NCBI RefSeq assembly: GCF_040904845.1
Contig: NZ_JBBDSR010000070.1
Coordinates: 10,475 to 74,474, forward strand
Source: Marinobacter sp.
GTDB taxonomy: Bacteria > Pseudomonadota > Gammaproteobacteria > Pseudomonadales > Oleiphilaceae
Direction: 5' to 3'
Length of the DNA stretch: 64,000 bases
Part shown: positions 1-64,000 of the stretch, in pieces
Layout: each line of letters begins with the position of its first letter
Position numbering within the stretch: the first letter of the stretch is position 1
Notes under the pieces: model-generated
Told to the model about the DNA's origin: nothing
Database searches by the model: none
The model's input: only the letters and a program-made list of their open reading frames with translations
Program-made: the position numbers and the translations under genes

Positions 1-1
1 T

Positions 2-307
2 CAGCAGGAATCCGGGCTTCATGACGTGCTGGAGTATCGCCGACGGGTAGACCCTGCCCTGGAACAGCTGATGGACGAGGGCGAAGCAGTGCTGATGGAG
101 CGGGTGCGGGCATTCGTTGCCCGGTATGTGCGGGACGATGTGGAAACCACCGCGTTCTGCCTGTTTGCCATGGCCGAGGGCATCGTTCACCGGCATGTTT
201 TCCAGGGGCATGACGATGTAAAGCGGGACGACCTGATCGAGAAAGGCACGCAAATACTGGCCGCCTATTTTGAAAGCCAGACCAACATTCAGAACCACAA
301 AACGTGA
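2..307 (+). CDS. TetR-family regulator, C-terminal effector-domain part (5' end outside window)
   Basis: The frame is open from the window edge to TGA 305-307. The helical C-terminal pattern (FCLFAMAEGIVHRHVF) is TetR-like, and it lies directly upstream of an amidohydrolase gene. Confidence 0.5.
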   Translation, partial: QQESGLHDVLEYRRRVDPALEQLMDEGEAVLMERVRAFVARYVRDDVETTAFCLFAMAEGIVHRHVFQGHDDVKRDDLIEKGTQILAAYFESQTNIQNHKT

Positions 308-314
308 GACCATC

Positions 315-2201
315 ATGAACAACGCTGCAACAGACTCTGTTACCTGGGATTACCTGATTCACGGTGCCAAGGTTTTTGACGGCACCGGCGAGTTGCCCCG
401 CCGCGAGGACATCGCCATTGCCGACGGCAAAATAGCCGCCCGGGGCGAAGGACTGGACCCAAACAGTGCACGCAAGGTTATCGATGGCAGCGAATACTGG
501 GCCATGCCCGGGCTGTTTGATATCCACACCCATTACGATCTCGAGCTGGAAGTTGCACCGGGGCTGCCGGAATCCGTTCGTCACGGCACCACCACCGTGG
601 TCATCGCCAACTGCAGCCTGGGGCTGGCTTTTGGTTCCCAGCGCAAGGACGGCGCTGACCCGATTGTGGACTGCTACGCCCGGGTCGAAAATATTCCAAA
701 AGAGGTGCTTCGCGCCACCGCGGACAAAGTGGACTGGGAAAACCCGAAGGCCTACCTGCAGCACCTGAACAAGCTCAGCCTCGGCCCAAACCTGGTGACC
801 ATGCTGCCCCATTCCATGCTCAGAATTGAAGTAATGGGCTTTGACGCCAGCATCTCCAGAGAGCCCACCGAAGACGAGTTGCAGGCGATGGAGGCACTGC
901 TGGAACAGGCGCTGGATGACGGTTACGCTGGCTTTTCCACCGACGCCCTGCCTTTCCACTATCTGGCGAACCAGCCCAATACCCGCAAGACCATTCCCAC
1001 CCAGTTTGCCAAGTACGCCGAAATCAAACGGTTGACGGACGTGGTGCGTCGCAAAGGCGGCGTGTGGCAGGCAACGCCACCCAAGGACAGCACCATTGGC
1101 ACCCTCAAAACCTTTTTGCTCAGCTGCGGCCGGCTCCACGGCAAACCGCTGAAAACCACGGTGGTGGCGGCACTGGATGTGCAGAGCAATCGCAAGATCA
1201 TACGGCTGGCCCGCTTGCTGGCGCGGGTACTTAACTCCCGCTTGCTGAAGGGCGACTTTCACATGCAGGCCCTGGCTGCGCCCTTCAAGGTCTGGTCCGA
1301 TGGCGCGGTAACGCCGCTGTCCGAGGAAATCGAAGAGCTGCGGATTCTTAACGAAACCGAACTGGAAGACCGCGAAGGCCGGATGAAAATCCTCAACGAT
1401 CCAGAGTACATTCAACGCTTCAAGGCGATGTGGATGAGCGGCAAAACCGGTTTCGGCCTGAGCCGCCTCAAACGCCTGTTACGGCTCGAAGATTATGCGT
1501 TCAACCGCACTCTGGAAGACATGACCATCGACGTCTGCCCGCTCAAAGCGTGGGAAGGCAAAACCTTTGCGGACGTGTTTGACCGGGTAAAGGCCGCCAA
1601 CTCAGACGAGGCCGTCCAGGGGGGGGGAGCAGAGACCACCCTGCTGAAAGATTACTTCACCAACGTAAAGGACGAAGGCGATTTCGTGCTGGCCATGCTG
1701 CGGGCGTTTGACCGGGATCTGAGCTGGCACACCGTTTCCGCCAACCGCGACGAAGGCATGGTGCGCAACCTGTTGATGGACCGCCAGCTACTGCCAGGAT
1801 TTAATGACAGCGGGGCTCACCTGACCAACATGGCGTTTTACGATGGCAACCTGAGGGCGCTGAAGATGGCCTCCGACGGTGGCGATATCGATGTGGCCTA
1901 CATCGTCCGCCGCCTCACCCGTGACCCGGCTCGCGTGTTCGGGGTGAAAGGAGGCAGCATGGAAGTGGGCGATCAGGCAGACCTGACGTTGATCGATCCG
2001 TCTGCTCTGCGGCGTTTGGACCACAACAACACGGTTAAGCGCCAGTACCGCGACGAGTTCCAGCACGAACAGCTGGTTAACCGCACCGACGGCGTGGTGC
2101 CACTGGTGATGATCGCTGGCCATCCGGCCTGGCAGGGGGATGATTTTGATGCCTCACTAGGCAGCAGGAAAATGGGGACGGTGCTGGAGACAACGTTTTA
2201 A
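315..2201 (+). CDS. Amidohydrolase-superfamily protein, N-acyl-D-amino-acid deacylase-like
   Basis: N-terminal DYLIHGAKVFDGTG..IAIADGKI and the metal-binding GLFDIHTHYD motif are present. Start moved from 270 to ATG 315, just after the upstream TGA at 305-307. Confidence 0.75.
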   Translation: MNNAATDSVTWDYLIHGAKVFDGTGELPRREDIAIADGKIAARGEGLDPNSARKVIDGSEYWAMPGLFDIHTHYDLELEVAPGLPESVRHGTTTVVIANCSLGLAFGSQRKDGADPIVDCYARVENIPKEVLRATADKVDWENPKAYLQHLNKLSLGPNLVTMLPHSMLRIEVMGFDASISREPTEDELQAMEALLEQALDDGYAGFSTDALPFHYLANQPNTRKTIPTQFAKYAEIKRLTDVVRRKGGVWQATPPKDSTIGTLKTFLLSCGRLHGKPLKTTVVAALDVQSNRKIIRLARLLARVLNSRLLKGDFHMQALAAPFKVWSDGAVTPLSEEIEELRILNETELEDREGRMKILNDPEYIQRFKAMWMSGKTGFGLSRLKRLLRLEDYAFNRTLEDMTIDVCPLKAWEGKTFADVFDRVKAANSDEAVQGGGAETTLLKDYFTNVKDEGDFVLAMLRAFDRDLSWHTVSANRDEGMVRNLLMDRQLLPGFNDSGAHLTNMAFYDGNLRALKMASDGGDIDVAYIVRRLTRDPARVFGVKGGSMEVGDQADLTLIDPSALRRLDHNNTVKRQYRDEFQHEQLVNRTDGVVPLVMIAGHPAWQGDDFDASLGSRKMGTVLETTF

Positions 2202-2238
2202 TCCGTTGTTAAGTTCACACTATCCGCAGATCCAGCAC

Positions 2239-2272
2239 GAAAGCCCTGGGAGCAGTTGCTTCCGGGGCTTTC
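2239..2272. terminator. Hairpin between convergent genes (possible bidirectional terminator)
   Basis: GAAAGCCC..GGGCTTTC stem with a partly paired interior. It lies between the stops at 2201 (+) and 2283 (-). There is no strong T-run. Confidence 0.4.
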
Positions 2273-2282
2273 ATCTCCGGTG

Positions 2283-3356
2283 TTACGGGCGCGCTTCCAG
2301 AACAATGTTGAACGGCGTTTCCGCCGCCCGGCGTACGTGTCGGAAACCACCCTCCTTGATGACTTCCGTCAGTTTACGCTCGCCAGCCTGGGCACCAAGC
2401 GCGAGCCCCGTCTGTTGCGCCAGGGCCGTAGGCACGCAGATGCTGGTCGAGGCTGCGTAGAACAACCGCCCTACCGGGTTGAAATTATCACTCAGCTCAT
2501 CGCCGGCCATAGGCTCCACGATCATCCAGGTACCGTCCGGCTTGAGCTGCCTGACTATGTGGGCAGCAGCCCCAACCGGGTCGCCCATGTCATGCAGGGC
2601 ATCGAAGCAGGTCACAAGATCAAAATCACCCTCTTTGAAATCGGCCGCCGTTGCCTGTTCAAAGCGAAGCCGACCGGAATCCAGGCCCTCCTCATCACGA
2701 TGCTCGTTGGCAGCTTCAATGGAGCCACCGTGGAAGTCGTAACCGATGAAGGTCGAATTCGGAAATGCGGTCGCCATCAACAGCGTTGAATGACCATGGC
2801 CGCAGCCGATATCAGCCACCTTTGCACCCCGTTCGAGCTTTTCGACCACGCCGTCCAGCGCCGGCAACCAGTTCTGCACCAGATTGTGCACGTAGCCCGG
2901 GCGAAAGAACCTCGCCACCGCGCAGAACATGCACGGAGCCTGGTCACCCCAGGCCACGCCCTCCCCCGTGCGAAATGCATTTCTCACCTTGGGCTCGTTC
3001 TCAAAGGTGGTGAAGGCGTTCTCAAAGCCCCCCATCATGTAAACCGGGCTGTCTTCGTCGGCGAACACCATCGCTTGTTCCGGGGGCAACCGGAACCGTT
3101 TGGTTGAGGCGTCGTAGTCCAGATAGTTTGAGGCGGCGTGATGGGCCAGCCATTCACGAAGATACCGCTCAGAATAGCCGGTACGTTCGGCCAGTTCCGC
3201 CGAAGTGGCGGGGCCTCCGCTCTGCAACTCCCGATACAGCCCGAGTTTATCTCCAATCTTCACCAGCGCCGCACTGTACGCGCCTCCCAGGTCACCAAGC
3301 ACCTGCCCCACAAAGGCATTGAGCTTGTTTTCATCAAACATTTGAATGGCTTCCAT
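2283..3356 (-). CDS. Class I SAM-dependent methyltransferase with N-terminal winged-helix-like domain
   Basis: SAM-binding motif VADIGCGHGHS is present. GGGAGAAAG Shine-Dalgarno lies upstream of ATG 3356. Confidence 0.75.
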   Translation of the reverse strand: MEAIQMFDENKLNAFVGQVLGDLGGAYSAALVKIGDKLGLYRELQSGGPATSAELAERTGYSERYLREWLAHHAASNYLDYDASTKRFRLPPEQAMVFADEDSPVYMMGGFENAFTTFENEPKVRNAFRTGEGVAWGDQAPCMFCAVARFFRPGYVHNLVQNWLPALDGVVEKLERGAKVADIGCGHGHSTLLMATAFPNSTFIGYDFHGGSIEAANEHRDEEGLDSGRLRFEQATAADFKEGDFDLVTCFDALHDMGDPVGAAAHIVRQLKPDGTWMIVEPMAGDELSDNFNPVGRLFYAASTSICVPTALAQQTGLALGAQAGERKLTEVIKEGGFRHVRRAAETPFNIVLEARP

Positions 3357-3509
3357 GATCTTTCTCCCTGAAACAGTAAAGGTATGAGTCTGTCGCAGCA
3401 GCGAACGTACACTCTTCCCTTTCAGAAACCGGGCGCGCGGCAGGCAGTACTATAGTGGGAGGATAGGTCTTCCGGATGAATGATCATCCGTCCGGAGCGT
3501 ATGACTGTT

Positions 3510-4559
3510 CTACCGGATTTGTTGAACCGACCGCTCACGACGCCAGGTCGCGGGTGGCTGGCCCACGGCACGTTTGAAGGACCGGCTGAAGGCTTCTTCC
3601 GATTCATAGCCCACTTCATGGGCGATGGTGGCCATCTTGGCATTGCTCTCGACCAACAGATTGGATGCAATCTGAATGCGCCAGCATCTCAGGTAATGCA
3701 TCGGGGGTTGACCGACCAACTCGACAAACCGCTCCTGCAGCGCGGAGCGTGAAAGACCAGCATGGTCAGAGAGTTTTGCCAGCGTCCAGGCTTCCGCCGG
3801 CCGGCTGTGCATCAGGCTGAGAACTCGGGCAACGTGTCGATCCCGCAGTGCGGCGAGCCATCCGGTCTGGCTTTTTGGCACGGAACTCAGGTAAAGCCGG
3901 ACCAGATCAACTAACATCATTTCGCTCATCCGTTCGAGAACGGCTTCACCACCGGGCCTGGCCCCACGGGACTCCGTTTCCGCAAGCCTGGCGAGCTGAC
4001 CGGCCCAGCTGTCCTCCGACAACTCGCTGGCTCGGGCATGAATCACCCTTGGTAATGCGGAAAGCATAGGATTGAACGGACCGCTGTCGCAGCCCAGAAA
4101 GCCGCACAGCAACGTGGCAGCGGGCGGATAAGAGGCGATTTCAGTTTGAGGGGCGGCCGGCTGAATGCGTTTATCATCTTGTTGGCGAACCATGAACGGT
4201 AAGCCGGTGCGCAGCTTCAGATTGGCAATCAGGAACGGAAGGTCCGGTTCTGCCCGCAAGCCAGGGACACTGGACATCACGTGGGCATCCCCGTGGGGAA
4301 AGAGCACGACATCCCCCGCATTCATTTGAAACGGTGGCTCCCCTGTTATACCGGCCCAACAGGTGCCACCCACCACGACATGGTATTCCATCAGGTGTTC
4401 GGACCCCGGCATCACGGCATTGGCAATCAGCGCAGAAGCGGGTGCCTCGGTGACCCAGGTGCCCACACATTCGACATTGAAAAACAGAGCCCCGCGCAGG
4501 CGAATACGGCGAAGTAATCCGGAAAGCACATCCTCACTCATGGTGGTTGCTCCGGTCAT
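3510..4559 (-). CDS. AraC-family transcriptional regulator with N-terminal cupin-like domain
   Basis: C-terminal double HTH (LSDHAGLSRSALQERF ... IAHEVGYESEEAFSRSFKRAVGQPP). Divergent from the threonine aldolase gene. Confidence 0.8.
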   Translation of the reverse strand: MTGATTMSEDVLSGLLRRIRLRGALFFNVECVGTWVTEAPASALIANAVMPGSEHLMEYHVVVGGTCWAGITGEPPFQMNAGDVVLFPHGDAHVMSSVPGLRAEPDLPFLIANLKLRTGLPFMVRQQDDKRIQPAAPQTEIASYPPAATLLCGFLGCDSGPFNPMLSALPRVIHARASELSEDSWAGQLARLAETESRGARPGGEAVLERMSEMMLVDLVRLYLSSVPKSQTGWLAALRDRHVARVLSLMHSRPAEAWTLAKLSDHAGLSRSALQERFVELVGQPPMHYLRCWRIQIASNLLVESNAKMATIAHEVGYESEEAFSRSFKRAVGQPPATWRRERSVQQIR

Positions 4560-4742
4560 TGAAGGTTGCCGAGACTAACACCTGAACGTCTGATCAAACC
4601 CTATTCAACCATAACCTGAGACGGAAAGCGCTCAGAGCTTCCTCACCGTCACTTAATGTTCAAACGTCTACTGGAAATCGGAGGCTTTTCCTGTAATTTG
4701 GACGTTTCATAGCAAACTCAGGGTACCGCGGGAGCGCATAAC

Positions 4743-5780
4743 GTGTCAGATTCCGAACAGTTCGCCAGTGATAATTACAGCGGAATATGCCCCGAGGCCT
4801 GGAACTCGATGGCGGCGGCCAACCGGATGGATGAACCGGCCTACGGTGAGGATCGCTGGACCACGAGAGCGGCAGACGGCCTGCGGGATCTGTTCGGTAC
4901 CGACTGCGACGTGTTTTTTGTGTTCAACGGCACCGCCGCCAACTCCCTGGCTTTGGCGTCTATCGGGCAGTCCTTTCACAGCGTGATCTGCCACGAACTG
5001 GCTCACATCGAGACCGATGAGTGCGGTGGGCCGGAATACGCGTCCAATGGGGCAAAACTGCTCCTTGGCGAAGGCCGCAATGGCAAACTCACACCCCAGA
5101 GCATTGAACACCTGGTCACCAAGCGCACCGACATTCATTACCCCAAACCCAAGGCGGTCAGCATTACCCAGGCCACCGAAGTGGGCACGGTGTACACCCC
5201 GGACGAATTGCGCGCCATCCGCGCGGTGGCTGACCGGCACAAACTGAATGTCCATATGGACGGAGCCCGCTTTGCCAATGCGGTCGCCGCCCTGGGCGTG
5301 CACCCGTCTGAAATCACCTGGAAAGCCGGCGTGGATGTGCTGTGTTTTTCCGGCACCAAAAACGGACTGGCTCTGGGGGAGGCGGTGATTTTCTTTAACC
5401 GCCAGCTGGCCGAGGATTTTGAATGGCGCTGCAAGCAGGCCGGGCAACTGGCCTCCAAGATGCGATACATCTCGGCCCCCTGGTGTGGCCTGCTGGAAAA
5501 CGATGTCTGGCTGAGCAATGCCCAACACGCCAACGCCTGCGCTGCCCGCCTTGCGGAAGGGCTTCAGGGCTTGCCCGGGGTTTCCTTGCGCTACCCGCGC
5601 GAGGTCAACGGGGTATTTGTGGATCTGCCCGAACCCCTGCAGGCCGCTCTGCGTGATCGCGGCTGGCGCTTCTACGATTTCATCGGGGGCAGCTCACGGC
5701 TGATGTGTTCCTGGTCGACCAGCGAGCAGCAGGTCGACCGGTTTCTTGCCGATGTGAAGTCGCTTTGTGAACGCCCCTAA
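4743..5780 (+). CDS. ltaE: Low-specificity L-threonine aldolase (PLP-dependent beta-eliminating lyase family)
   Basis: N-terminal FASDNYSG, NGTAANSLAL and the GTKNG PLP-lysine region are present. GTG start is preceded by GGGAG. Confidence 0.8.
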   Translation: MSDSEQFASDNYSGICPEAWNSMAAANRMDEPAYGEDRWTTRAADGLRDLFGTDCDVFFVFNGTAANSLALASIGQSFHSVICHELAHIETDECGGPEYASNGAKLLLGEGRNGKLTPQSIEHLVTKRTDIHYPKPKAVSITQATEVGTVYTPDELRAIRAVADRHKLNVHMDGARFANAVAALGVHPSEITWKAGVDVLCFSGTKNGLALGEAVIFFNRQLAEDFEWRCKQAGQLASKMRYISAPWCGLLENDVWLSNAQHANACAARLAEGLQGLPGVSLRYPREVNGVFVDLPEPLQAALRDRGWRFYDFIGGSSRLMCSWSTSEQQVDRFLADVKSLCERP

Positions 5781-5845
5781 AAACTGGATAATGGCCGCCA
5801 CTAACGTCACGTCGCGCCACATTCTTCAATCCAGGTGAATCTGTA

Positions 5846-8029
5846 ATGGAAATCAACGTCAACTTTCTCGACAACCTCAGACTTGAAGCCAAGTTTGATG
5901 ATTTCACTGTCATTACCGACCAGCCCATTCGCTACAAGGGCGATGGTTCCGCGCCCAGCCCGTTTGATTACTTCCTGGCATCGTCTGCCTTGTGTGCGGC
6001 CTATTTCGTGCGGGTGTACTGCAAGGCACGGGACATTCCCACGGAGAACATCCGCCTGTCCCAGAACAACATCGTGGACCCGGAAAACCGCTACAACCAG
6101 ATCTTCAAAATTCAGGTGGAATTGCCGGAAGACATCTCCGATAAAGATCGGCAAGGTATCCTGCGGTCAATTGATCGATGCACGGTCAAGAAAGTGGTGC
6201 AAACCAACCCGACCTTCGAGATCGAAACCGTCGACAACCTCGGCTCAGACGCCCAGGCCCTGCTGATGACCCAGCCCGAGGGCGGCACCCAAACCTTTAT
6301 TGAAGGCAAAGATCTGCCCCTGGAGCAGACCATCGCCAACATGACCCGCATCCTCGAGGATCTGGGCATGAAAATCGAGATTGCCTCCTGGCGCAACATT
6401 GTGCCCCATGTGTGGTCACTGCACATTCGCGATGCGGCCTCACCGACGTGTTTCACCAATGGCAAAGGGGCCACCAAGGAAAGCGCTTTGTGTTCAGCGC
6501 TGGGCGAATTCATCGAACGGCTGAACTGCAACTTCTTCTACAACGACCAGTTTTTCGGGGAAGACATCGCCAACAGCGAGTTCGTGCATTACCCGAATGA
6601 AAAATGGTTCAGGCCGGGTCCCGATGACGAGTTGCCGGAGGGCATTCTGGATGATCACTGCCTGGCGATCTACAACCCGGATGGCGAGCTGTTTGGCTCC
6701 AACCTGATTGACACCAACTCCGGCAACACCGAACGCGGCATTGTATCCCTGCCCTACGTACGTCAGTCAGACGGCGAGGTGGTGTATTTTCCGTCAAACC
6801 TGATCGAGAACCTGTTCCTCAGCAACGGCATGAGTGCCGGTAATACTCTGCAGGAAGCCCAGGTTCAGTGTCTCTCGGAAATTTTTGAGCGGGCGGTGAA
6901 GAAGCAGATCATCGAAGAAGAGCTCGCACTGCCGGACGTGCCCATGCACGTGTTGGAAAAATATCCAAACATCCTGGAAGGCGTTCAGGCACTGGAAGCC
7001 CAGGGCTTCCCCACTCTGGTCAAGGATGCCTCCCTCGGCGGCCAGTTCCCGGTGATGTGCGTCACCCTGATGAACCCCCGCAACGGCGGTGTGTTCGCCT
7101 CTTTCGGTGCCCACCCGAGCTTTGAAGTCGCCCTTGAACGAAGCCTGACCGAACTGCTTCAGGGCCGCAGTTTCGAGGGCCTGAACGACGTGCCACCGCC
7201 CACGTTCAACAGCCTGGCGGTCACCGAGCCCAACAACTTTGTGGAACACTTTATTGATTCCACGGGGGTGGTGTCATGGCGCTTCTTCAGTGCGAAGTCG
7301 GATGTGGAATTTTGTGAATGGGATTTTTCCGGCACCACCGCCGAAGAAGCCGCGGGCCTGTTCAGCATTCTGGAGGACTTGGGCAAGGAAACCTACGTGG
7401 CCGTATACGAAGAGCTGGGCGCACCGGTGTGCCGCATCCTGGTGCCTGGCTATTCGGAAGTGTATCCGGCGGACGACCTGGTGTGGGACAACACCAACAA
7501 GGCGCTGGATTATCGCGAGGATATCCTCAACCTGCACCGCCTGAGCGATGATCAACTGAGCGATCTGGTGGAGCGCCTGGAAGAAAGCCAGATGGATGAC
7601 TACACCGACATCATCACCCTGATCGGTATTGAATTCGATGAGAACACGGTATGGGGGCAGCTCACCATTCTTGAGCTGAAGCTGCTGATCAATCTGGCTC
7701 TGCAGCAACATGAAGAAGCCCTGGAGCGGGTGGAGACCTTCCTGCAGTTCAATGACAACACCGTGGAGCGTAATCTGTTTTACCGCGCCGTGAGCGCGGT
7801 GCTGGAAATCACCCTCGATGATGAACTTGAGCTGGCGGATTTTCTGGTCAATCTGCAGCGAATGTATGGCGAGGACACCATCACCAATGTGGTGGGCCTG
7901 GTGACTGGCGAGGTCCGTTTCCATGGTCTGACACCGACCAGTATGCGGTTGGAGGGTCTGGATAAGCACCTGCGCCTGGTCGACAGCTATAAAAAGCTTC
8001 ACGCGGCCCGAGCAGCAAAAATTGTCTAA
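5846..8029 (+). CDS. OsmC-domain / YcaO-domain fusion protein with C-terminal helical (TPR-like) region
   Basis: aa 1-130 are OsmC/Ohr-like, with two Cys (SSALCAAY, IDRCTVKK). The YcaO core carries two ExxER ATP/Mg motifs (ALGEFIERL, CLSEIFERA). AGGTGA Shine-Dalgarno lies 7 nt before the ATG. Confidence 0.85.
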   Translation: MEINVNFLDNLRLEAKFDDFTVITDQPIRYKGDGSAPSPFDYFLASSALCAAYFVRVYCKARDIPTENIRLSQNNIVDPENRYNQIFKIQVELPEDISDKDRQGILRSIDRCTVKKVVQTNPTFEIETVDNLGSDAQALLMTQPEGGTQTFIEGKDLPLEQTIANMTRILEDLGMKIEIASWRNIVPHVWSLHIRDAASPTCFTNGKGATKESALCSALGEFIERLNCNFFYNDQFFGEDIANSEFVHYPNEKWFRPGPDDELPEGILDDHCLAIYNPDGELFGSNLIDTNSGNTERGIVSLPYVRQSDGEVVYFPSNLIENLFLSNGMSAGNTLQEAQVQCLSEIFERAVKKQIIEEELALPDVPMHVLEKYPNILEGVQALEAQGFPTLVKDASLGGQFPVMCVTLMNPRNGGVFASFGAHPSFEVALERSLTELLQGRSFEGLNDVPPPTFNSLAVTEPNNFVEHFIDSTGVVSWRFFSAKSDVEFCEWDFSGTTAEEAAGLFSILEDLGKETYVAVYEELGAPVCRILVPGYSEVYPADDLVWDNTNKALDYREDILNLHRLSDDQLSDLVERLEESQMDDYTDIITLIGIEFDENTVWGQLTILELKLLINLALQQHEEALERVETFLQFNDNTVERNLFYRAVSAVLEITLDDELELADFLVNLQRMYGEDTITNVVGLVTGEVRFHGLTPTSMRLEGLDKHLRLVDSYKKLHAARAAKIV

Positions 8030-8245
8030 GCTTATTTGTGTTAATTCACATCAATTTTCTTTACAGGCTTGTAACTCACACCTATGCCGTTATTCTGGAG
8101 GGTAGGTATTAACCGAGGTACGAGCCATTTTTCATCCTCAATCAGCAGTCGGTCTTGATACACCCCCCTCTTCCGGCGAGGCCGTTCCGGTCTCGCCAGC
8201 GGCATCTTTGCTGCACTCTTCAAAACCCGAAAAGGAGAACAGATC

Positions 8246-9211
8246 ATGCGAAAGCTAATGCCTGTTGCTGCGCTTTGCGCGCTATCCGTCCCGGCAATCG
8301 CCCAGGCGGATTGCGGTGAAGTGTCGATCACTGAAATGAACTGGGCCTCCAACACGGTTGTCACCAACGTCGCCAAATTCATTATGGAAGAAGGGTATGG
8401 CTGCGACGTCACTATCGTGCCCTCGGACACCGTGCCTGCTGTCACTTCGGTTGCCGAAAATGGCGAGCCGGATATCGTGACCGAACTCTGGCTGAACTCC
8501 GCCGGTGAGGCTTACCTGCGCCTGGAGGAAGAAGGCAAGATTGAGCGGCTGGCGAAAGTGCTTGATCCCGGCGGTGTCGAAGGCTGGTGGATTCCGACCT
8601 ATCTGGCGGAGAAGCACCCTGAGCTGACAACCATTGAGGGCGTCATGGAAAACCCCGAGCTGGTGGGCGGAACCTTCAACAACTGTCCGAGCGGGTGGGG
8701 CTGCCGTGTGGTCAGTGACAACCTGATCCGAGCGCTGGATCTCCAATCGTCCGGTATTGAAGTGTTTAACCACGGTTCCGGTGAGACCCTGGCGTCGTCC
8801 ATGGCCTCCGCAGTGCAGGATGAAGAGCCCTGGTTCGGCTACTATTGGGGCCCGACCATTCCACTCGGCAAGTACGACATGACCCGCGTTGAGCTGGGTG
8901 AGTACAAGGAGGATGTGCACAGCCGTAACCAGACCCAGGATGCGGACAACCCCGGCGTGTCCGAATTCCCGGCGGCGACCATCCTGACTTCTGTCACCAC
9001 CGACTTCAAAGATCGTGAACCGGAAGTGACCGAGATGCTCAGCAATCTCACGTTCAAAACCGACACCATGAGCGGTCTGTTGGCGTGGATGGACGAGAAT
9101 AACGCGTCTGCGGAGGAAGCTGCCGTGTACTTCCTGAGCAACAACAGCGACGAATGGTCCAACTGGCTGAACGAGTCCGCCCGTGAGCGCCTCGCTGCCG
9201 TGCTGAACTGA
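8246..9211 (+). CDS. proX: Glycine betaine/proline-type ABC transporter substrate-binding protein
   Basis: Signal peptide (ALCALSVPAIAQA) and ProX-like ITEMNWASN..TELW motifs are present. AAGGAG Shine-Dalgarno. First gene of a three-gene ABC operon. Confidence 0.8.
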   Translation: MRKLMPVAALCALSVPAIAQADCGEVSITEMNWASNTVVTNVAKFIMEEGYGCDVTIVPSDTVPAVTSVAENGEPDIVTELWLNSAGEAYLRLEEEGKIERLAKVLDPGGVEGWWIPTYLAEKHPELTTIEGVMENPELVGGTFNNCPSGWGCRVVSDNLIRALDLQSSGIEVFNHGSGETLASSMASAVQDEEPWFGYYWGPTIPLGKYDMTRVELGEYKEDVHSRNQTQDADNPGVSEFPAATILTSVTTDFKDREPEVTEMLSNLTFKTDTMSGLLAWMDENNASAEEAAVYFLSNNSDEWSNWLNESARERLAAVLN

Positions 9212-9319
9212 TAGCCGTCCTGCCGTGGCAGGGCCGGAACATCGGCTCTGCCCACTCCGGCTGCCGGAGTACTGCACCACAACCCATTATCCGTAATGCG
9301 CAGGGGACACTGAACGCAA

Positions 9320-10354
9320 ATGGCTAGCTATGATTTCCTGTTTTCATCACTCGGCCTTGAGCAGTGGTGTGCCGAAGGACAAAGCGATGCACCCATGACC
9401 ATGGCGGCACTGCTTAGAAAATCTCAGGGCACCCAGGCGGAGCCCGACTCCCTCTGGGACCTGCCTTTTCCCTCCATGGATGCGCTTAATGCCTCCTGCG
9501 CGTCGTTTCCCAAATCCCGGGAACTGACCAGAGGCCTGGAAGAGGGCTTTCTGGCCATCAAGGACAGCCTCAGCATTGTGCTGGATCCACTGACTCAACC
9601 ACTCAGTTGGGCCCTCGACGGTGCCCTCTACAGCATGCTGACTACGCCCTGGTGGATCGTCATCCCGGTGCTTCTGGCGGTGGTGTTTGTGGTCTCCAAA
9701 TCCTGGAAGCTGGTGGCGTTCGTGGGTGCCAGCCTTGCCCTGCTGGCCTTTATCGATTACTACGACTACGCCATGCAAACACTGGCGATTATTTTTGTGT
9801 GCGCATTTCTGTGCGTGATGATCGGCGTGCCCATCGGCATTGCCATGTCCCGCAGTGACATGATGCAGCGGCTAACCATACCCGTACTGGATATGCTGCA
9901 AACGTTGCCCCCCTTCGTGTACCTGATCCCGCTGATCTTCCTGTTCAGTGTGACCGAATCCAAACTCTATGGCATCGCTATCATCCTCTACGCCATAGTG
10001 CCGGTGATCCGCCTGACCAACCTGGGTATCCGCCTGGTGGACAAGGATGTGATCGAGGCCGCCGATGCCTTCGGCATGACCAGCCGCCAGAAACTCTTCA
10101 AGGTTCAAATCCCCCTGGCCCTGCCCAACATCATGGCCGGCGTGAACCAGACCATCATGATGAGCCTGGCGATGGTAGTGATTGCCTCCCTGGTATCTGC
10201 TCCGGGCCTGGGTGTACTGGTGCTGCAGGGCATCCGTAATCTGGAGTTGGGCGTGGGCCTGGTGGCCGGCCTGGGCATCGTGATTCTGGCCGTCGTGCTT
10301 GACCGTGTGACCAAGGCGTCTCTGGCGCGCATCAACGCCTCACAGAAACAGTAA
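9320..10354 (+). CDS. proW: Glycine betaine/proline ABC transporter permease
   Basis: Multi-TM BPD-type permease with a long N-terminal extension, as in ProW. The exact start is uncertain. Confidence 0.8.
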   Translation: MASYDFLFSSLGLEQWCAEGQSDAPMTMAALLRKSQGTQAEPDSLWDLPFPSMDALNASCASFPKSRELTRGLEEGFLAIKDSLSIVLDPLTQPLSWALDGALYSMLTTPWWIVIPVLLAVVFVVSKSWKLVAFVGASLALLAFIDYYDYAMQTLAIIFVCAFLCVMIGVPIGIAMSRSDMMQRLTIPVLDMLQTLPPFVYLIPLIFLFSVTESKLYGIAIILYAIVPVIRLTNLGIRLVDKDVIEAADAFGMTSRQKLFKVQIPLALPNIMAGVNQTIMMSLAMVVIASLVSAPGLGVLVLQGIRNLELGVGLVAGLGIVILAVVLDRVTKASLARINASQKQ

Positions 10355-10365
10355 GGGAGCGAATT

Positions 10366-11424
10366 GTGGATCGGGATATCAAGATTTCCATCCGGAACCT
10401 GTACAAGATTTTCGGCCCCATTCCAGACGTTGCCCTGGCGTACGTTCGTCGGGGCATGGGCAAGGCCGAACTGCTTGAGAAGCACAACCATGTGCTGGGC
10501 CTTCAGGATATCAACGTGGATATCCGTGAGGGTGAGATTACCGTCATCATGGGGCTGTCCGGCTCGGGAAAATCCACCCTTATCCGCCATCTGAACAGGC
10601 TGATTGAACCAACCGCCGGGGAAATCCGCGTCGACGGTGATGATGTGCTGGCGTTCAACGAAGACAAGCTGCGCAAACTGCGGCGGGAACGAATGTCCAT
10701 GGTGTTCCAGAAGTTTGCCCTGCTCCCCCACAAGACCGTGCTGGAGAACGCCGGCATGGCGCTGTTGGTGCGTGGCTATACCGTGGAGGAGTTTGAGGCA
10801 GACGCCAGAAAATGGTTGGCCCGCGTTGGATTGGAGGGCAACGAGAACCAGTACCCCCACCAGTTGTCTGGCGGCATGCAGCAGCGTGTTGGCATTGCCC
10901 GGGCGCTGGCGTCCAATTCACCCGTGATGCTGATGGACGAAGCCTTTTCCGCACTGGACCCGCTCATCCGCTCGGACATGCAGGACCTGCTGTTGGAGCT
11001 GCAGGATGAGCTTCAGAAAACAGTGGTGTTCATCACCCACGATCTGGACGAGTCGCTGAAGCTGGCCGACCACCTGGTCATTCTCAAGGACGGCTACATC
11101 GTCCAGCAGGGCGAACCTCAGGAAATCCTGATGAACCCGAACGACCCGTACATCATCGACTTTATCAGCGATATCAACCGGGCCCGGGTACTGCGTGTGC
11201 GCTCGATCATGAAGAGAACCACGGAAGCGCCGAAAACCTGCGCCGGCGATATCTCCGAGCGGGACAACCTGGAATCGGTGATTGCCAGGTCCGAAGGCGA
11301 CACCGAGCTAACCTACCGGGTAATGCGAAAGGGCGAGCAAATCGGCGTTCTGAACATGAAGGATCTGGTCCGCGCGCTGGTACCAACGGACGGGGCAGCG
11401 GAGACCGAACAGCGGGTGCAGTGA
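10366..11424 (+). CDS. proV: Glycine betaine/proline ABC transporter ATP-binding protein
   Basis: Walker A GLSGSGKST, signature LSGGMQQRV, Walker B VMLMDEAFSALD, plus a CBS-like tail. GTG start is preceded by AAGGGAG. Confidence 0.9.
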   Translation: MDRDIKISIRNLYKIFGPIPDVALAYVRRGMGKAELLEKHNHVLGLQDINVDIREGEITVIMGLSGSGKSTLIRHLNRLIEPTAGEIRVDGDDVLAFNEDKLRKLRRERMSMVFQKFALLPHKTVLENAGMALLVRGYTVEEFEADARKWLARVGLEGNENQYPHQLSGGMQQRVGIARALASNSPVMLMDEAFSALDPLIRSDMQDLLLELQDELQKTVVFITHDLDESLKLADHLVILKDGYIVQQGEPQEILMNPNDPYIIDFISDINRARVLRVRSIMKRTTEAPKTCAGDISERDNLESVIARSEGDTELTYRVMRKGEQIGVLNMKDLVRALVPTDGAAETEQRVQ

Positions 11425-11430
11425 CCGCTG

Positions 11431-12465
11431 TCAGGTTTCCTGCTCCCGCTCTTTTCCCTCGCGGATATTTTCCCGTGCTTCCTGGCGCTCTTCCCGATCG
11501 GCTTCCGGTACGTCGTGCTCATCGGCTCGCGAGGGCCGGAAGCACAAAGTGGCCAGGATCGGGAAATGGTCCGACCCAAACGGAGCCAGCCTCTCGATAT
11601 TTCCGAGGGTAAAGTGTTCCGTGGTAAAGACGTGGTCCAGCGGCCAGCGAAGGTACCAGTGGCCGGCGTGGAACGTGCTGAACATGCCCCTGCCCCGCCG
11701 CGGGTCCAACATGCCGCTGATCCGGCAGAACAGCCGCGTGGTGCGTGACCAAGCCACATCATTGAGATCACCGGCGACGATAGCCGGGTAATCGCCCTGA
11801 CGGATTTGCTGACCAATCAGCAGTAATTCCGCATCGCGCCAGAGGGATTCCTCACTTTCGCTGGGAGCCGGCGGCCTTGGGTGCAGCGCGTGTAACTTCA
11901 CACGGTCACCGCTGGGCAGTTTGAGCCAGCCGTGTATCGACGGAATGTCATCCTGAATCAGATAATTCACCTCGGCTTCCTCCAGGGGAAACCTGGAATA
12001 CAGGTGCATACCGTACAGGTTGTCCAGCGGCACCCGGATAATGGTTGGCCAGTCGCCAAAGGCCTTATCAAGCTGGTCGCCCCACCATTGGTCGGATTCC
12101 AGCGTCAGCAGCACATCCGGTTCCCGCTCCCGCACCTGACGAATCAGGGCATCGCTGTTACGGTTTGGCGTCAGCACATTGGCAACCATCAGTGTCACAC
12201 AGCGTTCCTTCTGGCCCGGCTCGGCAGCGTGCACTTGCAGGGGCCAGAGCCGCGTCCATGGGAGGATGCGGTATAACTGCAGCACCAGGACCACGCTGCA
12301 CAACCCGAGTACCCAGCCTCGCAACTCGCCCTGCGCCAGCCAGAAAGCGGCAATGGCCGTTGCTGTGGCCAGCGTGGCAATCTGCACCCGTGGAAACTCA
12401 CACACCCGAATCCACCAGTCATGAAGGCGCACTTTGCCCAATATGGTTACCGACAGCAGGACCAT
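11431..12465 (-). CDS. Membrane-anchored endonuclease/exonuclease/phosphatase (EEP) family protein
   Basis: N-terminal TM helices and the C-terminal EEP motif FGSDHFPILA. The track starts at TTG 12471 and the first ATG is at 12465, so the start is uncertain. Confidence 0.7.
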   Translation of the reverse strand: MVLLSVTILGKVRLHDWWIRVCEFPRVQIATLATATAIAAFWLAQGELRGWVLGLCSVVLVLQLYRILPWTRLWPLQVHAAEPGQKERCVTLMVANVLTPNRNSDALIRQVREREPDVLLTLESDQWWGDQLDKAFGDWPTIIRVPLDNLYGMHLYSRFPLEEAEVNYLIQDDIPSIHGWLKLPSGDRVKLHALHPRPPAPSESEESLWRDAELLLIGQQIRQGDYPAIVAGDLNDVAWSRTTRLFCRISGMLDPRRGRGMFSTFHAGHWYLRWPLDHVFTTEHFTLGNIERLAPFGSDHFPILATLCFRPSRADEHDVPEADREERQEARENIREGKEREQET

Positions 12466-12580
12466 CGCCAATATCAGTAGAAGATAAGTGATCAGATGCG
12501 CCTCCGGAGGTCATCGGTTATTTACACTTAACACCATAGACCATACGCGCAGATGGCTGAACTTTTGCTATCAACGGATC

Positions 12581-12620
12581 AAAAAAAAGGGCGCGGTCAT
12601 CTCTGACCGCGCCCTTTTCT
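12581..12620. terminator. Bidirectional rho-independent terminator (serves katG)
   Basis: A8-GGGCGCGGTC-loop-GACCGCGCCC-TTTTCT. Perfect 10-bp GC stem with an A-run on one side and a T-run on the other. Confidence 0.85.
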
Positions 12621-12633
12621 CGTAGCCAGTGGA

Positions 12634-14982
<2,349 letters not shown>

Positions 14983-15145
14983 TTATCATGAGGCCGTCTG
15001 CAATAAACCACAGCAGCCACACTCGCAACCCGGACCACAGCAAGCATAGTCCGTTTTTCGCGGGTTGCCGTGGAAGTTGGGCAGTAGCACAATGGCGAAC
15101 ATAAAGGATCACGGGCGCACGTGCGCTGATTGAAGGAGAAACAGC

Positions 15146-16162
15146 ATGGGCCAACAACAGGTACTGGAAGAAACCATTAGCCAACTGATTCACCCCGGCA
15201 AGGGCATTCTCGCTGCGGATGAAAGCGCACCCACCATTGCCAAGCGGTTTACGGCGGTCGGGGTTGAGTCAACCGAAGATAAACGGCGGGAGTACCGTAG
15301 CCTGATGTTTTCCACACCCGGTCTGGGTGATTACATCAGCGGCGTTATTCTTTACGAGGAAACGCTGGATCAGCTCAGCCTCGACGGCGAGCCCATGGCC
15401 GCACTCCTGCAGCGTCAGGGCATTGTTCCGGGCATCAAAGTGGATAAAGGCAAAGGCCCGCTGGCGAACGCACCCGGTGATGAGATCACCTTTGGCCTGG
15501 ATGGACTGGAGGAACGCCTGCTGGGCTTTCGGGAACAGGGTGCCCGCTTTGCCAAGTGGCGCGATGTGTACCACATCACCGACACCAACCCCAGCCGGCT
15601 GGCGATGGAAGCCAACGCAGAAATACTCGCCCGGTACGCCGCTGTGTGCCAGTCTCTGGGCATCGTCCCGATTGTAGAGACCGAAGTGCTGATCGATGGC
15701 CATCACACGATCGAACGCTGCGCCCAGGTCAGCGAAGCGGTGCTAAGGGAGGTTTTCCGGGCGCTTGATCGCCACGGTGTTGGTCTGGAAGGCATGCTGC
15801 TCAAACCCAGCATGGTGACACCCGGTAAATCCCACACCAGCCAGGCCAGCCCGGAGCAGGTGGCACAAGCCACGTTGAGCGTATTCAGACGCGCCGTGCC
15901 GGCGGCCGTTCCGGGCATTGTGTTCCTCTCCGGCGGCCAAACGCCGGAACAGGCAACGGCCAACCTCCACGCCCTCAATCAACACGCCCCACAACCCTGG
16001 CAACTGAGTTTTTCCTACGGTCGCGCGCTTCAGGAACCGGCCCAGCATGCCTGGGCCGGAAACCTTGAGAATGGACCCGCCGCCCAGGATGCCCTGCACC
16101 TGCGGGCAAAGCTGAACAGTGCCGCACGCAATGGGGCCTACAAACCGGAGATGGAGAGCTGA
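15146..16162 (+). CDS. Class I (Schiff-base) fructose-bisphosphate aldolase
   Basis: GKGILAADES..TIAKRF N-terminus and LLKPSMV (Schiff-base Lys region) are present. GAAGGAG Shine-Dalgarno. Confidence 0.85.
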   Translation: MGQQQVLEETISQLIHPGKGILAADESAPTIAKRFTAVGVESTEDKRREYRSLMFSTPGLGDYISGVILYEETLDQLSLDGEPMAALLQRQGIVPGIKVDKGKGPLANAPGDEITFGLDGLEERLLGFREQGARFAKWRDVYHITDTNPSRLAMEANAEILARYAAVCQSLGIVPIVETEVLIDGHHTIERCAQVSEAVLREVFRALDRHGVGLEGMLLKPSMVTPGKSHTSQASPEQVAQATLSVFRRAVPAAVPGIVFLSGGQTPEQATANLHALNQHAPQPWQLSFSYGRALQEPAQHAWAGNLENGPAAQDALHLRAKLNSAARNGAYKPEMES

Positions 16163-16168
16163 TCGGTT

Positions 16169-17134
16169 TCAGGCAGCGCGGGGGATGCTCACCGGTTGTT
16201 GCAGGCAGGCCAGCATGGGTTCGACCTGGCGGAGTTTGCGGGCCTCGGGCCAGAGCAATTCCGCTTCGGCGAAGCCCTGGCGGAGGTAGTTCAGCCATTG
16301 TTTGATGCGACCGGTCACAAACCGGTCTTCCAGGCGCGTTTGCAGGGCAATGGCGTATTCACGAACCAGAGCCACCGCTTCGGGCCAGGTCATATCCGGC
16401 ACCGATTCACCGCGTTGGCTGGCGCGGATTTTCCGGGCCAGGTCCGGGCGTGCGATCAGGCCGCGGCCAATCATCACATCATCACAACCCGATACGTCAC
16501 GACAACGCCAGTAATCGTCCACGGACCAGATGTCGCCATTGGCGATCACCGGCAGGCTCACTGCTTCCCGCGCTTTGGCGATGTCTTCCCAGTAGGCAGG
16601 CGGCTTGTAGCCATCGACTTTGCTGCGGGCGTGAATCACGATTTCCCCGGCCCCGGCGGCTTCCAGTGCCTGGGCGCAGGCTACGCCCATGGAGCGGTCT
16701 TCGTAACCGAGACGCATCTTGGCGGTCACCGGTATAGAGGCCGGCACAGCCGAGCGAACCTGCGCCACGATCTCGTGCATCAATTCCGGCTCCCGCATCA
16801 ACACGCAACCACCCTTGTGCTTGTTGACGGTTTTGGCCGGGCAGCCAAAATTGATATCCACCTGGGTGGCACCGAGCTCGGCGGCTTTTGCCCCGTGGCG
16901 GCCCATTTGAACCGGGTCGGAGCCGAGCAACTGCACGGCAACCGGTACGCCTGCTTCGGTGAGCGAATCGTTGTGCAGTTCCGGGGCGTATTTGTAAAAA
17001 ACGCGGGGCGGCAACATGCCGTGGGTCACGCGAATAAATTCGGTCACACAACGATCAATACCCCCGACTTTCGTCAAGGTTTCACGAATCGGTGCGTCCA
17101 CCAGCCCTTCCATCGGGGCGAGGATTATTCGCAT
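16169..17134 (-). CDS. dusC: tRNA-dihydrouridine synthase, DusC-like
   Basis: MRIILAPMEGLVDAPIRE..CVTEFIRV matches the Dus/DusC N-terminus. Start trimmed from 17260 to ATG 17134, which has a GGAGA Shine-Dalgarno. Confidence 0.75.
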   Translation of the reverse strand: MRIILAPMEGLVDAPIRETLTKVGGIDRCVTEFIRVTHGMLPPRVFYKYAPELHNDSLTEAGVPVAVQLLGSDPVQMGRHGAKAAELGATQVDINFGCPAKTVNKHKGGCVLMREPELMHEIVAQVRSAVPASIPVTAKMRLGYEDRSMGVACAQALEAAGAGEIVIHARSKVDGYKPPAYWEDIAKAREAVSLPVIANGDIWSVDDYWRCRDVSGCDDVMIGRGLIARPDLARKIRASQRGESVPDMTWPEAVALVREYAIALQTRLEDRFVTGRIKQWLNYLRQGFAEAELLWPEARKLRQVEPMLACLQQPVSIPRAA

Positions 17135-17213
17135 GGGGTCTCCGGGGTGTTCAAAGAATGAGCGGGGCGGAATTGTAGTGGGTTCCGCACCCGCTGGCCA
17201 GTCCCCGGCGGTG

Positions 17214-17657
17214 TCAGGAGGCCTTGCGATGGCGCTCCATTTCGTTGCGGTACTGCTCACCCAGGTATTCTTTCTGTTTGTCGGTCAATGCCTTACCGGC
17301 CATCTGAAACACTTCCTGTTCTTCTTCGTCCAGGTGATGGCTTACCAGATGCTTGAGGTCTTTGAATTTTTGCAGCCATTGGGGACTGCTGTAGTCGATT
17401 TCTGCCAGTTCCTCGACCAGATCATCCATCTCTTTATGTTCCGCCACACTGTGCCGGGCCTTGTCCTGGGTCAGATCCACAGTCAGCAACTGGGCATAGA
17501 AGCATTTCTCTTCCGCCGCTGCGTGCTGGGAGAGTTCGTCTTTCAGTTTGGCGAAATTTTGCTGGCGGAGCTGCTCGGCCCCCTGGGTATCTTCGAGCCT
17601 GTTCAGTAAATCCCGTTGGACTTCGTGATCGTGTCTGAGCGCTTCGAATACGTTCAT
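17214..17657 (-). CDS. Hemerythrin HHE cation-binding domain protein
   Basis: H..HE / H..E spacing typical of hemerythrin-like domains (ALRHDHEVQ, VAEHKEMD, VSHHLDEEE). AAGGAGG Shine-Dalgarno before ATG 17657. Confidence 0.75.
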   Translation of the reverse strand: MNVFEALRHDHEVQRDLLNRLEDTQGAEQLRQQNFAKLKDELSQHAAAEEKCFYAQLLTVDLTQDKARHSVAEHKEMDDLVEELAEIDYSSPQWLQKFKDLKHLVSHHLDEEEQEVFQMAGKALTDKQKEYLGEQYRNEMERHRKAS

Positions 17658-17760
17658 ATTGACCTCCTTGCCATTGGATGAAGACAACCACACACCTCAA
17701 AACTGTAGCGCAATACGTGACATTTGACGGTGACTGTTTAGTAATGAGCGGCGGCGGTTA

Positions 17761-17979
17761 TCAGAGCCGTTCGATGGAGGCGAACTTGCCCTCGCCATCA
17801 AAAACAATGCGGAAACTGCCACGAACACCATCGCGCAGATAAAAGCGGGAGAGAATCCGCGCCGGGAAGCGGACAGAGCGTCCGTCCCGGGCGGTGGTAT
17901 GAACATCGGTCGCCACACCCTGATAGAGCTTGATCCACTCATCCGGGCTGATGGCAATGTCCACAATGATCTGCTGCAT
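17761..17979 (-). CDS. Small conserved protein (resembles the DUF2835 family), immediately downstream of htpG
   Basis: 72-aa ORF starting 7 nt after the htpG stop. The family call comes from remembered sequence character (RSVRFPARILSRF..G.RG.F) and was not searched. Confidence 0.55.
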   Translation of the reverse strand: MQQIIVDIAISPDEWIKLYQGVATDVHTTARDGRSVRFPARILSRFYLRDGVRGSFRIVFDGEGKFASIERL

Positions 17980-17986
17980 GGGGGCT

Positions 17987-19885
17987 TTAGTTCGCCAGTT
18001 CCAGCAACAGACGGTTCAGGCGGGTCACATAGGCACCCGGGTCCTGCAGTTGCTCGCCGCTGGCAAGAGTTGCCTGGTCCAGAAGAACCGCAGACAGCTC
18101 GCCGAAGCGCTCGTCACCTTTTTCGTTTTCCAGGCGCTGTACCAGCGGATGGTCCACGTTGATTTCAAAGATCGGCTTGCTGTCGGGCACTTTCTGACCC
18201 GCCGCTTCCATGATCTTCTTCATCTGCGCGCCCATGTCGAAATCACCAACCACCAGACACGCCGGCGAGTCCGTCAGGCGGTTGGTCACCCGCACGTCCT
18301 GAACCCGGTCGTCCAGAGCCGTCTTGATGCGCTCAAGCAGGCCTTTATGCTCTTCGGCGGCTTCTTCCTTGTGCTTCTTGTCTTCCTCGGTTTCCACTTC
18401 ACCGAGGTCGAGGTCGCCGCGGGCAACGTCCTGGAGCTGTTTGCCGTCGTACTCGCTGAGGTAACCCATCATCCACTCGTCGATACGGTCAGACAGGATC
18501 AACACCTCTATGCCTTTCTTGCGGAAGACTTCCAGGTGCGGGCTGCTCTTGGCGGCCATGAAGTTGTCGGCGGTGATGTAGTAAATCTTGTTCTGGCCTT
18601 CTTTCATGCGGCCAATGTAGTCGTCCAGTGACACGTTCTGGGTCTGCTCACCGGTCTGGGTGGTGGCAAACCGCAGCAGGCCGGCGATTTTCTCACGGTT
18701 GCTGAAGTCTTCCGCCGGGCCTTCTTTCAATACGGTGCCAAACTCACCCCAGAACTTCTGGTACTGCTCGGGCTCTTTCTTGGCCAACTTGGAGAGCATG
18801 TCCAGAACCCGCTTGGTGACCGCGGTGCGGATGCTTTCCACGGTGCTGTCGTTCTGTAGGATCTCGCGGGAGACGTTGAGCGACAGATCGTTGGAGTCAA
18901 TCACACCCTTGGTGAAGCGCAGGTACAACGGCAGGAACTGCTCGGCGTCGTCCATGATGAACACGCGCTGTACATAGAGCTTGAGGCCGCGAGGCGCTTC
19001 CCGGTTGTACATATCGAACGGTGCACGGGCCGGCATGTACAGCAGGCTGGTGTAGTCGAGTTTGCCTTCAATCTTGTTGTGGGACCAGGTCAGCGGGTCT
19101 TCAAAATCGTGGGCGATGTGCTTGTAGAATTCTTTGTACTCTTCGTCTTTGATTTCGGTGCGCGGCAGGGTCCACAGCGCGGTGGCGTCGTTGACGGTTT
19201 CGTACTCACCCTGCTTCTCTTCGCCCTCACCTTCTGATTCGGCTTTCATAACCACGGGGAAGGAGATGTGGTCGGAGTATTTTTTCACGAGATTGCGAAG
19301 CCGGAAGCCATCGGCGAATTCTTTGGCGTCGGCTTTCAGGTGCAGGACAATCTGGGTGCCACGGTTTTCGAGGTTAGCCTGCTCGATGGTGAATTCACCA
19401 TCGCCGTTGGACTCCCAGCGAATGCCCTCTTCAGCGGGCGTGCCGGCACGGCGGGTCAGCACTTCTACCTTGTCGGCAACGATGAATGAGGAGTAAAAAC
19501 CAACGCCAAACTGACCGATCAGTTTGCTGTCTTTTTTCTCGTCTCCGGAGAGCTGCTGCAGGAACTCGGCGGTGCCGGAACGGGCGATGGTGCCAAGGTT
19601 CTGAACCACGTCTTCGCGGGTCATGCCGATGCCGTTATCGGTGAGGGTGACGGTGTTCGTTTCCTGGTCGTAGTCGAGGCGAATTTTCAGCTCTGGGTCG
19701 CTTTCATACAGGCTGTCGTCCTTCAGGGCCGCGAAACGCAGTTTGTCTTCGGCATCCGAGGCGTTTGAAATCAGCTCACGAAGGAAGATTTCCTTGTTGG
19801 AATACAGGGAATGGATCATCAGGTGAAGCAACTGCTTCACTTCGGTCTGGAATCCCAGGGTCTCTTTTTGCGCTTCTACCGTCAT
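17987..19885 (-). CDS. htpG: Molecular chaperone HtpG (bacterial Hsp90)
   Basis: Full-length match to Hsp90 signatures ([28 protein letters not shown]). AGGAGA Shine-Dalgarno. Confidence 0.97.
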
Positions 19886-20006
19886 GGTTCTTTTGTCTCC
19901 TGCTTTGTTTGGTTTGGTGGAGCGGCGCGGGTACGGAGCCCGAGCCGTACAGGGACGTCTCGAGGCGTGTGCTTGCCTGCACCAATGCTTAATACGCTGA
20001 GTCCTG

Positions 20007-20034
20007 AAATGGGGGCAGACCGGGGCATTTCAAG
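20007..20034 (-). promoter_or_regulatory. Sigma32 (RpoH) heat-shock-type promoter for htpG
   Basis: The minus strand reads CTTGAAA-13 nt-CCCCATTT, matching the consensus CTTGAAA-N13-15-CCCCATNT. It lies about 120 nt upstream of the htpG ATG. Confidence 0.65.
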
Positions 20035-20053
20035 CCCCGGTTAACAGGGGAAA

Positions 20054-20488
20054 TCAGTCTTCTAACAGGAAGTGGGCTCTGGCAGTGGCAATCGGTTGGG
20101 AACGGGATTTCTGCCAGGCACTGACCATGATGTTGGCCACGCGGTTGCCCTGGCGGGTCAGGCGGCACTCGGCGTAGGTTTCGCGGTTCAGGCCGGCGCG
20201 TAGGTAATCCAGGGAAAAATCGACGATGCGGGGCATGCGCAGGCTGTCTTGCGACATCATCAGGTAGATGGCGGCGGACATTTCCATGAACCCACCGATC
20301 ACGCCGCCATGGATAGCCGGGAGGATGGGGTTGCCCAGGTTTTCTTCCTTTTTGGGCAGCCGGAAGATCAGGTCATCCCCAAAACGCTCACATTCCAGGC
20401 CGATGAATCTGGCGTAGGGCACGCTTTCCAGCAGGCGGGAAAAATTGCCGGTTTCGCGGGTGTACCGGAGGATTTCAGGATCGGTCAT
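20054..20488 (-). CDS. PaaI/hotdog-fold thioesterase
   Basis: Hotdog thioesterase pattern (AIHGGVIGGFMEMS). Its ATG overlaps the upstream stop (ATGA). Confidence 0.75.
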   Translation of the reverse strand: MTDPEILRYTRETGNFSRLLESVPYARFIGLECERFGDDLIFRLPKKEENLGNPILPAIHGGVIGGFMEMSAAIYLMMSQDSLRMPRIVDFSLDYLRAGLNRETYAECRLTRQGNRVANIMVSAWQKSRSQPIATARAHFLLED

Positions 20489-20955
20489 GCTTCACCTCCG
20501 GTGATCAGGTCACGGTAGCTTTTGGGCGTCGCTTCCTTGCCGATGCGCATGAAGGTGCCCACGCAGTTGGCGATGGTTTCGCCGCCTTCCTGATAGGCCT
20601 CACAGCGGGTAAAGATGATGTTACGGGTGATCTTATAGGTCTCGGCGCGGGCAAATACCGGTTTGTGGGGTTCGGCCGGGCGCATGTAGTCGACTCGCAG
20701 GTCGAGGGTTGGGCACAACTCGAAATCCGGCAGCGCGCAGATAATCACCGATCCGGAGGTAGTGTCCATCAATGTGGTAATGGCCCCGCCATGGATGACG
20801 CCGGTGTCCGGGTTGCCGATAATCCGGTCGCTGTAGGGCAGGCGCATGGTCAATACGCCATCGCTGGCCTCTTCAACGGCCAGGCCCAGTTCCCGGGCCT
20901 GGTTCAGTGTTTCAATAAACCGGAGAACGCGGTTCAGTCGGGTATCGTCAGTCAT
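20485..20955 (-). CDS. PaaI/hotdog-fold thioesterase (paralog)
   Basis: VIHGGAITTLMDTT motif is present. ATGA overlaps with both neighbouring genes. Confidence 0.75.
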   Translation of the reverse strand: MTDDTRLNRVLRFIETLNQARELGLAVEEASDGVLTMRLPYSDRIIGNPDTGVIHGGAITTLMDTTSGSVIICALPDFELCPTLDLRVDYMRPAEPHKPVFARAETYKITRNIIFTRCEAYQEGGETIANCVGTFMRIGKEATPKSYRDLITGGEA

Positions 20956-21710
20956 TCAGTCGTGCCAGTTCGGTTGCTGTTGGTTTTTTGCGATGGTTCT
21001 GTTTTGGGGGCGGGTTCGTCAAAGACTTTGCCGGCCCTGAGCGCCTGAAGTGCATCGGAGCGGAACTCCCGACGGTAGAGAATCACCACCACCAGAGTCG
21101 ATGCGCCAATGAACGCCACAGGGTGGATAAACCAGGCCACCACGGCGAGCGCATAGTAATAGGACCGCAGGCCGAGGTTGAAAGCGTCGCCGGCAAGGTT
21201 GCAAACCCGTGCCGCGCTTTGGGCAAACGCTTCCCGGCCAGCAGGGCTGGTTTTGGTGTCATCCGGGGGTGGTGCGCCCCCAATCAGCACAGCCACGAAA
21301 TTGTACATGCGCATGGACCAGGTGAACTTGAAGAAGGCATAGATAAATACCACCAGCAGTACCACCATTCGCATCTCCCACACCGCCCGGCTGGGCAGGT
21401 TGCCGAATGGCATGGTGTTAAAGACTTCCATGACTTCCTGAGTGTACCCAAGCGCGGTAATTATACCGGCCAGTATCAATAGGCAGCTTGAGGCGAAAAA
21501 GGCACCGTTGCGCTCCAGATTACCAACAACGGACGCGTCGGAAATTCGGTTGTCGCGCCGCAGCATGACGCGCATCCAGTCTTCCCGGTAGAGGTCCAGG
21601 GTGTTCGACAGGCACGGCCTGTCAGTCGCTTTCCGACGTGAATACTCGCTGTACCCCAGCCAGCACACCAGAAACCAGGACAGCGCAATCAATTCCAGAT
21701 ATTCACCCAT
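20952..21710 (-). CDS. DUF599-family integral membrane protein
   Basis: Multi-TM protein with a DUF599-like N-terminus (YREDWMRVMLRRDNRI). First gene of a translationally coupled three-gene unit. Confidence 0.6.
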   Translation of the reverse strand: MGEYLELIALSWFLVCWLGYSEYSRRKATDRPCLSNTLDLYREDWMRVMLRRDNRISDASVVGNLERNGAFFASSCLLILAGIITALGYTQEVMEVFNTMPFGNLPSRAVWEMRMVVLLVVFIYAFFKFTWSMRMYNFVAVLIGGAPPPDDTKTSPAGREAFAQSAARVCNLAGDAFNLGLRSYYYALAVVAWFIHPVAFIGASTLVVVILYRREFRSDALQALRAGKVFDEPAPKTEPSQKTNSNRTGTTE

Positions 21711-21902
21711 GCAGTATCCACGTTTGGCGTCAAAAAAGGTCGGGGTTAGAGCCTGTTATCATACACTTTGCCTCCAATCAGCTCCACAGATCGACGCTCC
21801 TTCAGTTCATCCCCACCTTGTTGGGAAATGGTATAAACTGCCGGTATTCAAACCGGAAATGCGGACCGCACCCGGATCAAGGACTGAATACAGGAGTTAA
21901 TC

Positions 21903-23180
21903 GTGACAAACCGACTGTTCTTGCGCTGCCTGACCCTGATGTCTGCCTTTGCCGTGATAGCCGGGTGTTCCGTGAACCCGGTCACCGGGGAAAAACAGTT
22001 GTCCCTGATTCCTGAAAGCCAGGAACTGTCCATGGGCGCGGAGCAATACACCCCGACTCAGCAAACCCAGGGCGGCCAGTTCTATCTCGATCCGGAACTG
22101 ACGGTGTACGTGCGCGAGGTGGGCCAGAAACTCGCCGCGGTCAGCGATCGCCCCGACCTGCCCTATGAATTTGTGGTGCTTAACAGCAACGTGCCCAACG
22201 CCTGGGCCTTGCCCGGGGGCAAGATTGCCATCAACCGTGGGTTACTGACGGAGTTGGAGGATGAGGCTCAGTTGGCGTCGGTACTCGGGCACGAGATTGT
22301 CCACGCCGCTGCCAGACACAGCGTCCAGCGCATGCAGAAAGGTATGTTGGTCAATGCAGGCGTTGCCGGGCTGGGCTTTGCGCTGTCTGATAATGAATGG
22401 GGCGGATTGCTGATGGGCGGCGCGGCCTTGGGTGCCCAGCTTGCCATGGCGCAGTACAGCCAGGGCGATGAACTGGAATCGGACCACTACGGCATCGAAT
22501 ACATGGTGGAAGTGGGGTATGACCCGCAAGCCGCAGTGGAATTGCAGGAACTTTTCCTGAAGCTGTCTGAAGGCCGGCAATCAAACTTCGTCGAGGGCCT
22601 GTTTGCCAGCCACCCTCCCTCCCAGAAGCGGGTTGAGGAAAACCGAAAACGGGTCAGAGAGCTGGGCGTTAATGGCAAGCGCAACAAGGATGTGTACGAT
22701 CGGAAACTGGCCAAGGCCCGTGACCTGCAGCCCGCCTATGACGCTCATGAAGCTGCTCTGAAACTTGCAAGCGACGGCAACATGAGCGCGGCTCTGGGAA
22801 AAATCAATGAAGCCATCAAACTTGAGTCGGGCGAAGCCATGTTCTTCGCGCTCAGGGGCCGTATCTACGAAGAGCTGGACGAACAGACCAAGGCCGAAAA
22901 GGATTTCGACAAGGCGGTGGCGCTCTACCCCGAAATGTTCAGCTACCGGCTGCACAATGGCCTGAACGCTCTGGACCAGAACAAGCTCGACAAAGCCAAG
23001 GAGAATCTCAGCAAGGCCAACGAAGTGGTGCCCACCTCCATTGCTTTCCTGCGCCTTGGTGATGTGGCGGTCAAGCAGAACCGCCGCGAGGAGGCCATTC
23101 AGTATTACAGCACGGCGGCCAAAGCCGAGGGTGACGTGGCCGAAGAGGCCAGGCGCAAGCTGGCAAACCTGACGAACTAG
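21903..23180 (+). CDS. M48-family zinc metallopeptidase lipoprotein with C-terminal TPR repeats
   Basis: Lipobox AVIAGC, HEIVHAAARH zinc motif, ELESDHYG, and TPR-like repeats at the C-terminus. GTG start with AGGAG Shine-Dalgarno. Confidence 0.8.
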   Translation: MTNRLFLRCLTLMSAFAVIAGCSVNPVTGEKQLSLIPESQELSMGAEQYTPTQQTQGGQFYLDPELTVYVREVGQKLAAVSDRPDLPYEFVVLNSNVPNAWALPGGKIAINRGLLTELEDEAQLASVLGHEIVHAAARHSVQRMQKGMLVNAGVAGLGFALSDNEWGGLLMGGAALGAQLAMAQYSQGDELESDHYGIEYMVEVGYDPQAAVELQELFLKLSEGRQSNFVEGLFASHPPSQKRVEENRKRVRELGVNGKRNKDVYDRKLAKARDLQPAYDAHEAALKLASDGNMSAALGKINEAIKLESGEAMFFALRGRIYEELDEQTKAEKDFDKAVALYPEMFSYRLHNGLNALDQNKLDKAKENLSKANEVVPTSIAFLRLGDVAVKQNRREEAIQYYSTAAKAEGDVAEEARRKLANLTN

Positions 23181-23198
23181 GCAAATCGTACGATTAGA

Positions 23199-23226
23199 AA
23201 GGCCCGGCACACGCCGGGCTTTTTCG
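23199..23226 (+). terminator. Rho-independent terminator after the M48 peptidase gene
   Basis: GCCCGGC-ACAC-GCCGGGC followed by TTTTT. Confidence 0.8.
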
Positions 23227-23298
23227 TGTTCACCGCTGATTTTTCAGAATTTTCCATGAAGTTGCCCTACTGACGCAAAAACCATGTCACCGTCCGCA

Positions 23299-23326
23299 TT
23301 GACTTTTAGAGCAATAACTCTAAAAA
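23299..23326 (+). promoter_or_regulatory. Sigma70-like promoter overlapped by a perfect 8-bp inverted repeat (candidate operator)
   Basis: TTGACT (23299-23304), 16-nt spacer, TAAAAT (23321-23326). TTTTAGAG-CAATAA-CTCTAAAA palindrome at 23304-23325. Confidence 0.4.
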
Positions 23327-23359
23327 TTAGGTTACATCAACAACAATCGGACGATTGCC

Positions 23360-23905
23360 ATGTTAGCGAAACGTATCCAACCGATGGTTTTCCAGGCCAG
23401 ACGCCTTTACGTGGAACTGATGTTCCAGGTCATGGGCCGCGCGCTTCAGGCCGTCAGTGAGGTGGATGCCACAGTCCAGAAGGAAGCCCAAGGCCTGCCG
23501 GACGGTTTTCTGTTTGAAATGATGGTTATGCCCGAAGGTTCCAATCTGATCGTTGAGCATACCGGTAGCGGTCGTTTTCTTTATCACGGCACTACCGCGC
23601 CGCGCCCGGTGGACCTTTCCATCCAGTTCAAACACGTTGCCCACGCCTTTCTGGTGCTGTCTTTCCAGGAAAAAACATCGGTCGCCTTCGCCCACGACCG
23701 GATGCTGGTGGATGGTGATATCAGCTACGCCATTCGCATGACGCGGGTACTGAACCGTCTTGAATCCTTTATTCTGCCCCGGCTAGTCGCCAAGCGTGCG
23801 GTAAAGGAATACCCCGCTAATCTGCACCTGCCAGAAAAGCTGATCAGTGCGGCACGAATTTACCTCAAGGTTGCAACCCATTTTGTGGAAACGGTGAGAG
23901 CATAA
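23360..23905 (+). CDS. Hypothetical protein, possibly SCP2/sterol-carrier-like lipid-binding fold
   Basis: C-terminal ..AFAHDRMLVDGDISYAIRMTRVLN resembles the SCP2 GD..A..L pattern. Its stop overlaps the ADH start (TAATG). Start codon is uncertain. Confidence 0.4.
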   Translation: MLAKRIQPMVFQARRLYVELMFQVMGRALQAVSEVDATVQKEAQGLPDGFLFEMMVMPEGSNLIVEHTGSGRFLYHGTTAPRPVDLSIQFKHVAHAFLVLSFQEKTSVAFAHDRMLVDGDISYAIRMTRVLNRLESFILPRLVAKRAVKEYPANLHLPEKLISAARIYLKVATHFVETVRA

Positions 23906-25092
23906 TGACGAACAAATACTATGAGTTCTTTTGCCCGGTTAAAGTCATCGCCGGTAAGTCTGCTCTGGAGCACATTCCCTATGAGCTGACGGGCATGGCC
24001 GCCAAACGCCCGATGATTGTGACCGACAAGGGCGTACGCGCCGCCGGCCTGCTCGACCCGGTTATTGCCGCCTGCGAGGAAAGCGGGCTGGAGATTGTCA
24101 GCATTTACGACGATGTTCCACCGGACTCCTCCACCTCGGTGGTCCGCGATATTGCTGGCGTCTATCGCAGTGAAAAGTGTGACTCGATCATTGCTGTCGG
24201 TGGCGGCTCCGCCATTGATACCGCCAAGGCCGTCAACATTCTGGTGTCGGAAGGCGGCGACGACATCTCAGTCTACACCGGGGCGGGCGTACTCAAGCGC
24301 CCGCTCAAGCCGTTCTTTGTGGTGCCAACAACCGCCGGCACCGGGTCCGAAGTCACCGCCGTGGCGGTGATCGCCGATACTGAAAAGCACGTCAAGCTGC
24401 CCTTCACTTCATCGTTCCTGTTGCCAAACGCGGCCATCATCGACCCGCGCATGACGCTCACGCTGCCGCCCCACATTACCGCAGCGACGGCTATGGACGC
24501 CCTCACCCACGCCACCGAGGCTTTCACCTGCATGGGTAAAAACCCCCTCAGTGATGCCTATGCCACGGCAGCGATCAAAAAGATCAGCACCTCTTTGCTG
24601 GCGGTGATGGATAACCCCAAAGACGCCGATGGCCGGCTGGAGCTTGCGCAGGCCTCCACCATGGCGGGCATTGCTTTTTCTAACTCCATGGTAGGTCTGG
24701 TGCACGCGCTTGGCCACGCCACCGGCGCTATCTGCCAGCTTCCGCACGGTCTGTGCATGAGCCTGTACATGCCCTATGTGCTGGAATATAACCTTGAGTC
24801 GATTCGCGAACCGTTGGGTGAGCTGCTGCTATATCTGGACGGCCCGGAGGTCTACGCTGCCACACCCTCGTCCCGCCGTGCAGAAGCCAGCATTTCAGCC
24901 ATCCGCCGCCTGCGAGACGCGCTCTACAAGCACTGCAAGCTGCCGCGCACTCTGAAAGAGACCGGTAAGGTCACGGAAAGTCAGTTGGAACAAATTGCCG
25001 ACCTGGCCCTGGATGACGGCGCTATTATGTTCAACCCCAAGGAAGTCAGCCTGGAGGACGCCCGGGCGGTGTTGCGCCGGGCCTGGGCCTGA
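23905..25092 (+). CDS. Iron-containing (group III) alcohol dehydrogenase
   Basis: Fe-ADH signatures are present: GGGSAIDTAKA, PTTAGTGSEVT, and His-rich metal-site regions (HALGH). Confidence 0.9.
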   Translation: MTNKYYEFFCPVKVIAGKSALEHIPYELTGMAAKRPMIVTDKGVRAAGLLDPVIAACEESGLEIVSIYDDVPPDSSTSVVRDIAGVYRSEKCDSIIAVGGGSAIDTAKAVNILVSEGGDDISVYTGAGVLKRPLKPFFVVPTTAGTGSEVTAVAVIADTEKHVKLPFTSSFLLPNAAIIDPRMTLTLPPHITAATAMDALTHATEAFTCMGKNPLSDAYATAAIKKISTSLLAVMDNPKDADGRLELAQASTMAGIAFSNSMVGLVHALGHATGAICQLPHGLCMSLYMPYVLEYNLESIREPLGELLLYLDGPEVYAATPSSRRAEASISAIRRLRDALYKHCKLPRTLKETGKVTESQLEQIADLALDDGAIMFNPKEVSLEDARAVLRRAWA

Positions 25093-25109
25093 AAATCAGC
25101 AGATCGTCA

Positions 25110-25140
25110 GGTGCCCGGATATCCGGGCACCGTTTTTCTC
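25110..25140 (+). terminator. Rho-independent terminator after the ADH gene
   Basis: GGTGCCCGG-ATAT-CCGGGCACC followed by GTTTTTCTC. Confidence 0.85.
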
Positions 25141-25269
25141 ATCATGCATAAAGTATCTTCTTTTTCTCAATCTGCATAAATAATCATTGAAACGGCCTTA
25201 CGATAAAGTAACAATTGGCGAGTTATTGGCAGGGATGTAGCCGAGTTAGCACCACGTACCAACATCGGG

Positions 25270-26067
25270 ATGCCCCAATCTATGCCAACCAAGTCACTTT
25301 CCCATCGCATTGCACTTCACGCGTTATCCTTAATCGGTTTTTTGATCAGTAGCTCTCTTTTCTTTTCCGTCCTTGCCAACTCCAGCGAGCAAGACCGTGT
25401 CCTGCGCTTTAATGTGTCGCCCAACGGCTACCCTCCCTACCTGATCGTTGAAGACAACAAATCAGCCGGCATCATATGGGACGTGGTTAGTGTGATTGCC
25501 GACCGGATTGGCTATACCGTCGTTCCCGAGCAGATTCCGCGCAAGCGCGTTGACGCCATGCTGCTGGAAGGTCGTATCGATGCCACTTCGCGCGCCATCG
25601 AATGGACAGACAACCCAGACCGCTTTCTGTTCACCGATGCCATTGTTCCGCTCGAGGAAGTGCTGTTCATTCCCGCCAGTTCCCAGCTTGGCTACCAAAA
25701 GCCGGAAGACCTGTTTTCCAGAACGGTTGTGACCCATCTGGGCTATTCATACCCCGCTCTGGAGACACACTTTGAATCCGGCAACATCAAACGCTTTGAT
25801 GTGTCCCGTGATCGGGATATGTTCAGGTTTGTGGTGCACGGTCAGCATTTTGATGCCGCCATCGCCGACCGCCTGGTGGGCCAGTGGATTCTGAAAAATG
25901 AAGGATTGCAGGGCGAGTTCCGTATCTCTAAAGAGAGCATCAGTAACTACCCCTTCCGCCTGATGCTCCGTAAAGACTGGACTGATTTTGCCGATCGGTT
26001 TAACGCGGAGCTCGCCGTCATTCAGGAAAACGGCGAGCTGGAAGCGATTCTTTCAGAGTACCGATAA
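25270..26067 (+). CDS. Orphan family-3 solute-binding-protein-like periplasmic protein
   Basis: N-terminal hydrophobic anchor/signal and a bacterial extracellular SBP family 3-like pattern (YPPY..., RIDA). No adjacent permease or ATPase. Confidence 0.6.
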   Translation: MPQSMPTKSLSHRIALHALSLIGFLISSSLFFSVLANSSEQDRVLRFNVSPNGYPPYLIVEDNKSAGIIWDVVSVIADRIGYTVVPEQIPRKRVDAMLLEGRIDATSRAIEWTDNPDRFLFTDAIVPLEEVLFIPASSQLGYQKPEDLFSRTVVTHLGYSYPALETHFESGNIKRFDVSRDRDMFRFVVHGQHFDAAIADRLVGQWILKNEGLQGEFRISKESISNYPFRLMLRKDWTDFADRFNAELAVIQENGELEAILSEYR

Positions 26068-26076
26068 GCGCCCGGA

Positions 26077-28563
26077 TTATTCCAGGCGCCTGAGCAGCAG
26101 CATCGGTGAAACATTCAGCACAGGTCGCAACTGCCAGCGTCCGAACAACGCCAAAACGATGGCGCTGAAGACCGGTATCGGCAAAACCACCGACCAGTGC
26201 CACTGGAACTGCCCTTCGAACATGCGGAACTGCAGGGCCCAGACCGCAGCTTCCGCCGCTATCACCCCGAGTATCCCGGCAAACAGCCCGAGCAGCGCAA
26301 ACTCCAGCATCGTGCTGCGCACCAGCAGGGACTGACGCCCCCCCAATGTTCTCAGCAACGCGCCTTCCCGCTGGCGATCCTGCAGGGTGGCGCTGACTAC
26401 CGCAGCCATCACCACCAGCGCCGCGGCCAGGATCAGGGCCAGAATGGCTTCAATGGCCTGGGTAACCTGCTGAACAATAGCCTGAATGCGCTGGATAATA
26501 TGATCGATCTCCAGCACGGACACGGTGGGATACTCCCGCGAAAACTCGTTCAGCATCGACTTGTCGCCACCGGGCAGGTAGAAGCTGGTGATCCACGTAG
26601 CGGGCATATCCTCCAGCCCACCACCAGGTGGAAACGCCATGTAGAAGTTCGGTTTCATGCTGTCCCACTGCACCGTGCGTATGCTGGTAACCGGCTCAGT
26701 TACTTTGTCGGAACCAATGGTGAACGTCAGCTCGTCACCTACTCTCAGGCCCAGTTTTTCCGCCAGCTCGGCCTCCACTGACACGCCCGTGGTGTCGCCC
26801 GATTCGAACCACTCACCCTCGATGATTTCGTTGTCATCCGGTAACGAGTCCATCCAGGTCAGGTTCAGTTCACGGTTAATCGCACCGACCCGTTCGTCCT
26901 TGGTCACCGATTCTTTCACGGGGTCTCCGTTCAATTCGGTGAACCGTCCCCGCACCATGGGATACAAGGTGTCCAACGGCTGCCCACGGGTCTGCCAGAA
27001 CTCATCGATCTCATTGACAGCATCCGGCGCGATGTTGATCAGGAAATGGTTGGGGGTGTCTTCAGGCAACTGGTCCTGCCAGTCTGCGAGCAGTGAGGTT
27101 CTGACCAGAATCAGCGTGGCCGCCAGCATAAGCGTCATCGCAAACACCGCGATCTGGGACAGGCTTGCACGTCGGTGACGATACAATCCGACCAGCGCCA
27201 GACGCCAGGCATTACCGCCGCCGCTTATTTTTCGCAGGCTCAGCACCATGATCCAGCCCAGCAGTGCAAGGGTCCCCAATAACAGCGCCAGCCCGCCAAG
27301 CAGGGCCAGTACCAGGGATATTTCGCCCGCGTACATCCATACCAGGCCGAATACCGCCAATACCGCAATGACCACATCGGGCAAGGCCTCCCGGCCGGAT
27401 TCACCGGGCTGGGACCGCAACACCCTCATGGCCGGCACATGACGTAGCCGGCGAATGGGCGGATAGGCAAAGGCAAACAGCGACACCAAGGCCGTCAGCA
27501 ACGCAGGCACCAGAGCCCCGGGGTCAACCTGATAGTCCACCGAGCGGTCCAGCACATCGCTGAGCAGCTTGGAGAGCAACCAGTACAGCGGCAAGGCAAT
27601 AATCAGCCCACCAACCGCACCGGCCACTCCCCACAGCCCGAGGCGTTTCAGATACAACTTGCCAATGCCGCGGCTGCGAACGCCCAATGTTTTGAGCAAC
27701 GCGACAGTGTCCCGCTGTGACAGCGCGTATTGCCGGCTGGCAACGGCGACTGCGACAGCCGCCAGCATCACCGCCAGGCTACCGCCAAGCAACAGGAAGC
27801 GCTCCGCGCGCTGAAGAGATTGGGAGAAGGTTTCCCCGTCCCGCACCCCTTCCCATTCATGGCTGGGTTCCAGCTGCGGCTCCAGCCATTGATAGTAGGA
27901 TTCCAGCGCCGACTCTTCTCCGGCGAACAGGTAAATGTACTCCACCCGGCTGCCTTCTTGCAGAACGCCGGTCTCCGGTATGTCGTCCACGTGCATCATC
28001 ACCCTAGGGGCCAGCGCCGACAGCCGAAAACCACCATCGGGCTCACGGACCAACAGGCCAGAGACCGTCAGCTCCAGATTACCCACCTCCAGAGCGTCAC
28101 CCACTTCTATATCCAACAGCCTGAGCAGCCTGGGGTTGATCCAGACCTCCCCTGACCCGGGGCCTTGCGACACCACTTGCCGGGGCTCATCAGGGCCACG
28201 CTGGTATTCGATTTGTCCGCGCAGCGGGTACTCGTTACTGACCCCCTTGATCGATACCAACTGGTAGCTGTCCGCCCCGAAAACCATGGTTGAGAATTCA
28301 ACCATCTGACCGGTTTCCAATTGACGATTCTTTGCTTCGGCAAGCCAGGCCTCAGGAACAGGCCGGCCGTTCTCTGCTTCGAGCTGGCGATCAGCGGCCA
28401 GGAACGAACTGGCGGATGTCACCAGAGTACGCTGCAACTGGCTGGCGAACAGGGCGATGGTGGCAACCGTAGCAACTGCGATCATCAGCGCAGCCAGCAC
28501 CACGCGAACATCGCGCTCGCGCCAGTCACGCCGAATGGACATGAGTTTCTGGGACGCAGCCAT
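26077..28563 (-). CDS. ybbP: ABC transporter permease with two FtsX-type modules (YbbP-like)
   Basis: 828 aa with two FtsX-like 4-TM modules, each preceded by a large extracytoplasmic domain. Its ATG overlaps the ybbA stop (ATGA). Confidence 0.8.
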   Translation of the reverse strand: MAASQKLMSIRRDWRERDVRVVLAALMIAVATVATIALFASQLQRTLVTSASSFLAADRQLEAENGRPVPEAWLAEAKNRQLETGQMVEFSTMVFGADSYQLVSIKGVSNEYPLRGQIEYQRGPDEPRQVVSQGPGSGEVWINPRLLRLLDIEVGDALEVGNLELTVSGLLVREPDGGFRLSALAPRVMMHVDDIPETGVLQEGSRVEYIYLFAGEESALESYYQWLEPQLEPSHEWEGVRDGETFSQSLQRAERFLLLGGSLAVMLAAVAVAVASRQYALSQRDTVALLKTLGVRSRGIGKLYLKRLGLWGVAGAVGGLIIALPLYWLLSKLLSDVLDRSVDYQVDPGALVPALLTALVSLFAFAYPPIRRLRHVPAMRVLRSQPGESGREALPDVVIAVLAVFGLVWMYAGEISLVLALLGGLALLLGTLALLGWIMVLSLRKISGGGNAWRLALVGLYRHRRASLSQIAVFAMTLMLAATLILVRTSLLADWQDQLPEDTPNHFLINIAPDAVNEIDEFWQTRGQPLDTLYPMVRGRFTELNGDPVKESVTKDERVGAINRELNLTWMDSLPDDNEIIEGEWFESGDTTGVSVEAELAEKLGLRVGDELTFTIGSDKVTEPVTSIRTVQWDSMKPNFYMAFPPGGGLEDMPATWITSFYLPGGDKSMLNEFSREYPTVSVLEIDHIIQRIQAIVQQVTQAIEAILALILAAALVVMAAVVSATLQDRQREGALLRTLGGRQSLLVRSTMLEFALLGLFAGILGVIAAEAAVWALQFRMFEGQFQWHWSVVLPIPVFSAIVLALFGRWQLRPVLNVSPMLLLRRLE

Positions 28564-29300
28564 CAGGACACCGGCTCCTCTGTGTTGGCCGCGTCTGGCT
28601 CAGTCAGGATGCCAGCCTCAATGTTGAATTGCCTGCCACAGCGCACCGCCAGGTGTTCATCGTGGGTCACCATCACCAGGGTGGTGCCCTGCTCCCGGTT
28701 GAGCGCCATCAGCAGGTCAGACACCGCCTGACCCGTGCGGTTGTCGAGGTTGCCCGTAGGCTCATCCGCAAACAGCACGACCGGATCTGACGCGAAGGCC
28801 CGCGCGATCGCTACCCGCTGCTGCTCCCCGCCGGATAGCTGCCGCGGAGTGTGGTTGAGGCGTTCGCCCAGGCCCACGCGCTCAAGCAGTTCCCGCGCTT
28901 TTTTCGCGGGCGCATCCATGCCACCCAGTTCGAGCGGCAACATAACATTCTCCAGCGCCGTCAACGCCGGCAGCAGCTGGAAAGACTGAAACACAAAACC
29001 GACCCGCTGTGCCCGAAGTTTTGCACGCTCGTCTTCGGACAGTTTGCTGATAAGGGCACCGTCGAGCGCCACCGTGCCTTCCGTTGGGGTATCCAGCCCA
29101 GCCAGCAGACCCAGCAAAGTGGTTTTACCTGAGCCGGACCGGCCGACAATCGCTACGGACTCTCCACGATTGATTTCCAGACTGACCCCCTGCAAGATCG
29201 TCAACGTATCGGTTTCGAGCCGGACTCTATGAGTCAGGTTGCTGACTTTTAGCATAGGTTTGTACTGCCCTTGAGTAGGAACGTCGGTCAGGTTGCTCAC
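28563..29300 (-). CDS. ybbA: ABC transporter ATP-binding protein (YbbA-like, MacB/LolD-type)
   Basis: Walker [10 protein letters not shown], signature LSGGEQQRV, Walker [16 protein letters not shown] 29300 has a GGAGA Shine-Dalgarno; ATG 29255 is an alternative start. Confidence 0.85.
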
Positions 29301-29339
29301 GAATTCTCCATCGGTTTTACGTCTTTAAACAGGTTGTCT

Positions 29340-29984
29340 ATGGATACGGTATTTTTACGTCTGAGATCAATAGTTTTCGTCGCTTTTCTTTGCGTCTTTA
29401 CACAAGCCCAAGCCAATCAGGGTGAGACTTCCGATACTACCTTATTGATCGTCGGAGACAGCCTCAGCGCCGCCTACGGCGTGCAATCGGATGAAGCCTG
29501 GGTCGCGCTGCTGCGCAACCGGCTTGACGCCGAGGGCCTGGGTAACTGGCAGGTCGTCAATGCCAGCATCAGTGGTGAAACCACCGACGGCGGTCTGCGC
29601 CGCCTGCCTGACCTGCTCGATGAAAATACGCCCGATGTGGTAGTCATCGAGCTGGGCGGCAACGACGGCCTGCGCGGCTTCCCCCCGAATGTGATCGAAG
29701 AAAACCTGGCAAAAATGATTGAACAGGTCCGTGAATCCGGTGCCCACACCCTGCTGGTCGGCATGCAGATTCCACCGAATTACGGCGAACGCTATACCCG
29801 GGCGTTTGCGGACATATTCCCGAAACTGGCCGCACAGTATGACACCGGGCTGGTGGAGTTCTTTCTCGATGGCATCTACAACCAGGACGGCATGATGCAG
29901 GACGACGGCATTCACCCCACCGCCGAGGCGCAAAGCCAGTTGCTCACCAACATCTGGCCGCAGCTGGCACCGTTGTTAAAATAG
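29340..29984 (+). CDS. tesA: Exported SGNH/GDSL hydrolase, TesA-like (acyl-CoA thioesterase I / lysophospholipase L1)
   Basis: Signal peptide (FVAFLCVFTQAQA), GDSLSA catalytic-Ser block, GGNDG block and DGIHP block. Start trimmed to ATG 29340. Divergent from ybbA. Confidence 0.85.
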   Translation: MDTVFLRLRSIVFVAFLCVFTQAQANQGETSDTTLLIVGDSLSAAYGVQSDEAWVALLRNRLDAEGLGNWQVVNASISGETTDGGLRRLPDLLDENTPDVVVIELGGNDGLRGFPPNVIEENLAKMIEQVRESGAHTLLVGMQIPPNYGERYTRAFADIFPKLAAQYDTGLVEFFLDGIYNQDGMMQDDGIHPTAEAQSQLLTNIWPQLAPLLK

Positions 29985-30023
29985 ACCGTATGTCGGGATT
30001 GCCCGGCACACGCCTGGCTCTTC

Positions 30024-31046
30024 TTATTTCCTTTCGACCGAAGACCCGACCACCGACTGAACGTGGGCCACTGCACGGCGCTCCGACCAGTAGTAGCCAT
30101 CCCGGGCGTGTTCAACAAAACCCACGTGGCCACCCCAACGAGGAGCCTCCAACTGAACGTGCCGGCCCAGCAGCTCGCTGGACTCCGGAAAACACCGGGG
30201 CGACAGGAAAGGGTCATCCGCCGCATTCACCATCAGCGACGGCACCCGGATATCCTTCAGCTTACCCAGCGCGGAACAGCTGGACCAGTAGTCATCGGCA
30301 TCGCGAAAGCCATGAAGTGGCGCAGTGTACCGATTATCGAATTCGTGAAAATTACGAATAGTCTCGAAGCCGGTCACATCGATCTGTTCCGGAAACCGCG
30401 TGGCCTTCTCCTGCATCTTCCCCTGCAGGTCCCGGAGGAACCGTTGCATGTAGATTTTCCGGCTGGGCTTGGCGAGCTCATCGGCGCTGCCCGCCAGGTC
30501 ACAGGGCACCGAGTAGGCAACGGCCCCGCAAATCCGGCTGTCCACGTTCTCCGATTGCTGCCCCAAATACAGTAACGTGAGGTTTCCGCCCATACTGAAA
30601 CCGGACAGAAATAAGGCCCGATAATCCTTGGACAGGCCGTGGCGAACCACCCGATCCAGGTCTTCCGTGGCACCACTGTGATAGAACCGGGGTTGCAGGT
30701 TCATGACCCCGCCGCAGGAACGGAAGTTCCACGCCAGTACGTCCCAGCCTTCCGTCAGCAACGCACGAGCCATACCCAGAACATAGGGCCGGCGGCTATG
30801 GCCCTCAAGCCCATGAGAGAGGATCGCCAGCCGGTCACTGCCCTGGCGATACCAGTCCAGGTGTAGCTCGTCGTTATCACTGGTGGTCAGAACCTCGGTT
30901 TCCGGCTCGGCCATGGGCACTTTGCGAAATAACGTGGGCCACACCGATTGCAGGTGGCCGTTACGAAGCCAGGGCGGCGGCCGATATCGCAGTACACGCT
31001 TGCCGATATCGGGCGGAACCGGGTGGGGAGCAGACTGATAGTACAA
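30024..31046 (-). CDS. Alpha/beta-fold hydrolase, YheT-like
   Basis: LSHGLEGHSRRPY and the nucleophile-elbow GFSMGGN motif are present. Confidence 0.75.
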   Translation of the reverse strand: MYYQSAPHPVPPDIGKRVLRYRPPPWLRNGHLQSVWPTLFRKVPMAEPETEVLTTSDNDELHLDWYRQGSDRLAILSHGLEGHSRRPYVLGMARALLTEGWDVLAWNFRSCGGVMNLQPRFYHSGATEDLDRVVRHGLSKDYRALFLSGFSMGGNLTLLYLGQQSENVDSRICGAVAYSVPCDLAGSADELAKPSRKIYMQRFLRDLQGKMQEKATRFPEQIDVTGFETIRNFHEFDNRYTAPLHGFRDADDYWSSCSALGKLKDIRVPSLMVNAADDPFLSPRCFPESSELLGRHVQLEAPRWGGHVGFVEHARDGYYWSERRAVAHVQSVVGSSVERK

Positions 31047-31070
31047 ATTTTAACCTTTCAATTCAGAGGG

Positions 31071-31099
31071 TTGACCCTGGCGAATAAAGCCCTTAATAT
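31071..31099 (+). promoter_or_regulatory. Sigma70 promoter of tRNA-Asn copy 1
   Basis: TTGACC, 17-nt spacer, TAATAT, ending 18 nt upstream of the tRNA 5' end. Same architecture as the copy 2 promoter. Confidence 0.6.
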
Positions 31100-31116
31100 T
31101 CTCACCGCTAAGCTGT

Positions 31117-31192
31117 TCCCTGATAGCTCAGTTGGTAGAGCAACGGACTGTTAATCCGTTTGTCGCTGGTTCGAGCCCAGCTCGGGGAGCCA
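31117..31192 (+). tRNA. asnT: tRNA-Asn (anticodon GTT), CCA encoded
   Basis: 76-nt cloverleaf. Acceptor TCCCTGA/TCGGGGA, anticodon loop CTGTTAA, T-arm GCTGG-TTCGAGC-CCAGC, 3' GCCA. Confidence 0.95.
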
Positions 31193-31203
31193 CGTATTCC
31201 AAA

Positions 31204-31240
31204 ATGCCGCTGTTTCTGATGAAGCCAGCGGCATTTTTCG
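31204..31240 (+). terminator. Rho-independent terminator after tRNA-Asn copy 1
   Basis: TGCCGCTG...CAGCGGCA stem followed by TTTTTCGTTT. Confidence 0.75.
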
Positions 31241-31249
31241 TTTCAGACC

Positions 31250-32539
31250 TCAGAATACCTGAGGCTGCTGCATAAAAGCCTGCAACACCCGATACAGAGT
31301 GAAACCGTCTTCGGTGCCGGTCATTTCACGGATCGAGTGCATGCCCAACTGGGGCACGCCGATATCCAGCGTGGTCACCCCAAGGTTCCCCGCCGTCAGC
31401 GGACCGATGGTGCTGCCACAGCCCATATCACTGCGCACCACAAAGGTCTGGTAAGGCAGCCCCAGCTCGTCGCTGATGAGACGATAGACGCCTGCGGAGC
31501 GGCTGTTACTGGCGTAGCGCTGATTGTGATTGACCTTGATAACCGGGCCCTGGTTGAGCAGCGGGCCATGGTTCTCGTCATGACGATCCGCGTAGTTGGG
31601 GTGAACGCCGTGGGCATTATCCGCCGAGATCATCATCGAACGGGCAATGGCACGGGACTTGTCCGCCCCACACCAACGATCCAGGACCGCTGACAGGAAG
31701 GGCCCCTGGGCACCCTCGGCCGACATGCTCCCAACTTCTTCATGGTCGTTGCAGACCAGCAGCGCGGGTTCGTCACCCGAGGCGTCCATCAACGCCTGCA
31801 ACCCGATGTAGCAGCTGAGCAGGTTATCCAGCCGCGCCGAGGCAATAAACTCGTCCCGCAGTCCCACAAAGGACGCACCGCACGCATCGTAAAAGCCCAG
31901 CTCATAACCCAGCACCTTGCGCACCTGAATACCGGATTCGCTGGCGATCTGGTGTTCCAGCAGCGACGCAAAGGTGGTGGTATCGGAATCCGGCACCTGC
32001 ATCATGACCGGTGGCAGGTCCGTCTGAGCGTTGATGGTGCGGTTGCTGTTGGCCTCACGATCCAGGTGAATCGCCAGGCTGGGTATGAACGCTACCGGCT
32101 TACGGAAATCCACGAGCGTATCCCTGACCGTGCCAGCGTCATCCAGCACGGTAACGCGACCCGCCAGCGACAGGTCACGATCAAACCAGGGGTTCAGCAA
32201 CACACCGCCGTAGACCTCGACACCCAGCTGAAAAAAACCTTTACGGCGCAGTTCCGGGTTCGGTTTTACCTTCAGGCAGGGGCTGTCCGTATGTGCACCC
32301 ACCATGCGGACGCCCTTGCCGACCACATCGCCCTGCCCGGTCCGAAATGCGACAATGGATGAGCCATTGCGAATCACGTAGTAGCCCTGCCCTGGCTTCA
32401 GCGCCCATTCGTCTTTCTCATCCAACGCCGTAAAGCCGGCCTCATCGAGACGATCCTTCATGGTGGCCACTGCGTGCCAGGGAGTTGGTGAGGAATCGAG
32501 AAAGTTCAGCAGACCTTGATTAAACTGCGCGTGTTCCAT
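31250..32539 (-). CDS. apeB: M18-family aminopeptidase (aspartyl aminopeptidase-like)
   Basis: N-terminus [28 protein letters not shown] and DHEEVGS motifs are present. Start trimmed from 32647 to ATG 32539 (AGGAG Shine-Dalgarno). Confidence 0.85.
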
Positions 32540-32634
32540 GATGCTCCTGATTAACTGATAATACTGGGAACAGTATGGCACGAAGCCAATAACCGATACA
32601 CATTCACCTGGCACGACAGCACCGGGAGTTAACC

Positions 32635-33117
32635 TTGCCACTACCACGATTTCTTGACATCGAATACTGCCAGACCGACGACACCGTCTTCCCCACCGCC
32701 ATGTCCTGGTCGTTGGAGGACGGACGACTGAAAACCGTGGTCATCGCGCCGGACGACAGCTGGATTTCCGAAGACAGCGACCTGGGCGACGTCGACCTGC
32801 TCTACCTGGAGGAACAGGGCGTACCAGTGATTGAGCTGGCGCAGGAACTACACCAGGACCTGCCGGACCAGACCGTCTTCACCGATGGCATGGACCCGGA
32901 CGAGATTCTGGTGGATCTGATCTTCACCGCCGTCAGCATGGAGCCACCGTTCGAAGTGGCTCCGATCACCGAGCTGATCACCACCCTCGACACCGACAGC
33001 CTCGAAGACCGCCGCCGCCAACTGCTGTTCGACGAAGGGCTGGAACCCACACTCTCCGAAAACGGCGTCTATGCCCTGCTGCTGCTCGCGCGGGAAGAAG
33101 GCCTGCTGGAAGACTGA
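32635..33117 (+). CDS. Acidic hypothetical protein (possible degenerate DEDD-exonuclease-like N-terminus)
   Basis: TTG start with GGGAG Shine-Dalgarno 6 nt upstream. FLDIE at aa 6-10. Very acidic composition. No confident family assignment. Confidence 0.4.
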
Positions 33118-33203
33118 GGGAAGTGTGACGCGGGTCGACGTAACAGACCGTTACAGAAGGCAGAATCTGCCCGTACCCGCAATCGTCAGGAAAGCCCATA
33201 ACA

Positions 33204-33809
33204 ATGAACAAGGTGTTGCGACATACCCTGCCGGCAGTCCTGCTGCCCATCGCACTGTTTATTAGTGCCGACCTGGCCGCAGCGGGAGAGAAGGCCCGTG
33301 AAGACATGCATTACATCGGCCTGTACGCCACCACCCTGAACCATCGCAGCATCGGCGAAATTTCCAATGAAGCCGCGTGGGGCCAAGTGGGCACTCTGGT
33401 GATCGGCGGCCACATCAGCGACCTGTTCCACGCCGAAGTGCGTGCCGGTGGTGGGTACAAAGACGCCAAAACCGGCGACCTGACCCTCTCCATCGACTAC
33501 TTCGCCAGTTGGTACATCGGCCTGCATTACCCCATCACCCACTACGCCAACGTATACGCCCAGACCGGTTTTTCCCACATCAGCGGAGAAGCAGAGCTGG
33601 CCAACTTCGATGGCGATGGCAACGGCCAGTTCCGGGCGCTCGACGGCGACTTCCCCGACAGCAGCTTCAGCATCAGCTGGCTGGCCGGTCTCGACTTCGA
33701 AGTGATCGACAATGGTTATCTGGTGTTTGAGGGTGGCCGGCTGTTCAAAGACACCGGCTCTGGGGTGAACACCTTCCAGTTTTCCGGCGGTGTCAGGTAT
33801 GAATTCTAG
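33204..33809 (+). CDS. Small outer-membrane beta-barrel protein (OmpW/OmpA-barrel-like)
   Basis: Signal peptide, alternating beta-strand pattern, and a C-terminal aromatic residue (..GGVRYEF). Confidence 0.7.
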   Translation: MNKVLRHTLPAVLLPIALFISADLAAAGEKAREDMHYIGLYATTLNHRSIGEISNEAAWGQVGTLVIGGHISDLFHAEVRAGGGYKDAKTGDLTLSIDYFASWYIGLHYPITHYANVYAQTGFSHISGEAELANFDGDGNGQFRALDGDFPDSSFSISWLAGLDFEVIDNGYLVFEGGRLFKDTGSGVNTFQFSGGVRYEF

Positions 33810-33921
33810 TAGGTCGGATTAGCGGAAGCGTAATCCGACAAGATATTTTGCAACATCATTTGGCATGGGTTAGGTGTCGGATTGGTTGGATGTCGGATTA
33901 CGCTTCGCTAATCCGACCTAC
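33809..33921. repeat. REP doublet (REPIN/BIME-like): two inverted REP hairpins
   Basis: GTAGGTCGGATTAGCGGAAGCGTAATCCGACA ... TGTCGGATTACGCTTCGCTAATCCGACCTAC. The arms are complementary except for a 1-nt indel. Each arm is itself a CGGATTA/TAATCCG hairpin. A second copy lies at 46102-46196. Confidence 0.85.
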
Positions 33922-33947
33922 GAAGGGTACGAAGGGTACGAAGGGTA
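33919..33947. repeat. 9-bp tandem repeat (TACGAAGGG x3 plus partial)
   Basis: TACGAAGGG TACGAAGGG TACGAAGGG TA. The first unit overlaps the CCTAC end of the REP doublet. Confidence 0.85.
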
Positions 33948-33969
33948 AAAGATAGCAGAGAGCTCTGAG

Positions 33970-34078
33970 AGGCCGGGTGTGGCCCTCCCCCGGGATTGTC
34001 GGAGGCCATGGATGGCCGGAGATCAAGCGCACATGGATGTGCTCGTAGCGTATCCCGGGGGAGGGCCACACCTGGCCT
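33970..34078. repeat. 27-bp inverted repeat with 55-bp structured spacer
   Basis: AGGCCGGGTGTGGCCCTCCCCCGGGAT ... ATCCCGGGGGAGGGCCACACCTGGCCT (26/27 complementary). The spacer holds GGCCATGGATGGCC and GCACATGGATGTGC palindromes. It ends 13 nt from the rlmL stop. Confidence 0.8.
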
Positions 34079-34091
34079 GTGCTCCAAAACA

Positions 34092-36266
34092 TCAAATCCG
34101 GTGGCGGATATGAAAGCACCGGTGAATCCGCGCATTGCGCTGGAAATCCTTGTCGAGGGTATCCCGCGACACCTCCTCAATGGCGAACTCCTGCTCCAGC
34201 GCCTCATCTAGCTTGAAGCGCCGGAAATTGTTCGAGAAAATCAGCAGCCCTTCGGACGTCAGCCGCTGCATCGCCTGGCGCACCAGCTTGCCGTGATCCT
34301 TCTGAATATCCAGCACCCCGGCCATGCGGGCCGAATTCGAGAAGGTCGGCGGGTCCATAAAGATCAGATCAAACCGCTGGTCCGGTGACGGCTTCGCCGC
34401 CAGCCACGCCAGACAATCCGCCTGCTCCACCAGATGATGGCGTGCATCTGCCCGATTCAGCGCCAGATTGTCCTGCGCCCAGTTCACATAGGTCTTCGAC
34501 ATATCCAGGCTCAGCGACCGGGCGGCCCCTCCCACCGCCGCGTGCACCGTCGCTGCCCCGGTGTAACAGAACAGATTCAGGAACCGCTTGCCAGCGGCAT
34601 GCTGCTGAATCCAGTGGCGGACCGGGCGATGATCCAGAAACAGCCCGGTATCCAGATAATCCTTGAGGTTCACCTTCAACACACAGCCGTGCTCGTGAAC
34701 GTTGAAAAACTCACCACTGGCCGCCTGCTTCTCGTACTGGGACGTGCCCGTCTGACGCTGGCGCTGTTTGCACACCATCGCGTCCCGCTCAATACCCAGA
34801 GCGTCCGGAATCACTGCCATGGCCTCCGCCAGCCGCTCACGCGCAGCGCGCGCATCGACCGACTTGGGTGCAGCGTATTCCTGCACATGCACCAACCCGT
34901 CATACACATCAATCGCCAACGCAAATTCCGGCATATCCGCGTCATACAACCGATAGCACTCTATGCCCTGCTTGCGGGCCCACTGCCCTATGGCCTTCTG
35001 ATTTTTCTTCAGCCTGTTAGCAAGCATGGCCGCCCGCTCCGCATTGGCAATGCGGGGCTGAACCTCACCCGGTATACCGGGCTCCCGGGGCGTCATGGCG
35101 CTGACGTCATCCACTGAGAACAGGAGCAACTGGGCTGGCAGCTTGGCGTTGAACAGGTTGTACTGTTTGTAACTGCGCAGCCCGATGGATTTGCCGAACT
35201 CCGGCGCGCCGGTGAACACGCCCAGACGCCACCCCGGAACCGCCGCTTTCACGGCGTCACCCAGGGAACGATACAGCGCCCCCAGTTCCTTGCGTTCACT
35301 CAACCGCTCGCCGTACGGCGGATTGGTCAACACCAGCCCCTGTTCAGCCCATTCACCCTCGAGCGTCAGTTGCTCAACAGCCCGGCACTCCACATGCACC
35401 AACCCGTCCAGGCCCGCGCGCTGAATGTTCTTCCAGGCAGTGGCAATCACCCGGCTGTCCTGATCGTATCCGGCAACCCGCGGCTGCTGACCCTGCTTGC
35501 CTTCATGGGCGCGGCGCTCAGCTTCCTGACGCAGTTGCAGCCACAATTCCGGCTGATGGCCAGGCCAGGTTTCAAACCCAAACCGATCGGTGTTTCGTCC
35601 GGGGGCGATGTCCAGCGCCATCAGGGCCGCTTCGACCGCCAACGTGCCTGAGCCGCACATCGGATCAATAAAATCGCCGCCGGCCTTCGCAATCTCGGGC
35701 CACCCGCCTCGCAGCAGCAGTGCCGCCGCCAGGTTTTCCTTGAGCGGCGCTATGCCCTTGTCGGTGCGATAGCCTCGCATGTGAAGGCTGTGACCACTCA
35801 AATCCAGCCCAAGAGACAGTCGGCCCCGGTTCAGCCGCGCGGAAATCATGACATCCGGCGTTTTGGCGTCGACCGATGGCCGTTGCCCGGTCCCCGAACG
35901 CATACGGTCGACAATGCCATCCTTGACCCGCTGGGCACCGTACTGAGTGTTGCGAATCGCCTCGTTCTGACCCAGGAACAGGACACGGAAACTGCCGTTG
36001 GCGGGAATGTGCTGTTGCCAGTCCAGGTGCACGACACCGTCGTAAAGCTCGTCGCCACTGATGGCACCGACTTCGTCGATATGAAGGATGACCCGGTTCG
36101 CCAGCCGTGACCACAAACACGCCCGGTAACCACTTTCCAGCGGCCCCTCTGCCCACACGCCCGCAGGCGCATTCCGCACCGGCTCCATGCCGAAGGTGCG
36201 AAGTTCATCCGCCAGAAGGTATTCAACACCCTTTGGACAGGTTACGAAAAAGACAGAATCAGACAA
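34092..36266 (-). CDS. rlmL: Bifunctional 23S rRNA (G2445-N2)/(G2069-N7) methyltransferase RlmKL
   Basis: THUMP plus two SAM-methyltransferase domains (DPMCGSGT, NPPYGERL, DPPTFS). TTG start with GGGAG Shine-Dalgarno. Same neighbourhood (pyrD, rmf) as in E. coli. Confidence 0.9.
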   Translation of the reverse strand: MSDSVFFVTCPKGVEYLLADELRTFGMEPVRNAPAGVWAEGPLESGYRACLWSRLANRVILHIDEVGAISGDELYDGVVHLDWQQHIPANGSFRVLFLGQNEAIRNTQYGAQRVKDGIVDRMRSGTGQRPSVDAKTPDVMISARLNRGRLSLGLDLSGHSLHMRGYRTDKGIAPLKENLAAALLLRGGWPEIAKAGGDFIDPMCGSGTLAVEAALMALDIAPGRNTDRFGFETWPGHQPELWLQLRQEAERRAHEGKQGQQPRVAGYDQDSRVIATAWKNIQRAGLDGLVHVECRAVEQLTLEGEWAEQGLVLTNPPYGERLSERKELGALYRSLGDAVKAAVPGWRLGVFTGAPEFGKSIGLRSYKQYNLFNAKLPAQLLLFSVDDVSAMTPREPGIPGEVQPRIANAERAAMLANRLKKNQKAIGQWARKQGIECYRLYDADMPEFALAIDVYDGLVHVQEYAAPKSVDARAARERLAEAMAVIPDALGIERDAMVCKQRQRQTGTSQYEKQAASGEFFNVHEHGCVLKVNLKDYLDTGLFLDHRPVRHWIQQHAAGKRFLNLFCYTGAATVHAAVGGAARSLSLDMSKTYVNWAQDNLALNRADARHHLVEQADCLAWLAAKPSPDQRFDLIFMDPPTFSNSARMAGVLDIQKDHGKLVRQAMQRLTSEGLLIFSNNFRRFKLDEALEQEFAIEEVSRDTLDKDFQRNARIHRCFHIRHRI

Positions 36267-36585
36267 GTTCTACTCCCGGAATAAACGACATTCGGCTAAC
36301 TGCATGGTATGGCGCATTTTCTCATGAAAGGCGCGCTTTCGTTATGTCACACAACTATAAGAGAAGCTTCATATAGATGAAATAATTAGTGTACATCGGC
36401 GCGAGGTTCGAACTACCTTGTAAGTGACGCGTCGTTCGGGAGAACCGAAAAGGTTCTCCGTTAACAGGATCCTGACTGCTCTGGCCGGAGCTGGCAATAG
36501 TGGAAAGTCCCGGAGGGACTCCAACTGCCTGGGCCACTGCAGAAGTGTACACGCTTGTTCTGTTAATCCATCAGTGAGGAACGGC

Positions 36586-36795
36586 ATGAAAAGACAGAAA
36601 AGAGATATGTACGCTCGTGCATTCAAACGGGGTTATCTGGCCGGTGTGTCCGGCAAATCCAAAGACAGCTGCCCGTTGGAACAGGCTGAAGCCCACCAGG
36701 AGTGGGTAAACGGGTGGCGCGAAGGCCGCACAGATCAATGGGAGGGCATGACCGGCGTATCCGGCATCCACAGACTGGCAAACGTCACGGCGTGA
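36586..36795 (+). CDS. rmf: Ribosome modulation factor
   Basis: MKRQKRD..RGY.AG..GKSKD.CP......W..GWREG matches Rmf. Start trimmed from 36424 to ATG 36586 (GAGGA Shine-Dalgarno). Confidence 0.85.
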   Translation: MKRQKRDMYARAFKRGYLAGVSGKSKDSCPLEQAEAHQEWVNGWREGRTDQWEGMTGVSGIHRLANVTA

Positions 36796-36923
36796 CGTCC
36801 ATGACCCCCGATCTTTAGTCTGATCTTTTATACACACAATTTGACGCAGTACACAGAGCAACCAAAACGGGTCCTCCCGACCCGTACCATGCGATGAAAC
36901 GCCACGGGGTTCGTTCCCCGCAC

Positions 36924-36952
36924 GGGCCCGCTTAGCGGGCCCATTTTCGTTT
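36924..36952 (+). terminator. Rho-independent terminator (likely for rmf)
   Basis: GGGCCCGC-TTA-GCGGGCCC followed by ATTTTCGTTT. It abuts the pyrD stop. Confidence 0.6.
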
Positions 36953-37976
36953 ATGCCTGCGACAACTGGCGAATCGCTTCCACCGCCTCTTTAATCAATG
37001 CCGGGCCACGATAGATAAATCCGGTATAGACCTGAACCAATTTTGCACCCGCCTGAATCTTCTCGGCCGCGCTGGCACCGTCCACAATGCCACCCACGCC
37101 AATAATCGGCAGATCCTCACCCAATTCCGCATAGAGGCCACGAATGAGTCTCAGGGACGGCTCACGCACCGGTGCGCCGCTCAACCCTCCAGCCTCGTTC
37201 GCGTGGGCATGGCCTTGCACCGCATCGCGGCTGATGGTGGTGTTGGTGGCAATGACGCCGTCGAGCCCGGAATCCCGCAGCGCGTGTGCGACAAAGCGGA
37301 TGCCTTCGTCGGCCATATCCGGGGCAATCTTGACGGCGATCGGAACGTAGCGGGAATGGAGCCCTTCGCATTCGACCTGCTGGTGCTTGATGGCCTCGAG
37401 CAGACGTTTGAGGGAGTCGCCGAACTGAAGGTCCCGCAGCCCAGGCGTATTGGGCGATGACACATTCACGGTAATGTAGTCCGCCCGGGAATAAACCGCC
37501 GCGATGCCTTTGCGGTAGTCTGACTCCGATTCTTCGTTTGGCGTATCCTTGTTTTTGCCTACGTTGATACCGAGGATTCCCCGGTACTGGCGCTTGTCGA
37601 CCTGCGCGATCAGATGGTCCAGACCCTCATTGTTAAACCCCATTCGATTAATGATGGCCTGGTGTTCTGGCAAGCGGAACATTCGCGGTTTCGGGTTGCC
37701 GGGCTGAGCCCGCGGTGTCACGGTGCCAACTTCAATAAACCCGAACCCCAGCGCACCCAGCGCACCCAGGTGATCCGCGTTTTTATCCAGCCCTGCAGCC
37801 AGCCCCACGGGGTTTGGAAAGTCCAGACCCATAACATTCACCGGGCATGCCTCTATTCTCGGCGAGCAGGCCTTTAGCACACCGAGGCGGTTAGCCAGGT
37901 CGAGCCCCGACAAAGCGAGGGCGTGTGCCTGCTCAGGGGGCAACCGAAACAACAGGTGGCGAATAGCACCGTACAT
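36951..37976 (-). CDS. pyrD: Dihydroorotate dehydrogenase (quinone), class 2
   Basis: GLAAGLDKN, GFIEVGTVTP, NVSSPNTPGLR and GVGGI motifs are present. Confidence 0.95.
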   Translation of the reverse strand: MYGAIRHLLFRLPPEQAHALALSGLDLANRLGVLKACSPRIEACPVNVMGLDFPNPVGLAAGLDKNADHLGALGALGFGFIEVGTVTPRAQPGNPKPRMFRLPEHQAIINRMGFNNEGLDHLIAQVDKRQYRGILGINVGKNKDTPNEESESDYRKGIAAVYSRADYITVNVSSPNTPGLRDLQFGDSLKRLLEAIKHQQVECEGLHSRYVPIAVKIAPDMADEGIRFVAHALRDSGLDGVIATNTTISRDAVQGHAHANEAGGLSGAPVREPSLRLIRGLYAELGEDLPIIGVGGIVDGASAAEKIQAGAKLVQVYTGFIYRGPALIKEAVEAIRQLSQA

Positions 37977-38021
37977 GGAAAGAAACTCCTTGCCTTTGAG
38001 TGCCGCGGAGTATACCGGAAG

Positions 38022-38030
38022 TTGTCCACA
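38022..38030. promoter_or_regulatory. DnaA-box-like 9-mer (1 mismatch)
   Basis: TTGTCCACA versus consensus TTATCCACA. Confidence 0.3.
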
Positions 38031-38089
38031 GCATCTTCCAACTTACTCATTTAACCCGCAAACCCGCGTCATGTGGACGTCTCGTAAGC

Positions 38090-38112
38090 TTTTCCACGGA
38101 ATCTGTGGATAA
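38090..38112. promoter_or_regulatory. Inverted pair of DnaA-box-like 9-mers (one perfect)
   Basis: TTTTCCACG-gaatc-TGTGGATAA. The right-hand 9-mer is the exact reverse complement of TTATCCACA. An AT-rich tract with two GATC sites follows at 38170-38260. Confidence 0.35.
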
Positions 38113-38384
38113 ACCTGTGCAAAATCGCGGGGCAACGGTTCCCATCCCTTGATAACTGCGCCAGCCTACAGATTGATCATTTTTTGATCAGCTATTTTTA
38201 TGTTTAATTTCAATGATTTATAAAATATTTCCTAATTGGGCCAATGCGCCCTCACACGATGTTACGGTTTCACTGTTTTGTCACGATGTGCATAAATTAC
38301 ACAGAAGTACCACTTTTTGCTCTGTGGCCAATCAGGTCGCGATTTGTCGTTATAATGGCGGTGAAATTGCCAAGGAAGCTTCGC

Positions 38385-39545
38385 ATGTCACAACCACCGA
38401 GTTCGTCAGTCCGTCACGGTACCGGACTGGACGCCGAGCGTCAGGCCGCAACACATGTCACCATAATAGGCATGTTACTGGATGCCGCTCTGGGTGTCAT
38501 TAAAGTCATCGCCGGTGCACTTTTTCATTCCCAGGCGCTGCTCGTCGACGGCATTCACTCGTTCACAGACGTCGCCTCGGACTTTGTGGTACTCGGCGTT
38601 ATGCGTGCGTCCCGCCGGGCCCCGGATCAGAATCATCCCTACGGCCACCAGCGAATTGAGACCATGGGGACCATGGTGCTCGGTAGCATACTGATCGCCG
38701 TTGGTGCGGCTCTGGCCTGGGATAATATTCTGCGGCTGATGGCCGGTGCCGGTCACCAGCTACCGGGCTGGCCCGTTCTGGTTGCAGCGGCCGCTTCGGT
38801 AATCGGAAAAGAGTGGATCTACCGCTATACCCGGCGAGTGGGAGAATCCATTCGCTCCGAACTGATCATTGCCAATGCCTGGCACAGCCGCACAGACGCT
38901 TTCTCGTCGGTGATTGTGCTGTTTTCCACCCTCGGCGCAATGGCGGGCTTTATCGTGCTCGATATCCTGGCGGCCGTGGTCATTGCAGGCATTGTGATTC
39001 ACATTGGCTGGAAATTCACCTGGAGCGCCGTCAAGGAACTGGTGGATACCGGCCTGTCACCGGAAGACACCGACAGGCTGAAAGCCATTGCCCGTGACAC
39101 CGAGGGCGTGCGCAACGTTCACGAGTTGCGCAGCCGCCGGATGGGCCACGACATCCTCCTGGATGTCCATCTGGTGGTAAGGCCTGAAATCAGCGTATCC
39201 GAAGGCCATCAGATTGGTATGCGGGTCGTGACCGGTATGCGGGATGTGCTGGACAACATCCTCGACATCAACTTCCACATTGACGCGGAAAACGACGAGA
39301 GCCACACCCAGACGTCTGAGCAACTGCCGTCCAGGGAAGACATTCACGGGTTGCTTGTGGAACACCTCGGCGAACTGCCGCCCCACACCCGAATGCACCT
39401 GCACTACCTCCGCAACAAGGTTTACATGGAGCTGTTTTTTGACTCGCCGGCCGATACACCCGCGTTCAACAGTTCCGACCTTAGCAGACAATTCGCAGGC
39501 TACCCCTGGTTCGGCAGCTTGCGGGTGTGGTCAGCCAACCCTTAA
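38385..39545 (+). CDS. Cation diffusion facilitator (CDF) family metal transporter with extended C-terminus
   Basis: CDF TM motifs are present (ALLVDGIHSFTDV, AWHSRTDA). Start trimmed from 38244 to ATG 38385 (AAGGAA Shine-Dalgarno). TATAAT box at 38351-38356. Confidence 0.85.
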   Translation: MSQPPSSSVRHGTGLDAERQAATHVTIIGMLLDAALGVIKVIAGALFHSQALLVDGIHSFTDVASDFVVLGVMRASRRAPDQNHPYGHQRIETMGTMVLGSILIAVGAALAWDNILRLMAGAGHQLPGWPVLVAAAASVIGKEWIYRYTRRVGESIRSELIIANAWHSRTDAFSSVIVLFSTLGAMAGFIVLDILAAVVIAGIVIHIGWKFTWSAVKELVDTGLSPEDTDRLKAIARDTEGVRNVHELRSRRMGHDILLDVHLVVRPEISVSEGHQIGMRVVTGMRDVLDNILDINFHIDAENDESHTQTSEQLPSREDIHGLLVEHLGELPPHTRMHLHYLRNKVYMELFFDSPADTPAFNSSDLSRQFAGYPWFGSLRVWSANP

Positions 39546-41041
39546 CGGCGGCGATTGTCTTCCATGCGGGAGAGGAACTCCTGCATGATGAGGGTGTACA
39601 GCTCGCCCCCCAGAAAACGGTCCTCCACGCCAGCGTCAATACTCGGGTTGTCGTTCACTTCAATGACCGCCACGCGGTTGCCCGACTGTTTGATATCCAC
39701 GCCATACAGGCCGTTGCCAATCAACCGGGTGGCATTCAGCGCCGCCTGAATCACATTTCGCGGTACCTCGTAGGTGGGCATGGTTTCGAAGCCGCCGCTG
39801 CCCACCTCCGCACCACCATGCTGATAAATCTGCCAGTGGCCTTTCACCATGTAATATTTACACGCGTAGATGGCCCGGCCACCCAGCACGCCGATTCGCC
39901 AGTCATAATCGGTATACAAATACTCCTGAGCGAGCACCAGCGCGGACTGTTTGAACAGTTCCTTTAATCCGGCTTTCAGGGATTTTTCATCCTCGGCCTT
40001 GTTGACCCCACGGGAGAACGCACCATCGGGAATCTTGATCACCGCCGGAAAGCCCAGTTCGCGGATTACCTGCTCTGAGGCATCCTTCTGATCCTTAGAC
40101 AGAATCAGGGTCCTCGGTGTCGGTACTTTGTTGTTTTTCAGCAGATCCGCGAGAAACACTTTATTGGTGCAGCGCAGGATGGAAACCGGATCATCGATCA
40201 CCACCATGCCCTCCGCTGCAGCCTTGCGGGCAAACCGGTAGGTGTGATGATCAATGGCCGTCGTTTCGCGAATAAACAGCCCGTCGTATTCCGGCAGGCG
40301 CATGTAATCGCGGCGGGTAATCTGCTCTACGTTGATGCCCAGCTTCCGCCCGGCTTTCTCGAACCGGCTGAGGGCGATCTTGTCACTGGGCGGCATTTCC
40401 TCTTCCGGATTGACCAGCACTGCCAGGTCGAAGCGGTAGCGGCGACGGGTGCGGGGCTTGCGCCACACCATGCTGCTGAACCGATCAAAGGCAGCGGCAA
40501 AAACATCCTGCTCTTTTTCGTTGAGATCCGCCGGTGCGGCCGGCTTCATGGACGCTATCTGCCAGGTCTTCCGGCGCTTGAAGACCACCTCCAGAATCGG
40601 GCAGGGAAAGCGTTCAAACAGCGCGCGGGCAACCGGCTTCAGATCCGCATGGCTGGCCTGGCCGAAAAAGGTGCGGATGCGCACTTCGTGAGTGGCATTG
40701 CGGTCGTCACTGGCCGGGTCAATTTCAGAACCGGCGGCCTCCAGCCAGGTCATGACACTGGCATCCAGCTCTTCAAGCTCAAGAGAGAACAGCCCTTTGC
40801 GACTCAGGTCATTCAGGGTCATCACCGATGGCACCACATGATGCCCCCGCGCTTCGGCAAGCAGGGAACAGTAATACCCGCGGCTCAGATACTTCGCACT
40901 CTGGCACAGGTTGATCACCCGCACCCGGCTCGCCGCTGGGGCCGAAAACTGAAGATACTGATCAAAAGTAAGCACGTCTTCGCTGGGGTAATAAGGTGCC
41001 CAGTCTTTGGCGCGATCCACGACGATAAGCAAACGGGACAT
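39542..41041 (-). CDS. RimK-family ATP-grasp ligase with about 200-aa N-terminal RimK-associated domain
   Basis: The C-terminal half is RimK-type ATP-grasp (GFPAVIKIPDGAFSRGV, IGVLGGRAIYACKYYM, YGVDIKQSGNRVAVIEVNDNPS). Start trimmed to ATG 41041 (GGGAGGA Shine-Dalgarno). Confidence 0.85.
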   Translation of the reverse strand: MSRLLIVVDRAKDWAPYYPSEDVLTFDQYLQFSAPAASRVRVINLCQSAKYLSRGYYCSLLAEARGHHVVPSVMTLNDLSRKGLFSLELEELDASVMTWLEAAGSEIDPASDDRNATHEVRIRTFFGQASHADLKPVARALFERFPCPILEVVFKRRKTWQIASMKPAAPADLNEKEQDVFAAAFDRFSSMVWRKPRTRRRYRFDLAVLVNPEEEMPPSDKIALSRFEKAGRKLGINVEQITRRDYMRLPEYDGLFIRETTAIDHHTYRFARKAAAEGMVVIDDPVSILRCTNKVFLADLLKNNKVPTPRTLILSKDQKDASEQVIRELGFPAVIKIPDGAFSRGVNKAEDEKSLKAGLKELFKQSALVLAQEYLYTDYDWRIGVLGGRAIYACKYYMVKGHWQIYQHGGAEVGSGGFETMPTYEVPRNVIQAALNATRLIGNGLYGVDIKQSGNRVAVIEVNDNPSIDAGVEDRFLGGELYTLIMQEFLSRMEDNRRR

Positions 41042-41235
41042 GCAGGTCCTCCCTGAGGATAAATCCGCTCGATTGCCGGCAACAATACGCCCGCCCCCAC
41101 AAGCGCACAATGCTTTGAAGATGCGTGCTTTTACGCATGATGGCGCTATTTGCGCTTGCCCGACTCTCTACCATAATAGCGTGATACGGGAAGCCTGCGA
41201 GCCGCCCCGACCACGATGTACCAAGGCACGTATTT

Positions 41236-42348
41236 ATGTCCGATGTCACCCTTCGCCAAGCGAGCAGCCGCGATCTTGACGCACTGATGGAACTGGAGAA
41301 CCGCAGTTTCCGCGACGACAGGATTTCCCGCCGCAGCTTCCGTCGTTTCCTGGACATGCCCCGGGATCGTCTGGTGGTCGCGGAACTGAACAACCAGCTC
41401 ATCGGCTATTGCCTGGTACTGATGAACGCCGCCACCAGGCTAGCGCGGATCTATTCCCTTGCGGTGTCACCGACGGCTCGTGGTCGCGGCGTTGGCGAAA
41501 TGCTCATTCGGGAAGCCGAGAAAGAGGCGGCTGAGGCCGACCGCATCGTTATGCGCCTGGAGGTGCGTGACGACAACGCAGCTGCAATCAACCTCTACAA
41601 ACGGCTGGGGTACCGACAATTCGGCACCTATCGAGATTATTACGAAGACCACGGTGACGCCTTACGCTTTGAACGCCGGATTCTGTTTTACGAACCGTCC
41701 CGCGAGTTTCCGAAAGTGCCCTATTACCCGCAGACCACGGAATTTTCCTGTGGCCCGGCCGCGCTGATCATGGCGATGGCTACTCTGGACGAGAAACAGC
41801 CAGTCACCACCCTGGAGGAACTGAAGATCTGGCGCGAGGCCACCACCATTTTCATGTTGGCCGGTCATGGCGGCTGCGGCCCTCACGGCCTGGCACTGTC
41901 AGCGTGGCACCGGGGTTTTCACGCCAGCGCCTGGATCAGCAAGGAAGGTGCGCTGTTCAAGGACACGGTGAGAAACGACGACAAGAAGCGGGTTCTGGAG
42001 CTGGTGCATGAAGGGTTCCTGCACGATATCGGGCAGACCGGCATCGCCATCCACCACGATCCACTGACCCTTGCAGGCATGGAATCAGCGCTGCATGAAG
42101 GCCACGTGCCGGTGATCCTGATCAGCACCTGGCAGCTCAACCGCAGCCGGGTGCCGCACTGGGTCACTGTGTGTGCCATCGATGACCAGTTCGTCTACCT
42201 GCACGATCCGGAGATCGATGTGCACGCCGGCGAAACCATGGCCGACAAGCAATACCTGCCGATCGATCGCCGGGTGTTCGACAGGATGTCGCGCTACGGC
42301 AGTAACCAGCCACTGCAGGCCGCGGTCATTGTCGGACCGCGACGTTAA
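41236..42348 (+). CDS. GNAT N-acetyltransferase fused to a papain-fold (C39-like) cysteine peptidase domain
   Basis: GNAT acetyl-CoA loop RGRGVGEML at aa 82-90. C-terminal domain has Cys172 (EFSCGPAAL), His308 (PHWVTV) and Asp324 (LHDPE) in Cys..His..Asp order. Confidence 0.8.
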   Translation: MSDVTLRQASSRDLDALMELENRSFRDDRISRRSFRRFLDMPRDRLVVAELNNQLIGYCLVLMNAATRLARIYSLAVSPTARGRGVGEMLIREAEKEAAEADRIVMRLEVRDDNAAAINLYKRLGYRQFGTYRDYYEDHGDALRFERRILFYEPSREFPKVPYYPQTTEFSCGPAALIMAMATLDEKQPVTTLEELKIWREATTIFMLAGHGGCGPHGLALSAWHRGFHASAWISKEGALFKDTVRNDDKKRVLELVHEGFLHDIGQTGIAIHHDPLTLAGMESALHEGHVPVILISTWQLNRSRVPHWVTVCAIDDQFVYLHDPEIDVHAGETMADKQYLPIDRRVFDRMSRYGSNQPLQAAVIVGPRR

Positions 42349-42353
42349 TACAG

Positions 42354-44414
42354 CTAGCCGGTTCGCAATGCCGCTTCCTTCAGTTCGGCGATGTCGTCCC
42401 GCAGGCGGGCGGCTTTCTCGAAATCCAGCTCGGACGCCGCCTTGTACATATCGTCCTCCAGGCGCGCCATCTCCTTGAGCACCTCCTGCGGAGACTTGTT
42501 GCCCGTTCTGGCCCGATACTTCTCGGCCTCTTCGGCCGCTTTCTGCCCCGGGCGCTCAGCCTTGCGGCGACCCCGGCCACCGCTACCGGCTCCCTCCATA
42601 ATATCAGCGACCTTCTTATTCAGGCCCTTGGGGGTAATACCATGCTCCTCATTGTGCGCCGCCTGTTTCGCCCGGCGTCGGGCCGTCTCGTCAATGGCCC
42701 GCTGCATGGAGCCGGTGATCCGGTCGCCGTAGAGTATGGCTTTGCCATTCAGGTTACGGGCTGCCCGACCAATGGTCTGGATCAATGAACGCTCGGAGCG
42801 CAGGAAACCCTCCTTATCCGCATCCAGAATACACACCAGTGAGACCTCGGGCATATCCAGCCCTTCCCGCAGCAGGTTAATACCCACCAACACATCGAAT
42901 TCACCCCGGCGGAGGTCACGGATGATTTCAACCCGCTCAACGGTGTCGATATCGGAGTGCAGGTAACGCACTTTTATATCGTGTTCCATCAGGAAGTCGG
43001 TCAGATCTTCCGCCATGCGTTTGGTGAGTGTGGTCACCAGCACCCGTTCTTTGACTTTCACCCGGGAATGGATCTCGGAGAGCAGGTCATCCACTTGGGT
43101 CGAGGCGGGCCGCACTTCGATTGCCGGGTCCAGCAGCCCGGTCGGGCGGACCACCTGCTCAACCACCTGCCCGGTATGCTCGGCCTCGTAGTTGCCAGGC
43201 GTGGCGGAGACAAAGATCATCTGCGGCGCTATCCGCTCCCACTCATCAAAACGCATGGGCCGGTTGTCGAGCGCTGACGGCAGGCGGAAGCCATACTCCA
43301 CCAGGGTTTCTTTGCGCGACCGGTCGCCTTTGTACATGGCACCGATCTGAGAGACGGTCACGTGGGATTCATCCACCACCAGCAGCGCGTTGGGTGGCAG
43401 GTAATCAAACAGCGTCGGCGGTGCTGCGCCGGGACGCCGGCCAGAAAGGTACCGGGAGTAGTTCTCAATGCCATTGCAGTAGCCCAGCTCCAGCATCATC
43501 TCGATGTCGTAGCGGGTGCGCTCTTCCAGGCGCTGGGCTTCGACCAGACGGTTGTTGTCACGCAACTGTTGCAAGCGGCCGTCCAGCTCAACCTTGATGT
43601 GTTCAACGGCATCCAGCACGGTTTGTAGGGGCGTGACGTAGTGGGATTTCGGGTATACGGTCACCCGCGGTACGCGGCGCAGAACCTCCCCGGTGAGCGG
43701 GTCGAAGTAACTGAGGTTTTCCACCTCGTCGTCGAACAGCTCGATGCGGATGGCTTCCTTTTCGGATTCCGCCGGAAACACGTCAATCACATCGCCGCGA
43801 ACACGGTAGTTGGCCCGGTGAAACTCGATGTCGTTGCGGGTGTACTGCAGCTCCGCCAATCGCTGCAGAATGTAGCGCTGATCGATCTGGTCACCCCGAT
43901 CCAGATGCAGCATCATTTTCAGGTAGGACTGGGGATCCCCCAGGCCATATATCGACGACACCGTCGCCACAATGATGGCGTCTGGCCGCTCCAGCAGCGC
44001 CTTGGTGGCCGACAACCGCATCTGTTCAATATGCTCGTTGATGGACGCATCTTTTTCGATGAACGTGTCCGACGACGGTACGTAGGCCTCAGGCTGGTAA
44101 TAGTCGTAGTAGGACACAAAGTATTCCACGGCGTTGTCCGGAAAGAACTCCCGGAACTCACCATACAACTGCGCGGCCAGCGTCTTGTTGTGGGCCATGA
44201 CAAGGGTGGGCCGCTGCACCTGCTGGATAACATTGGCGACGGTGAACGTCTTACCGGACCCGGTCACCCCCAGCAAGGTCTGGTGCGCAAGACCGGACTG
44301 GATACCGTCCACCAGCTCCTCAATCGCCTTGGGCTGGTCGCCCGCTGGCTGGAACGGGGAATCGACCTTGAACGCGCCGTCTTTCATCAGCGCGCCAGTT
44401 TCTGAAGTAGCCAT
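42354..44414 (-). CDS. uvrB: Excinuclease ABC subunit B
   Basis: Full-length UvrB (GVTGSGKTF Walker A, DESH box, C-terminal UVR domain). ATG 44387 is an alternative start. Confidence 0.97.
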
Positions 44415-44597
44415 AATTGGCAGCCAACCTCCGGTAAAGGGTTCGGAATTTCAATCGTCGCAGTTTACAGAGAAATTTATCGTTACGCTGGCTTCATGGT
44501 ACCATCACTGCAATCAATGACCGCCCGCAAATCCACCAGAACCACGGGGTGCCGGCGTGTTGCAGCCCTATCAGATGCAGCTTTAAGGAGCGCAAGT

Positions 44598-45782
44598 TTG
44601 GACCTTCAACTTTCCAGCCGAGTACAGGCAATCAAGCCCTCTCCCACCCTCGCTGTCACCAACAAAGCAGCCGAGTTGCGCGCTGCAGGCCAGGACATCA
44701 TCGGCCTCGGTGCTGGCGAGCCAGACTTCGACACCCCGGATCACATCAAGCAGGCAGCCATTGAAGCCATCAACAACGGCCAGACCAAGTACACCGCCGT
44801 GGATGGTACGCCCGCGTTGAAAAAGGCGATCATTGCGAAGTTCAAACGGGACAACGGCCTGGATTACGAAGCCAACCAGGTATTAGTCAGCAGTGGTGGC
44901 AAACAGAGCTTTTTCAACCTTGCACTGGCCACTCTGAACCCGGGTGACGAAGCCATCATCCCGGCACCATACTGGGTGTCCTACCCGGACATGGTGCTGG
45001 TGGCAGAAGGCAAACCGGTAGTCATCGAAACCACCGCCGCCACCCGTTTCAAGATCACTGCAGAGCAGCTGGAAAACGCCATCACCGAGCGCAGCCGCCT
45101 GTTCGTGATCAACAGCCCGTCCAACCCCAGCGGCATGGCGTACACACTCGAAGAGCTGCAGGCCATTGGCGAAGTGCTGAAAAAGCACCCGCAAATCATG
45201 ATCGCCACCGACGACATGTATGAGCCGATCCTGTGGACTGGAAAGCCGTTCTGTAACATCCTCAACGCCACACCGGAGCTTTACGACCGCACCTTCGTGC
45301 TGAACGGCGTGTCCAAAGCCTACTCCATGACAGGATGGCGTATCGGCTACGCCGCCGGGCCGGCGAAAATCATCGGGGCGATGAAGAAGATCCAGTCCCA
45401 GAGCACGTCCAACCCGGCCTCCATCTCCCAGGCCGCTGCCGTGGCCGCCCTGGAAGGGTCACAGGACTGCGTCGGCGAAATGGTCACTGCCTTCAAGGAG
45501 CGTCATGACTGGCTGGTCGAGGCGCTGAACAAGTTGCCAGGCGTAGAGTGCCTGAACGGCGACGGCACGTTTTACGTGTTCCCCAGCTTTCAGGCCGCCA
45601 TTGATGCCGACAGCGATGTCAGCAATGATGTCGAGTTTGCCGAAAAGCTGCTCACCGAAGCCGGCGTCGCCCTAGTCCCTGGCTCCGCTTTTGGCAGCCC
45701 AGGCCATATGCGCCTGAGCTTTGCGACCAGCATGGATAACCTGAAAAAAGCCATCGAACGGTTGCAAAAAGCCCTCGGCTAA
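44598..45782 (+). CDS. PLP-dependent aspartate aminotransferase (class I)
   Basis: GAGEPDFDTP, SNPSG and SKAYSMTGWRIGY (PLP Lys) are present. Start trimmed to TTG 44598, 7 nt after AAGGAG. Confidence 0.88.
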   Translation: MDLQLSSRVQAIKPSPTLAVTNKAAELRAAGQDIIGLGAGEPDFDTPDHIKQAAIEAINNGQTKYTAVDGTPALKKAIIAKFKRDNGLDYEANQVLVSSGGKQSFFNLALATLNPGDEAIIPAPYWVSYPDMVLVAEGKPVVIETTAATRFKITAEQLENAITERSRLFVINSPSNPSGMAYTLEELQAIGEVLKKHPQIMIATDDMYEPILWTGKPFCNILNATPELYDRTFVLNGVSKAYSMTGWRIGYAAGPAKIIGAMKKIQSQSTSNPASISQAAAVAALEGSQDCVGEMVTAFKERHDWLVEALNKLPGVECLNGDGTFYVFPSFQAAIDADSDVSNDVEFAEKLLTEAGVALVPGSAFGSPGHMRLSFATSMDNLKKAIERLQKALG

Positions 45783-45799
45783 ATTTCTTAGCCAGGGGT

Positions 45800-45828
45800 T
45801 GACGGGGCGGTATAGTCACCTTAATATA
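45800..45828 (+). promoter_or_regulatory. Sigma70 promoter of tRNA-Asn copy 2
   Basis: TTGACG, 17-nt spacer, TAATAT, then a GC-rich discriminator (ACGCGCC). Confidence 0.6.
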
Positions 45829-45851
45829 CGCGCCTCGTCACATGACGACGT

Positions 45852-45927
45852 TCCCCGATAGCTCAGTTGGTAGAGCAACGGACTGTTAATCCGTTTGTCC
45901 CTGGTTCGAGCCCAGGTCGGGGAGCCA
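45852..45927 (+). tRNA. asnT: tRNA-Asn (anticodon GTT), CCA encoded
   Basis: 76 nt and differs from copy 1 at 3 positions. Two of these are a compensatory swap in the T-stem, and one converts a T.G acceptor pair to C-G. Confidence 0.95.
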
Positions 45928-45936
45928 CTATTTTGA

Positions 45937-45975
45937 AAGCCCGCTAATTCTTTGAGTTAGCGGGCTTTTTTCGTT
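45937..45975 (+). terminator. Rho-independent terminator after tRNA-Asn copy 2
   Basis: AAGCCCGCTAA...TTAGCGGGCTT stem followed by TTTTTCGTTTTT. Confidence 0.8.
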
Positions 45976-46101
45976 TTTGGCTTTGGTGTTTTTTCTGCGT
46001 GGATTGGAGAATGATGGCCAAGTCCTGCCCTAGCCTGCTTGCTTGGCGGGATGGGTGTGGGTGGAGCCCCCTCCTTCGGACTTAGTGCGATAGTCACAAA
46101 C

Positions 46102-46196
46102 GTAGGTCGGATTAGGCGCAGCCGTAATCCGACAAAATTGAACGCATGTTGGGTGGTAAACGTTTTGTCGGATTACGCTTCGCTAATCCGACCTAC
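46102..46196. repeat. REP doublet (second copy of the 33809-33921 family)
   Basis: GTAGGTCGGATTAGGCGCAGCCGTAATCCGACA ... TGTCGGATTACGCTTCGCTAATCCGACCTAC. The right arm is identical to that of the first locus. Confidence 0.85.
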
Positions 46197-46306
46197 GCTT
46201 TTCAGGCTTTCGAACCGACTATGTCACCGCTGCACACCAGGCGAGGATGTAAGCCCTCCCCCTCAGTTGAAAGGCTAGGGCCAGCATCAGCCGCGACGCA
46301 CCAAAG

Positions 46307-47017
46307 CTAGACCGAAAGCACTTCTGCGTGGATCGCCTCCAACGCCGCCAACGGATCAGCCGCCTGAGTAATAGGACGCCCGATAACCAGGTAATCGGAC
46401 CCGGCCTTAAGGGCATCCGCAGGGGTCATAATGCGCTGCTGATCACCTTTATCGGCGGTCAGTGGGCGAATTCCCGGGGTGATCAGTTTGAAGTCGGTAC
46501 CCTGCTCTGCTTTCAGTTTTGGTGCTTCCTGGGCGGAACAGACGACGCCGTCCAGGCCGCAGTTTTTTGTCAGGGTTGCCAGCCGGGACACCTGGGCTTC
46601 CGGGCTTTCAGAGATACCGATGCCCGCCAGGTCATCGGCGGACATGCTGGTCAGTACCGTGACGGCAATCAGCAAAGGCCGGTCCGCGCCAAAGGCTTCC
46701 AGGCGCTCGCGGCAGGCCAGCATCATGTTTTCACCGCCTGAGGCGTGAACGTTGACCATCCAGACGCCCAGGTCCGCGGCGGCCGCCACCGCCGCTGAGG
46801 TGGTGTTGGGGATATCGTGGAACTTCAGGTCCAGAAACACTTCGAAGCCGCGATTCTGCAGGCTGCGCACAAGGGCCGGGCCGGAGCGGGTGAAGAGCTC
46901 TTTGCCAACTTTCAGCCGGCATTTTCCGGGGTCCAGTTGGTCGACCAGCGCTAGCGCCAGATCCTCTGAGGGGAAATCCAGGGCAACGATGATCTTCGGG
47001 TCATGTTTGGTTTGCAC
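46307..47017 (-). CDS. pyrF: Orotidine-5'-phosphate decarboxylase
   Basis: [18 protein letters not shown] and the VHASGG region are present. GTG start with GAAGGA Shine-Dalgarno. Confidence 0.93.
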
Positions 47018-47031
47018 GGTCAGGTCCTTCG

Positions 47032-48201
47032 TTATTCGGCCTCAACACCCTGAATCGGGCGTACGGTTTCCCATTGTTTGCAGCTTGGGCATAGCCAGTG
47101 TAATTGTCTGCCGGAGAAACCGCAGCTCACGCAGCGATAGACCGGCCGGTTGGCGAGAATCAGATGGCCGATACGGCTGACCAGGCGGCCTTCGTCGGAG
47201 GTCATGCCTTTTTCATAGCCGGCCATTTCCACCAGCCGTAATAGACCCCGGACACTTGGCCGCACCTCGAGTTCACGGCGCAACAGCTCAATGGCCGCTG
47301 GCCGTCCGGATGCGCGCTCCACGGATTCCACCAGGGCCAGCAGCAAACTGGTATTTGGCCAGGTTTCATACAATTTACGAAGCTTCTTGGAAAGCCGGCC
47401 GATGTCACCATGCTCATGCTCGAGCTTCATTAACCGATCCACTGCTTCAGAGCCAAACTCCGGGTTCTGGTCAAATACTTTGAAGCTCTGGTTGGTGGCT
47501 TCCTTGAAATTGCCCTGGCGAACCTGCAGTTTCATCAGAATGAAGGTCGCACGGACACAGGCACCGTCGTACTCCAGCGCTTCTTTCGCCAGTTTCTGGG
47601 CACCCCAGCGATCATCGGTCTTAAAGGCTTCGTCTGCGATCTCGCAGGTGATGTACGCCAACACTTTTAGTACAGCCGGGTCGGTCTGGCCATTGGTCAA
47701 CGTTCTCGCAACCTGGGCGGCCTTTTCCCATTCCTTTTCCTGCTGGTACAGCTCGATCAGCTGTAACGAGGACTTTCGGCCGTACTCCCGATCACCCATC
47801 AACTCCTGAAGCAAGGCTTCAGCACGATCAAGAAGCCCTGCATTCAGATAGTCGAGGGCCAGCTCAAACGTCACTTGCGGGGAGTATCGGGGGGGAAGTT
47901 CTGGGCGCGCCAGAAGGTTCTGATGAATCAGGATGGCGCGGTCGGTTTCGCCCTTATGACGAAAATGGGCACCGACAGAAAGATGGAGGCTAACGGTGTC
48001 ACGATTGACCGCCAGAGACTGGACGAAATTTTCAACCGCCTGATCGGAGTAGTTGGTAAACAAAAACTGAAGGCGGTCTTTGACGGAGTCTTCATCAGCG
48101 ATGATTTTTTTTGAGCGCCGGCCAGAGCTGCCGAGGCGCCCGGCAAACCAACCGGCCGCGACAGCGACGGTCAGAAGCAGCCACTGAAGCACTATTTCCA
48201 T
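47032..48201 (-). CDS. lapB: Lipopolysaccharide assembly protein LapB (YciM): TPR repeats plus C-terminal rubredoxin-like zinc site
   Basis: N-terminal TM helix, TPR repeats, and C-terminal [24 protein letters not shown] 48201 overlaps the lapA stop (TGATG). Confidence 0.9.
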
Positions 48202-48503
48202 CAAAGTGTCCGGTCGTTCTCGGCCCTGGATTTCTCCAATGCCTGCTCGGTACGGGCAAGCTGTTTCTGAAGGTGTCGGCGGGAAACAGATGTGCGGAAT
48301 GTCGCCAGCATGGTGATCAGCACACCCACCAGAGCGCCCAGCACAAAAGACAGGACAATCCAGATAGCGACCCCGTGGGGTTGAGTTTCAAACACCAGAA
48401 AATTCAGCGATACCGCCATCTGGTTGTTGAGGGAAAAGACCAGCGCCACCAGGACCAAAAACAACACAAACAGAATGATTAGAACTTTCTGCAACCCTGC
48501 CAT
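48201..48503 (-). CDS. lapA: Lipopolysaccharide assembly protein LapA (YciS, DUF1049)
   Basis: 100-aa protein with two TM helices, directly upstream of and coupled to lapB. Confidence 0.75.
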   Translation of the reverse strand: MAGLQKVLIILFVLFLVLVALVFSLNNQMAVSLNFLVFETQPHGVAIWIVLSFVLGALVGVLITMLATFRTSVSRRHLQKQLARTEQALEKSRAENDRTL

Positions 48504-48569
48504 CGCTGTCTTGCTCCCTACGGGACGGTCAAATAAACCCCGGTCAGTGTAATGCGCTATGAGAACTGA

Positions 48570-48866
48570 TCAGAACCCTTTTTTCAGGCTGTCATTCACT
48601 TGTTCGCGCAGTTCCTTGCCTGGCTTGAAATGCGGTACAAACTTGGCGGGCAACTGAACTGCCTCGCCGGTCTTTGGGTTTCGGCCCGTTCTCGCTGCAC
48701 GATGATGCAGGGAAAAGCTGCCGAATCCACGAATTTCGATTCGCTGCCCACTCGACAGGGACTGCGACATGTGTTCAATCACTGTTTTTACGGCCAACTC
48801 CACATCCTTGACGGATAGCTGAGTCTGCTTCGACGCTATCAGCTCAACCAGTTCGGACTTCGTCAT
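48570..48866 (-). CDS. ihfB: Integration host factor beta subunit
   Basis: [31 protein letters not shown] matches IHF-beta. Confidence 0.95.
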
Positions 48867-48948
48867 GAGGCGTTTCCCTCTTCTTTATTGTTGGATAGCC
48901 GGTTACCAGCTCCATGATCCTAGTTTAGCCAAACCAGAAAAAAACACA

Positions 48949-48980
48949 AAAAAAACGGGCTCTTAGAGCCCGTTTTTTTC
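48949..48980. terminator. Bidirectional rho-independent terminator (serves rpsA)
   Basis: A-run-ACGGGCTC-TTA-GAGCCCGT-TTTTTTC. Confidence 0.85.
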
Positions 48981-48995
48981 GTACCAACCGGAAAT

Positions 48996-50690
48996 TTATT
49001 CCTTGTTGGCGTTTTGCTGCTGCATCTGCTCCTTGATGAGATCACCAATGGTGGTCGCACCGGAAGCTGTATCTGCAGTCTTGCTGCGCACGGTTTCAAT
49101 GGCCTGCTTATCGTCCTCGACGTCTTTGGACTTCACAGACAGATTGATCACGCGGTTTTTGCGATCGATGCTGATGATCTTCGCTTCAACTTCTTCGCCT
49201 TCCTTCAGCGCGTTGCGCGCGTCTTCAACGCGGTCACGGCTGATTTCGGAAGCCTTCAGAACAGCTTCAACTTCGTCGTTCAGGGCGATCGTGGCTGCCT
49301 TGGCGTCAACGGCGGATACGGTGCCCTTAACGATGGAGCCCTTGTCATTCAGCTGAACAAACTCGGCGAACGGATCGCTTTCCAGCTGCTTGATACCCAG
49401 GGAGATACGCTCACGCTCGGGATCAACAGACAGGATAACGGTTTCAACTTCGTCGCCCTTCTTGTATTCGCGGACGGCTTCTTCGCCAGTCTCGTTCCAG
49501 CTGATGTCTGACAGGTGAACCAGACCATCGATGCCACCGTCCAGGCCGATGAAGATACCGAAGTCAGTGATTGACTTGATCTTGCCGGAAATACGGTCGC
49601 CTTTGTTGAAGTTGCCGGAGAAGTCTTCCCATGGGTTGGATACACACTGCTTGATACCCAGAGAAATACGACGGCGCTCTTCGTCGATGTCCAGAATCAT
49701 CACGCCCACTTCGTCGCCAACCTGGACAACCTTGGAGGGGTGAATGTTCTTGTTGGTCCAGTCCATTTCGGATACGTGAACCAGGCCTTCAACACCTTCT
49801 TCGAGCTCGGCAAAGCAACCGTAGTCGGTCAGGTTGGTGACACGCGCAGTAACCTTGCTGCCTTCCGGATAGCGACCTTTGATATCAACCCAGGGATCTT
49901 CGCCCAGCTGCTTCAGGCCGAGAGATACGCGGTTACGCTCACGATCGAACTTGAGAACCTTAACGCTGATTTCATCGCCCACGTTCACGATTTCGCTCGG
50001 ATGCTTGATGCGCTTCCAGGCCATATCGGTGATGTGCAGCAGGCCGTCAACACCGCCCAGATCTACGAACGCGCCGTAGTCGGTCAGATTCTTGACGATA
50101 CCCTTGATTTCCATACCTTCGGTCAGGGTTTCCAGCAGAGCTTCACGCTCAGCACTGTTTTCAGCTTCCAGAACGGCGCGGCGGGAAACAACCACGTTGT
50201 TACGCTTCTGGTCCAGCTTGATAACCTTGAATTCCAGCTCTTTGTTCTCCAGGTGCGCGGTATCGCGAACCGGACGAACGTCTACCAGTGAGCCTGGCAG
50301 GAAGGCACGAATGCCGGCCAGATCAACAGTGAAACCACCTTTGACCTTGCCATTAATAATACCCTTGACCACTTCTTCAGCTTCGAAGGACTTCTCGAGT
50401 ACCTTCCAGGCTTCAGCTCGCTTAGCCTTCTCGCGCGACAGACGGGTTTCACCGAAACCGTCTTCCACAGCGTCGAGAGCTACATCGACAACGTCGCCAA
50501 TGGCAACTTCCAACTCGCCTTTTTCGTTCAGGAACTGGGAGGCGGGGATAACGCCTTCGGACTTCAGTCCGGCGTTAACGGTGACCCAGTCGTTGTCGAC
50601 ATCCACTACGGTTCCCTGGACGATGGAACCTGGCTGCATGTCAATTTCTTTTAGGCTTTCTTCAAAAAGATCCGCAAAGCTCTCGCTCAT
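48996..50690 (-). CDS. rpsA: 30S ribosomal protein S1
   Basis: Six S1 repeats with N-terminus [13 protein letters not shown]. Start trimmed from 50798 to ATG 50690. Confidence 0.97.
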
Positions 50691-50819
50691 TATGAGTCCT
50701 ATATGATCAACGCAAGTATGCTCCGTGCTACCAGCAACACGGTCTGTTAGTAGTTTCCGAAGACAGCCTGTGGCTGGCAGGTAACACTGCTCCGGCATTC
50801 CAACAACAAAAAGGTGTGG

Positions 50820-51500
50820 TCAGGCCTGGCCTGCTACGGCCATACACCTGTCCAACACCTCTTTTATGCTCAAACCTGTAGAATCAATGACTTGCGCATC
50901 ATCCGCCGGTTTGAGCGGGGCTGCAGAGCGATTCATATCCCGCTCATCGCGAACCCGTATCTCTTCTAAAAGGGTGTCAATATTAACATCGACCCCGGCG
51001 TCCTTCAACTGGTTGTATCGTCGGCTTGCCCGCTCCTCGGCACTGGCGGTCAAAAATATTTTGACCGGCGCATCCGGGAACACCACCGTGCCCATGTCGC
51101 GACCGTCTGCGACCAGCCCCGGCGGCTGCTGGAAATCCCGCTGCCGCTGGAGCAGCGCATCCCGGACCGGCTGGATGACCGCAACCCGAGAGGCGTTGTC
51201 CCCCGTGGCTTCGGTGCGGATCTCGACGGTAACATCTTCACCCGCAAGAATCACTTTCACCGGCTCACCGGGCTCAGTCGGCTCAAACGCCACATCAAGG
51301 CTGGCGGCAACGGCTACCAGGCCCGCTTCATTATCCAGAGCCACACCCTGCCTGGTCGCTGCCAATGCGGTCAGCCGGTAAAGCGCACCACTGTCCAGCA
51401 AGTGCCAGCCCAGTTCCCTGGCCAGCATCTGGGTGATCGTACCTTTACCCGAGCCTCCGGGCCCGTCCACGGTAATGACAGGTGTCATACTGAAGGACAT
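50820..51500 (-). CDS. cmk: Cytidylate kinase
   Basis: [14 protein letters not shown]-loop is present. Strong GAAGGAGGGGAG Shine-Dalgarno. Its ATG overlaps the upstream stop (TAATG). Confidence 0.93.
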
Positions 51501-53728
51501 TACTCCCCTCCTTCGGCGCTGATCAGAATACCGGTCTGGCGGGCCAGCGCCACAAAGCCCGGGAACGACGTCGCTACGTTGGCACAGTCGGTCACCTCAA
51601 TGTCACCCGCTGCACGCAGGGAGGCAACAGCAAAAGCCATGGCTATGCGGTGATCGCCATGGCTGTTGACCTTGCCGCCAACGATGGTCTGGCCGCCTTC
51701 AATAATGATGCCGTCAGGGGTAACAGTGGTTTCAACCCCAAGCTCGGCAAGGCCGTCGGCCATGACCTGGATGCGATCACTTTCCTTCACCCGCAGCTCT
51801 TCAGCACCCCGCAACACGGTGGTTCCCTGTGCGCAAACCGCAGCAATAAACAACACCGGAAATTCATCAATCGCCAGAGGTACCTGATCTTCCGGGATAT
51901 CAATGCCCTGAAGCTGTGCAGAGCGTACTTTCAGATCCGCCACCGGCTCACCGCCGATTTCGCGCTCGTCCAGCACGTCGATGTTCGCCCCCATCATTCG
52001 GAGGATATTAATGACCCCGACCCGGGTCGGATTCATGCCCACATGACGGAGGGTCAATTCAGAGCCCGGCGCGATGCTTGCGGCCACCAGGAAGAACGCT
52101 GCCGATGAGATATCGGCAGGCACGTCAATGGCGGTGGAGGTGAGCTTACCGCCACCTGAAACGCTGGCCGTGGCGCTGTCCCGATGCACATGGTAGCCAA
52201 ACCCGGCGAGCATCCTCTCGGTATGATCCCGGGTCGGTGCGGGCTCGGTAACCGAAGTCACACCCTCGGCATACAGACCCGCCAGCAACAGGCAGGACTT
52301 TACCTGCGCAGAGGCGACCGGCATTTCGTAATGAATACCAGTCAGTGGCTGGGCACCCCGGATTTTCAGGGGCGGCCGGCCACCTTCCGCGGTATCGATG
52401 ACAGCACCCATCGCTCGCAGCGGATCTGCAATGCGCCCCATGGGCCGCTTGGCCAAACTGCTGTCGCCGGTGAGCTCGGAATCAAACGACTGAGCCGCAA
52501 GAAGCCCGGAAAACAGGCGCATGGCCGTACCGGAGTTCCCCAGATACAGCGGCCCACGCGGTGGTTGAAGACCGTTCAGCCCGACCCCGTGTATGCGAAC
52601 AAAGCCGTCATCCGGCCCCTCGATGGTGACGCCCATATCGCGGAACGCCTGAAGCGTGGCGAGGCTGTCCTCACCTTCGAGAAAGCCTTTCACTTCGGTG
52701 ACGCCGTCCGCCAGCGCGCCCAGCATAATGGAGCGGTGAGAAATGGACTTGTCACCCGGCACCCGGATATCACCGGTCATGCTGCCACCGGGCTGAAGAC
52801 GGAACGTTACCTGTTTCTGACTGTTATTTGTCACGTAAGCCTGTCCTGAAAGCATTTTTGAAAAATGTTCCCTCGCCGCTTTGGCACGGCTGAAAACTCT
52901 GAGCAGGGTCGCGCTGTCCTGATTGGCAATGGCGGTGCGAAGCTGGTCCAGATCGTGGGTGAAGTGGTCAATGCCTCGCAAAACCGCATCCCGGTTGGAC
53001 AGGAAGATGTCATGCCACATCACCGGATCGCTGGCGGCAATACGGGTGAAATCGCGAAACCCGCCCGCCGCGTAGCGGAAAATATCCAGGTTCTCGTCCT
53101 CACCGGCCAATGTGTCCACCAGCGAAAACGCGATCAGGTGAGGCAAATGGCTGGTCGCCGCCAGCACCTCATCGTGGTAAGCCACGGACATGGTCAGCAC
53201 CGTGGCACCGCAGCCTTCCCAGAGAGATTTGAGGCGGGCCAGATCACCTGCGTCAACGTCATCCCCTGGCGTCAGGATCACCTTGTGACTGGCGAACAGT
53301 TCCGGATTGGCAGCGCGAATGCCACTTTTCTCGGAACCGGCGATGGGGTGTCCGGGAATAACCCGGGGAGACACACCCCCAAAGACGGCGCGAACATCGT
53401 TCACAAAGCTGGTTTTGGTGCTGCCAACATCCGTCAATACGGCATCGGCCGACAGGTGCGGTTTCACAGCCTCCAGCACCTCACGGGTGGCGCGAACCGG
53501 CACCGCCAGAACCACCAGATCACTGCCCGACACGGCCTCCGCGAGAGACGCTGCCGCTTGGTCAATAACGCCCAGCTCTATACCGAGGGAAAGCTCTTCC
53601 TCACGTTTGTCGGTGCCCACCACCGTGCCGGCCAAACCGTTCAGACGCACGGCCTTCGCCAGTGAGCCGCCAATCAGCCCCAGGCCAATAATGGCTACCC
53701 GTTTGAACAATGGCTCAACCGTTAACAC
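51500..53728 (-). CDS. aroA: Bifunctional prephenate dehydrogenase / 3-phosphoshikimate 1-carboxyvinyltransferase
   Basis: N-terminal TyrA Rossmann fold ([10 protein letters not shown]) is fused to EPSP synthase ([18 protein letters not shown]). GTG start. Confidence 0.92.
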
Positions 53729-53730
53729 GG

Positions 53731-54855
53731 TTATGCTCCCTGCCCTGAACGACCAAGCGTCTTGGCCAGGGCGTTCAGCAGTTTGGTGTTTTCATGTTCC
53801 AGCCCGATGGACACCCGCAGATGCCGGGGCATGCCGTATCCGGCAACCGGGCGCACAATGACGCCCTGCTCCAGCAGCGACTGGTAAACCGCCATGGCAT
53901 TGTCGCCTACATCCACGGCGATAAAGTTTCCCGCAGAAGGAATGAACGACAGATCCAATTCCCGGAAACCGGCTTCCAACTGCACCATGCCGACAGCGAT
54001 CACTTCACAGGAGCGCTGTAAATAGAGCTCGTCATCGAGCACCGCTGTGGCGGCGGCCAGGGCAACCGTATCGACGTTAAAAGGCTGGCGCACGCGGTTA
54101 AGAATGTCGGCGATCTCAGGCGAACTGAGGCTGTAGCCAACACGCAGCGCTGCCAGCCCCCAGGCCTTGGAGAAGGTGCGGCAAACAATCAGATTGGGGA
54201 ACTGTGACAGCAGCTCAACACCGTCGGCGTAGCCGTCGCCCCGGAGGTATTCACAATAGGCTTCGTCGAGCACCACGAGCACTCGTGCCGGAATTTTTTC
54301 CAGGAACGCCACGATGGCATCCGCACCGTGAACCGTACCGGTGGGGTTATTGGGGTTGGCCACAAACACCAGCTTGGTGCGCTCGGTGACCGCCGCCGCC
54401 ATGGCATCCAGGTCGTGCCCCCAGTCTTTGGCGGGAACAGACACGCCGTTTGCACCAATCGCCTGCGTGACCAGTGGATAGACCGCAAACGCGTACTGGG
54501 AGAACACCACCTCGGAATCGGCGTCGGCAAAACAGCGGGCGATCACCTCCAACACGTCGTTGGAGCCGTTGCCGAGGGTAATCTGAGCCATGTCGACGCC
54601 AAAACGCGCCGCCAGGGCCTGTTTGAGATCAAAGCCGTTGCCATCGGGGTAGAGGCACAGCTCACTCAATGCCTCACGCGCGGCTGCCATCGCCTGCTCA
54701 CTGGGGCCAAGCGGATTCTCATTGCTGGCCAGCTTGACGATATCGGCTGGATTCAAACCCAGTTCGCGGGCAAGTTCGGCAATGGGCTTTCCTGGCTGGT
54801 AAGGCGACAGCGCCTGAACGCCGCTGACCGCCAGGCTTTGGTAATCAATCGTCAT
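53731..54855 (-). CDS. hisC: Histidinol-phosphate aminotransferase
   Basis: LASNENPLGP, DEAY and TFSKAWGLAALRVGY (PLP Lys) are present. ATG 54855 preferred over GTG 54858. Confidence 0.88.
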   Translation of the reverse strand: MTIDYQSLAVSGVQALSPYQPGKPIAELARELGLNPADIVKLASNENPLGPSEQAMAAAREALSELCLYPDGNGFDLKQALAARFGVDMAQITLGNGSNDVLEVIARCFADADSEVVFSQYAFAVYPLVTQAIGANGVSVPAKDWGHDLDAMAAAVTERTKLVFVANPNNPTGTVHGADAIVAFLEKIPARVLVVLDEAYCEYLRGDGYADGVELLSQFPNLIVCRTFSKAWGLAALRVGYSLSSPEIADILNRVRQPFNVDTVALAAATAVLDDELYLQRSCEVIAVGMVQLEAGFRELDLSFIPSAGNFIAVDVGDNAMAVYQSLLEQGVIVRPVAGYGMPRHLRVSIGLEHENTKLLNALAKTLGRSGQGA

Positions 54856-54876
54856 CACACCATCCTGCTAGTCGGC

Positions 54877-55974
54877 TTATAGAACCCCGATCGGGTAGGA
54901 GCCCAACCGTTTCAGTTCCACGGCTTCGTCATCGACTTCCGCCAGCACTTTACGCACCTGATCGCCCTCCATATGACCCTCAAAGTCGATATAGAACACA
55001 TAGGCCCAGGTGCCGCTGGGCGATGGCCGGGTTTCGATCCGGGTCAGGCTGAGGCCATGGCGGTGGAACGGCTCCAGTAACTGATACAGCGCGCCGGGTT
55101 TGTTGCGCATGGACACCAGAATCGAGGACTTGTCGTGGCCACTGGCCGGCACTTCTTCGCGGCCGATGATCAGGAACCGCGTGGTATTGTCCGGGCGATC
55201 CTCAATGCTGGCGACCTCTTTCTCAAGGCCGTACAGCTCGGCGGCCATGTCGCCTGCGATGGCGGCTGCGCCGGGCTCTTCCGCCGCACGACGCGCCGCT
55301 TCAGCGTTGCTGCTGACGGTAATACGCTCAATCCCGTACCGATGCGTATCAAGCCATTGCCGACACTGGGCAAACGACTGCTGGTGCGAGTAGATCCGGG
55401 TAACGTCCTGATCCTTGAAGGCGGGCGACACCAGCAAATGATGATGAATCCGCAACTGCACCTCGCCACAGATTTTCAGGGGCGATGACATGAACATATC
55501 GAGAGTGTGGTTGATCATGCCTTCGGTGGAGTTTTCCACCGGCACCACGCCGTAATGAGCCGCGCCGGACTCCACCTCACGGAACACTGCGTCAATCGCA
55601 GGCAGCGGCACGCTGACCACGGAATGGCCGAAATGCTTCAATGCTGCGGATTGGGTAAAGGTGCCCACCGGGCCCAGGAAGGCAATGTGCATGGGCTTTT
55701 CCAGCGCCAGACAGGCGGACATGATTTCGCGGAACAGCCGCGCCATCTCCTCGCCGGACAGCGGCCCCGGGTTCTGCTCTTTAATACGCCGCAATACCTG
55801 AGCTTCCCGTTCGGGACGGTAAAAGAACACATCCTGATCCGGATTGGCGGTGGTTTTCACGTTGGCCACTTCCTGCGCGCAGGTGGCGCGGGCGCTGATC
55901 AGTTCCATGATTTTCTGATCCAGCTGATCGATCTCTTCCCTCAGCTCTGCGAGGCGGGTCTGTTCATCGGTCAT
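54877..55974 (-). CDS. pheA: Bifunctional chorismate mutase / prephenate dehydratase (P-protein)
   Basis: CM domain (LRE.ID..D..I..L), PDT domain (VPVENSTEG) and ACT domain are present. Confidence 0.93.
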   Translation of the reverse strand: MTDEQTRLAELREEIDQLDQKIMELISARATCAQEVANVKTTANPDQDVFFYRPEREAQVLRRIKEQNPGPLSGEEMARLFREIMSACLALEKPMHIAFLGPVGTFTQSAALKHFGHSVVSVPLPAIDAVFREVESGAAHYGVVPVENSTEGMINHTLDMFMSSPLKICGEVQLRIHHHLLVSPAFKDQDVTRIYSHQQSFAQCRQWLDTHRYGIERITVSSNAEAARRAAEEPGAAAIAGDMAAELYGLEKEVASIEDRPDNTTRFLIIGREEVPASGHDKSSILVSMRNKPGALYQLLEPFHRHGLSLTRIETRPSPSGTWAYVFYIDFEGHMEGDQVRKVLAEVDDEAVELKRLGSYPIGVL

Positions 55975-55976
55975 GA

Positions 55977-57059
55977 TCAGCCACGCTCCCTGGCAAACTC
56001 GGCCATGTAGGCCATCAGCGTGTCGACACCGGCCTCGGGCATAGCGTTGTATAGGCTCGCGCGCATACCGCCGACGGAGCGATGTCCCTTCAGGTTGAGC
56101 AGTCCCCGAGCATCCGCGCCTTTCAGGAACTCATTGTTCAGCCCGTCGTCCCCCAGAGTGAACGGTACGTTCATCCAGGAGCGGAAACGAGGATCAATAG
56201 GATTGGCGTAGAAATCATTGGTATCAATGAAATCATAGAGCTTCCGCGCTTTGCGCAGGTTGGTTTCACCCATGGCCGTGACCCCGCCCTGCGCTTTCAG
56301 CCACTTGAACACCAGCCCCGCCAGGTACCAGGAATAGGTCGCCGGGGTGTTGTACATGGAGGCATTATCGGCGATGACCTGATAATTCATCATTGTCGGA
56401 GTTTCTCTGCGAGCCTTGCCCAGCAAATCTTTGCGGATGATGACCACCACCAGGCCCGACGGCCCGATGTTTTTCTGGGCACCGGCATAGATCAACCCGA
56501 ACTTCGACACGTCCAGCGGACGCGACAGCATGGTGGACGACAGATCCGCCACCAGCGGTACATCGCCGCTGTCGGGTATGAAATCAAACTCCAGCCCACC
56601 AATGGTCTCGTTTGGCGTGTAGTGCAGGTAAGCCGCATCACGTCGGGTGGTCCAGGCGCTTTGGTCCGGAATGGTGGTAAAACCGTCCGCTTCGCTGCTG
56701 CCCGCCACGTTGATGTCACCATAACGGCTGGCTTCTGCAATGGCTTTTTTCGACCAGATACCGGTGTTGATGTAATCCGCGGACGACTTGTCACCCAACA
56801 GGTTCAGAGGGATCGTTGAGAACTGGCTCGAGGCACCACCCTGCATGAAGAGTACGGCGTAATCATCTGAAACTCCGGCCAATTCACGAAGATCTTTTTC
56901 CGCTGTTTCGGCGATTTCCACAAACTCATCACTGCGATGGCTCATTTCCATCACCGACATGCCGGTGCCGCGCCAGTCGAGCATTTCGTCCCGTGCCTGT
57001 TGCAGCACGCTTTCCGGCAAGGTTGCCGGGCCTGCACAAAAGTTATACGCCCTGCTCAT
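55977..57059 (-). CDS. serC: Phosphoserine aminotransferase
   Basis: [16 protein letters not shown]-terminus and the [13 protein letters not shown]-Lys region are present. The start lies inside the last 17 nt of gyrA. Confidence 0.92.
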
Positions 57060-59634
57060 CGTCCTCACCGCTTATCTCTTCTTCACCGTCTATCTCTTCC
57101 GCGTCGGTCTCAGCAATACGCTCGACGCCTACCAGACGCTCATCTTCCTGGCTCAGCTTGATCAGGCGAACGCCTTGAGTATTCCGGCTCAGTACCGACA
57201 CTTCATCAGTGCGGGTACGTACCAGTGTGCCCTTGTCCGAAATCAGCATCATTTCGTCGCCTTCGAACAACTGCAGCGCTGTCACCAGATTACCGTTACG
57301 CTCTGAGCACTGCATGGCGATAACACCCTGGCTGCCGCGGCTGTAAGTCGGGAACTCGTCGAAAGCCGTGCGCTTGCCGTAACCATTTTCACTGGCGGTA
57401 AGCAGCACGCCGTCTTCCTGCGGAATAATCAACGACACCACATGGTGGCCCGCAGGCATGCGGATACCGCGAACGCCACGGGCGGTGCGGCTCATCGGGC
57501 GCACGGCTTCTTCGTTGAAGCGCACAGCTTTGCCGGCGGTCGAGAACAGCATCACTTCGGCATCGCCCTTGGTGATGGCTGCGCCAATCAGGGTGTCGCC
57601 CTCATCCAGGTTCAGCGCGATCAGACCATTGCTGCGCGGACGGGAAAAGTTCGGCAGAGGCGTCTTCTTGACCACGCCGGCAAAAGTCGCCATCAGTACA
57701 AACTGGTCTTCCGGGTAATCCCGTACTGGCAGGAAGGTGGTGATGCGCTCGCCTTCGTCCAGTGGCAGAATATTCACCATCGGACGGCCACGGGACGCAC
57801 GGCTGGCGCGGGGAATCTCGAATACGCGCAGCCAGTAGACCTTGCCGCGGTTGGAGAAACACAGAATGGTGTCGTGAGAGTTGGCCACCAGCAGTTTCTC
57901 GACGAAATCCTCGTCCTTCATGGACGTAGCGGCCTTGCCCCGGCCACCACGCCGCTGGGCCTGGTAGTCTTCGACCGCCTGGGTCTTGGCGTAACCGCCA
58001 TGGGATATGGTCACTACCAGATCTTCTTCGTCAATCAGGTCGGCGATGGTCAGGTCACGCTGGGAGCTGGTGATTTCGGTACGGCGCTCATCTCCGAATT
58101 CGGACACGACGGCTTCCAGCTCTTCACGGATGACCTGCATGAGACGATCCGGGTCCGCCAGGATTTCCAGCAGGCCGGCGATTTTCTCAAGAATGTCCTT
58201 GTACTCGTTCTGGAGCTTTTCAGTCTCCAGACCGGTCAGACGGTGCAGGCGCATGTCCAGGATGGCCTGAGTCTGCTCGGGCGACATATAGTACAGGCCG
58301 TCACGCAGGCCGTAGATTTCCGGCAGGTCGTCGGGGCGACAGGCATCTTCACCGGCACGCTCCAGCATGGCCAGCACATCGCCCGGAGCCCAGCCCTTCG
58401 ACATCAGCTTCTCTTTCGCTTCCACCGACGTCGGGGAGGCTTTGATCAGCTCGATCATCTCGTCGATGTTGGCCAGGGCGACGGTCAGGCCTTCCAGAAT
58501 ATGGCCACGCTCACGAGCCTTACGCAGCTCATAGAGGGTCCGGCGAGTAACCACTTCACGGCGGTGGCGCACGAACGCGTCGAGCATTTCTTTCAGATTG
58601 AGGATCTTCGGCTCGCCGTTAATCAGCGCTACCATGTTGATACCGAACACGGTCTGCAGCTGGGTGTGAGCGAACAGGTTGTTGACGATCACCTCAGGGT
58701 TTTCACCCCGGCGCAGCTCAATCACCACGCGGATGCCTTCCTTGTTGGATTCGTCACGTAGCTCGGTGATGCCTTCCAGGCGCTTTTCCTTGACCAGTTC
58801 CGCGATCTTCTCGATCAGGCGCGCTTTGTTCAACTGATAAGGCAGCTCGGTAATGATGACGGCGTCACGGTTGGTTTTCTTATCGTGCTCGATCTCGTGG
58901 CGGGCACGAATGTAGATACGGCCACGACCCGTGCGGTAAGCCTCAACAATGCCCGCGCGGCCATTGATAATGCCATCCGTGGGGAAATCCGGGCCGGGAA
59001 TGTATCCCATCAGCTCATCAATGGTCAGATCCGGGTTGTCGATCAGCGCCAGACACCCACTGACCACCTCTGTCAGGTTGTGAGGCGGAATATTCGTAGC
59101 CATACCAACGGCAATACCGGAAGAGCCGTTAACCAGCAGATTCGGTACCCGGGTAGGCATGACCTCGGGAATCCGTTCGGTGCCATCGTAGTTGTCGACG
59201 AAATCGACAGTTTCCTTGTCCAGGTCCGCCAGCAGCGAATGCGCGACCTTCTCCATGCGGATTTCGGTGTAACGCATGGCGGCGGCGTTGTCGCCGTCGA
59301 TGGAACCAAAGTTACCCTGACCATCAACCAGCGGATAACGCAGGGAAAACGGCTGAGCCATACGAACGATGGTGTCGTAGACCGCGGAGTCACCGTGGGG
59401 GTGGTATTTACCGATGACGTCACCGACCACGCGGGCGGACTTCTTGTAAGCCTTGTTCCAGTCATTGTTCAGTTCGGACATGGCGAACAGAACACGACGG
59501 TGAACCGGCTTGAGGCCGTCACGAACATCCGGAAGGGCCCGCCCGACGATGACGCTCATGGCGTAATCGAGGTAGGACTGCTTCAACTCATCTTCAATAT
59601 TTACCGGCAGGATCTCTTTGGCTAACTCACCCAT
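57043..59634 (-). CDS. gyrA: DNA gyrase subunit A
   Basis: Full-length GyrA (AAMRYTE active-site Tyr, beta-pinwheel CTD, acidic tail). QRDR reads [11 protein letters not shown]. Confidence 0.98.
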
Positions 59635-59760
59635 CGAGAAAGGTTCCTTTGCGTTTGCTGGAAGTCGTTTCAGGGCGTTTTTGCTGCCCCATAGTTATTC
59701 TTTAACAAGCGGCCAATACTAACACAGTCAGCCCCTTAGCGGGGCAATTGCGAACAGGTC

Positions 59761-60615
59761 TTAATCAAAAACCACCGTCTTGTTCTGATAGGTAATCACC
59801 CGATCCTCAATGTGCGACCGCAACCCGCGGGCCAGCACGTTTTTCTCCACGTCTTTGCCCAGGCGCACCATGTCTTCGATGGCATCGCTGTGGGTAATGC
59901 GGATCACGTCCTGTTCTATAATCGGGCCTTCGTCCAGGTCCTGAGTAACATAGTGGCAGGTGGCCCCGATCAGCTTCACACCACGGCTGTAGGCCTGATG
60001 GTATGGGCGCGCACCAGCGAATGATGGCAGGAAGCTGTGGTGAATATTGATCACCTTGCCAGTGTACTTTTCACACAGGGACGCCGGCAGGATCTGCATG
60101 TAACGGGCAAGCACCACCACGTCGGCGTTGTAGCCTTCGATCAGCCCGTCAATTTCGCCAAAGGCTTCGTCGCGGTTATCTGTCGTGGCAGGAATGCAGT
60201 GATACGGTATTTCGTGCCACTCCACCATGCGGCGTAAATCTTCATGGTTGGAAATCACTGCCACAATCTCGGCGTTGATCTCGCGGCTGTGCCAGCGGTG
60301 CAGCAGGTCGGCCACGCAATGGGATTCCTTGCTGCACATCAGGATCACTTTCTTGGGCTGGGCGGAATCGGCTACGTGCCAGTCCATGTCAAATTCACGG
60401 GCAATCGGGTCGAACGCCGCACGAAACTGATCCAGGCCGAAGGGAATCGAACTGGCCTTGATCTCGTGGCGCATGAAAAAACGGCCCGAGTGGGTATCGG
60501 AATGGTGACTCGCCTCGGTAATCCAGCCATTGTAGGTGGACAGGAAATTGCTCACCTTGGCGACAATTCCAACCCGGTCCGGGCAGGAAATCACAAGACG
60601 ATAGGTATGCTCCAT
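59761..60615 (-). CDS. purU: Formyltetrahydrofolate deformylase
   Basis: N-terminal ACT domain (CPDRVGIVA) plus formyltransferase core (INIHHSFLP). Confidence 0.92.
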   Translation of the reverse strand: MEHTYRLVISCPDRVGIVAKVSNFLSTYNGWITEASHHSDTHSGRFFMRHEIKASSIPFGLDQFRAAFDPIAREFDMDWHVADSAQPKKVILMCSKESHCVADLLHRWHSREINAEIVAVISNHEDLRRMVEWHEIPYHCIPATTDNRDEAFGEIDGLIEGYNADVVVLARYMQILPASLCEKYTGKVINIHHSFLPSFAGARPYHQAYSRGVKLIGATCHYVTQDLDEGPIIEQDVIRITHSDAIEDMVRLGKDVEKNVLARGLRSHIEDRVITYQNKTVVFD

Positions 60616-60725
60616 GAAAGCCTTTCCTTAGTTCTGATCCGGGGAAAGCGGGGGCGAAGGTTCACACCCGTAAAAATGACCGGCTATCATAGCCTATCTC
60701 AACGCCAGAAACGAGGAACAGGCAC

Positions 60726-62489
60726 ATGGACAGACACCTCCTTCGGGGCCTCCCCGAACACGCCTCCCAGGGCCGCTCACTCGCCGCCCGCGCCGGATTT
60801 GCCCTGGTGCTGCTGGTGTTTACCACCGCCCTGCAGGCGCAAGCGATCCTGGAGGGTGAGCGACACCATCCCGAGGAGGGCCGCCACGGCATGGTAGTTA
60901 CCAGCCACGACCTGGCAACAGACGCTGCCCTGCGCGTGCTGAAAAACGACGGCAATGCGGTGGATGCCGCGGTTACCGCCGGGTTTGTGCTGGCGGTGGT
61001 GCAACCCCGGTCCGGGAATATTGGCGGCGGTGGTTTCATGCTGGTGGCACCCGGCGATGGCAGCCCGGTCGAAGCCATTGATTATCGGGAAAAGGCACCC
61101 GCAGCCGCAACCGAGACCATGTTTCAGGACGAGGATGGCAACGTGGTGACCAATCGCAGCCGCTTTACTCACCGTGCGTCCGGTGTGCCTGGCACGGTGG
61201 CCGGGATGGCACTGGCGTTGGATCGACACGGTACGCTGTCGCTCAGGGAGGCACTGGCTCCAGCCATCGACCTGGCGCGGAATGGGTTTGTGGTGCCGCC
61301 CCGCTTCACCGAAGGCCTGGAGCAGGCTGCGGATCGCCTGCACCGCTGGCCCGCCAGCCGCGCCACGTTCTATCGGGACGACGGCTCAGCATGGCAGCCC
61401 GGCGAACGCTTCCGTCAACCGGAACTGGCCGCCACTCTGCAACGGCTGGCCGACCACGGCATTCAGGATTTTTACCAAGGCGAAACCGCACGCCTCATTG
61501 TGGAGGAGATGCAGAATCACGATGGTCTGATCACCCGGGAGGACCTGAAACACTATCAGCCTTCGGTCCGGGAGCCGGCCCAGGGAAGCTATCGCGGCCA
61601 TGAGGTGTTCTCCATGTCGCCGCCCTCTTCCGGGGGCACTCACATCATCCAGATCCTGAACATTCTGGAAGATTACCCGCTGGCAGAGCTCGGCCATAAT
61701 TCCGCCGACACATTGCACTACATGGCCGAAGCCATGAAACTGGCGTACGCAGACCGCTCAGAATTCCTTGGCGACACCGACTTTGTCGATGTGCCGCTGA
61801 AAGGGCTACAGGACAAAGCCTACGCCGCCGAATTGCGCAAGGGCATCAGCCCCGATAAAGCCCGGCCAGCCAGCGACATTCAACCCGGCAACCCTGGGGC
61901 CTATGAAAGCCCGGAAACCACCCACTTCTCCATCGTCGACCGCTGGGGTAACGCGGTGTCGAATACCTACACCATCAATTTCAGTTACGGCTCCGGTATT
62001 ACCGTCACCGGTGCCGGCTTCCTGCTCAACAATGAAATGGACGATTTCAGCGCCAAACCGGGGGTACCCAACGCCTTTGGTCTGATAGGTGGCGAAGCCA
62101 ACAAGGTGGAACCGGGCAAACGCATGCTGAGCTCCATGTCCCCGACCATTGTGCGCAAGGACGGGCGTAATGTTCTGGTCACCGGCAGCCCCGGCGGCTC
62201 CCGTATTATCACCACCACCCTGCAGGTGATCCTGAATGTGATTGACCACAACATGAACATTCAGACCGCGGTAAACGCGCCGCGCATGCATCATCAATGG
62301 CTGCCGGATGCGATTTTCATCGAACAGGGCTTCAGCCCGGACACGCTGCGGTTGCTCGAGGCCCGCGGCCACACCATCAAACCAACCAGCGCCATGGGCG
62401 CGATTCAGAGCATTCTTCTGGATGCCGATGGAACGCTTTACGGTGGCGCTGATCCAAGACGCAGTACATCATCAGCAAAGGGGTACTGA
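60726..62489 (+). CDS. ggt: Gamma-glutamyltranspeptidase
   Basis: Signal sequence, nucleophile Thr region PETTHFSIVD, GGSRII and the PRMHHQWLP motif are present. Confidence 0.92.
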   Translation: MDRHLLRGLPEHASQGRSLAARAGFALVLLVFTTALQAQAILEGERHHPEEGRHGMVVTSHDLATDAALRVLKNDGNAVDAAVTAGFVLAVVQPRSGNIGGGGFMLVAPGDGSPVEAIDYREKAPAAATETMFQDEDGNVVTNRSRFTHRASGVPGTVAGMALALDRHGTLSLREALAPAIDLARNGFVVPPRFTEGLEQAADRLHRWPASRATFYRDDGSAWQPGERFRQPELAATLQRLADHGIQDFYQGETARLIVEEMQNHDGLITREDLKHYQPSVREPAQGSYRGHEVFSMSPPSSGGTHIIQILNILEDYPLAELGHNSADTLHYMAEAMKLAYADRSEFLGDTDFVDVPLKGLQDKAYAAELRKGISPDKARPASDIQPGNPGAYESPETTHFSIVDRWGNAVSNTYTINFSYGSGITVTGAGFLLNNEMDDFSAKPGVPNAFGLIGGEANKVEPGKRMLSSMSPTIVRKDGRNVLVTGSPGGSRIITTTLQVILNVIDHNMNIQTAVNAPRMHHQWLPDAIFIEQGFSPDTLRLLEARGHTIKPTSAMGAIQSILLDADGTLYGGADPRRSTSSAKGY

Positions 62490-62505
62490 CCCCCGGGGAG
62501 GCACT

Positions 62506-62757
62506 ATGTATCTATCCGTGCAACTGAGCTGCTATCCGCTCAAAGACGACTACAAACAACCAATATGGGACCTGATCGACCGCCTGAAACAGACGAATCT
62601 GGAGGTGATTTCCGGGCGCATGAGCACCGAAATCTTTGGCGAGTATGACGAGGTGATGAAGGTGCTGTCGGACACCATGAAGTGGTCGTTCGAGACTTAT
62701 GGCAAATCGGTATTTGTCGCCAAAATCATGGCCGGGGACCGGCGGCCAAAGGCGTAA
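62506..62757 (+). CDS. Small YkoF/MTH1187-like (DUF77-type) protein
   Basis: 83-aa ORF trimmed from the 62308 track entry. GGGGAG Shine-Dalgarno before ATG 62506. The ferredoxin-like pattern assignment is tentative. Confidence 0.45.
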   Translation: MYLSVQLSCYPLKDDYKQPIWDLIDRLKQTNLEVISGRMSTEIFGEYDEVMKVLSDTMKWSFETYGKSVFVAKIMAGDRRPKA

Positions 62758-62760
62758 CGC

Positions 62761-63132
62761 CTACACCCGCCCCACGAAAAGCGCGGCCACCAGCACAGTA
62801 CCCAGAAACGCCACAATCAGGTTGATCACCAGCCCCCAGCGGAACCCGTAACCTGCGGGGAACTCCGCGGGGCTCAAAGTGCGCAACAGGGCGCGGAACT
62901 GGCGCGACGACCAGACCGCAGCAAACGCCCCCAGGAGAATAAACAGAATACCGATCCAGAACGCCAGCACCGCGTTTATCGCTCCCACCGCCTCCGGGGC
63001 CAGCGCATGCAGCAAGAGCCCCGCGCGTTCGATCAGAAACCCGAATGCAATGAAAGATAGGCTGGTGCGGTTCCACGCCAGCAATGTGCGTTCAGCCGCG
63101 AACAGAACTCGTGGGTCTTTAAGATCGGACAT
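62761..63132 (-). CDS. DUF202 (YidH-like) inner-membrane protein
   Basis: ERTLLAWNRT motif plus three TM helices. Its ATG overlaps the rlmA stop (ATGA). Confidence 0.7.
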   Translation of the reverse strand: MSDLKDPRVLFAAERTLLAWNRTSLSFIAFGFLIERAGLLLHALAPEAVGAINAVLAFWIGILFILLGAFAAVWSSRQFRALLRTLSPAEFPAGYGFRWGLVINLIVAFLGTVLVAALFVGRV

Positions 63133-64000
63133 CAGATACGTTCCTCTCCATCCTGTGAGGGGCTTTCAGTGTTACGTTGGTAACAGGTCAGACGAACGTC
63201 CACCGTCACCGTCAGCGAATTCAGCGCCGCGGCACGCTCAAGCCCCTGGGCCGTCGCACGATACAAATGTGGCGTCATCGCCAGTAAATCCGCAATCCGA
63301 TCCGGGCTGTTCAGCGCCAGGGCGAATCGCTCCGTCGTGGTACTCAGGATGGTAAAGCCATCCGGATCTTCAGGCACCACAGCCTTTTCAGGCTTCAGCA
63401 CGGGATAAATGATTTCACGCAGTTCCCGCAAATGCTCAGGCCCCGCGTCCACCTGAAGCAGCTGGCCCCCGGCTCTCAGTACCCGGGCAAACTCGGCATA
63501 CACGGGGAAACCAAACAAGCATAGCACCCGGTCCACGGATGACGGCAGCACCGGCAGCCTGGCGTTGGTGCCCACCACCCAGGCCGGGCGTTTGTCCTGC
63601 TTTGCCGCGGCCAGCACCGCCCATTTGGAGATGTCTACACCCAGCAACTCCAGATACCTGCCCTCTCTGTCTGAGGCGGCCAGTTGTCTCAGGTAATAGC
63701 CTTCCCCGCAGCCAGCATCCAGGCAGCTTAACGGTTGATTATCCGCCGCATCTGCCAACACCGCACGGTTTACCGCATCGGCGATGGGCTGATAAAAACC
63801 GCCATTCAGGAACCGTTGGCGCGCTGCGACCATCTCCTTGCTGTCACCAGGGTGACGGGATCGTTTGTTCTGTACGGGCAACAGGTGCGTATAGCCCTGA
63901 CGGGCGATATCAAAATTGTGACCGGTCGGACAGCCCCAGGCTGAGCCGGTTCGGCTCAGGGGCTCGCCGTCCAGCGGACAGGCCAGGGCATGAAAAGCGT
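63132..64000 (-). CDS. rlmA: 23S rRNA (guanine745-N1)-methyltransferase RlmA-like (5' end outside window)
   Basis: The frame stays open to the window edge and upstream codons give ..ACPLDGEPL..WGCPTGHNFDIARQGYTHLLPVQNKRS (zinc-ribbon plus RlmA motif). The SAM motif LDAGCGEGYY follows. The track start at 63881 is an internal TTG. Confidence 0.8.
   Translation of the reverse strand, partial: AFHALACPLDGEPLSRTGSAWGCPTGHNFDIARQGYTHLLPVQNKRSRHPGDSKEMVAARQRFLNGGFYQPIADAVNRAVLADAADNQPLSCLDAGCGEGYYLRQLAASDREGRYLELLGVDISKWAVLAAAKQDKRPAWVVGTNARLPVLPSSVDRVLCLFGFPVYAEFARVLRAGGQLLQVDAGPEHLRELREIIYPVLKPEKAVVPEDPDGFTILSTTTERFALALNSPDRIADLLAMTPHLYRATAQGLERAAALNSLTVTVDVRLTCYQRNTESPSQDGEERI

Follow-up and report, generated by a model that had tools for sequence, protein, structure and literature searches.

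E. coli YcaO (EcYcaO) converts the backbone amide of Met82 in ribosomal protein uL16 to a thioamide, both in vivo and in vitro, in a direct reaction that depends on ATP and sulfide (Rice et al. 2026, PMC13063428). This thioamide adjoins the peptidyl-transferase centre; proteins are known to contain very few others in their backbones, and the enzyme responsible for it was identified only in 2026. In the same work, the YcaO proteins of E. coli and Klebsiella, both of which are devoid of an OsmC-like domain, were shown to thioamidate uL16 in vivo, and P. aeruginosa PaYcaO (UniProt Q9I2H8), which worked in E. coli, was shown to thioamidate PauL16 (PMC13063428). EcYcaO is a dimer whose TPR C-terminal domain serves dimerisation and possibly uL16 binding, and its E202A variant is inactive (PMC13063428). 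A strongly acidic pI, complementary to basic uL16, was used as a criterion for uL16-modifying YcaOs, and their slow divergence was explained by contact with a static partner (PMC13063428). TfuA was not found alongside these enzymes, the physiological sulfur donor was stated to be an open question, and an OsmC-like domain goes unmentioned (PMC13063428).

The methanogen YcaO, with or without TfuA, performs the same ATP-dependent exchange of backbone oxygen for sulfur on a folded housekeeping protein, at a glycine of McrA (TIGR03266; PDB 6CI7, 6PE3). It is a remote relative of the Marinobacter protein studied here, which scores 37 bits against TIGR03266 (cutoff 365) and superposes with a TM-score of ~0.6 on the smaller target. 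The methanogen enzyme carries neither a TPR nor an OsmC domain, and many methanogen systems are equipped with TfuA and ThiS-type sulfur delivery, whereas the Marinobacter locus has neither.

The gene lies in a 64,000-nucleotide stretch of Marinobacter sp. DNA (the window) and corresponds to a single ATG-started ORF encoding 727 amino acids (Table 1). Since M1 is invariant in 81 of 81 homologues, the start codon call is right. The sigma-70-like promoter candidate falls within the 65-bp gap that follows the upstream lyase gene. One homologue (P0001) is 100% identical, and is named 'OsmC domain/YcaO domain-containing protein [Marinobacter sp.]' at NCBI.

Pfam recognized, from the N- to the C-terminus, OsmC (PF02566, aa 32-127, E-value 2.5e-10), YcaO (PF02624, aa 205-536, 1.4e-66) and YcaO_C (PF18381, aa 553-723, 1.3e-73), all far from chance; the OsmC match reached 41 bits against a cutoff of 27.5 and spans the full profile. 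The same Pfam trio is common to 240 of 240 homologues among the matches listed. An earlier note on this DNA had described one ORF in which an OsmC/Ohr-type domain is followed by a YcaO domain and by a helical, TPR-like C-terminal region, and had proposed assigning the domains by HMM; the ORF call stands and Pfam recovers all three parts. The C-terminal region (aa 544-726) is all-helical in the AlphaFold2 model and is the counterpart of the TPR dimerisation domain of EcYcaO. The full-length protein matches the NCBIfam equivalog HMM TIGR03549, named 'OsmC domain/YcaO domain-containing protein', with 1503 bits (cutoff 900), with aa 2-723 placed on profile positions 1-722 of 723. Judged by these profile matches, it is a member of a known curated family, TIGR03549, and not an orphan.

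Table 1. Features of the OsmC-YcaO locus, in positions of the window
Feature	Position	Strand	Basis or remark
Candidate sigma-70-like promoter, TTGTGA-16-GATAAT	5765..5792	+	Consensus scan; site count no higher than in shuffled sequence
Shine-Dalgarno-like AGGTGA	5833..5838	+	7 nt 5' of ATG, read from sequence
CDS, OsmC-YcaO fusion, 727 aa, TIGR03549 family, predicted uL16 backbone thioamide synthase	5846..8029	+	
OsmC-like domain, aa 1-130	5846..6235	+	Pfam OsmC; best-conserved part of the protein
Cys50 codon, first conserved (peroxidatic) cysteine position of the OsmC family	5993..5995	+	Aligned to 9wo1 and 2pn2
Cys59 codon, third invariant cysteine, same helix as Cys50	6020..6022	+	Invariant in homologues
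Cys112 codon, second conserved (resolving) cysteine position of the OsmC family	6179..6181	+	Aligned to CPV cysteine, 9wo1 and 2pn2
Variable linker, aa 131-150, probably flexible	6236..6295	+	Low column identity, low pLDDT
YcaO ATP-dependent amide-activating domain, aa 151-545	6296..7480	+	Pfam; 4q84 E-value 3e-179; 4q86 superposition
ExxER motif 1, E221-F-I-E224-R225, equivalent to EcYcaO E75/E78/R79	6506..6520	+	Alignment; invariant in 81 sequences
ExxER motif 2, E345-I-F-E348-R349, equivalent to EcYcaO E199/E202/R203	6878..6892	+	Alignment
YcaO_C helical TPR-like domain, aa 553-723	7502..8014	+	Pfam PF18381; all-helical model

The similarity to EcYcaO (P75838; PDB 4Q84/4Q85/4Q86) extends over aa 148-724, with 49% identity across 578 aligned residues, and the AlphaFold2 model of the Marinobacter protein superposes on 4q86 with a TM-score of 0.96 and an rmsd of 1.8 Å. 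Like the Marinobacter protein, EcYcaO has a TPR C-terminal domain and is encoded by a stand-alone gene; unlike it, EcYcaO carries no OsmC-like domain, and its residue 2 aligns with Marinobacter residue 148. All nine ATP/Mg2+ positions are identical to those of EcYcaO (S71, E75, E78, N187, E199, E202, R203, R286 and E290), a residue list which, apart from E202, we take to follow Dunbar et al. 2014. Both ExxER motifs thus occupy the canonical positions that the earlier note had given them, and their glutamates and arginines (E221, E224, R225, E345, E348 and R349) are invariant across 81 sequences. Among 12 probed interface positions of EcYcaO, six are identical in the Marinobacter protein. The calculated pI values are 4.42 for the full Marinobacter protein, 4.39 for its YcaO part and 4.59 for the OsmC-like domain, compared to 4.36 for EcYcaO; at 4.42, the protein shows the acidity by which Rice et al. 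recognize uL16-modifying YcaOs.

The comparison to PaYcaO is closer still. We rebuilt the PaYcaO sequence from the cloning primers given in the paper, using metagenome contigs and not the UniProt entry; both primers match one gene (metagenome locus L081), which codes for an OsmC-YcaO fusion of 756 aa. This product shares 77% identity with the Marinobacter protein across the full 727 residues of the latter, shows the same order of OsmC-like, YcaO and YcaO_C domains, and conserves C50, C59 and C112 as well as all ATP/Mg residues. At the positions that match the putative uL16-interface residues replaced by Ala in EcYcaO, PaYcaO and the Marinobacter protein are identical in 10 of 12 cases. PaYcaO differs by its length of 756 aa, an insertion of four residues, and a basic tail at the C-terminus that is longer and terminates in IRKRK. 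Both substrate and chemistry have therefore already been demonstrated for one member of the fusion family, PaYcaO.

The earlier note had regarded target and chemistry as unknown, and had named a curated function for the family as grounds for giving up its reading. Such a function exists, since the YcaO part scores 891 bits against NF040716, a curated equivalog of NCBIfam with a cutoff of 700; together with the validated PaYcaO, a 77% identical OsmC-YcaO fusion, this makes the statement outdated. Its guess of a backbone modification on a housekeeping protein fared better, and agrees with the uL16 Met82 thioamide published in March 2026. By orthology, the Marinobacter gene is probably the counterpart of the E. 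coli/Pseudomonas-type YcaO and would modify ribosomal protein uL16. Its YcaO domain would bind ATP/Mg2+ via S217, E221, E224, N333, E345, E348, R349, R432 and E436, while its acidic surface (pI 4.4), together with the TPR domain at the C-terminus, would serve dimerisation and the binding of very basic uL16. A long loop of folded uL16 would enter the YcaO active site, where the enzyme would phosphorylate the Met of the conserved R-M-G-K-G loop at its backbone carbonyl oxygen; displacement of the phosphate by a sulfide equivalent would then yield the thioamide adjoining the peptidyl-transferase centre. These steps have been shown for homologues, and we infer them for the Marinobacter protein from its orthology. 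The uL16 gene, rplP, was not found in the window.

The name of the NF040716 equivalog, which is matched above its cutoff, refers to another role, that of an accessory factor for the RimO-dependent beta-methylthiolation of uS12 Asp88, in which the OsmC cysteines would support sulfur chemistry. Several homologues are so named by JGI and UniProt, and according to a citing passage in PMC7550191 the name goes back to Strader et al. 2011. We consider it unlikely that this is the main role of the protein, since direct, ATP- and sulfide-dependent thioamidation of uL16 has been shown instead, and AlphaFold3 predictions of EcYcaO with uS12 (ipTM 0.31) or with RimO (ipTM 0.16) were non-confident (PMC13063428). 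In addition, neither rimO nor rpsL was found among the annotated genes of the window.

The best-known activity of the YcaO superfamily is RiPP chemistry, and some members of the EcYcaO group, few in number and not acidic, do lie in RiPP clusters (PMC13063428). The Marinobacter protein could accordingly be imagined as a RiPP azoline, amidine or thioamide synthetase, with its precursor and partner genes elsewhere in the genome; unlike those exceptions, it is acidic, and it reaches only 31 bits against the SagD-type model TIGR03604 (cutoff 219). The ten neighbours, ~8 kb on each side (window 270-16162), encode an amidohydrolase, a methyltransferase, an AraC regulator, a threonine-aldolase-like lyase, an OpuA-type ABC transporter (three genes), an EEP nuclease/phosphatase, KatG and a class I aldolase; none is an E1-like/Ocin-ThiF partner, a dehydrogenase, a precursor or TfuA. 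The intergenic gaps measure at most ~220 bp, and contain only ORFs of 24-54 aa without a Pfam match. In order to search for a conserved partner, every ORF of 90 aa or longer lying up to 8 kb to either side was clustered over 80 related genome loci; a conserved partner gene was rejected, as the most frequent neighbour family occurs in only 10 of the 80 loci. Finally, identity values of 77-94% between proteins from several orders are usual for an enzyme whose housekeeping substrate is static. A RiPP role is thus highly improbable, and the view of the earlier note that RiPP partner genes are missing nearby and that the protein is unlikely to be a classical RiPP cyclodehydratase holds. An adjacent tfuA gene, which defines YcaO-TfuA systems and usually comes with a ThiS-like carrier, is not present at the Marinobacter locus, and the same applies to the EcYcaO group (PMC13063428).

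The OsmC-like domain sets the fusion apart from EcYcaO. Over 81 sequences its mean column identity is 0.92, compared to 0.87 for the YcaO domain and 0.67 for the linker, in which AlphaFold2 pLDDT values are below 50 for aa 130-145. The placement of Cys50 and Cys112 at the two conserved OsmC positions, reported in the earlier note, is borne out by their alignment with the cysteines of 9wo1 and 2pn2. C50, C59 and C112 are invariant in the 81 gamma- and betaproteobacterial genome homologues as well as in a set of 63 sequences that includes Bacteriovoracaceae fusions, which keep all three down to 60% identity. When the domain was aligned to E. coli OsmC with hhalign, only the C112 region aligned, with C112 against C125, and this match was very weak (probability 0.2). 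In a by-eye comparison of motifs with E. coli OsmC, the invariant residues R29 and D41 fall tentatively, and roughly, at its conserved Arg and Glu.

The nearest neighbours of the domain, in sequence and in structure, are the YhfA/COG1765-type OsmC-like proteins 2PN2, 1ML8 (which we take to be E. coli YhfA) and 2ONF, and the hydrolase-OsmC fusion 9WO1. These relationships are weak (E-values 1e-9 to 1e-3, 16-19% identity in structural alignments), and since none of the four has an established biochemical function, no function can be transferred from them. The OsmC/Ohr thiol peroxidases (E. coli OsmC, 1QWI; Ohr, 1N2F) share the Pfam fold and have cysteines at the peroxidatic and resolving positions; the Marinobacter domain differs from them by its third invariant cysteine and its fusion to an enzyme. 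The domain did not reach OsmC or Ohr structures in phmmer or profile searches of the PDB. Run alone against NCBIfam at E <= 10, it matched no OsmC-named or Ohr-named model, but only TIGR03549, NF041052 (43 bits, cutoff 95) and one irrelevant family. By NCBIfam, it is therefore placed outside the OsmC and Ohr peroxidase subfamilies, and the label 'two-cysteine thiol peroxidase' is an assumption.

We tentatively suggest that the N-terminal OsmC-like domain could be an accessory sulfur or redox module, and prefer the version in which it acts as a persulfide carrier. As such, it may represent the missing sulfur-delivery module, in which three cysteines on a tether would carry and resolve a persulfide and feed sulfur to the amide activated by the YcaO domain, although this is a possibility to which we give only limited weight. 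The domain would be held on a probably flexible tether of ~20 residues; one of its cysteines would carry a persulfide taken from a cysteine desulfurase system, and a second would resolve it to a disulfide as sulfur is released to the activated amide. It would provide the sulfur donor that stand-alone EcYcaO must obtain in trans. ThiI and MnmA work in a comparable way in tRNA thiolation: once the carbonyl oxygen has been activated with ATP, sulfur is passed on from a Cys-persulfide, and a disulfide is formed by a second Cys. The analogy is mechanistic only, with no homology to the OsmC-YcaO fusion; ThiI and MnmA activate by adenylation, on RNA, whereas YcaO activates a peptide amide by phosphorylation.

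We counted in favour of such a sulfur module the invariance of C50, C59 and C112, the degree of conservation of the domain, the variable, low-confidence linker, and the fact that no TfuA or ThiS-type gene was found near the fusion, either at the locus or as a conserved neighbour in the 80 loci. Since the E. coli and Klebsiella enzymes thioamidate uL16 without an OsmC-like domain, this domain is not required for the chemistry. Within the collection of papers searched, queries on OsmC with persulfide or with YcaO gave nothing relevant, and no account of an OsmC-family protein acting as a sulfur carrier; the sole paper there that names TIGR03549 employs it as a model for searching. Related YcaOs with other N-terminal extensions (P0128, P0184, P0213, P0221 and P0233) contain no sulfur-transfer domain in them, and one of these extensions carries a methyltransferase. 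Among the supplementary entries of PMC13063428 that were covered, EcYcaO is paired with E. coli OsmC (ipTM 0.15) and with TusA (ipTM 0.16), and YhfA and IscS were not found among those entries.

With enzyme and substrate unchanged, the domain might instead be a thiol peroxidase or redox sensor, either protecting the oxidation-sensitive sulfide or thioamide chemistry, or forming a C50-C112 disulfide under oxidative stress and thereby shutting down the thioamidation of uL16. This corresponds to the redox-gated modification suggested in the earlier note, and we see it as conceivable rather than probable. The OsmC fold of the domain and the cysteines at its two canonical positions speak for it, as do, tentatively, R29 and D41 near the OsmC Arg and Glu positions. 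So does the distribution of the fusion, as its named carriers are largely marine or soil bacteria and enterics have a stand-alone YcaO; the marine and soil carriers are largely aerobic. Against it, the OsmC-named and Ohr-named models of NCBIfam are not matched at E <= 10, the nearest structures (2pn2, 1ml8, 2onf and 9wo1) are uncharacterised and not proven peroxidases, and a generic peroxidase is not expected to exceed the fused catalytic domain in conservation. In addition, the nearby katG is not a conserved neighbour.

High conservation would also fit a domain without redox chemistry, which could act as an extra acidic docking, chaperoning or dimerisation module and keep free, very basic uL16, or else an assembly intermediate, in place for the YcaO domain. 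Proteins of the OsmC fold form obligate dimers that are intertwined and domain-swapped. Their dimeric state matches that of EcYcaO, the acidity of the domain (pI 4.59) resembles that of the uL16-binding surface of EcYcaO, and very slow change is what Rice et al. attribute to contact with a static partner (PMC13063428). A purely structural role is nevertheless hard to square with three cysteines that are invariant over 60-94% identity, two of them at catalytic positions, and we thus consider this reading rather improbable.

OsmC-YcaO fusions are carried by thousands of Pseudomonas, Marinobacter, Halomonas, Shewanella and Bacteriovoracaceae genomes. If the persulfide-carrier proposal were true, it would give the OsmC fold its first sulfur-relay role and define a route of sulfur delivery to a protein backbone without TfuA; the fusion would also serve as a 'Rosetta-stone' hint at the kind of protein from which stand-alone EcYcaO receives its sulfur in trans. 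Should the domain handle sulfur or act as a redox gate, it would offer a direct experimental handle, as PaYcaO variants and assays already exist; should it do neither, the locus is a correctly annotated housekeeping gene.

Two further observations concern individual cysteines. The earlier note, which listed two cysteines in the OsmC-like domain, had missed the third invariant one, C59. C342, which replaces EcYcaO G196 and lies beside E345xxE348R, was considered as a fusion-specific relay cysteine and rejected: the divergent fusion P0121 has Ala at this position, the Bacteriovoracaceae set varies there, and the cysteine is therefore not an obligatory part of the fusion. All 81 fusions from gamma- and betaproteobacteria have it, and stand-alone YcaOs have Gly or Ala in its place.

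Pfam assigned an OsmC, a YcaO and a YcaO_C domain, in this order, to the window protein, confirming the three-part architecture that the earlier note had proposed for this 727-aa ORF. The residues listed there (C50, C112, E221xxE224R and E345xxE348R) are all present; its cysteine inventory of the OsmC part holds for C50 and C112, and overlooked a third invariant cysteine, C59. The C-terminal third, correctly described as helical, forms helices throughout in the AlphaFold2 model, is YcaO_C by Pfam, and is the counterpart of the TPR dimerisation domain in EcYcaO, the stand-alone E. coli enzyme.

Features of the window and regions of the OsmC-YcaO protein (aa, residues of the protein)
Feature	Position	Strand	Remark
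OsmC-YcaO CDS	5846..8029	+	727 codons, single ORF, ATG start; sequence
Ribosome-binding site AGGTGA	7 nt 5' of OsmC-YcaO ATG	+	sequence
Sigma-70-like site, weak	5765-5792		in 65-bp gap behind upstream gene
OsmC domain	aa 32-127		Pfam, E 2.5e-10
YcaO domain	aa 205-536		Pfam, E 1.4e-66
YcaO_C domain	aa 553-723		Pfam, E 1.3e-73
OsmC-like domain	aa 1-130		mean column identity 0.92
Linker	aa 131-150		mean column identity 0.67
YcaO domain	aa 151-545		mean column identity 0.87
C-terminal domain	aa 546-727		mean column identity 0.81
katG catalase-peroxidase	12634-14982	-	4.6 kb downstream of OsmC-YcaO gene
Two tRNA genes	31117-31189 and 45852-45924	+	sole Rfam matches in window at gathering threshold
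ORF with RimK-like ATP-grasp N-terminal domain	39542-41110	-	
GNAT acetyltransferase-DUF3335 peptidase-C39-like fusion	41236-42348	+	adjoins RimK-like ATP-grasp ORF
Housekeeping cluster gyrA - serC-like class-V aminotransferase - pheA - hisC-like - tyrA/aroA - cmk - rpsA	48996-59634	-	

The family is already known: it has a curated model, NCBI annotates this exact protein, and a substrate has been demonstrated for one of the fusions. The window protein is an end-to-end match to the NCBIfam OsmC/YcaO fusion equivalog TIGR03549 (1503 bits; cutoff 900) and is 100% identical to P0001, a homologue already named in NCBI, while its YcaO part scores 891 bits against NF040716, the E. coli-type YcaO model (cutoff 700). 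Residues 148-724 align with EcYcaO (PDB 4Q84; E 3e-179), which is 49% identical to the window protein, and superposition of the model on 4Q86 gave a TM of 0.96 and an rmsd of 1.8 Å. All nine ATP/Mg2+ positions compared are identical; the first ExxER motif (E221xxE224R) corresponds to E75/E78/R79 of EcYcaO and the second (E345xxE348R) to E199/E202/R203, E202A being a catalytically impaired EcYcaO variant used in the literature.

A thioamide was reported at Met82 of E. coli uL16, a ribosomal protein, with YcaO proposed as the candidate enzyme (Watson et al. 2020, PMC7550191). Rice et al. 2026 (PMC13063428) showed that this modification requires ycaO, and that purified EcYcaO thioamidates full-length uL16 in the presence of ATP, Mg2+ and Na2S, does not accept short peptides, and binds uL16 through a large acidic surface with a Kd of ~10 nM. 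Activity was predicted for acidic YcaOs that group with EcYcaO, and co-expression in E. coli delta-ycaO/delta-roxA confirmed it for the enzymes of K. pneumoniae and P. aeruginosa; the main text makes no mention of "OsmC". The forward primer for P. aeruginosa YcaO (PaYcaO) in the supplement, however, encodes (M)VEVKVNFL, which resembles the OsmC-domain start of the window protein (MEINVNFL) and is unlike the N-terminus of EcYcaO. The gene-specific part of this primer was scanned for exact matches in metagenome contigs and found at six loci, five of them with a complete ORF; the complete ORF encodes 756 aa, starting with (M)EVKVNFLDNLRLEARFDDF and ending with IRKRK-stop, and the complement of the reverse primer matches the 3' end of the same gene at one locus, L081. 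Since both primers match one 756-aa fusion gene, PaYcaO is, on sequence grounds, itself an OsmC-YcaO fusion.

PaYcaO shares 77% identity with the window protein across all 727 residues, OsmC domain included. Among the sites matching the putative uL16-interface residues that were replaced by Ala in EcYcaO (PMC13063428), 10 of 12 are the same in the two proteins, and the pI of the window protein (4.42, versus 4.36 for EcYcaO) satisfies the pI criterion of that study. By orthology, the window protein very probably uses ATP to thioamidate the loop Met of uL16 in Marinobacter. The R-M-G-K-G loop is near-universal in bacterial uL16 (PROSITE L16 signature); the window does not include rplP. The view that target and chemistry were unknown is outdated, since NF040716 and the 2026 experiments on the 77%-identical PaYcaO already assign a function to the family, whereas the suggestion of a sulfur-involving backbone modification of a housekeeping protein matches uL16 thioamidation (PMC13063428).

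The window is a segment of the Marinobacter chromosome in which the genes flanking OsmC-YcaO are ordinary and unrelated (amidohydrolase, methyltransferase, AraC regulator, threonine-aldolase-like lyase, OpuA-type betaine ABC transporter, EEP nuclease/phosphatase, katG, class I aldolase, dus, hemerythrin and htpG). These neighbours include no gene for an E1-like protein, ThiF, a nitroreductase-type dehydrogenase or TfuA, and the intergenic gaps, of at most ~220 bp, hold only small ORFs of 24-54 aa with no family matches. When all flanking ORFs were clustered across 80 related genome loci, no conserved partner gene emerged, the commonest neighbour family being present in only 10 loci. The gene is truly stand-alone, and the earlier claims that RiPP partner genes are missing and that a classical RiPP cyclodehydratase is unlikely both stand: this is not a RiPP enzyme. 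The proximity of katG to an OsmC-like domain is suggestive at first sight, but is probably coincidence because no neighbour is conserved across the 80 loci. The housekeeping cluster, which includes a 742-aa tyrA/aroA fusion of prephenate dehydrogenase and EPSP synthase, lies ~41 kb from the OsmC-YcaO gene; in E. coli, ycaO directly adjoins serC-aroA-cmk-rpsA, and the presence of this cluster on the same segment may be a vestige of an older synteny.

The fusion has a very wide distribution and is highly conserved. At least 8000 protein clusters were recovered in a full-length homologue search, and the three-domain architecture was present in 120 of the 120 matches listed from these. Genome matches 77-94% identical to the window protein were found in Marinobacter, Halomonas, Microbulbifer, Alcanivorax, Shewanella, Pseudoalteromonas, Idiomarina, Marinomonas, Colwellia, Pseudomonas and Nitrosomonas. 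A divergent branch (60-68% identical; P0121, P0271-P0389) comes from Halobacteriovorax and other Bacteriovoracaceae (Bdellovibrionota), and retains all three OsmC cysteines. Marine gammaproteobacteria are prey of the Bacteriovoracaceae, so that acquisition by horizontal transfer is possible. The title of Rice et al. 2026 (PMC13063428) names the Pseudomonadota, a group to which the carriers of these fusions do not belong. At 50% clustering, the best 150 matches include only one full-length fusion representative; the other full-length relatives examined are YcaOs of the stand-alone form, about 570-600 aa long. Two homologues, P0213 (1189 aa) and P0221 (1472 aa), have unusual architectures in which a YcaO domain of the E. 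coli type lies close to the C-terminus; one of them has a SAM-methyltransferase domain at the N-terminus and several hundred residues without an assigned domain.

Conservation, measured as mean column identity per region in 81 sequences, is highest in the OsmC-like domain. C50, C59 and C112 are invariant in these sequences, as they are in a 63-sequence alignment reaching Bacteriovoracaceae at 60% identity, alongside R29, Y30, K31, D41, R62 and R111. C50 and C112 line up with the pair of family cysteines in the OsmC-like structures 9wo1 and 2pn2, and C125 of E. coli OsmC aligns with C112 in a very weak hhalign match (probability 0.2). The nearest sequence and structure neighbours (9wo1, 2pn2, 1ml8, 2onf) are OsmC-like proteins without characterised function, and no OsmC-named or Ohr-named NCBIfam model matched at E <= 10; judged from these comparisons, the domain is no true member of the OsmC or Ohr group. 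A role as peroxidase or redox switch, along the lines of the redox gating suggested earlier, is possible if doubtful, and about as likely as the sulfur-handling role described below. In the single-chain AlphaFold2 model, pLDDT is below 50 at aa 130-145 and only 50-85 for the OsmC domain, which fits a tethered module whose native dimer would be invisible to such a prediction. That the domain serves for non-redox docking or dimerisation seems rather improbable to us. The YcaOs of E. coli and Klebsiella function without it, which counts against any essential role.

We tentatively prefer a sulfur-handling module, a reading that is nevertheless less likely than not, because TfuA is absent from organisms with these YcaOs, the in vitro reaction depended on non-physiological sulfide, and the authors call the route of sulfide-equivalent delivery unknown (PMC13063428). 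In such a role, one cysteine of the domain would bear a persulfide and another would resolve it, as in ThiI and MnmA, which serve as the model. What remains of interest is an extremely conserved three-cysteine domain with a possible tie to the sulfur-donor question, testable with published reagents. In the proteome-wide AlphaFold3 screen against EcYcaO (PMC13063428, Table S2), SufE (ipTM 0.65), SufA (0.61) and NrdH (0.61) are listed as 'plausible' below the threshold and were not singled out by the authors; SufE is a persulfide carrier and NrdH is glutaredoxin-like, and all three could be candidate sulfur donors for stand-alone YcaO.

Two cysteines of the YcaO domain differ in conservation between fusions and stand-alone YcaOs. 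C342 (codon at 6869-6871), three residues N-terminal to E345xxE348R, is conserved without exception in 81 gammaproteobacterial and betaproteobacterial fusions; 23 stand-alone YcaOs have Gly or Ala at this position (G196 in E. coli), and the divergent fusion P0121 has Ala. C202 (C56 in E. coli) is invariant throughout the fusions and variable in stand-alone YcaOs.

Follow-up and report, generated by a model that had tools for sequence, protein, structure and literature searches.

What do a RimK-like ATP-grasp ligase and a GNAT-peptidase fusion protein do side by side in a proteobacterial genome? The question is raised by two genes in the window, the 64,000-nucleotide stretch of Marinobacter sp. 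DNA that was analysed, and their features are collected in Table 1. The earlier note on this DNA had described a 499-aa protein with a RimK-type C-terminal half preceded by about 200 extra residues, a 370-aa GNAT/C39-like fusion and divergent transcription across 194 bp. All of this was borne out, as profile searches matched PF14401 and PF08443 in the first protein and PF00583 and PF11814 in the second, and the intergenic gap was measured at that length. Both gene calls were reproduced in an independent public assembly with an identical protein, and the ligase orthologues in Marinobacter are likewise 499 aa long (84-91% identity). The domain E-values, together with hundreds of orthologues, exclude a chance origin of the two ORF identities. 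The pair lies among housekeeping genes with a CDF transporter gene and uvrB as flanks, and the neighbour and small-ORF surveys agreed with the earlier description of these flanks and of a locus with no substrate gene near. Neither protein matched any family (0) of the PADLOC defence models, and a search for a phage homologue of the RLAN ligase found none.

Table 1. Features of the ligase/GNAT-DUF3335 locus, in window coordinates.
Feature	Position	Strand	Basis
RLAN + RimK-type ATP-grasp ligase gene, 499 aa, including stop	39542..41041	-	ORF + Pfam/NCBIfam
Pre-ATP-grasp + ATP-grasp catalytic region, aa 204-499	39545..40432	-	PF08443 + RimK structure alignment
RLAN domain, aa 27-183	40493..40963	-	PF14401, E 7e-49
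Divergent intergenic region, 194 bp	41042..41235		Sequence + alignment of 12 Marinobacter species
GNAT + DUF3335 fusion gene, 370 aa, including stop	41236..42348	+	ORF + Pfam/NCBIfam
RimI-like GNAT domain, aa 13-143	41272..41664	+	TIGR01575 + alignment to RimI structure 2cnm
DUF3335 papain-fold, C39-like cysteine peptidase domain, aa 161-366	41716..42333	+	PF11814, E 2e-81
Q166	41731-41733	+	Conserved in 51/52 fusion sequences
C172	41749-41751	+	Conserved in 43/52 fusion sequences
H308	42157-42159	+	Conserved in 49/52 fusion sequences
D324	42205-42207	+	Conserved in 50/52 fusion sequences

The architecture is already known to databases. NCBI names the two products 'RimK family protein' and 'GNAT family N-acetyltransferase/peptidase C39 family protein', and the two-gene set is real, widely conserved and catalogued, with the Marinobacter pair as another member. 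The earlier view that this architecture has no experimentally assigned function was partly upheld: our literature search returned domain definitions and computational remarks and found no experimental study of the pair's function, but the architecture itself had been recorded in Pfam, at NCBI and, as a DUF3335-GNAT fusion, in a 2023 survey (PMC10318531).

Co-localisation of the two genes in related genomes, which the earlier note had proposed to tabulate, was found from both sides: with the GNAT-C39 gene as anchor, an RLAN ligase was adjacent in 72 of 77 informative genome loci, and with the ligase as anchor, the cognate GNAT was adjacent in 67 of 78 informative metagenome loci. The pair occurs in divergent, co-directional and three-gene orders, is co-localised across Gamma- and Alphaproteobacteria as far as Azospirillum, and is sometimes joined in possible fused forms; the proteobacterial species that carry the module number several hundred at least. 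In 26 of the 67 ligase-adjacent loci (about 39%) the partner GNAT has no peptidase domain, and therefore the core pair is the ligase and the acetyltransferase, with the peptidase as a frequent accessory. Because the catalytic Cys is also missing in 9 of 52 fusions, the core function does not depend on cleavage. Thus, of the ligase/transferase/peptidase unit proposed earlier, the ligase-GNAT linkage stood, and the peptidase 'eraser' was reduced to an accessory. A DUF2817 gene, encoding a zinc hydrolase that is weakly AstE/AspA-like, joins the pair in some lineages, and one locus carries an M42-like peptidase beside it. In the neighbourhood surveys no further gene was conserved around the pair, neither rpsF/rpsR nor any other protein gene proved to be linked to it, and no ABC exporter was linked to the pair among the genome and metagenome loci; a conserved substrate gene or small ORF near the pair was found in none of 130 loci.

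The RLAN domain (RimK-like ATP-grasp N-terminal domain) scored 165.8 bits against a PF14401 cut-off of 25 and is followed by the RimK ATP-grasp domain PF08443 at aa 293-469 (E 4e-11). Its conserved block begins at aa 1 and carries the signature VINLC...GYYCSLLAEARGH.V.PSV, with invariant residues that include N44, C46, G55, Y56, Y57, R65 and P71; a sequence search for a relative of RLAN with a solved structure found none. Of the ligase, only aa ~247-487 are covered in alignments with the RimK structures of E. coli and Pseudomonas, so the extra N-terminal ~200 aa are real. Alignment with E. coli RimK by hhalign gave a probability of 97.8%, and Foldseek placed RimK first (TM 0.8) and LysX/ArgX next. 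The catalytic region holds K336, Q372-E373 and R382, and the Mg ligands D449, E461 and N463 are encoded at 39653-39697. Residues K336, D449, E461, N463, R258 and R382 align to RimK K141, D248, E260, N262, R64 and R189, respectively, and all six are at least 95% conserved in the family alignment. Judged from these residues, the catalytic centre is RimK-like with the ATP-grasp Mg/ATP residues present, in keeping with the RimK-type half described earlier.

In RimK, R64, R189 and N262 touch bound poly-alpha-Glu, and S7, R8 and S14 hold the distal part of the poly-Glu/S6 tail (PMC10092738). The distal-tail residues are not conserved in the RLAN ligase: with a manually entered E. coli RimK N-terminus as the query, hhalign begins at RimK Y13 with S14 opposite A223, and in place of the S7-R8 loop there is a longer one, NPEEEMPPSD, in which a Pro-Ser pair is invariant. 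With this loop remodelled, even the glutamate-chain chemistry of the ligase is uncertain.

In the partner protein, the GNAT domain (PF00583, aa 15-126, E 5e-21) scored 97.7 bits with TIGR01575 rimI and passed the equivalog cut-off of 86.4, and its closest folds are RimI, Ard1 and Naa (TM ~0.9 on target). Alignment to 2cnm equates E109 and Y121 with the RimI catalytic residues E103 and Y115, and the RGRGVGEML acetyl-CoA loop corresponds to R82-L90, with the pattern R/Q-x-x-G-x-G/A conserved in the family. The stand-alone cognate GNATs, which have no peptidase, scored 80.6 bits and fell under the TIGR01575 cut-off, and the fusion protein reached 41.7 bits with PRK09491 against a cut-off of 173. 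At 370 aa and with a DUF3335 domain, the fusion protein is not a single-domain RimI of ~150 aa, and the NCBI name 'ribosomal protein S18-alanine N-acetyltransferase' that is occasionally given to GNAT-DUF3335 fusion proteins, and that many copies bear in public records, is probably an over-annotation.

The second half of the fusion matched PF11814 (DUF3335, 'Peptidase_C39 like') with 272.8 bits against 25, over profile positions 1-205 of 206. Both catalytic motifs (Gln/Cys and His/Asp) of the C39 double-Gly protease 6mpz are matched by the DUF3335 profile, and the Cys172/His308/Asp324 set named by the earlier note was correctly placed, aligned with these motifs and conserved. In the AlphaFold2 model of the fusion protein (pLDDT 90.9, pTM 0.77), Cys172 lies at a helix N-terminus and His308/Asp324 on a beta-hairpin. 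With Gln (oxyanion), Cys, His and Asp in this order, the domain has the hallmarks of a papain-fold (clan CA) cysteine peptidase. The C39 families PF03412 (19.6 vs 22 bits) and PF13529 (20.9 vs 24 bits) both stayed under threshold.

In the intergenic region, the ribosome-binding site of the ligase gene, GGAGG, is the complement of 41048-41052, and there is a -10-like CATAAT block. A palindrome, ATGCGTGCTTTTACGCAT, at 41121-41138 is conserved within the genus Marinobacter in the 12-species alignment and is present in the intergenic spacer of 21 of 29 Marinobacter loci; it was looked for beside the gene pair outside Marinobacter and was found in no other genus.

Starting from the observed domain identities, intact catalytic residues and conserved gene linkage, we infer which amino acid is added and to which acceptor, in what order the steps run and what physiological role they serve, as follows. 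We propose, with a probability of roughly 40%, a cytoplasmic module that joins amino acids, probably glutamate, to a carboxylate and that N-acetylates and cleaves the resulting product. The module would be self-contained, with three enzyme activities on one short peptide. The RLAN-RimK-type ATP-grasp enzyme would activate the substrate carboxylate as an acyl-phosphate and add an L-amino acid, most likely glutamate and possibly repeatedly, via an alpha-peptide bond; the RimI-like GNAT would transfer an acetyl group from acetyl-CoA to the free alpha-amino end of the substrate or product; and the DUF3335 domain (Gln166/Cys172/His308/Asp324) would cut the peptide for trimming or turnover, a step that the DUF2817 zinc hydrolase may supplement or replace in some lineages. 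The favoured product would be a free small N-acetylated acidic peptide, like N-acetyl-aspartyl-glutamate or N-acetyl-glutaminyl-glutamine amide, and by analogy a free NAAG/NAGGN-like peptide is favoured over a ribosomal-S6-type protein tail. Slightly more tentatively, we suggest that in Proteobacteria the pair, with DUF2817 where present, makes, caps and turns over a hitherto undescribed N-acetylated alpha-oligo-amino-acid. This would be a free metabolite or else a tail on a protein, other than S6 glutamylation, and RLAN would be a catalytically dead duplicated ATP-grasp half choosing the acceptor.

A small free product is in keeping with the lack of a conserved substrate gene or small ORF near the pair, and with the DUF2817 and M42-like hydrolases, whose classes are used in N-acyl-amino-acid and small-peptide turnover. 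Ngg, a GNAT + ATP-grasp fusion whose gene lies beside an M42 hydrolase, makes NAGGN; NAT8L and RIMKLA/B make NAAG; and free glutamate is polymerised by RimK. Such small-molecule precedents suit the pair no less than an S6-type tag would. On the other side, the closest GNAT relatives acetylate protein N-termini and the closest ligase relatives, RimK and LysX/ArgX, work on protein C-termini, so that a protein substrate fits equally well. Since rimK and rpsF, the gene of its substrate, are themselves unlinked in E. coli, the missing substrate gene cannot separate the free-peptide and protein-tail readings.

The latter possibility, somewhat unlikely in our estimate, takes up the writer/eraser idea of the earlier note and is a protein-tag system in which the ligase would extend a housekeeping C-terminus such as that of bS6, the GNAT would acetylate an N-terminus such as that of bS18, which pairs with bS6, and the C39-like domain would trim the tail. 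The relatives RimK, LysX/ArgX and RimI/Ard1/Naa all act on proteins, the rimI equivalog cut-off is passed, C39 enzymes are peptide endopeptidases, and RLAN could dock a protein substrate. RimK and the protease RimB, which trims the RimK-made tail in Pseudomonas, are moreover an established precedent for a writer/trimmer pair (PMC10092738). However, the ligase scores far under the cut-off of the S6-Glu ligase profile NF007764 (38.1 vs 331 bits) and does not reach that of TIGR00768, the RimK family alpha-L-glutamate ligase (84.6 vs 143.4); the distal poly-Glu contacts are not kept, linkage to rpsF/rpsR or another protein gene is not seen, and many lineages do without the peptidase.

A biosynthetic pathway is a more doubtful proposition. 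Here the papain-fold domain would be a transacylase/transpeptidase that passes a Cys172 thioester to an amine and, with the ATP-grasp enzyme, yields an amide-linked metabolite; CtaG, BtrH and phytochelatin synthase are papain-fold enzymes of this kind. Transacylase activity in partnership with an ATP-grasp enzyme is proven for CtaG, which HHpred groups with PF11814 and BtrH (PMC7183216). The DUF3335 profile also matches BtrH-N proteins weakly at the His/Asp motif (E 0.03), whereas its best solved match is a true protease (6mpz), the domain is missing from many partner genes, and the surveyed loci show no linked gene for a carrier protein, a decarboxylase or any other biosynthetic step.

Very unlikely, in our judgement, is a graspetide or microviridin-like RiPP set consisting of an ATP-grasp macrocyclase, a GNAT N-acetyltransferase and a C39 leader peptidase, with the precursor encoded elsewhere. 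Microviridin clusters do contain these three enzyme classes, and the graspetide ligase PsnB is among the ligase fold matches (ranks 44 and 47), but the ligase is far nearer to RimK/LysX than to graspetide ligases, the 130 loci have no conserved small ORF beside the pair, transporter linkage is absent and the module sits among housekeeping genes. That the two genes are mere neighbours of unrelated function is disfavoured and hardly credible, for despite the divergent transcription in the window and the loci without a partner in the flanks (five GNAT-C39 loci, namely three Alcanivorax-type, Allopseudospirillum and Cellvibrio, and 11 ligase loci), adjacency persists through three gene orders and from class to class while all other neighbours change, and possible fused forms exist.

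If the reading of an undescribed N-acetylated oligo-amino-acid is true, RLAN, DUF3335 and DUF2817 would gain their first functions. The identity of the product would add to the few systems that ligate peptides independently of the ribosome (RimK, NAAG, NAGGN, cyanophycin), fix the widespread annotation of GNAT-DUF3335 fusion proteins and reveal the role of a RimK-type ligase bearing an extra N-terminal domain.

Among known systems, the ligase shares its ATP-grasp subfamily fold (TM 0.8) and Mg/ATP residues with RimK, the bS6 poly-alpha-L-glutamate ligase of E. coli and Pseudomonas, and keeps equivalents of the Glu-chain contacts R64, R189 and N262; it differs in the 200-aa RLAN domain, the sub-cut-off scores and the remodelled acceptor loop (S7, R8, S14). 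A ligase-peptidase pairing is common to RimK/RimB and the present system, but RimB is a retropepsin, whereas the ligase partner here is a GNAT-papain fusion. The GNAT shares the catalytic Glu and Tyr, the acetyl-CoA loop and the rimI equivalog score with RimI, the bS18 N-alpha-acetyltransferase, and with Ard1/Naa, which acetylate N-termini in archaea and eukaryotes; unlike RimI, it is fused to a 210-aa peptidase domain and adjoins an RLAN ligase, in the 72 genome loci given above, rather than lying in a tsaB-rimI context. DUF3335 shares the papain fold and the Gln...Cys/His...Asp order with the C39 double-glycine leader peptidases (LahT150, PDB 6mpz) and PF09778/GUCD1, and differs from the leader peptidases in ~80 extra residues that bear the signature E195-x3-W199-R-E201...G-H-G-G-C, scores under the PF03412/PF13529 cut-offs, a cytoplasmic location and the lack of an ABC transporter. 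An ATP-grasp ligase and a papain-fold Cys enzyme act on one amide product, as would be the case here, in closthioamide CtaD/CtaG, butirosin BtrJ/BtrH and E. coli glutathionylspermidine synthetase/amidase; compared with CtaD/CtaG and BtrJ/BtrH, the present pair is without carrier proteins or a decarboxylase, belongs to another ligase clade and has an extra GNAT. From general background, two functional analogies may be drawn. The first is the Ngg NAGGN 'trio', in which a GNAT + ATP-grasp fusion is accompanied by an amidotransferase and an M42 hydrolase; the GNAT match to it (TIGR03103) is local and weak (40 bits vs 569), and its amidotransferase is absent here. The second is mammalian NAT8L + RIMKLA/B with ASPA/GCPII (NAAG). 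The logic is alike in both, with an acetyltransferase, a RimK-like or ATP-grasp ligase and a hydrolase that make and break down an N-acetylated di- or oligopeptide, and the accessory hydrolases here, weakly AstE/AspA-like (DUF2817) or M42-like, are a further point of resemblance.

The two divergent genes proposed in the earlier note were present in the window, with 194 bp between them, and the Pfam search matched RLAN, the RimK-type ATP-grasp domain, GNAT and the C39-like domain (see table). The nearest relatives of both proteins are in Marinobacter, where the ligase orthologues are likewise 499 aa long (84-91% identity), and an identical fusion protein was found in one assembled SRA run only, with matching gene calls. 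The pair is flanked by rlmKL, pyrD and a CDF transporter gene to one side and by uvrB and an aspartate aminotransferase gene to the other; the CDF transporter gene and uvrB had been described as unrelated to it. Neither gene has a paralogue in the window, which also contains no DUF2817 gene. Both genes end convergently with their neighbors: the CDF transporter ORF runs 4 bp into the end of the ligase gene (39542-39545), the uvrB stop lies 5 bp beyond the fusion stop (42348-42354), and neither junction showed a terminator-like hairpin. The + strand also carries two tRNA-Asn(GTT) genes, at 31117-31192 and 45852-45927, about 14.7 kb apart, the second directly after the aspartate aminotransferase gene.

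Features of the ligase gene, the GNAT-C39 gene and the spacer between them (window positions unless given as aa)
Feature	Accession	Position	Strand	Remarks
Ligase gene		39542-41041	-	499 aa, counted from the ATG behind a GGAGG ribosome-binding site
RLAN	PF14401	ligase aa 27-183		Pfam, E 7e-49
RimK ATP-grasp	PF08443	ligase aa 293-469		Pfam; C-terminal to RLAN
Spacer		41042-41235		
Palindrome ATGCGTGCTTTTACGCAT		41121-41138		Near-invariant in an otherwise poorly conserved spacer
GNAT-C39 gene		41236-42348	+	370 aa
GNAT	PF00583	fusion protein aa 15-126		Pfam
DUF3335, 'Peptidase_C39 like'	PF11814	fusion protein aa 161-366		Pfam, E 2e-81

The co-localization of the two genes was borne out in other genomes. 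A pattern search for GNAT-C39 in one genome per GTDB species gave at least 595 confirmed relatives, and among the best 80 loci, which were examined, an RLAN ligase gene adjoined the fusion gene in 72, that is, 72/77 informative loci, with three of the eight negative loci left out as contig ends. The two genes were divergent, as in the window, in 47 of these 72 loci, co-directional with the fusion gene upstream in 16, and separated by one gene in 9; outside Marinobacter, no other conserved neighbor was found around the examined loci. Viewed from the ligase, 41 of 80 metagenome loci had an adjoining GNAT-C39 gene and 26 an adjoining, divergent stand-alone RimI-like GNAT without the peptidase domain; 11 had neither partner and two were too short for judging. 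These stand-alone GNATs (150-210 aa) occur in a high-GC lineage (e.g., L100, L104, L106, L108, L110, L115, L117 and L120-L123). Because the ligase stands beside 41 fusions and 26 stand-alone GNATs, the conserved core is the RLAN ligase with its cognate GNAT, which the papain-fold domain and DUF2817 often accompany as accessories. The ligase, transferase and peptidase set of the earlier note was thus upheld for its first two members, but the peptidase, absent from 26 partner genes, is an accessory.

By visual inspection of their translations, other neighbors in the GNAT-only lineage resembled an oligopeptidase B-like protein, a Kef-type transporter, an ankyrin-repeat protein and DapF; they were taken as lineage synteny and not as partners. 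The fusion also occurs on megaplasmids or chromids of Azospirillum and Tistrella, and in A. brasilense the ligase gene follows the fusion gene after 35 bp. A Pseudomonas fosmid table likewise puts a 'RimK family protein' beside a GNAT (PMC9756463). Three MAG contigs with a gammaproteobacterial-type pair, labeled Thermodesulfobacteriota, Bacteroidetes and Klebsiella pneumoniae (L010, L048 and L058), are probably mis-binned; L010 shares 84% identity with the Marinobacter protein.

The ATP-grasp residues of the ligase align with catalytic positions of RimK: K336, D449, E461 and N463 correspond to K141, D248, E260 and N262, and R258 and R382 to R64 and R189, all six being at least 95% conserved among 39 diverse homologues. 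R64, R189 and N262 of RimK touch the bound poly-alpha-glutamate chain (PMC10092738). The RimK residues that bind the distal glutamates, S7, R8 and S14, have no counterparts in the ligase by hhalign, and the loop replacing the S7/R8 region is 6 residues longer and acidic, with an invariant Pro-Ser, in a comparison for which residues 1-52 of the RimK query are provisional. The AlphaFold2 model (pLDDT 79) was nearest to RimK (TM 0.8 on the target), followed by LysX/ArgX and then D-Ala-D-Ala ligases, and the whole-protein scores were below the rimK_fam and S6-ligase cut-offs. In alignment, the solved structures of RimK reach no further than aa ~247-487, so the first ~200 aa are an addition, as had been noted. 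Profile searches with RLAN found no solved relative and no further Pfam match. Aligned with the pre-ATP-grasp and central region of the same protein (39545-40432), RLAN (40432-41041, aa 1-203) gave a colinear hhalign match (probability 1.5%, P 0.033) that pairs YYCSLLAEARGHHVVPSV with YRFARKAAAEGMVVIDDP and W160-Q-I with W381-R-I, with matching secondary-structure order. RLAN could be an ATP-grasp half that was duplicated and has degenerated, although this alignment is too weak to claim it.

The GNAT domain scored 97.7 bits, above the rimI equivalog cut-off of 86.4; its E109 and Y121 correspond to RimI E103 and Y115, the acetyl-CoA loop is kept, and the model superposes best on the RimI, Ard1 and Naa N-alpha-acetyltransferases. 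As this domain passes the TIGR01575 cut-off, the fusion protein is entered in many public records as 'ribosomal protein S18-alanine N-acetyltransferase'. The name is probably an over-annotation, since a peptidase is fused and the ligase partner is fixed. For the DUF3335-only profile, the single credible solved relative was the C39 double-glycine protease domain 6mpz (E 2.6e-5), and both Q166...C172 and H308...D324 align with its motifs, in agreement with the proposed Cys172/His308/Asp324 order; at the His/Asp motif there were also weak matches to BtrH-N proteins. The model (pLDDT 90.9) puts Cys172 at a helix start and His308 and Asp324 on a beta-hairpin, the papain arrangement, and among 52 diverse fusion proteins Q166 is kept in 51, C172 in 43, H308 in 49 and D324 in 50. 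Foldseek was run with whole-protein models and returned GNAT or ATP-grasp matches only. Database proteins P0355 (623 aa), P0373 (409 aa), P0333 and P0371 include single chains of GNAT + DUF3335 + RLAN or DUF3335 + RLAN and tandem DUF3335 x2 without GNAT; DUF3335 and RLAN share one chain in two database proteins, which may be true fusions or frameshift/assembly artefacts.

The intervening gene of the nine loci encodes DUF2817 (PF10994, E 5e-98), a weakly AstE/AspA-like zinc hydrolase whose match to the AstE/AspA catalytic domain falls short of the threshold, and DUF2817 occurs in 11/80 metagenome loci (L081-L160). It lies directly upstream of and overlaps the GNAT-C39 gene in L050 (8872-9999), L053, L054, L055, L057, L063 and L075, from several gammaproteobacterial lineages; in L055 there is no ligase nearby. 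In the spacer, the palindrome was present in 21/29 Marinobacter loci and beside the pair in no other genus; further conserved blocks are GCAACAATACGCC, CACAAT and ACCATAATAG, and a sigma-70 consensus scan found no site. ATGCGTGCTTTTACGCAT is likely an operator confined to the genus, with divergent promoters.

RLAN was reportedly defined by Iyer and colleagues in 2009, who are said to have predicted peptide synthesis for such neighborhoods. RLAN and DUF3335 are existing Pfam families, and NCBI has names for both proteins. The DUF3335-GNAT fusion and its kinship to PF09778 have been noted (PMC10318531, citing Iyer et al., 2009). Literature searches on RLAN, DUF3335, DUF2817 and RimK homologues found no experimental study of the architecture, in line with the earlier note, which knew of no experimentally assigned function; work on Shewanella vesicles, on Klebsiella CfmP and on Paraburkholderia TnSeq was rejected because it concerns ATP-grasp families other than that of the ligase. 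The locus is therefore a member of a catalogued family, a real feature of ordinary distribution and predicted function only. To this, our study adds the linkage quantified in both directions, with the GNAT and not the peptidase as constant partner, DUF2817 as third gene, and a map of kept and lost RimK substrate contacts in the ligase.

The ligase would carry out ATP-dependent alpha-peptide ligation at a carboxylate, the GNAT domain would cap an alpha-amine from acetyl-CoA, and the papain-fold domain would perform thiol-dependent cleavage. Burroughs and Aravind have described this general logic for other ATP-grasp and GNAT pairs (PMC4431377). We lean towards a small, free N-acetylated acidic peptide as substrate or product, because the RimK tail-binding residues are lost in the ligase and because the accessory hydrolases resemble enzymes of N-acyl-amino-acid or small-peptide turnover. 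A tag made by the pair on a protein terminus is a serious rival, because both catalytic domains are closest to protein-modifying enzymes, though this loss of tail-binding residues is less favorable to it. By analogy with CtaG (PMC7183216), the papain domain could possibly be a transacylase instead of the predicted thiol-dependent cleavage enzyme. A RiPP was rejected since there is no precursor gene near the pair: in 130 loci no conserved small ORF (precursor or carrier) was found, in line with the earlier remark on a missing substrate gene, apparent 'conserved small ORFs' being out-of-frame shadows of larger genes, and no linked carrier-protein, decarboxylase or transporter gene was found. Anti-phage defense was dismissed, as neither protein had a PADLOC match and the ligase had no homologue in phages.

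The leaning towards a free peptide also follows from known systems, since GNATs paired with RimK-like or other ATP-grasp ligases make such peptides, as in the synthesis of the N-acetylated peptides NAGGN and NAAG.
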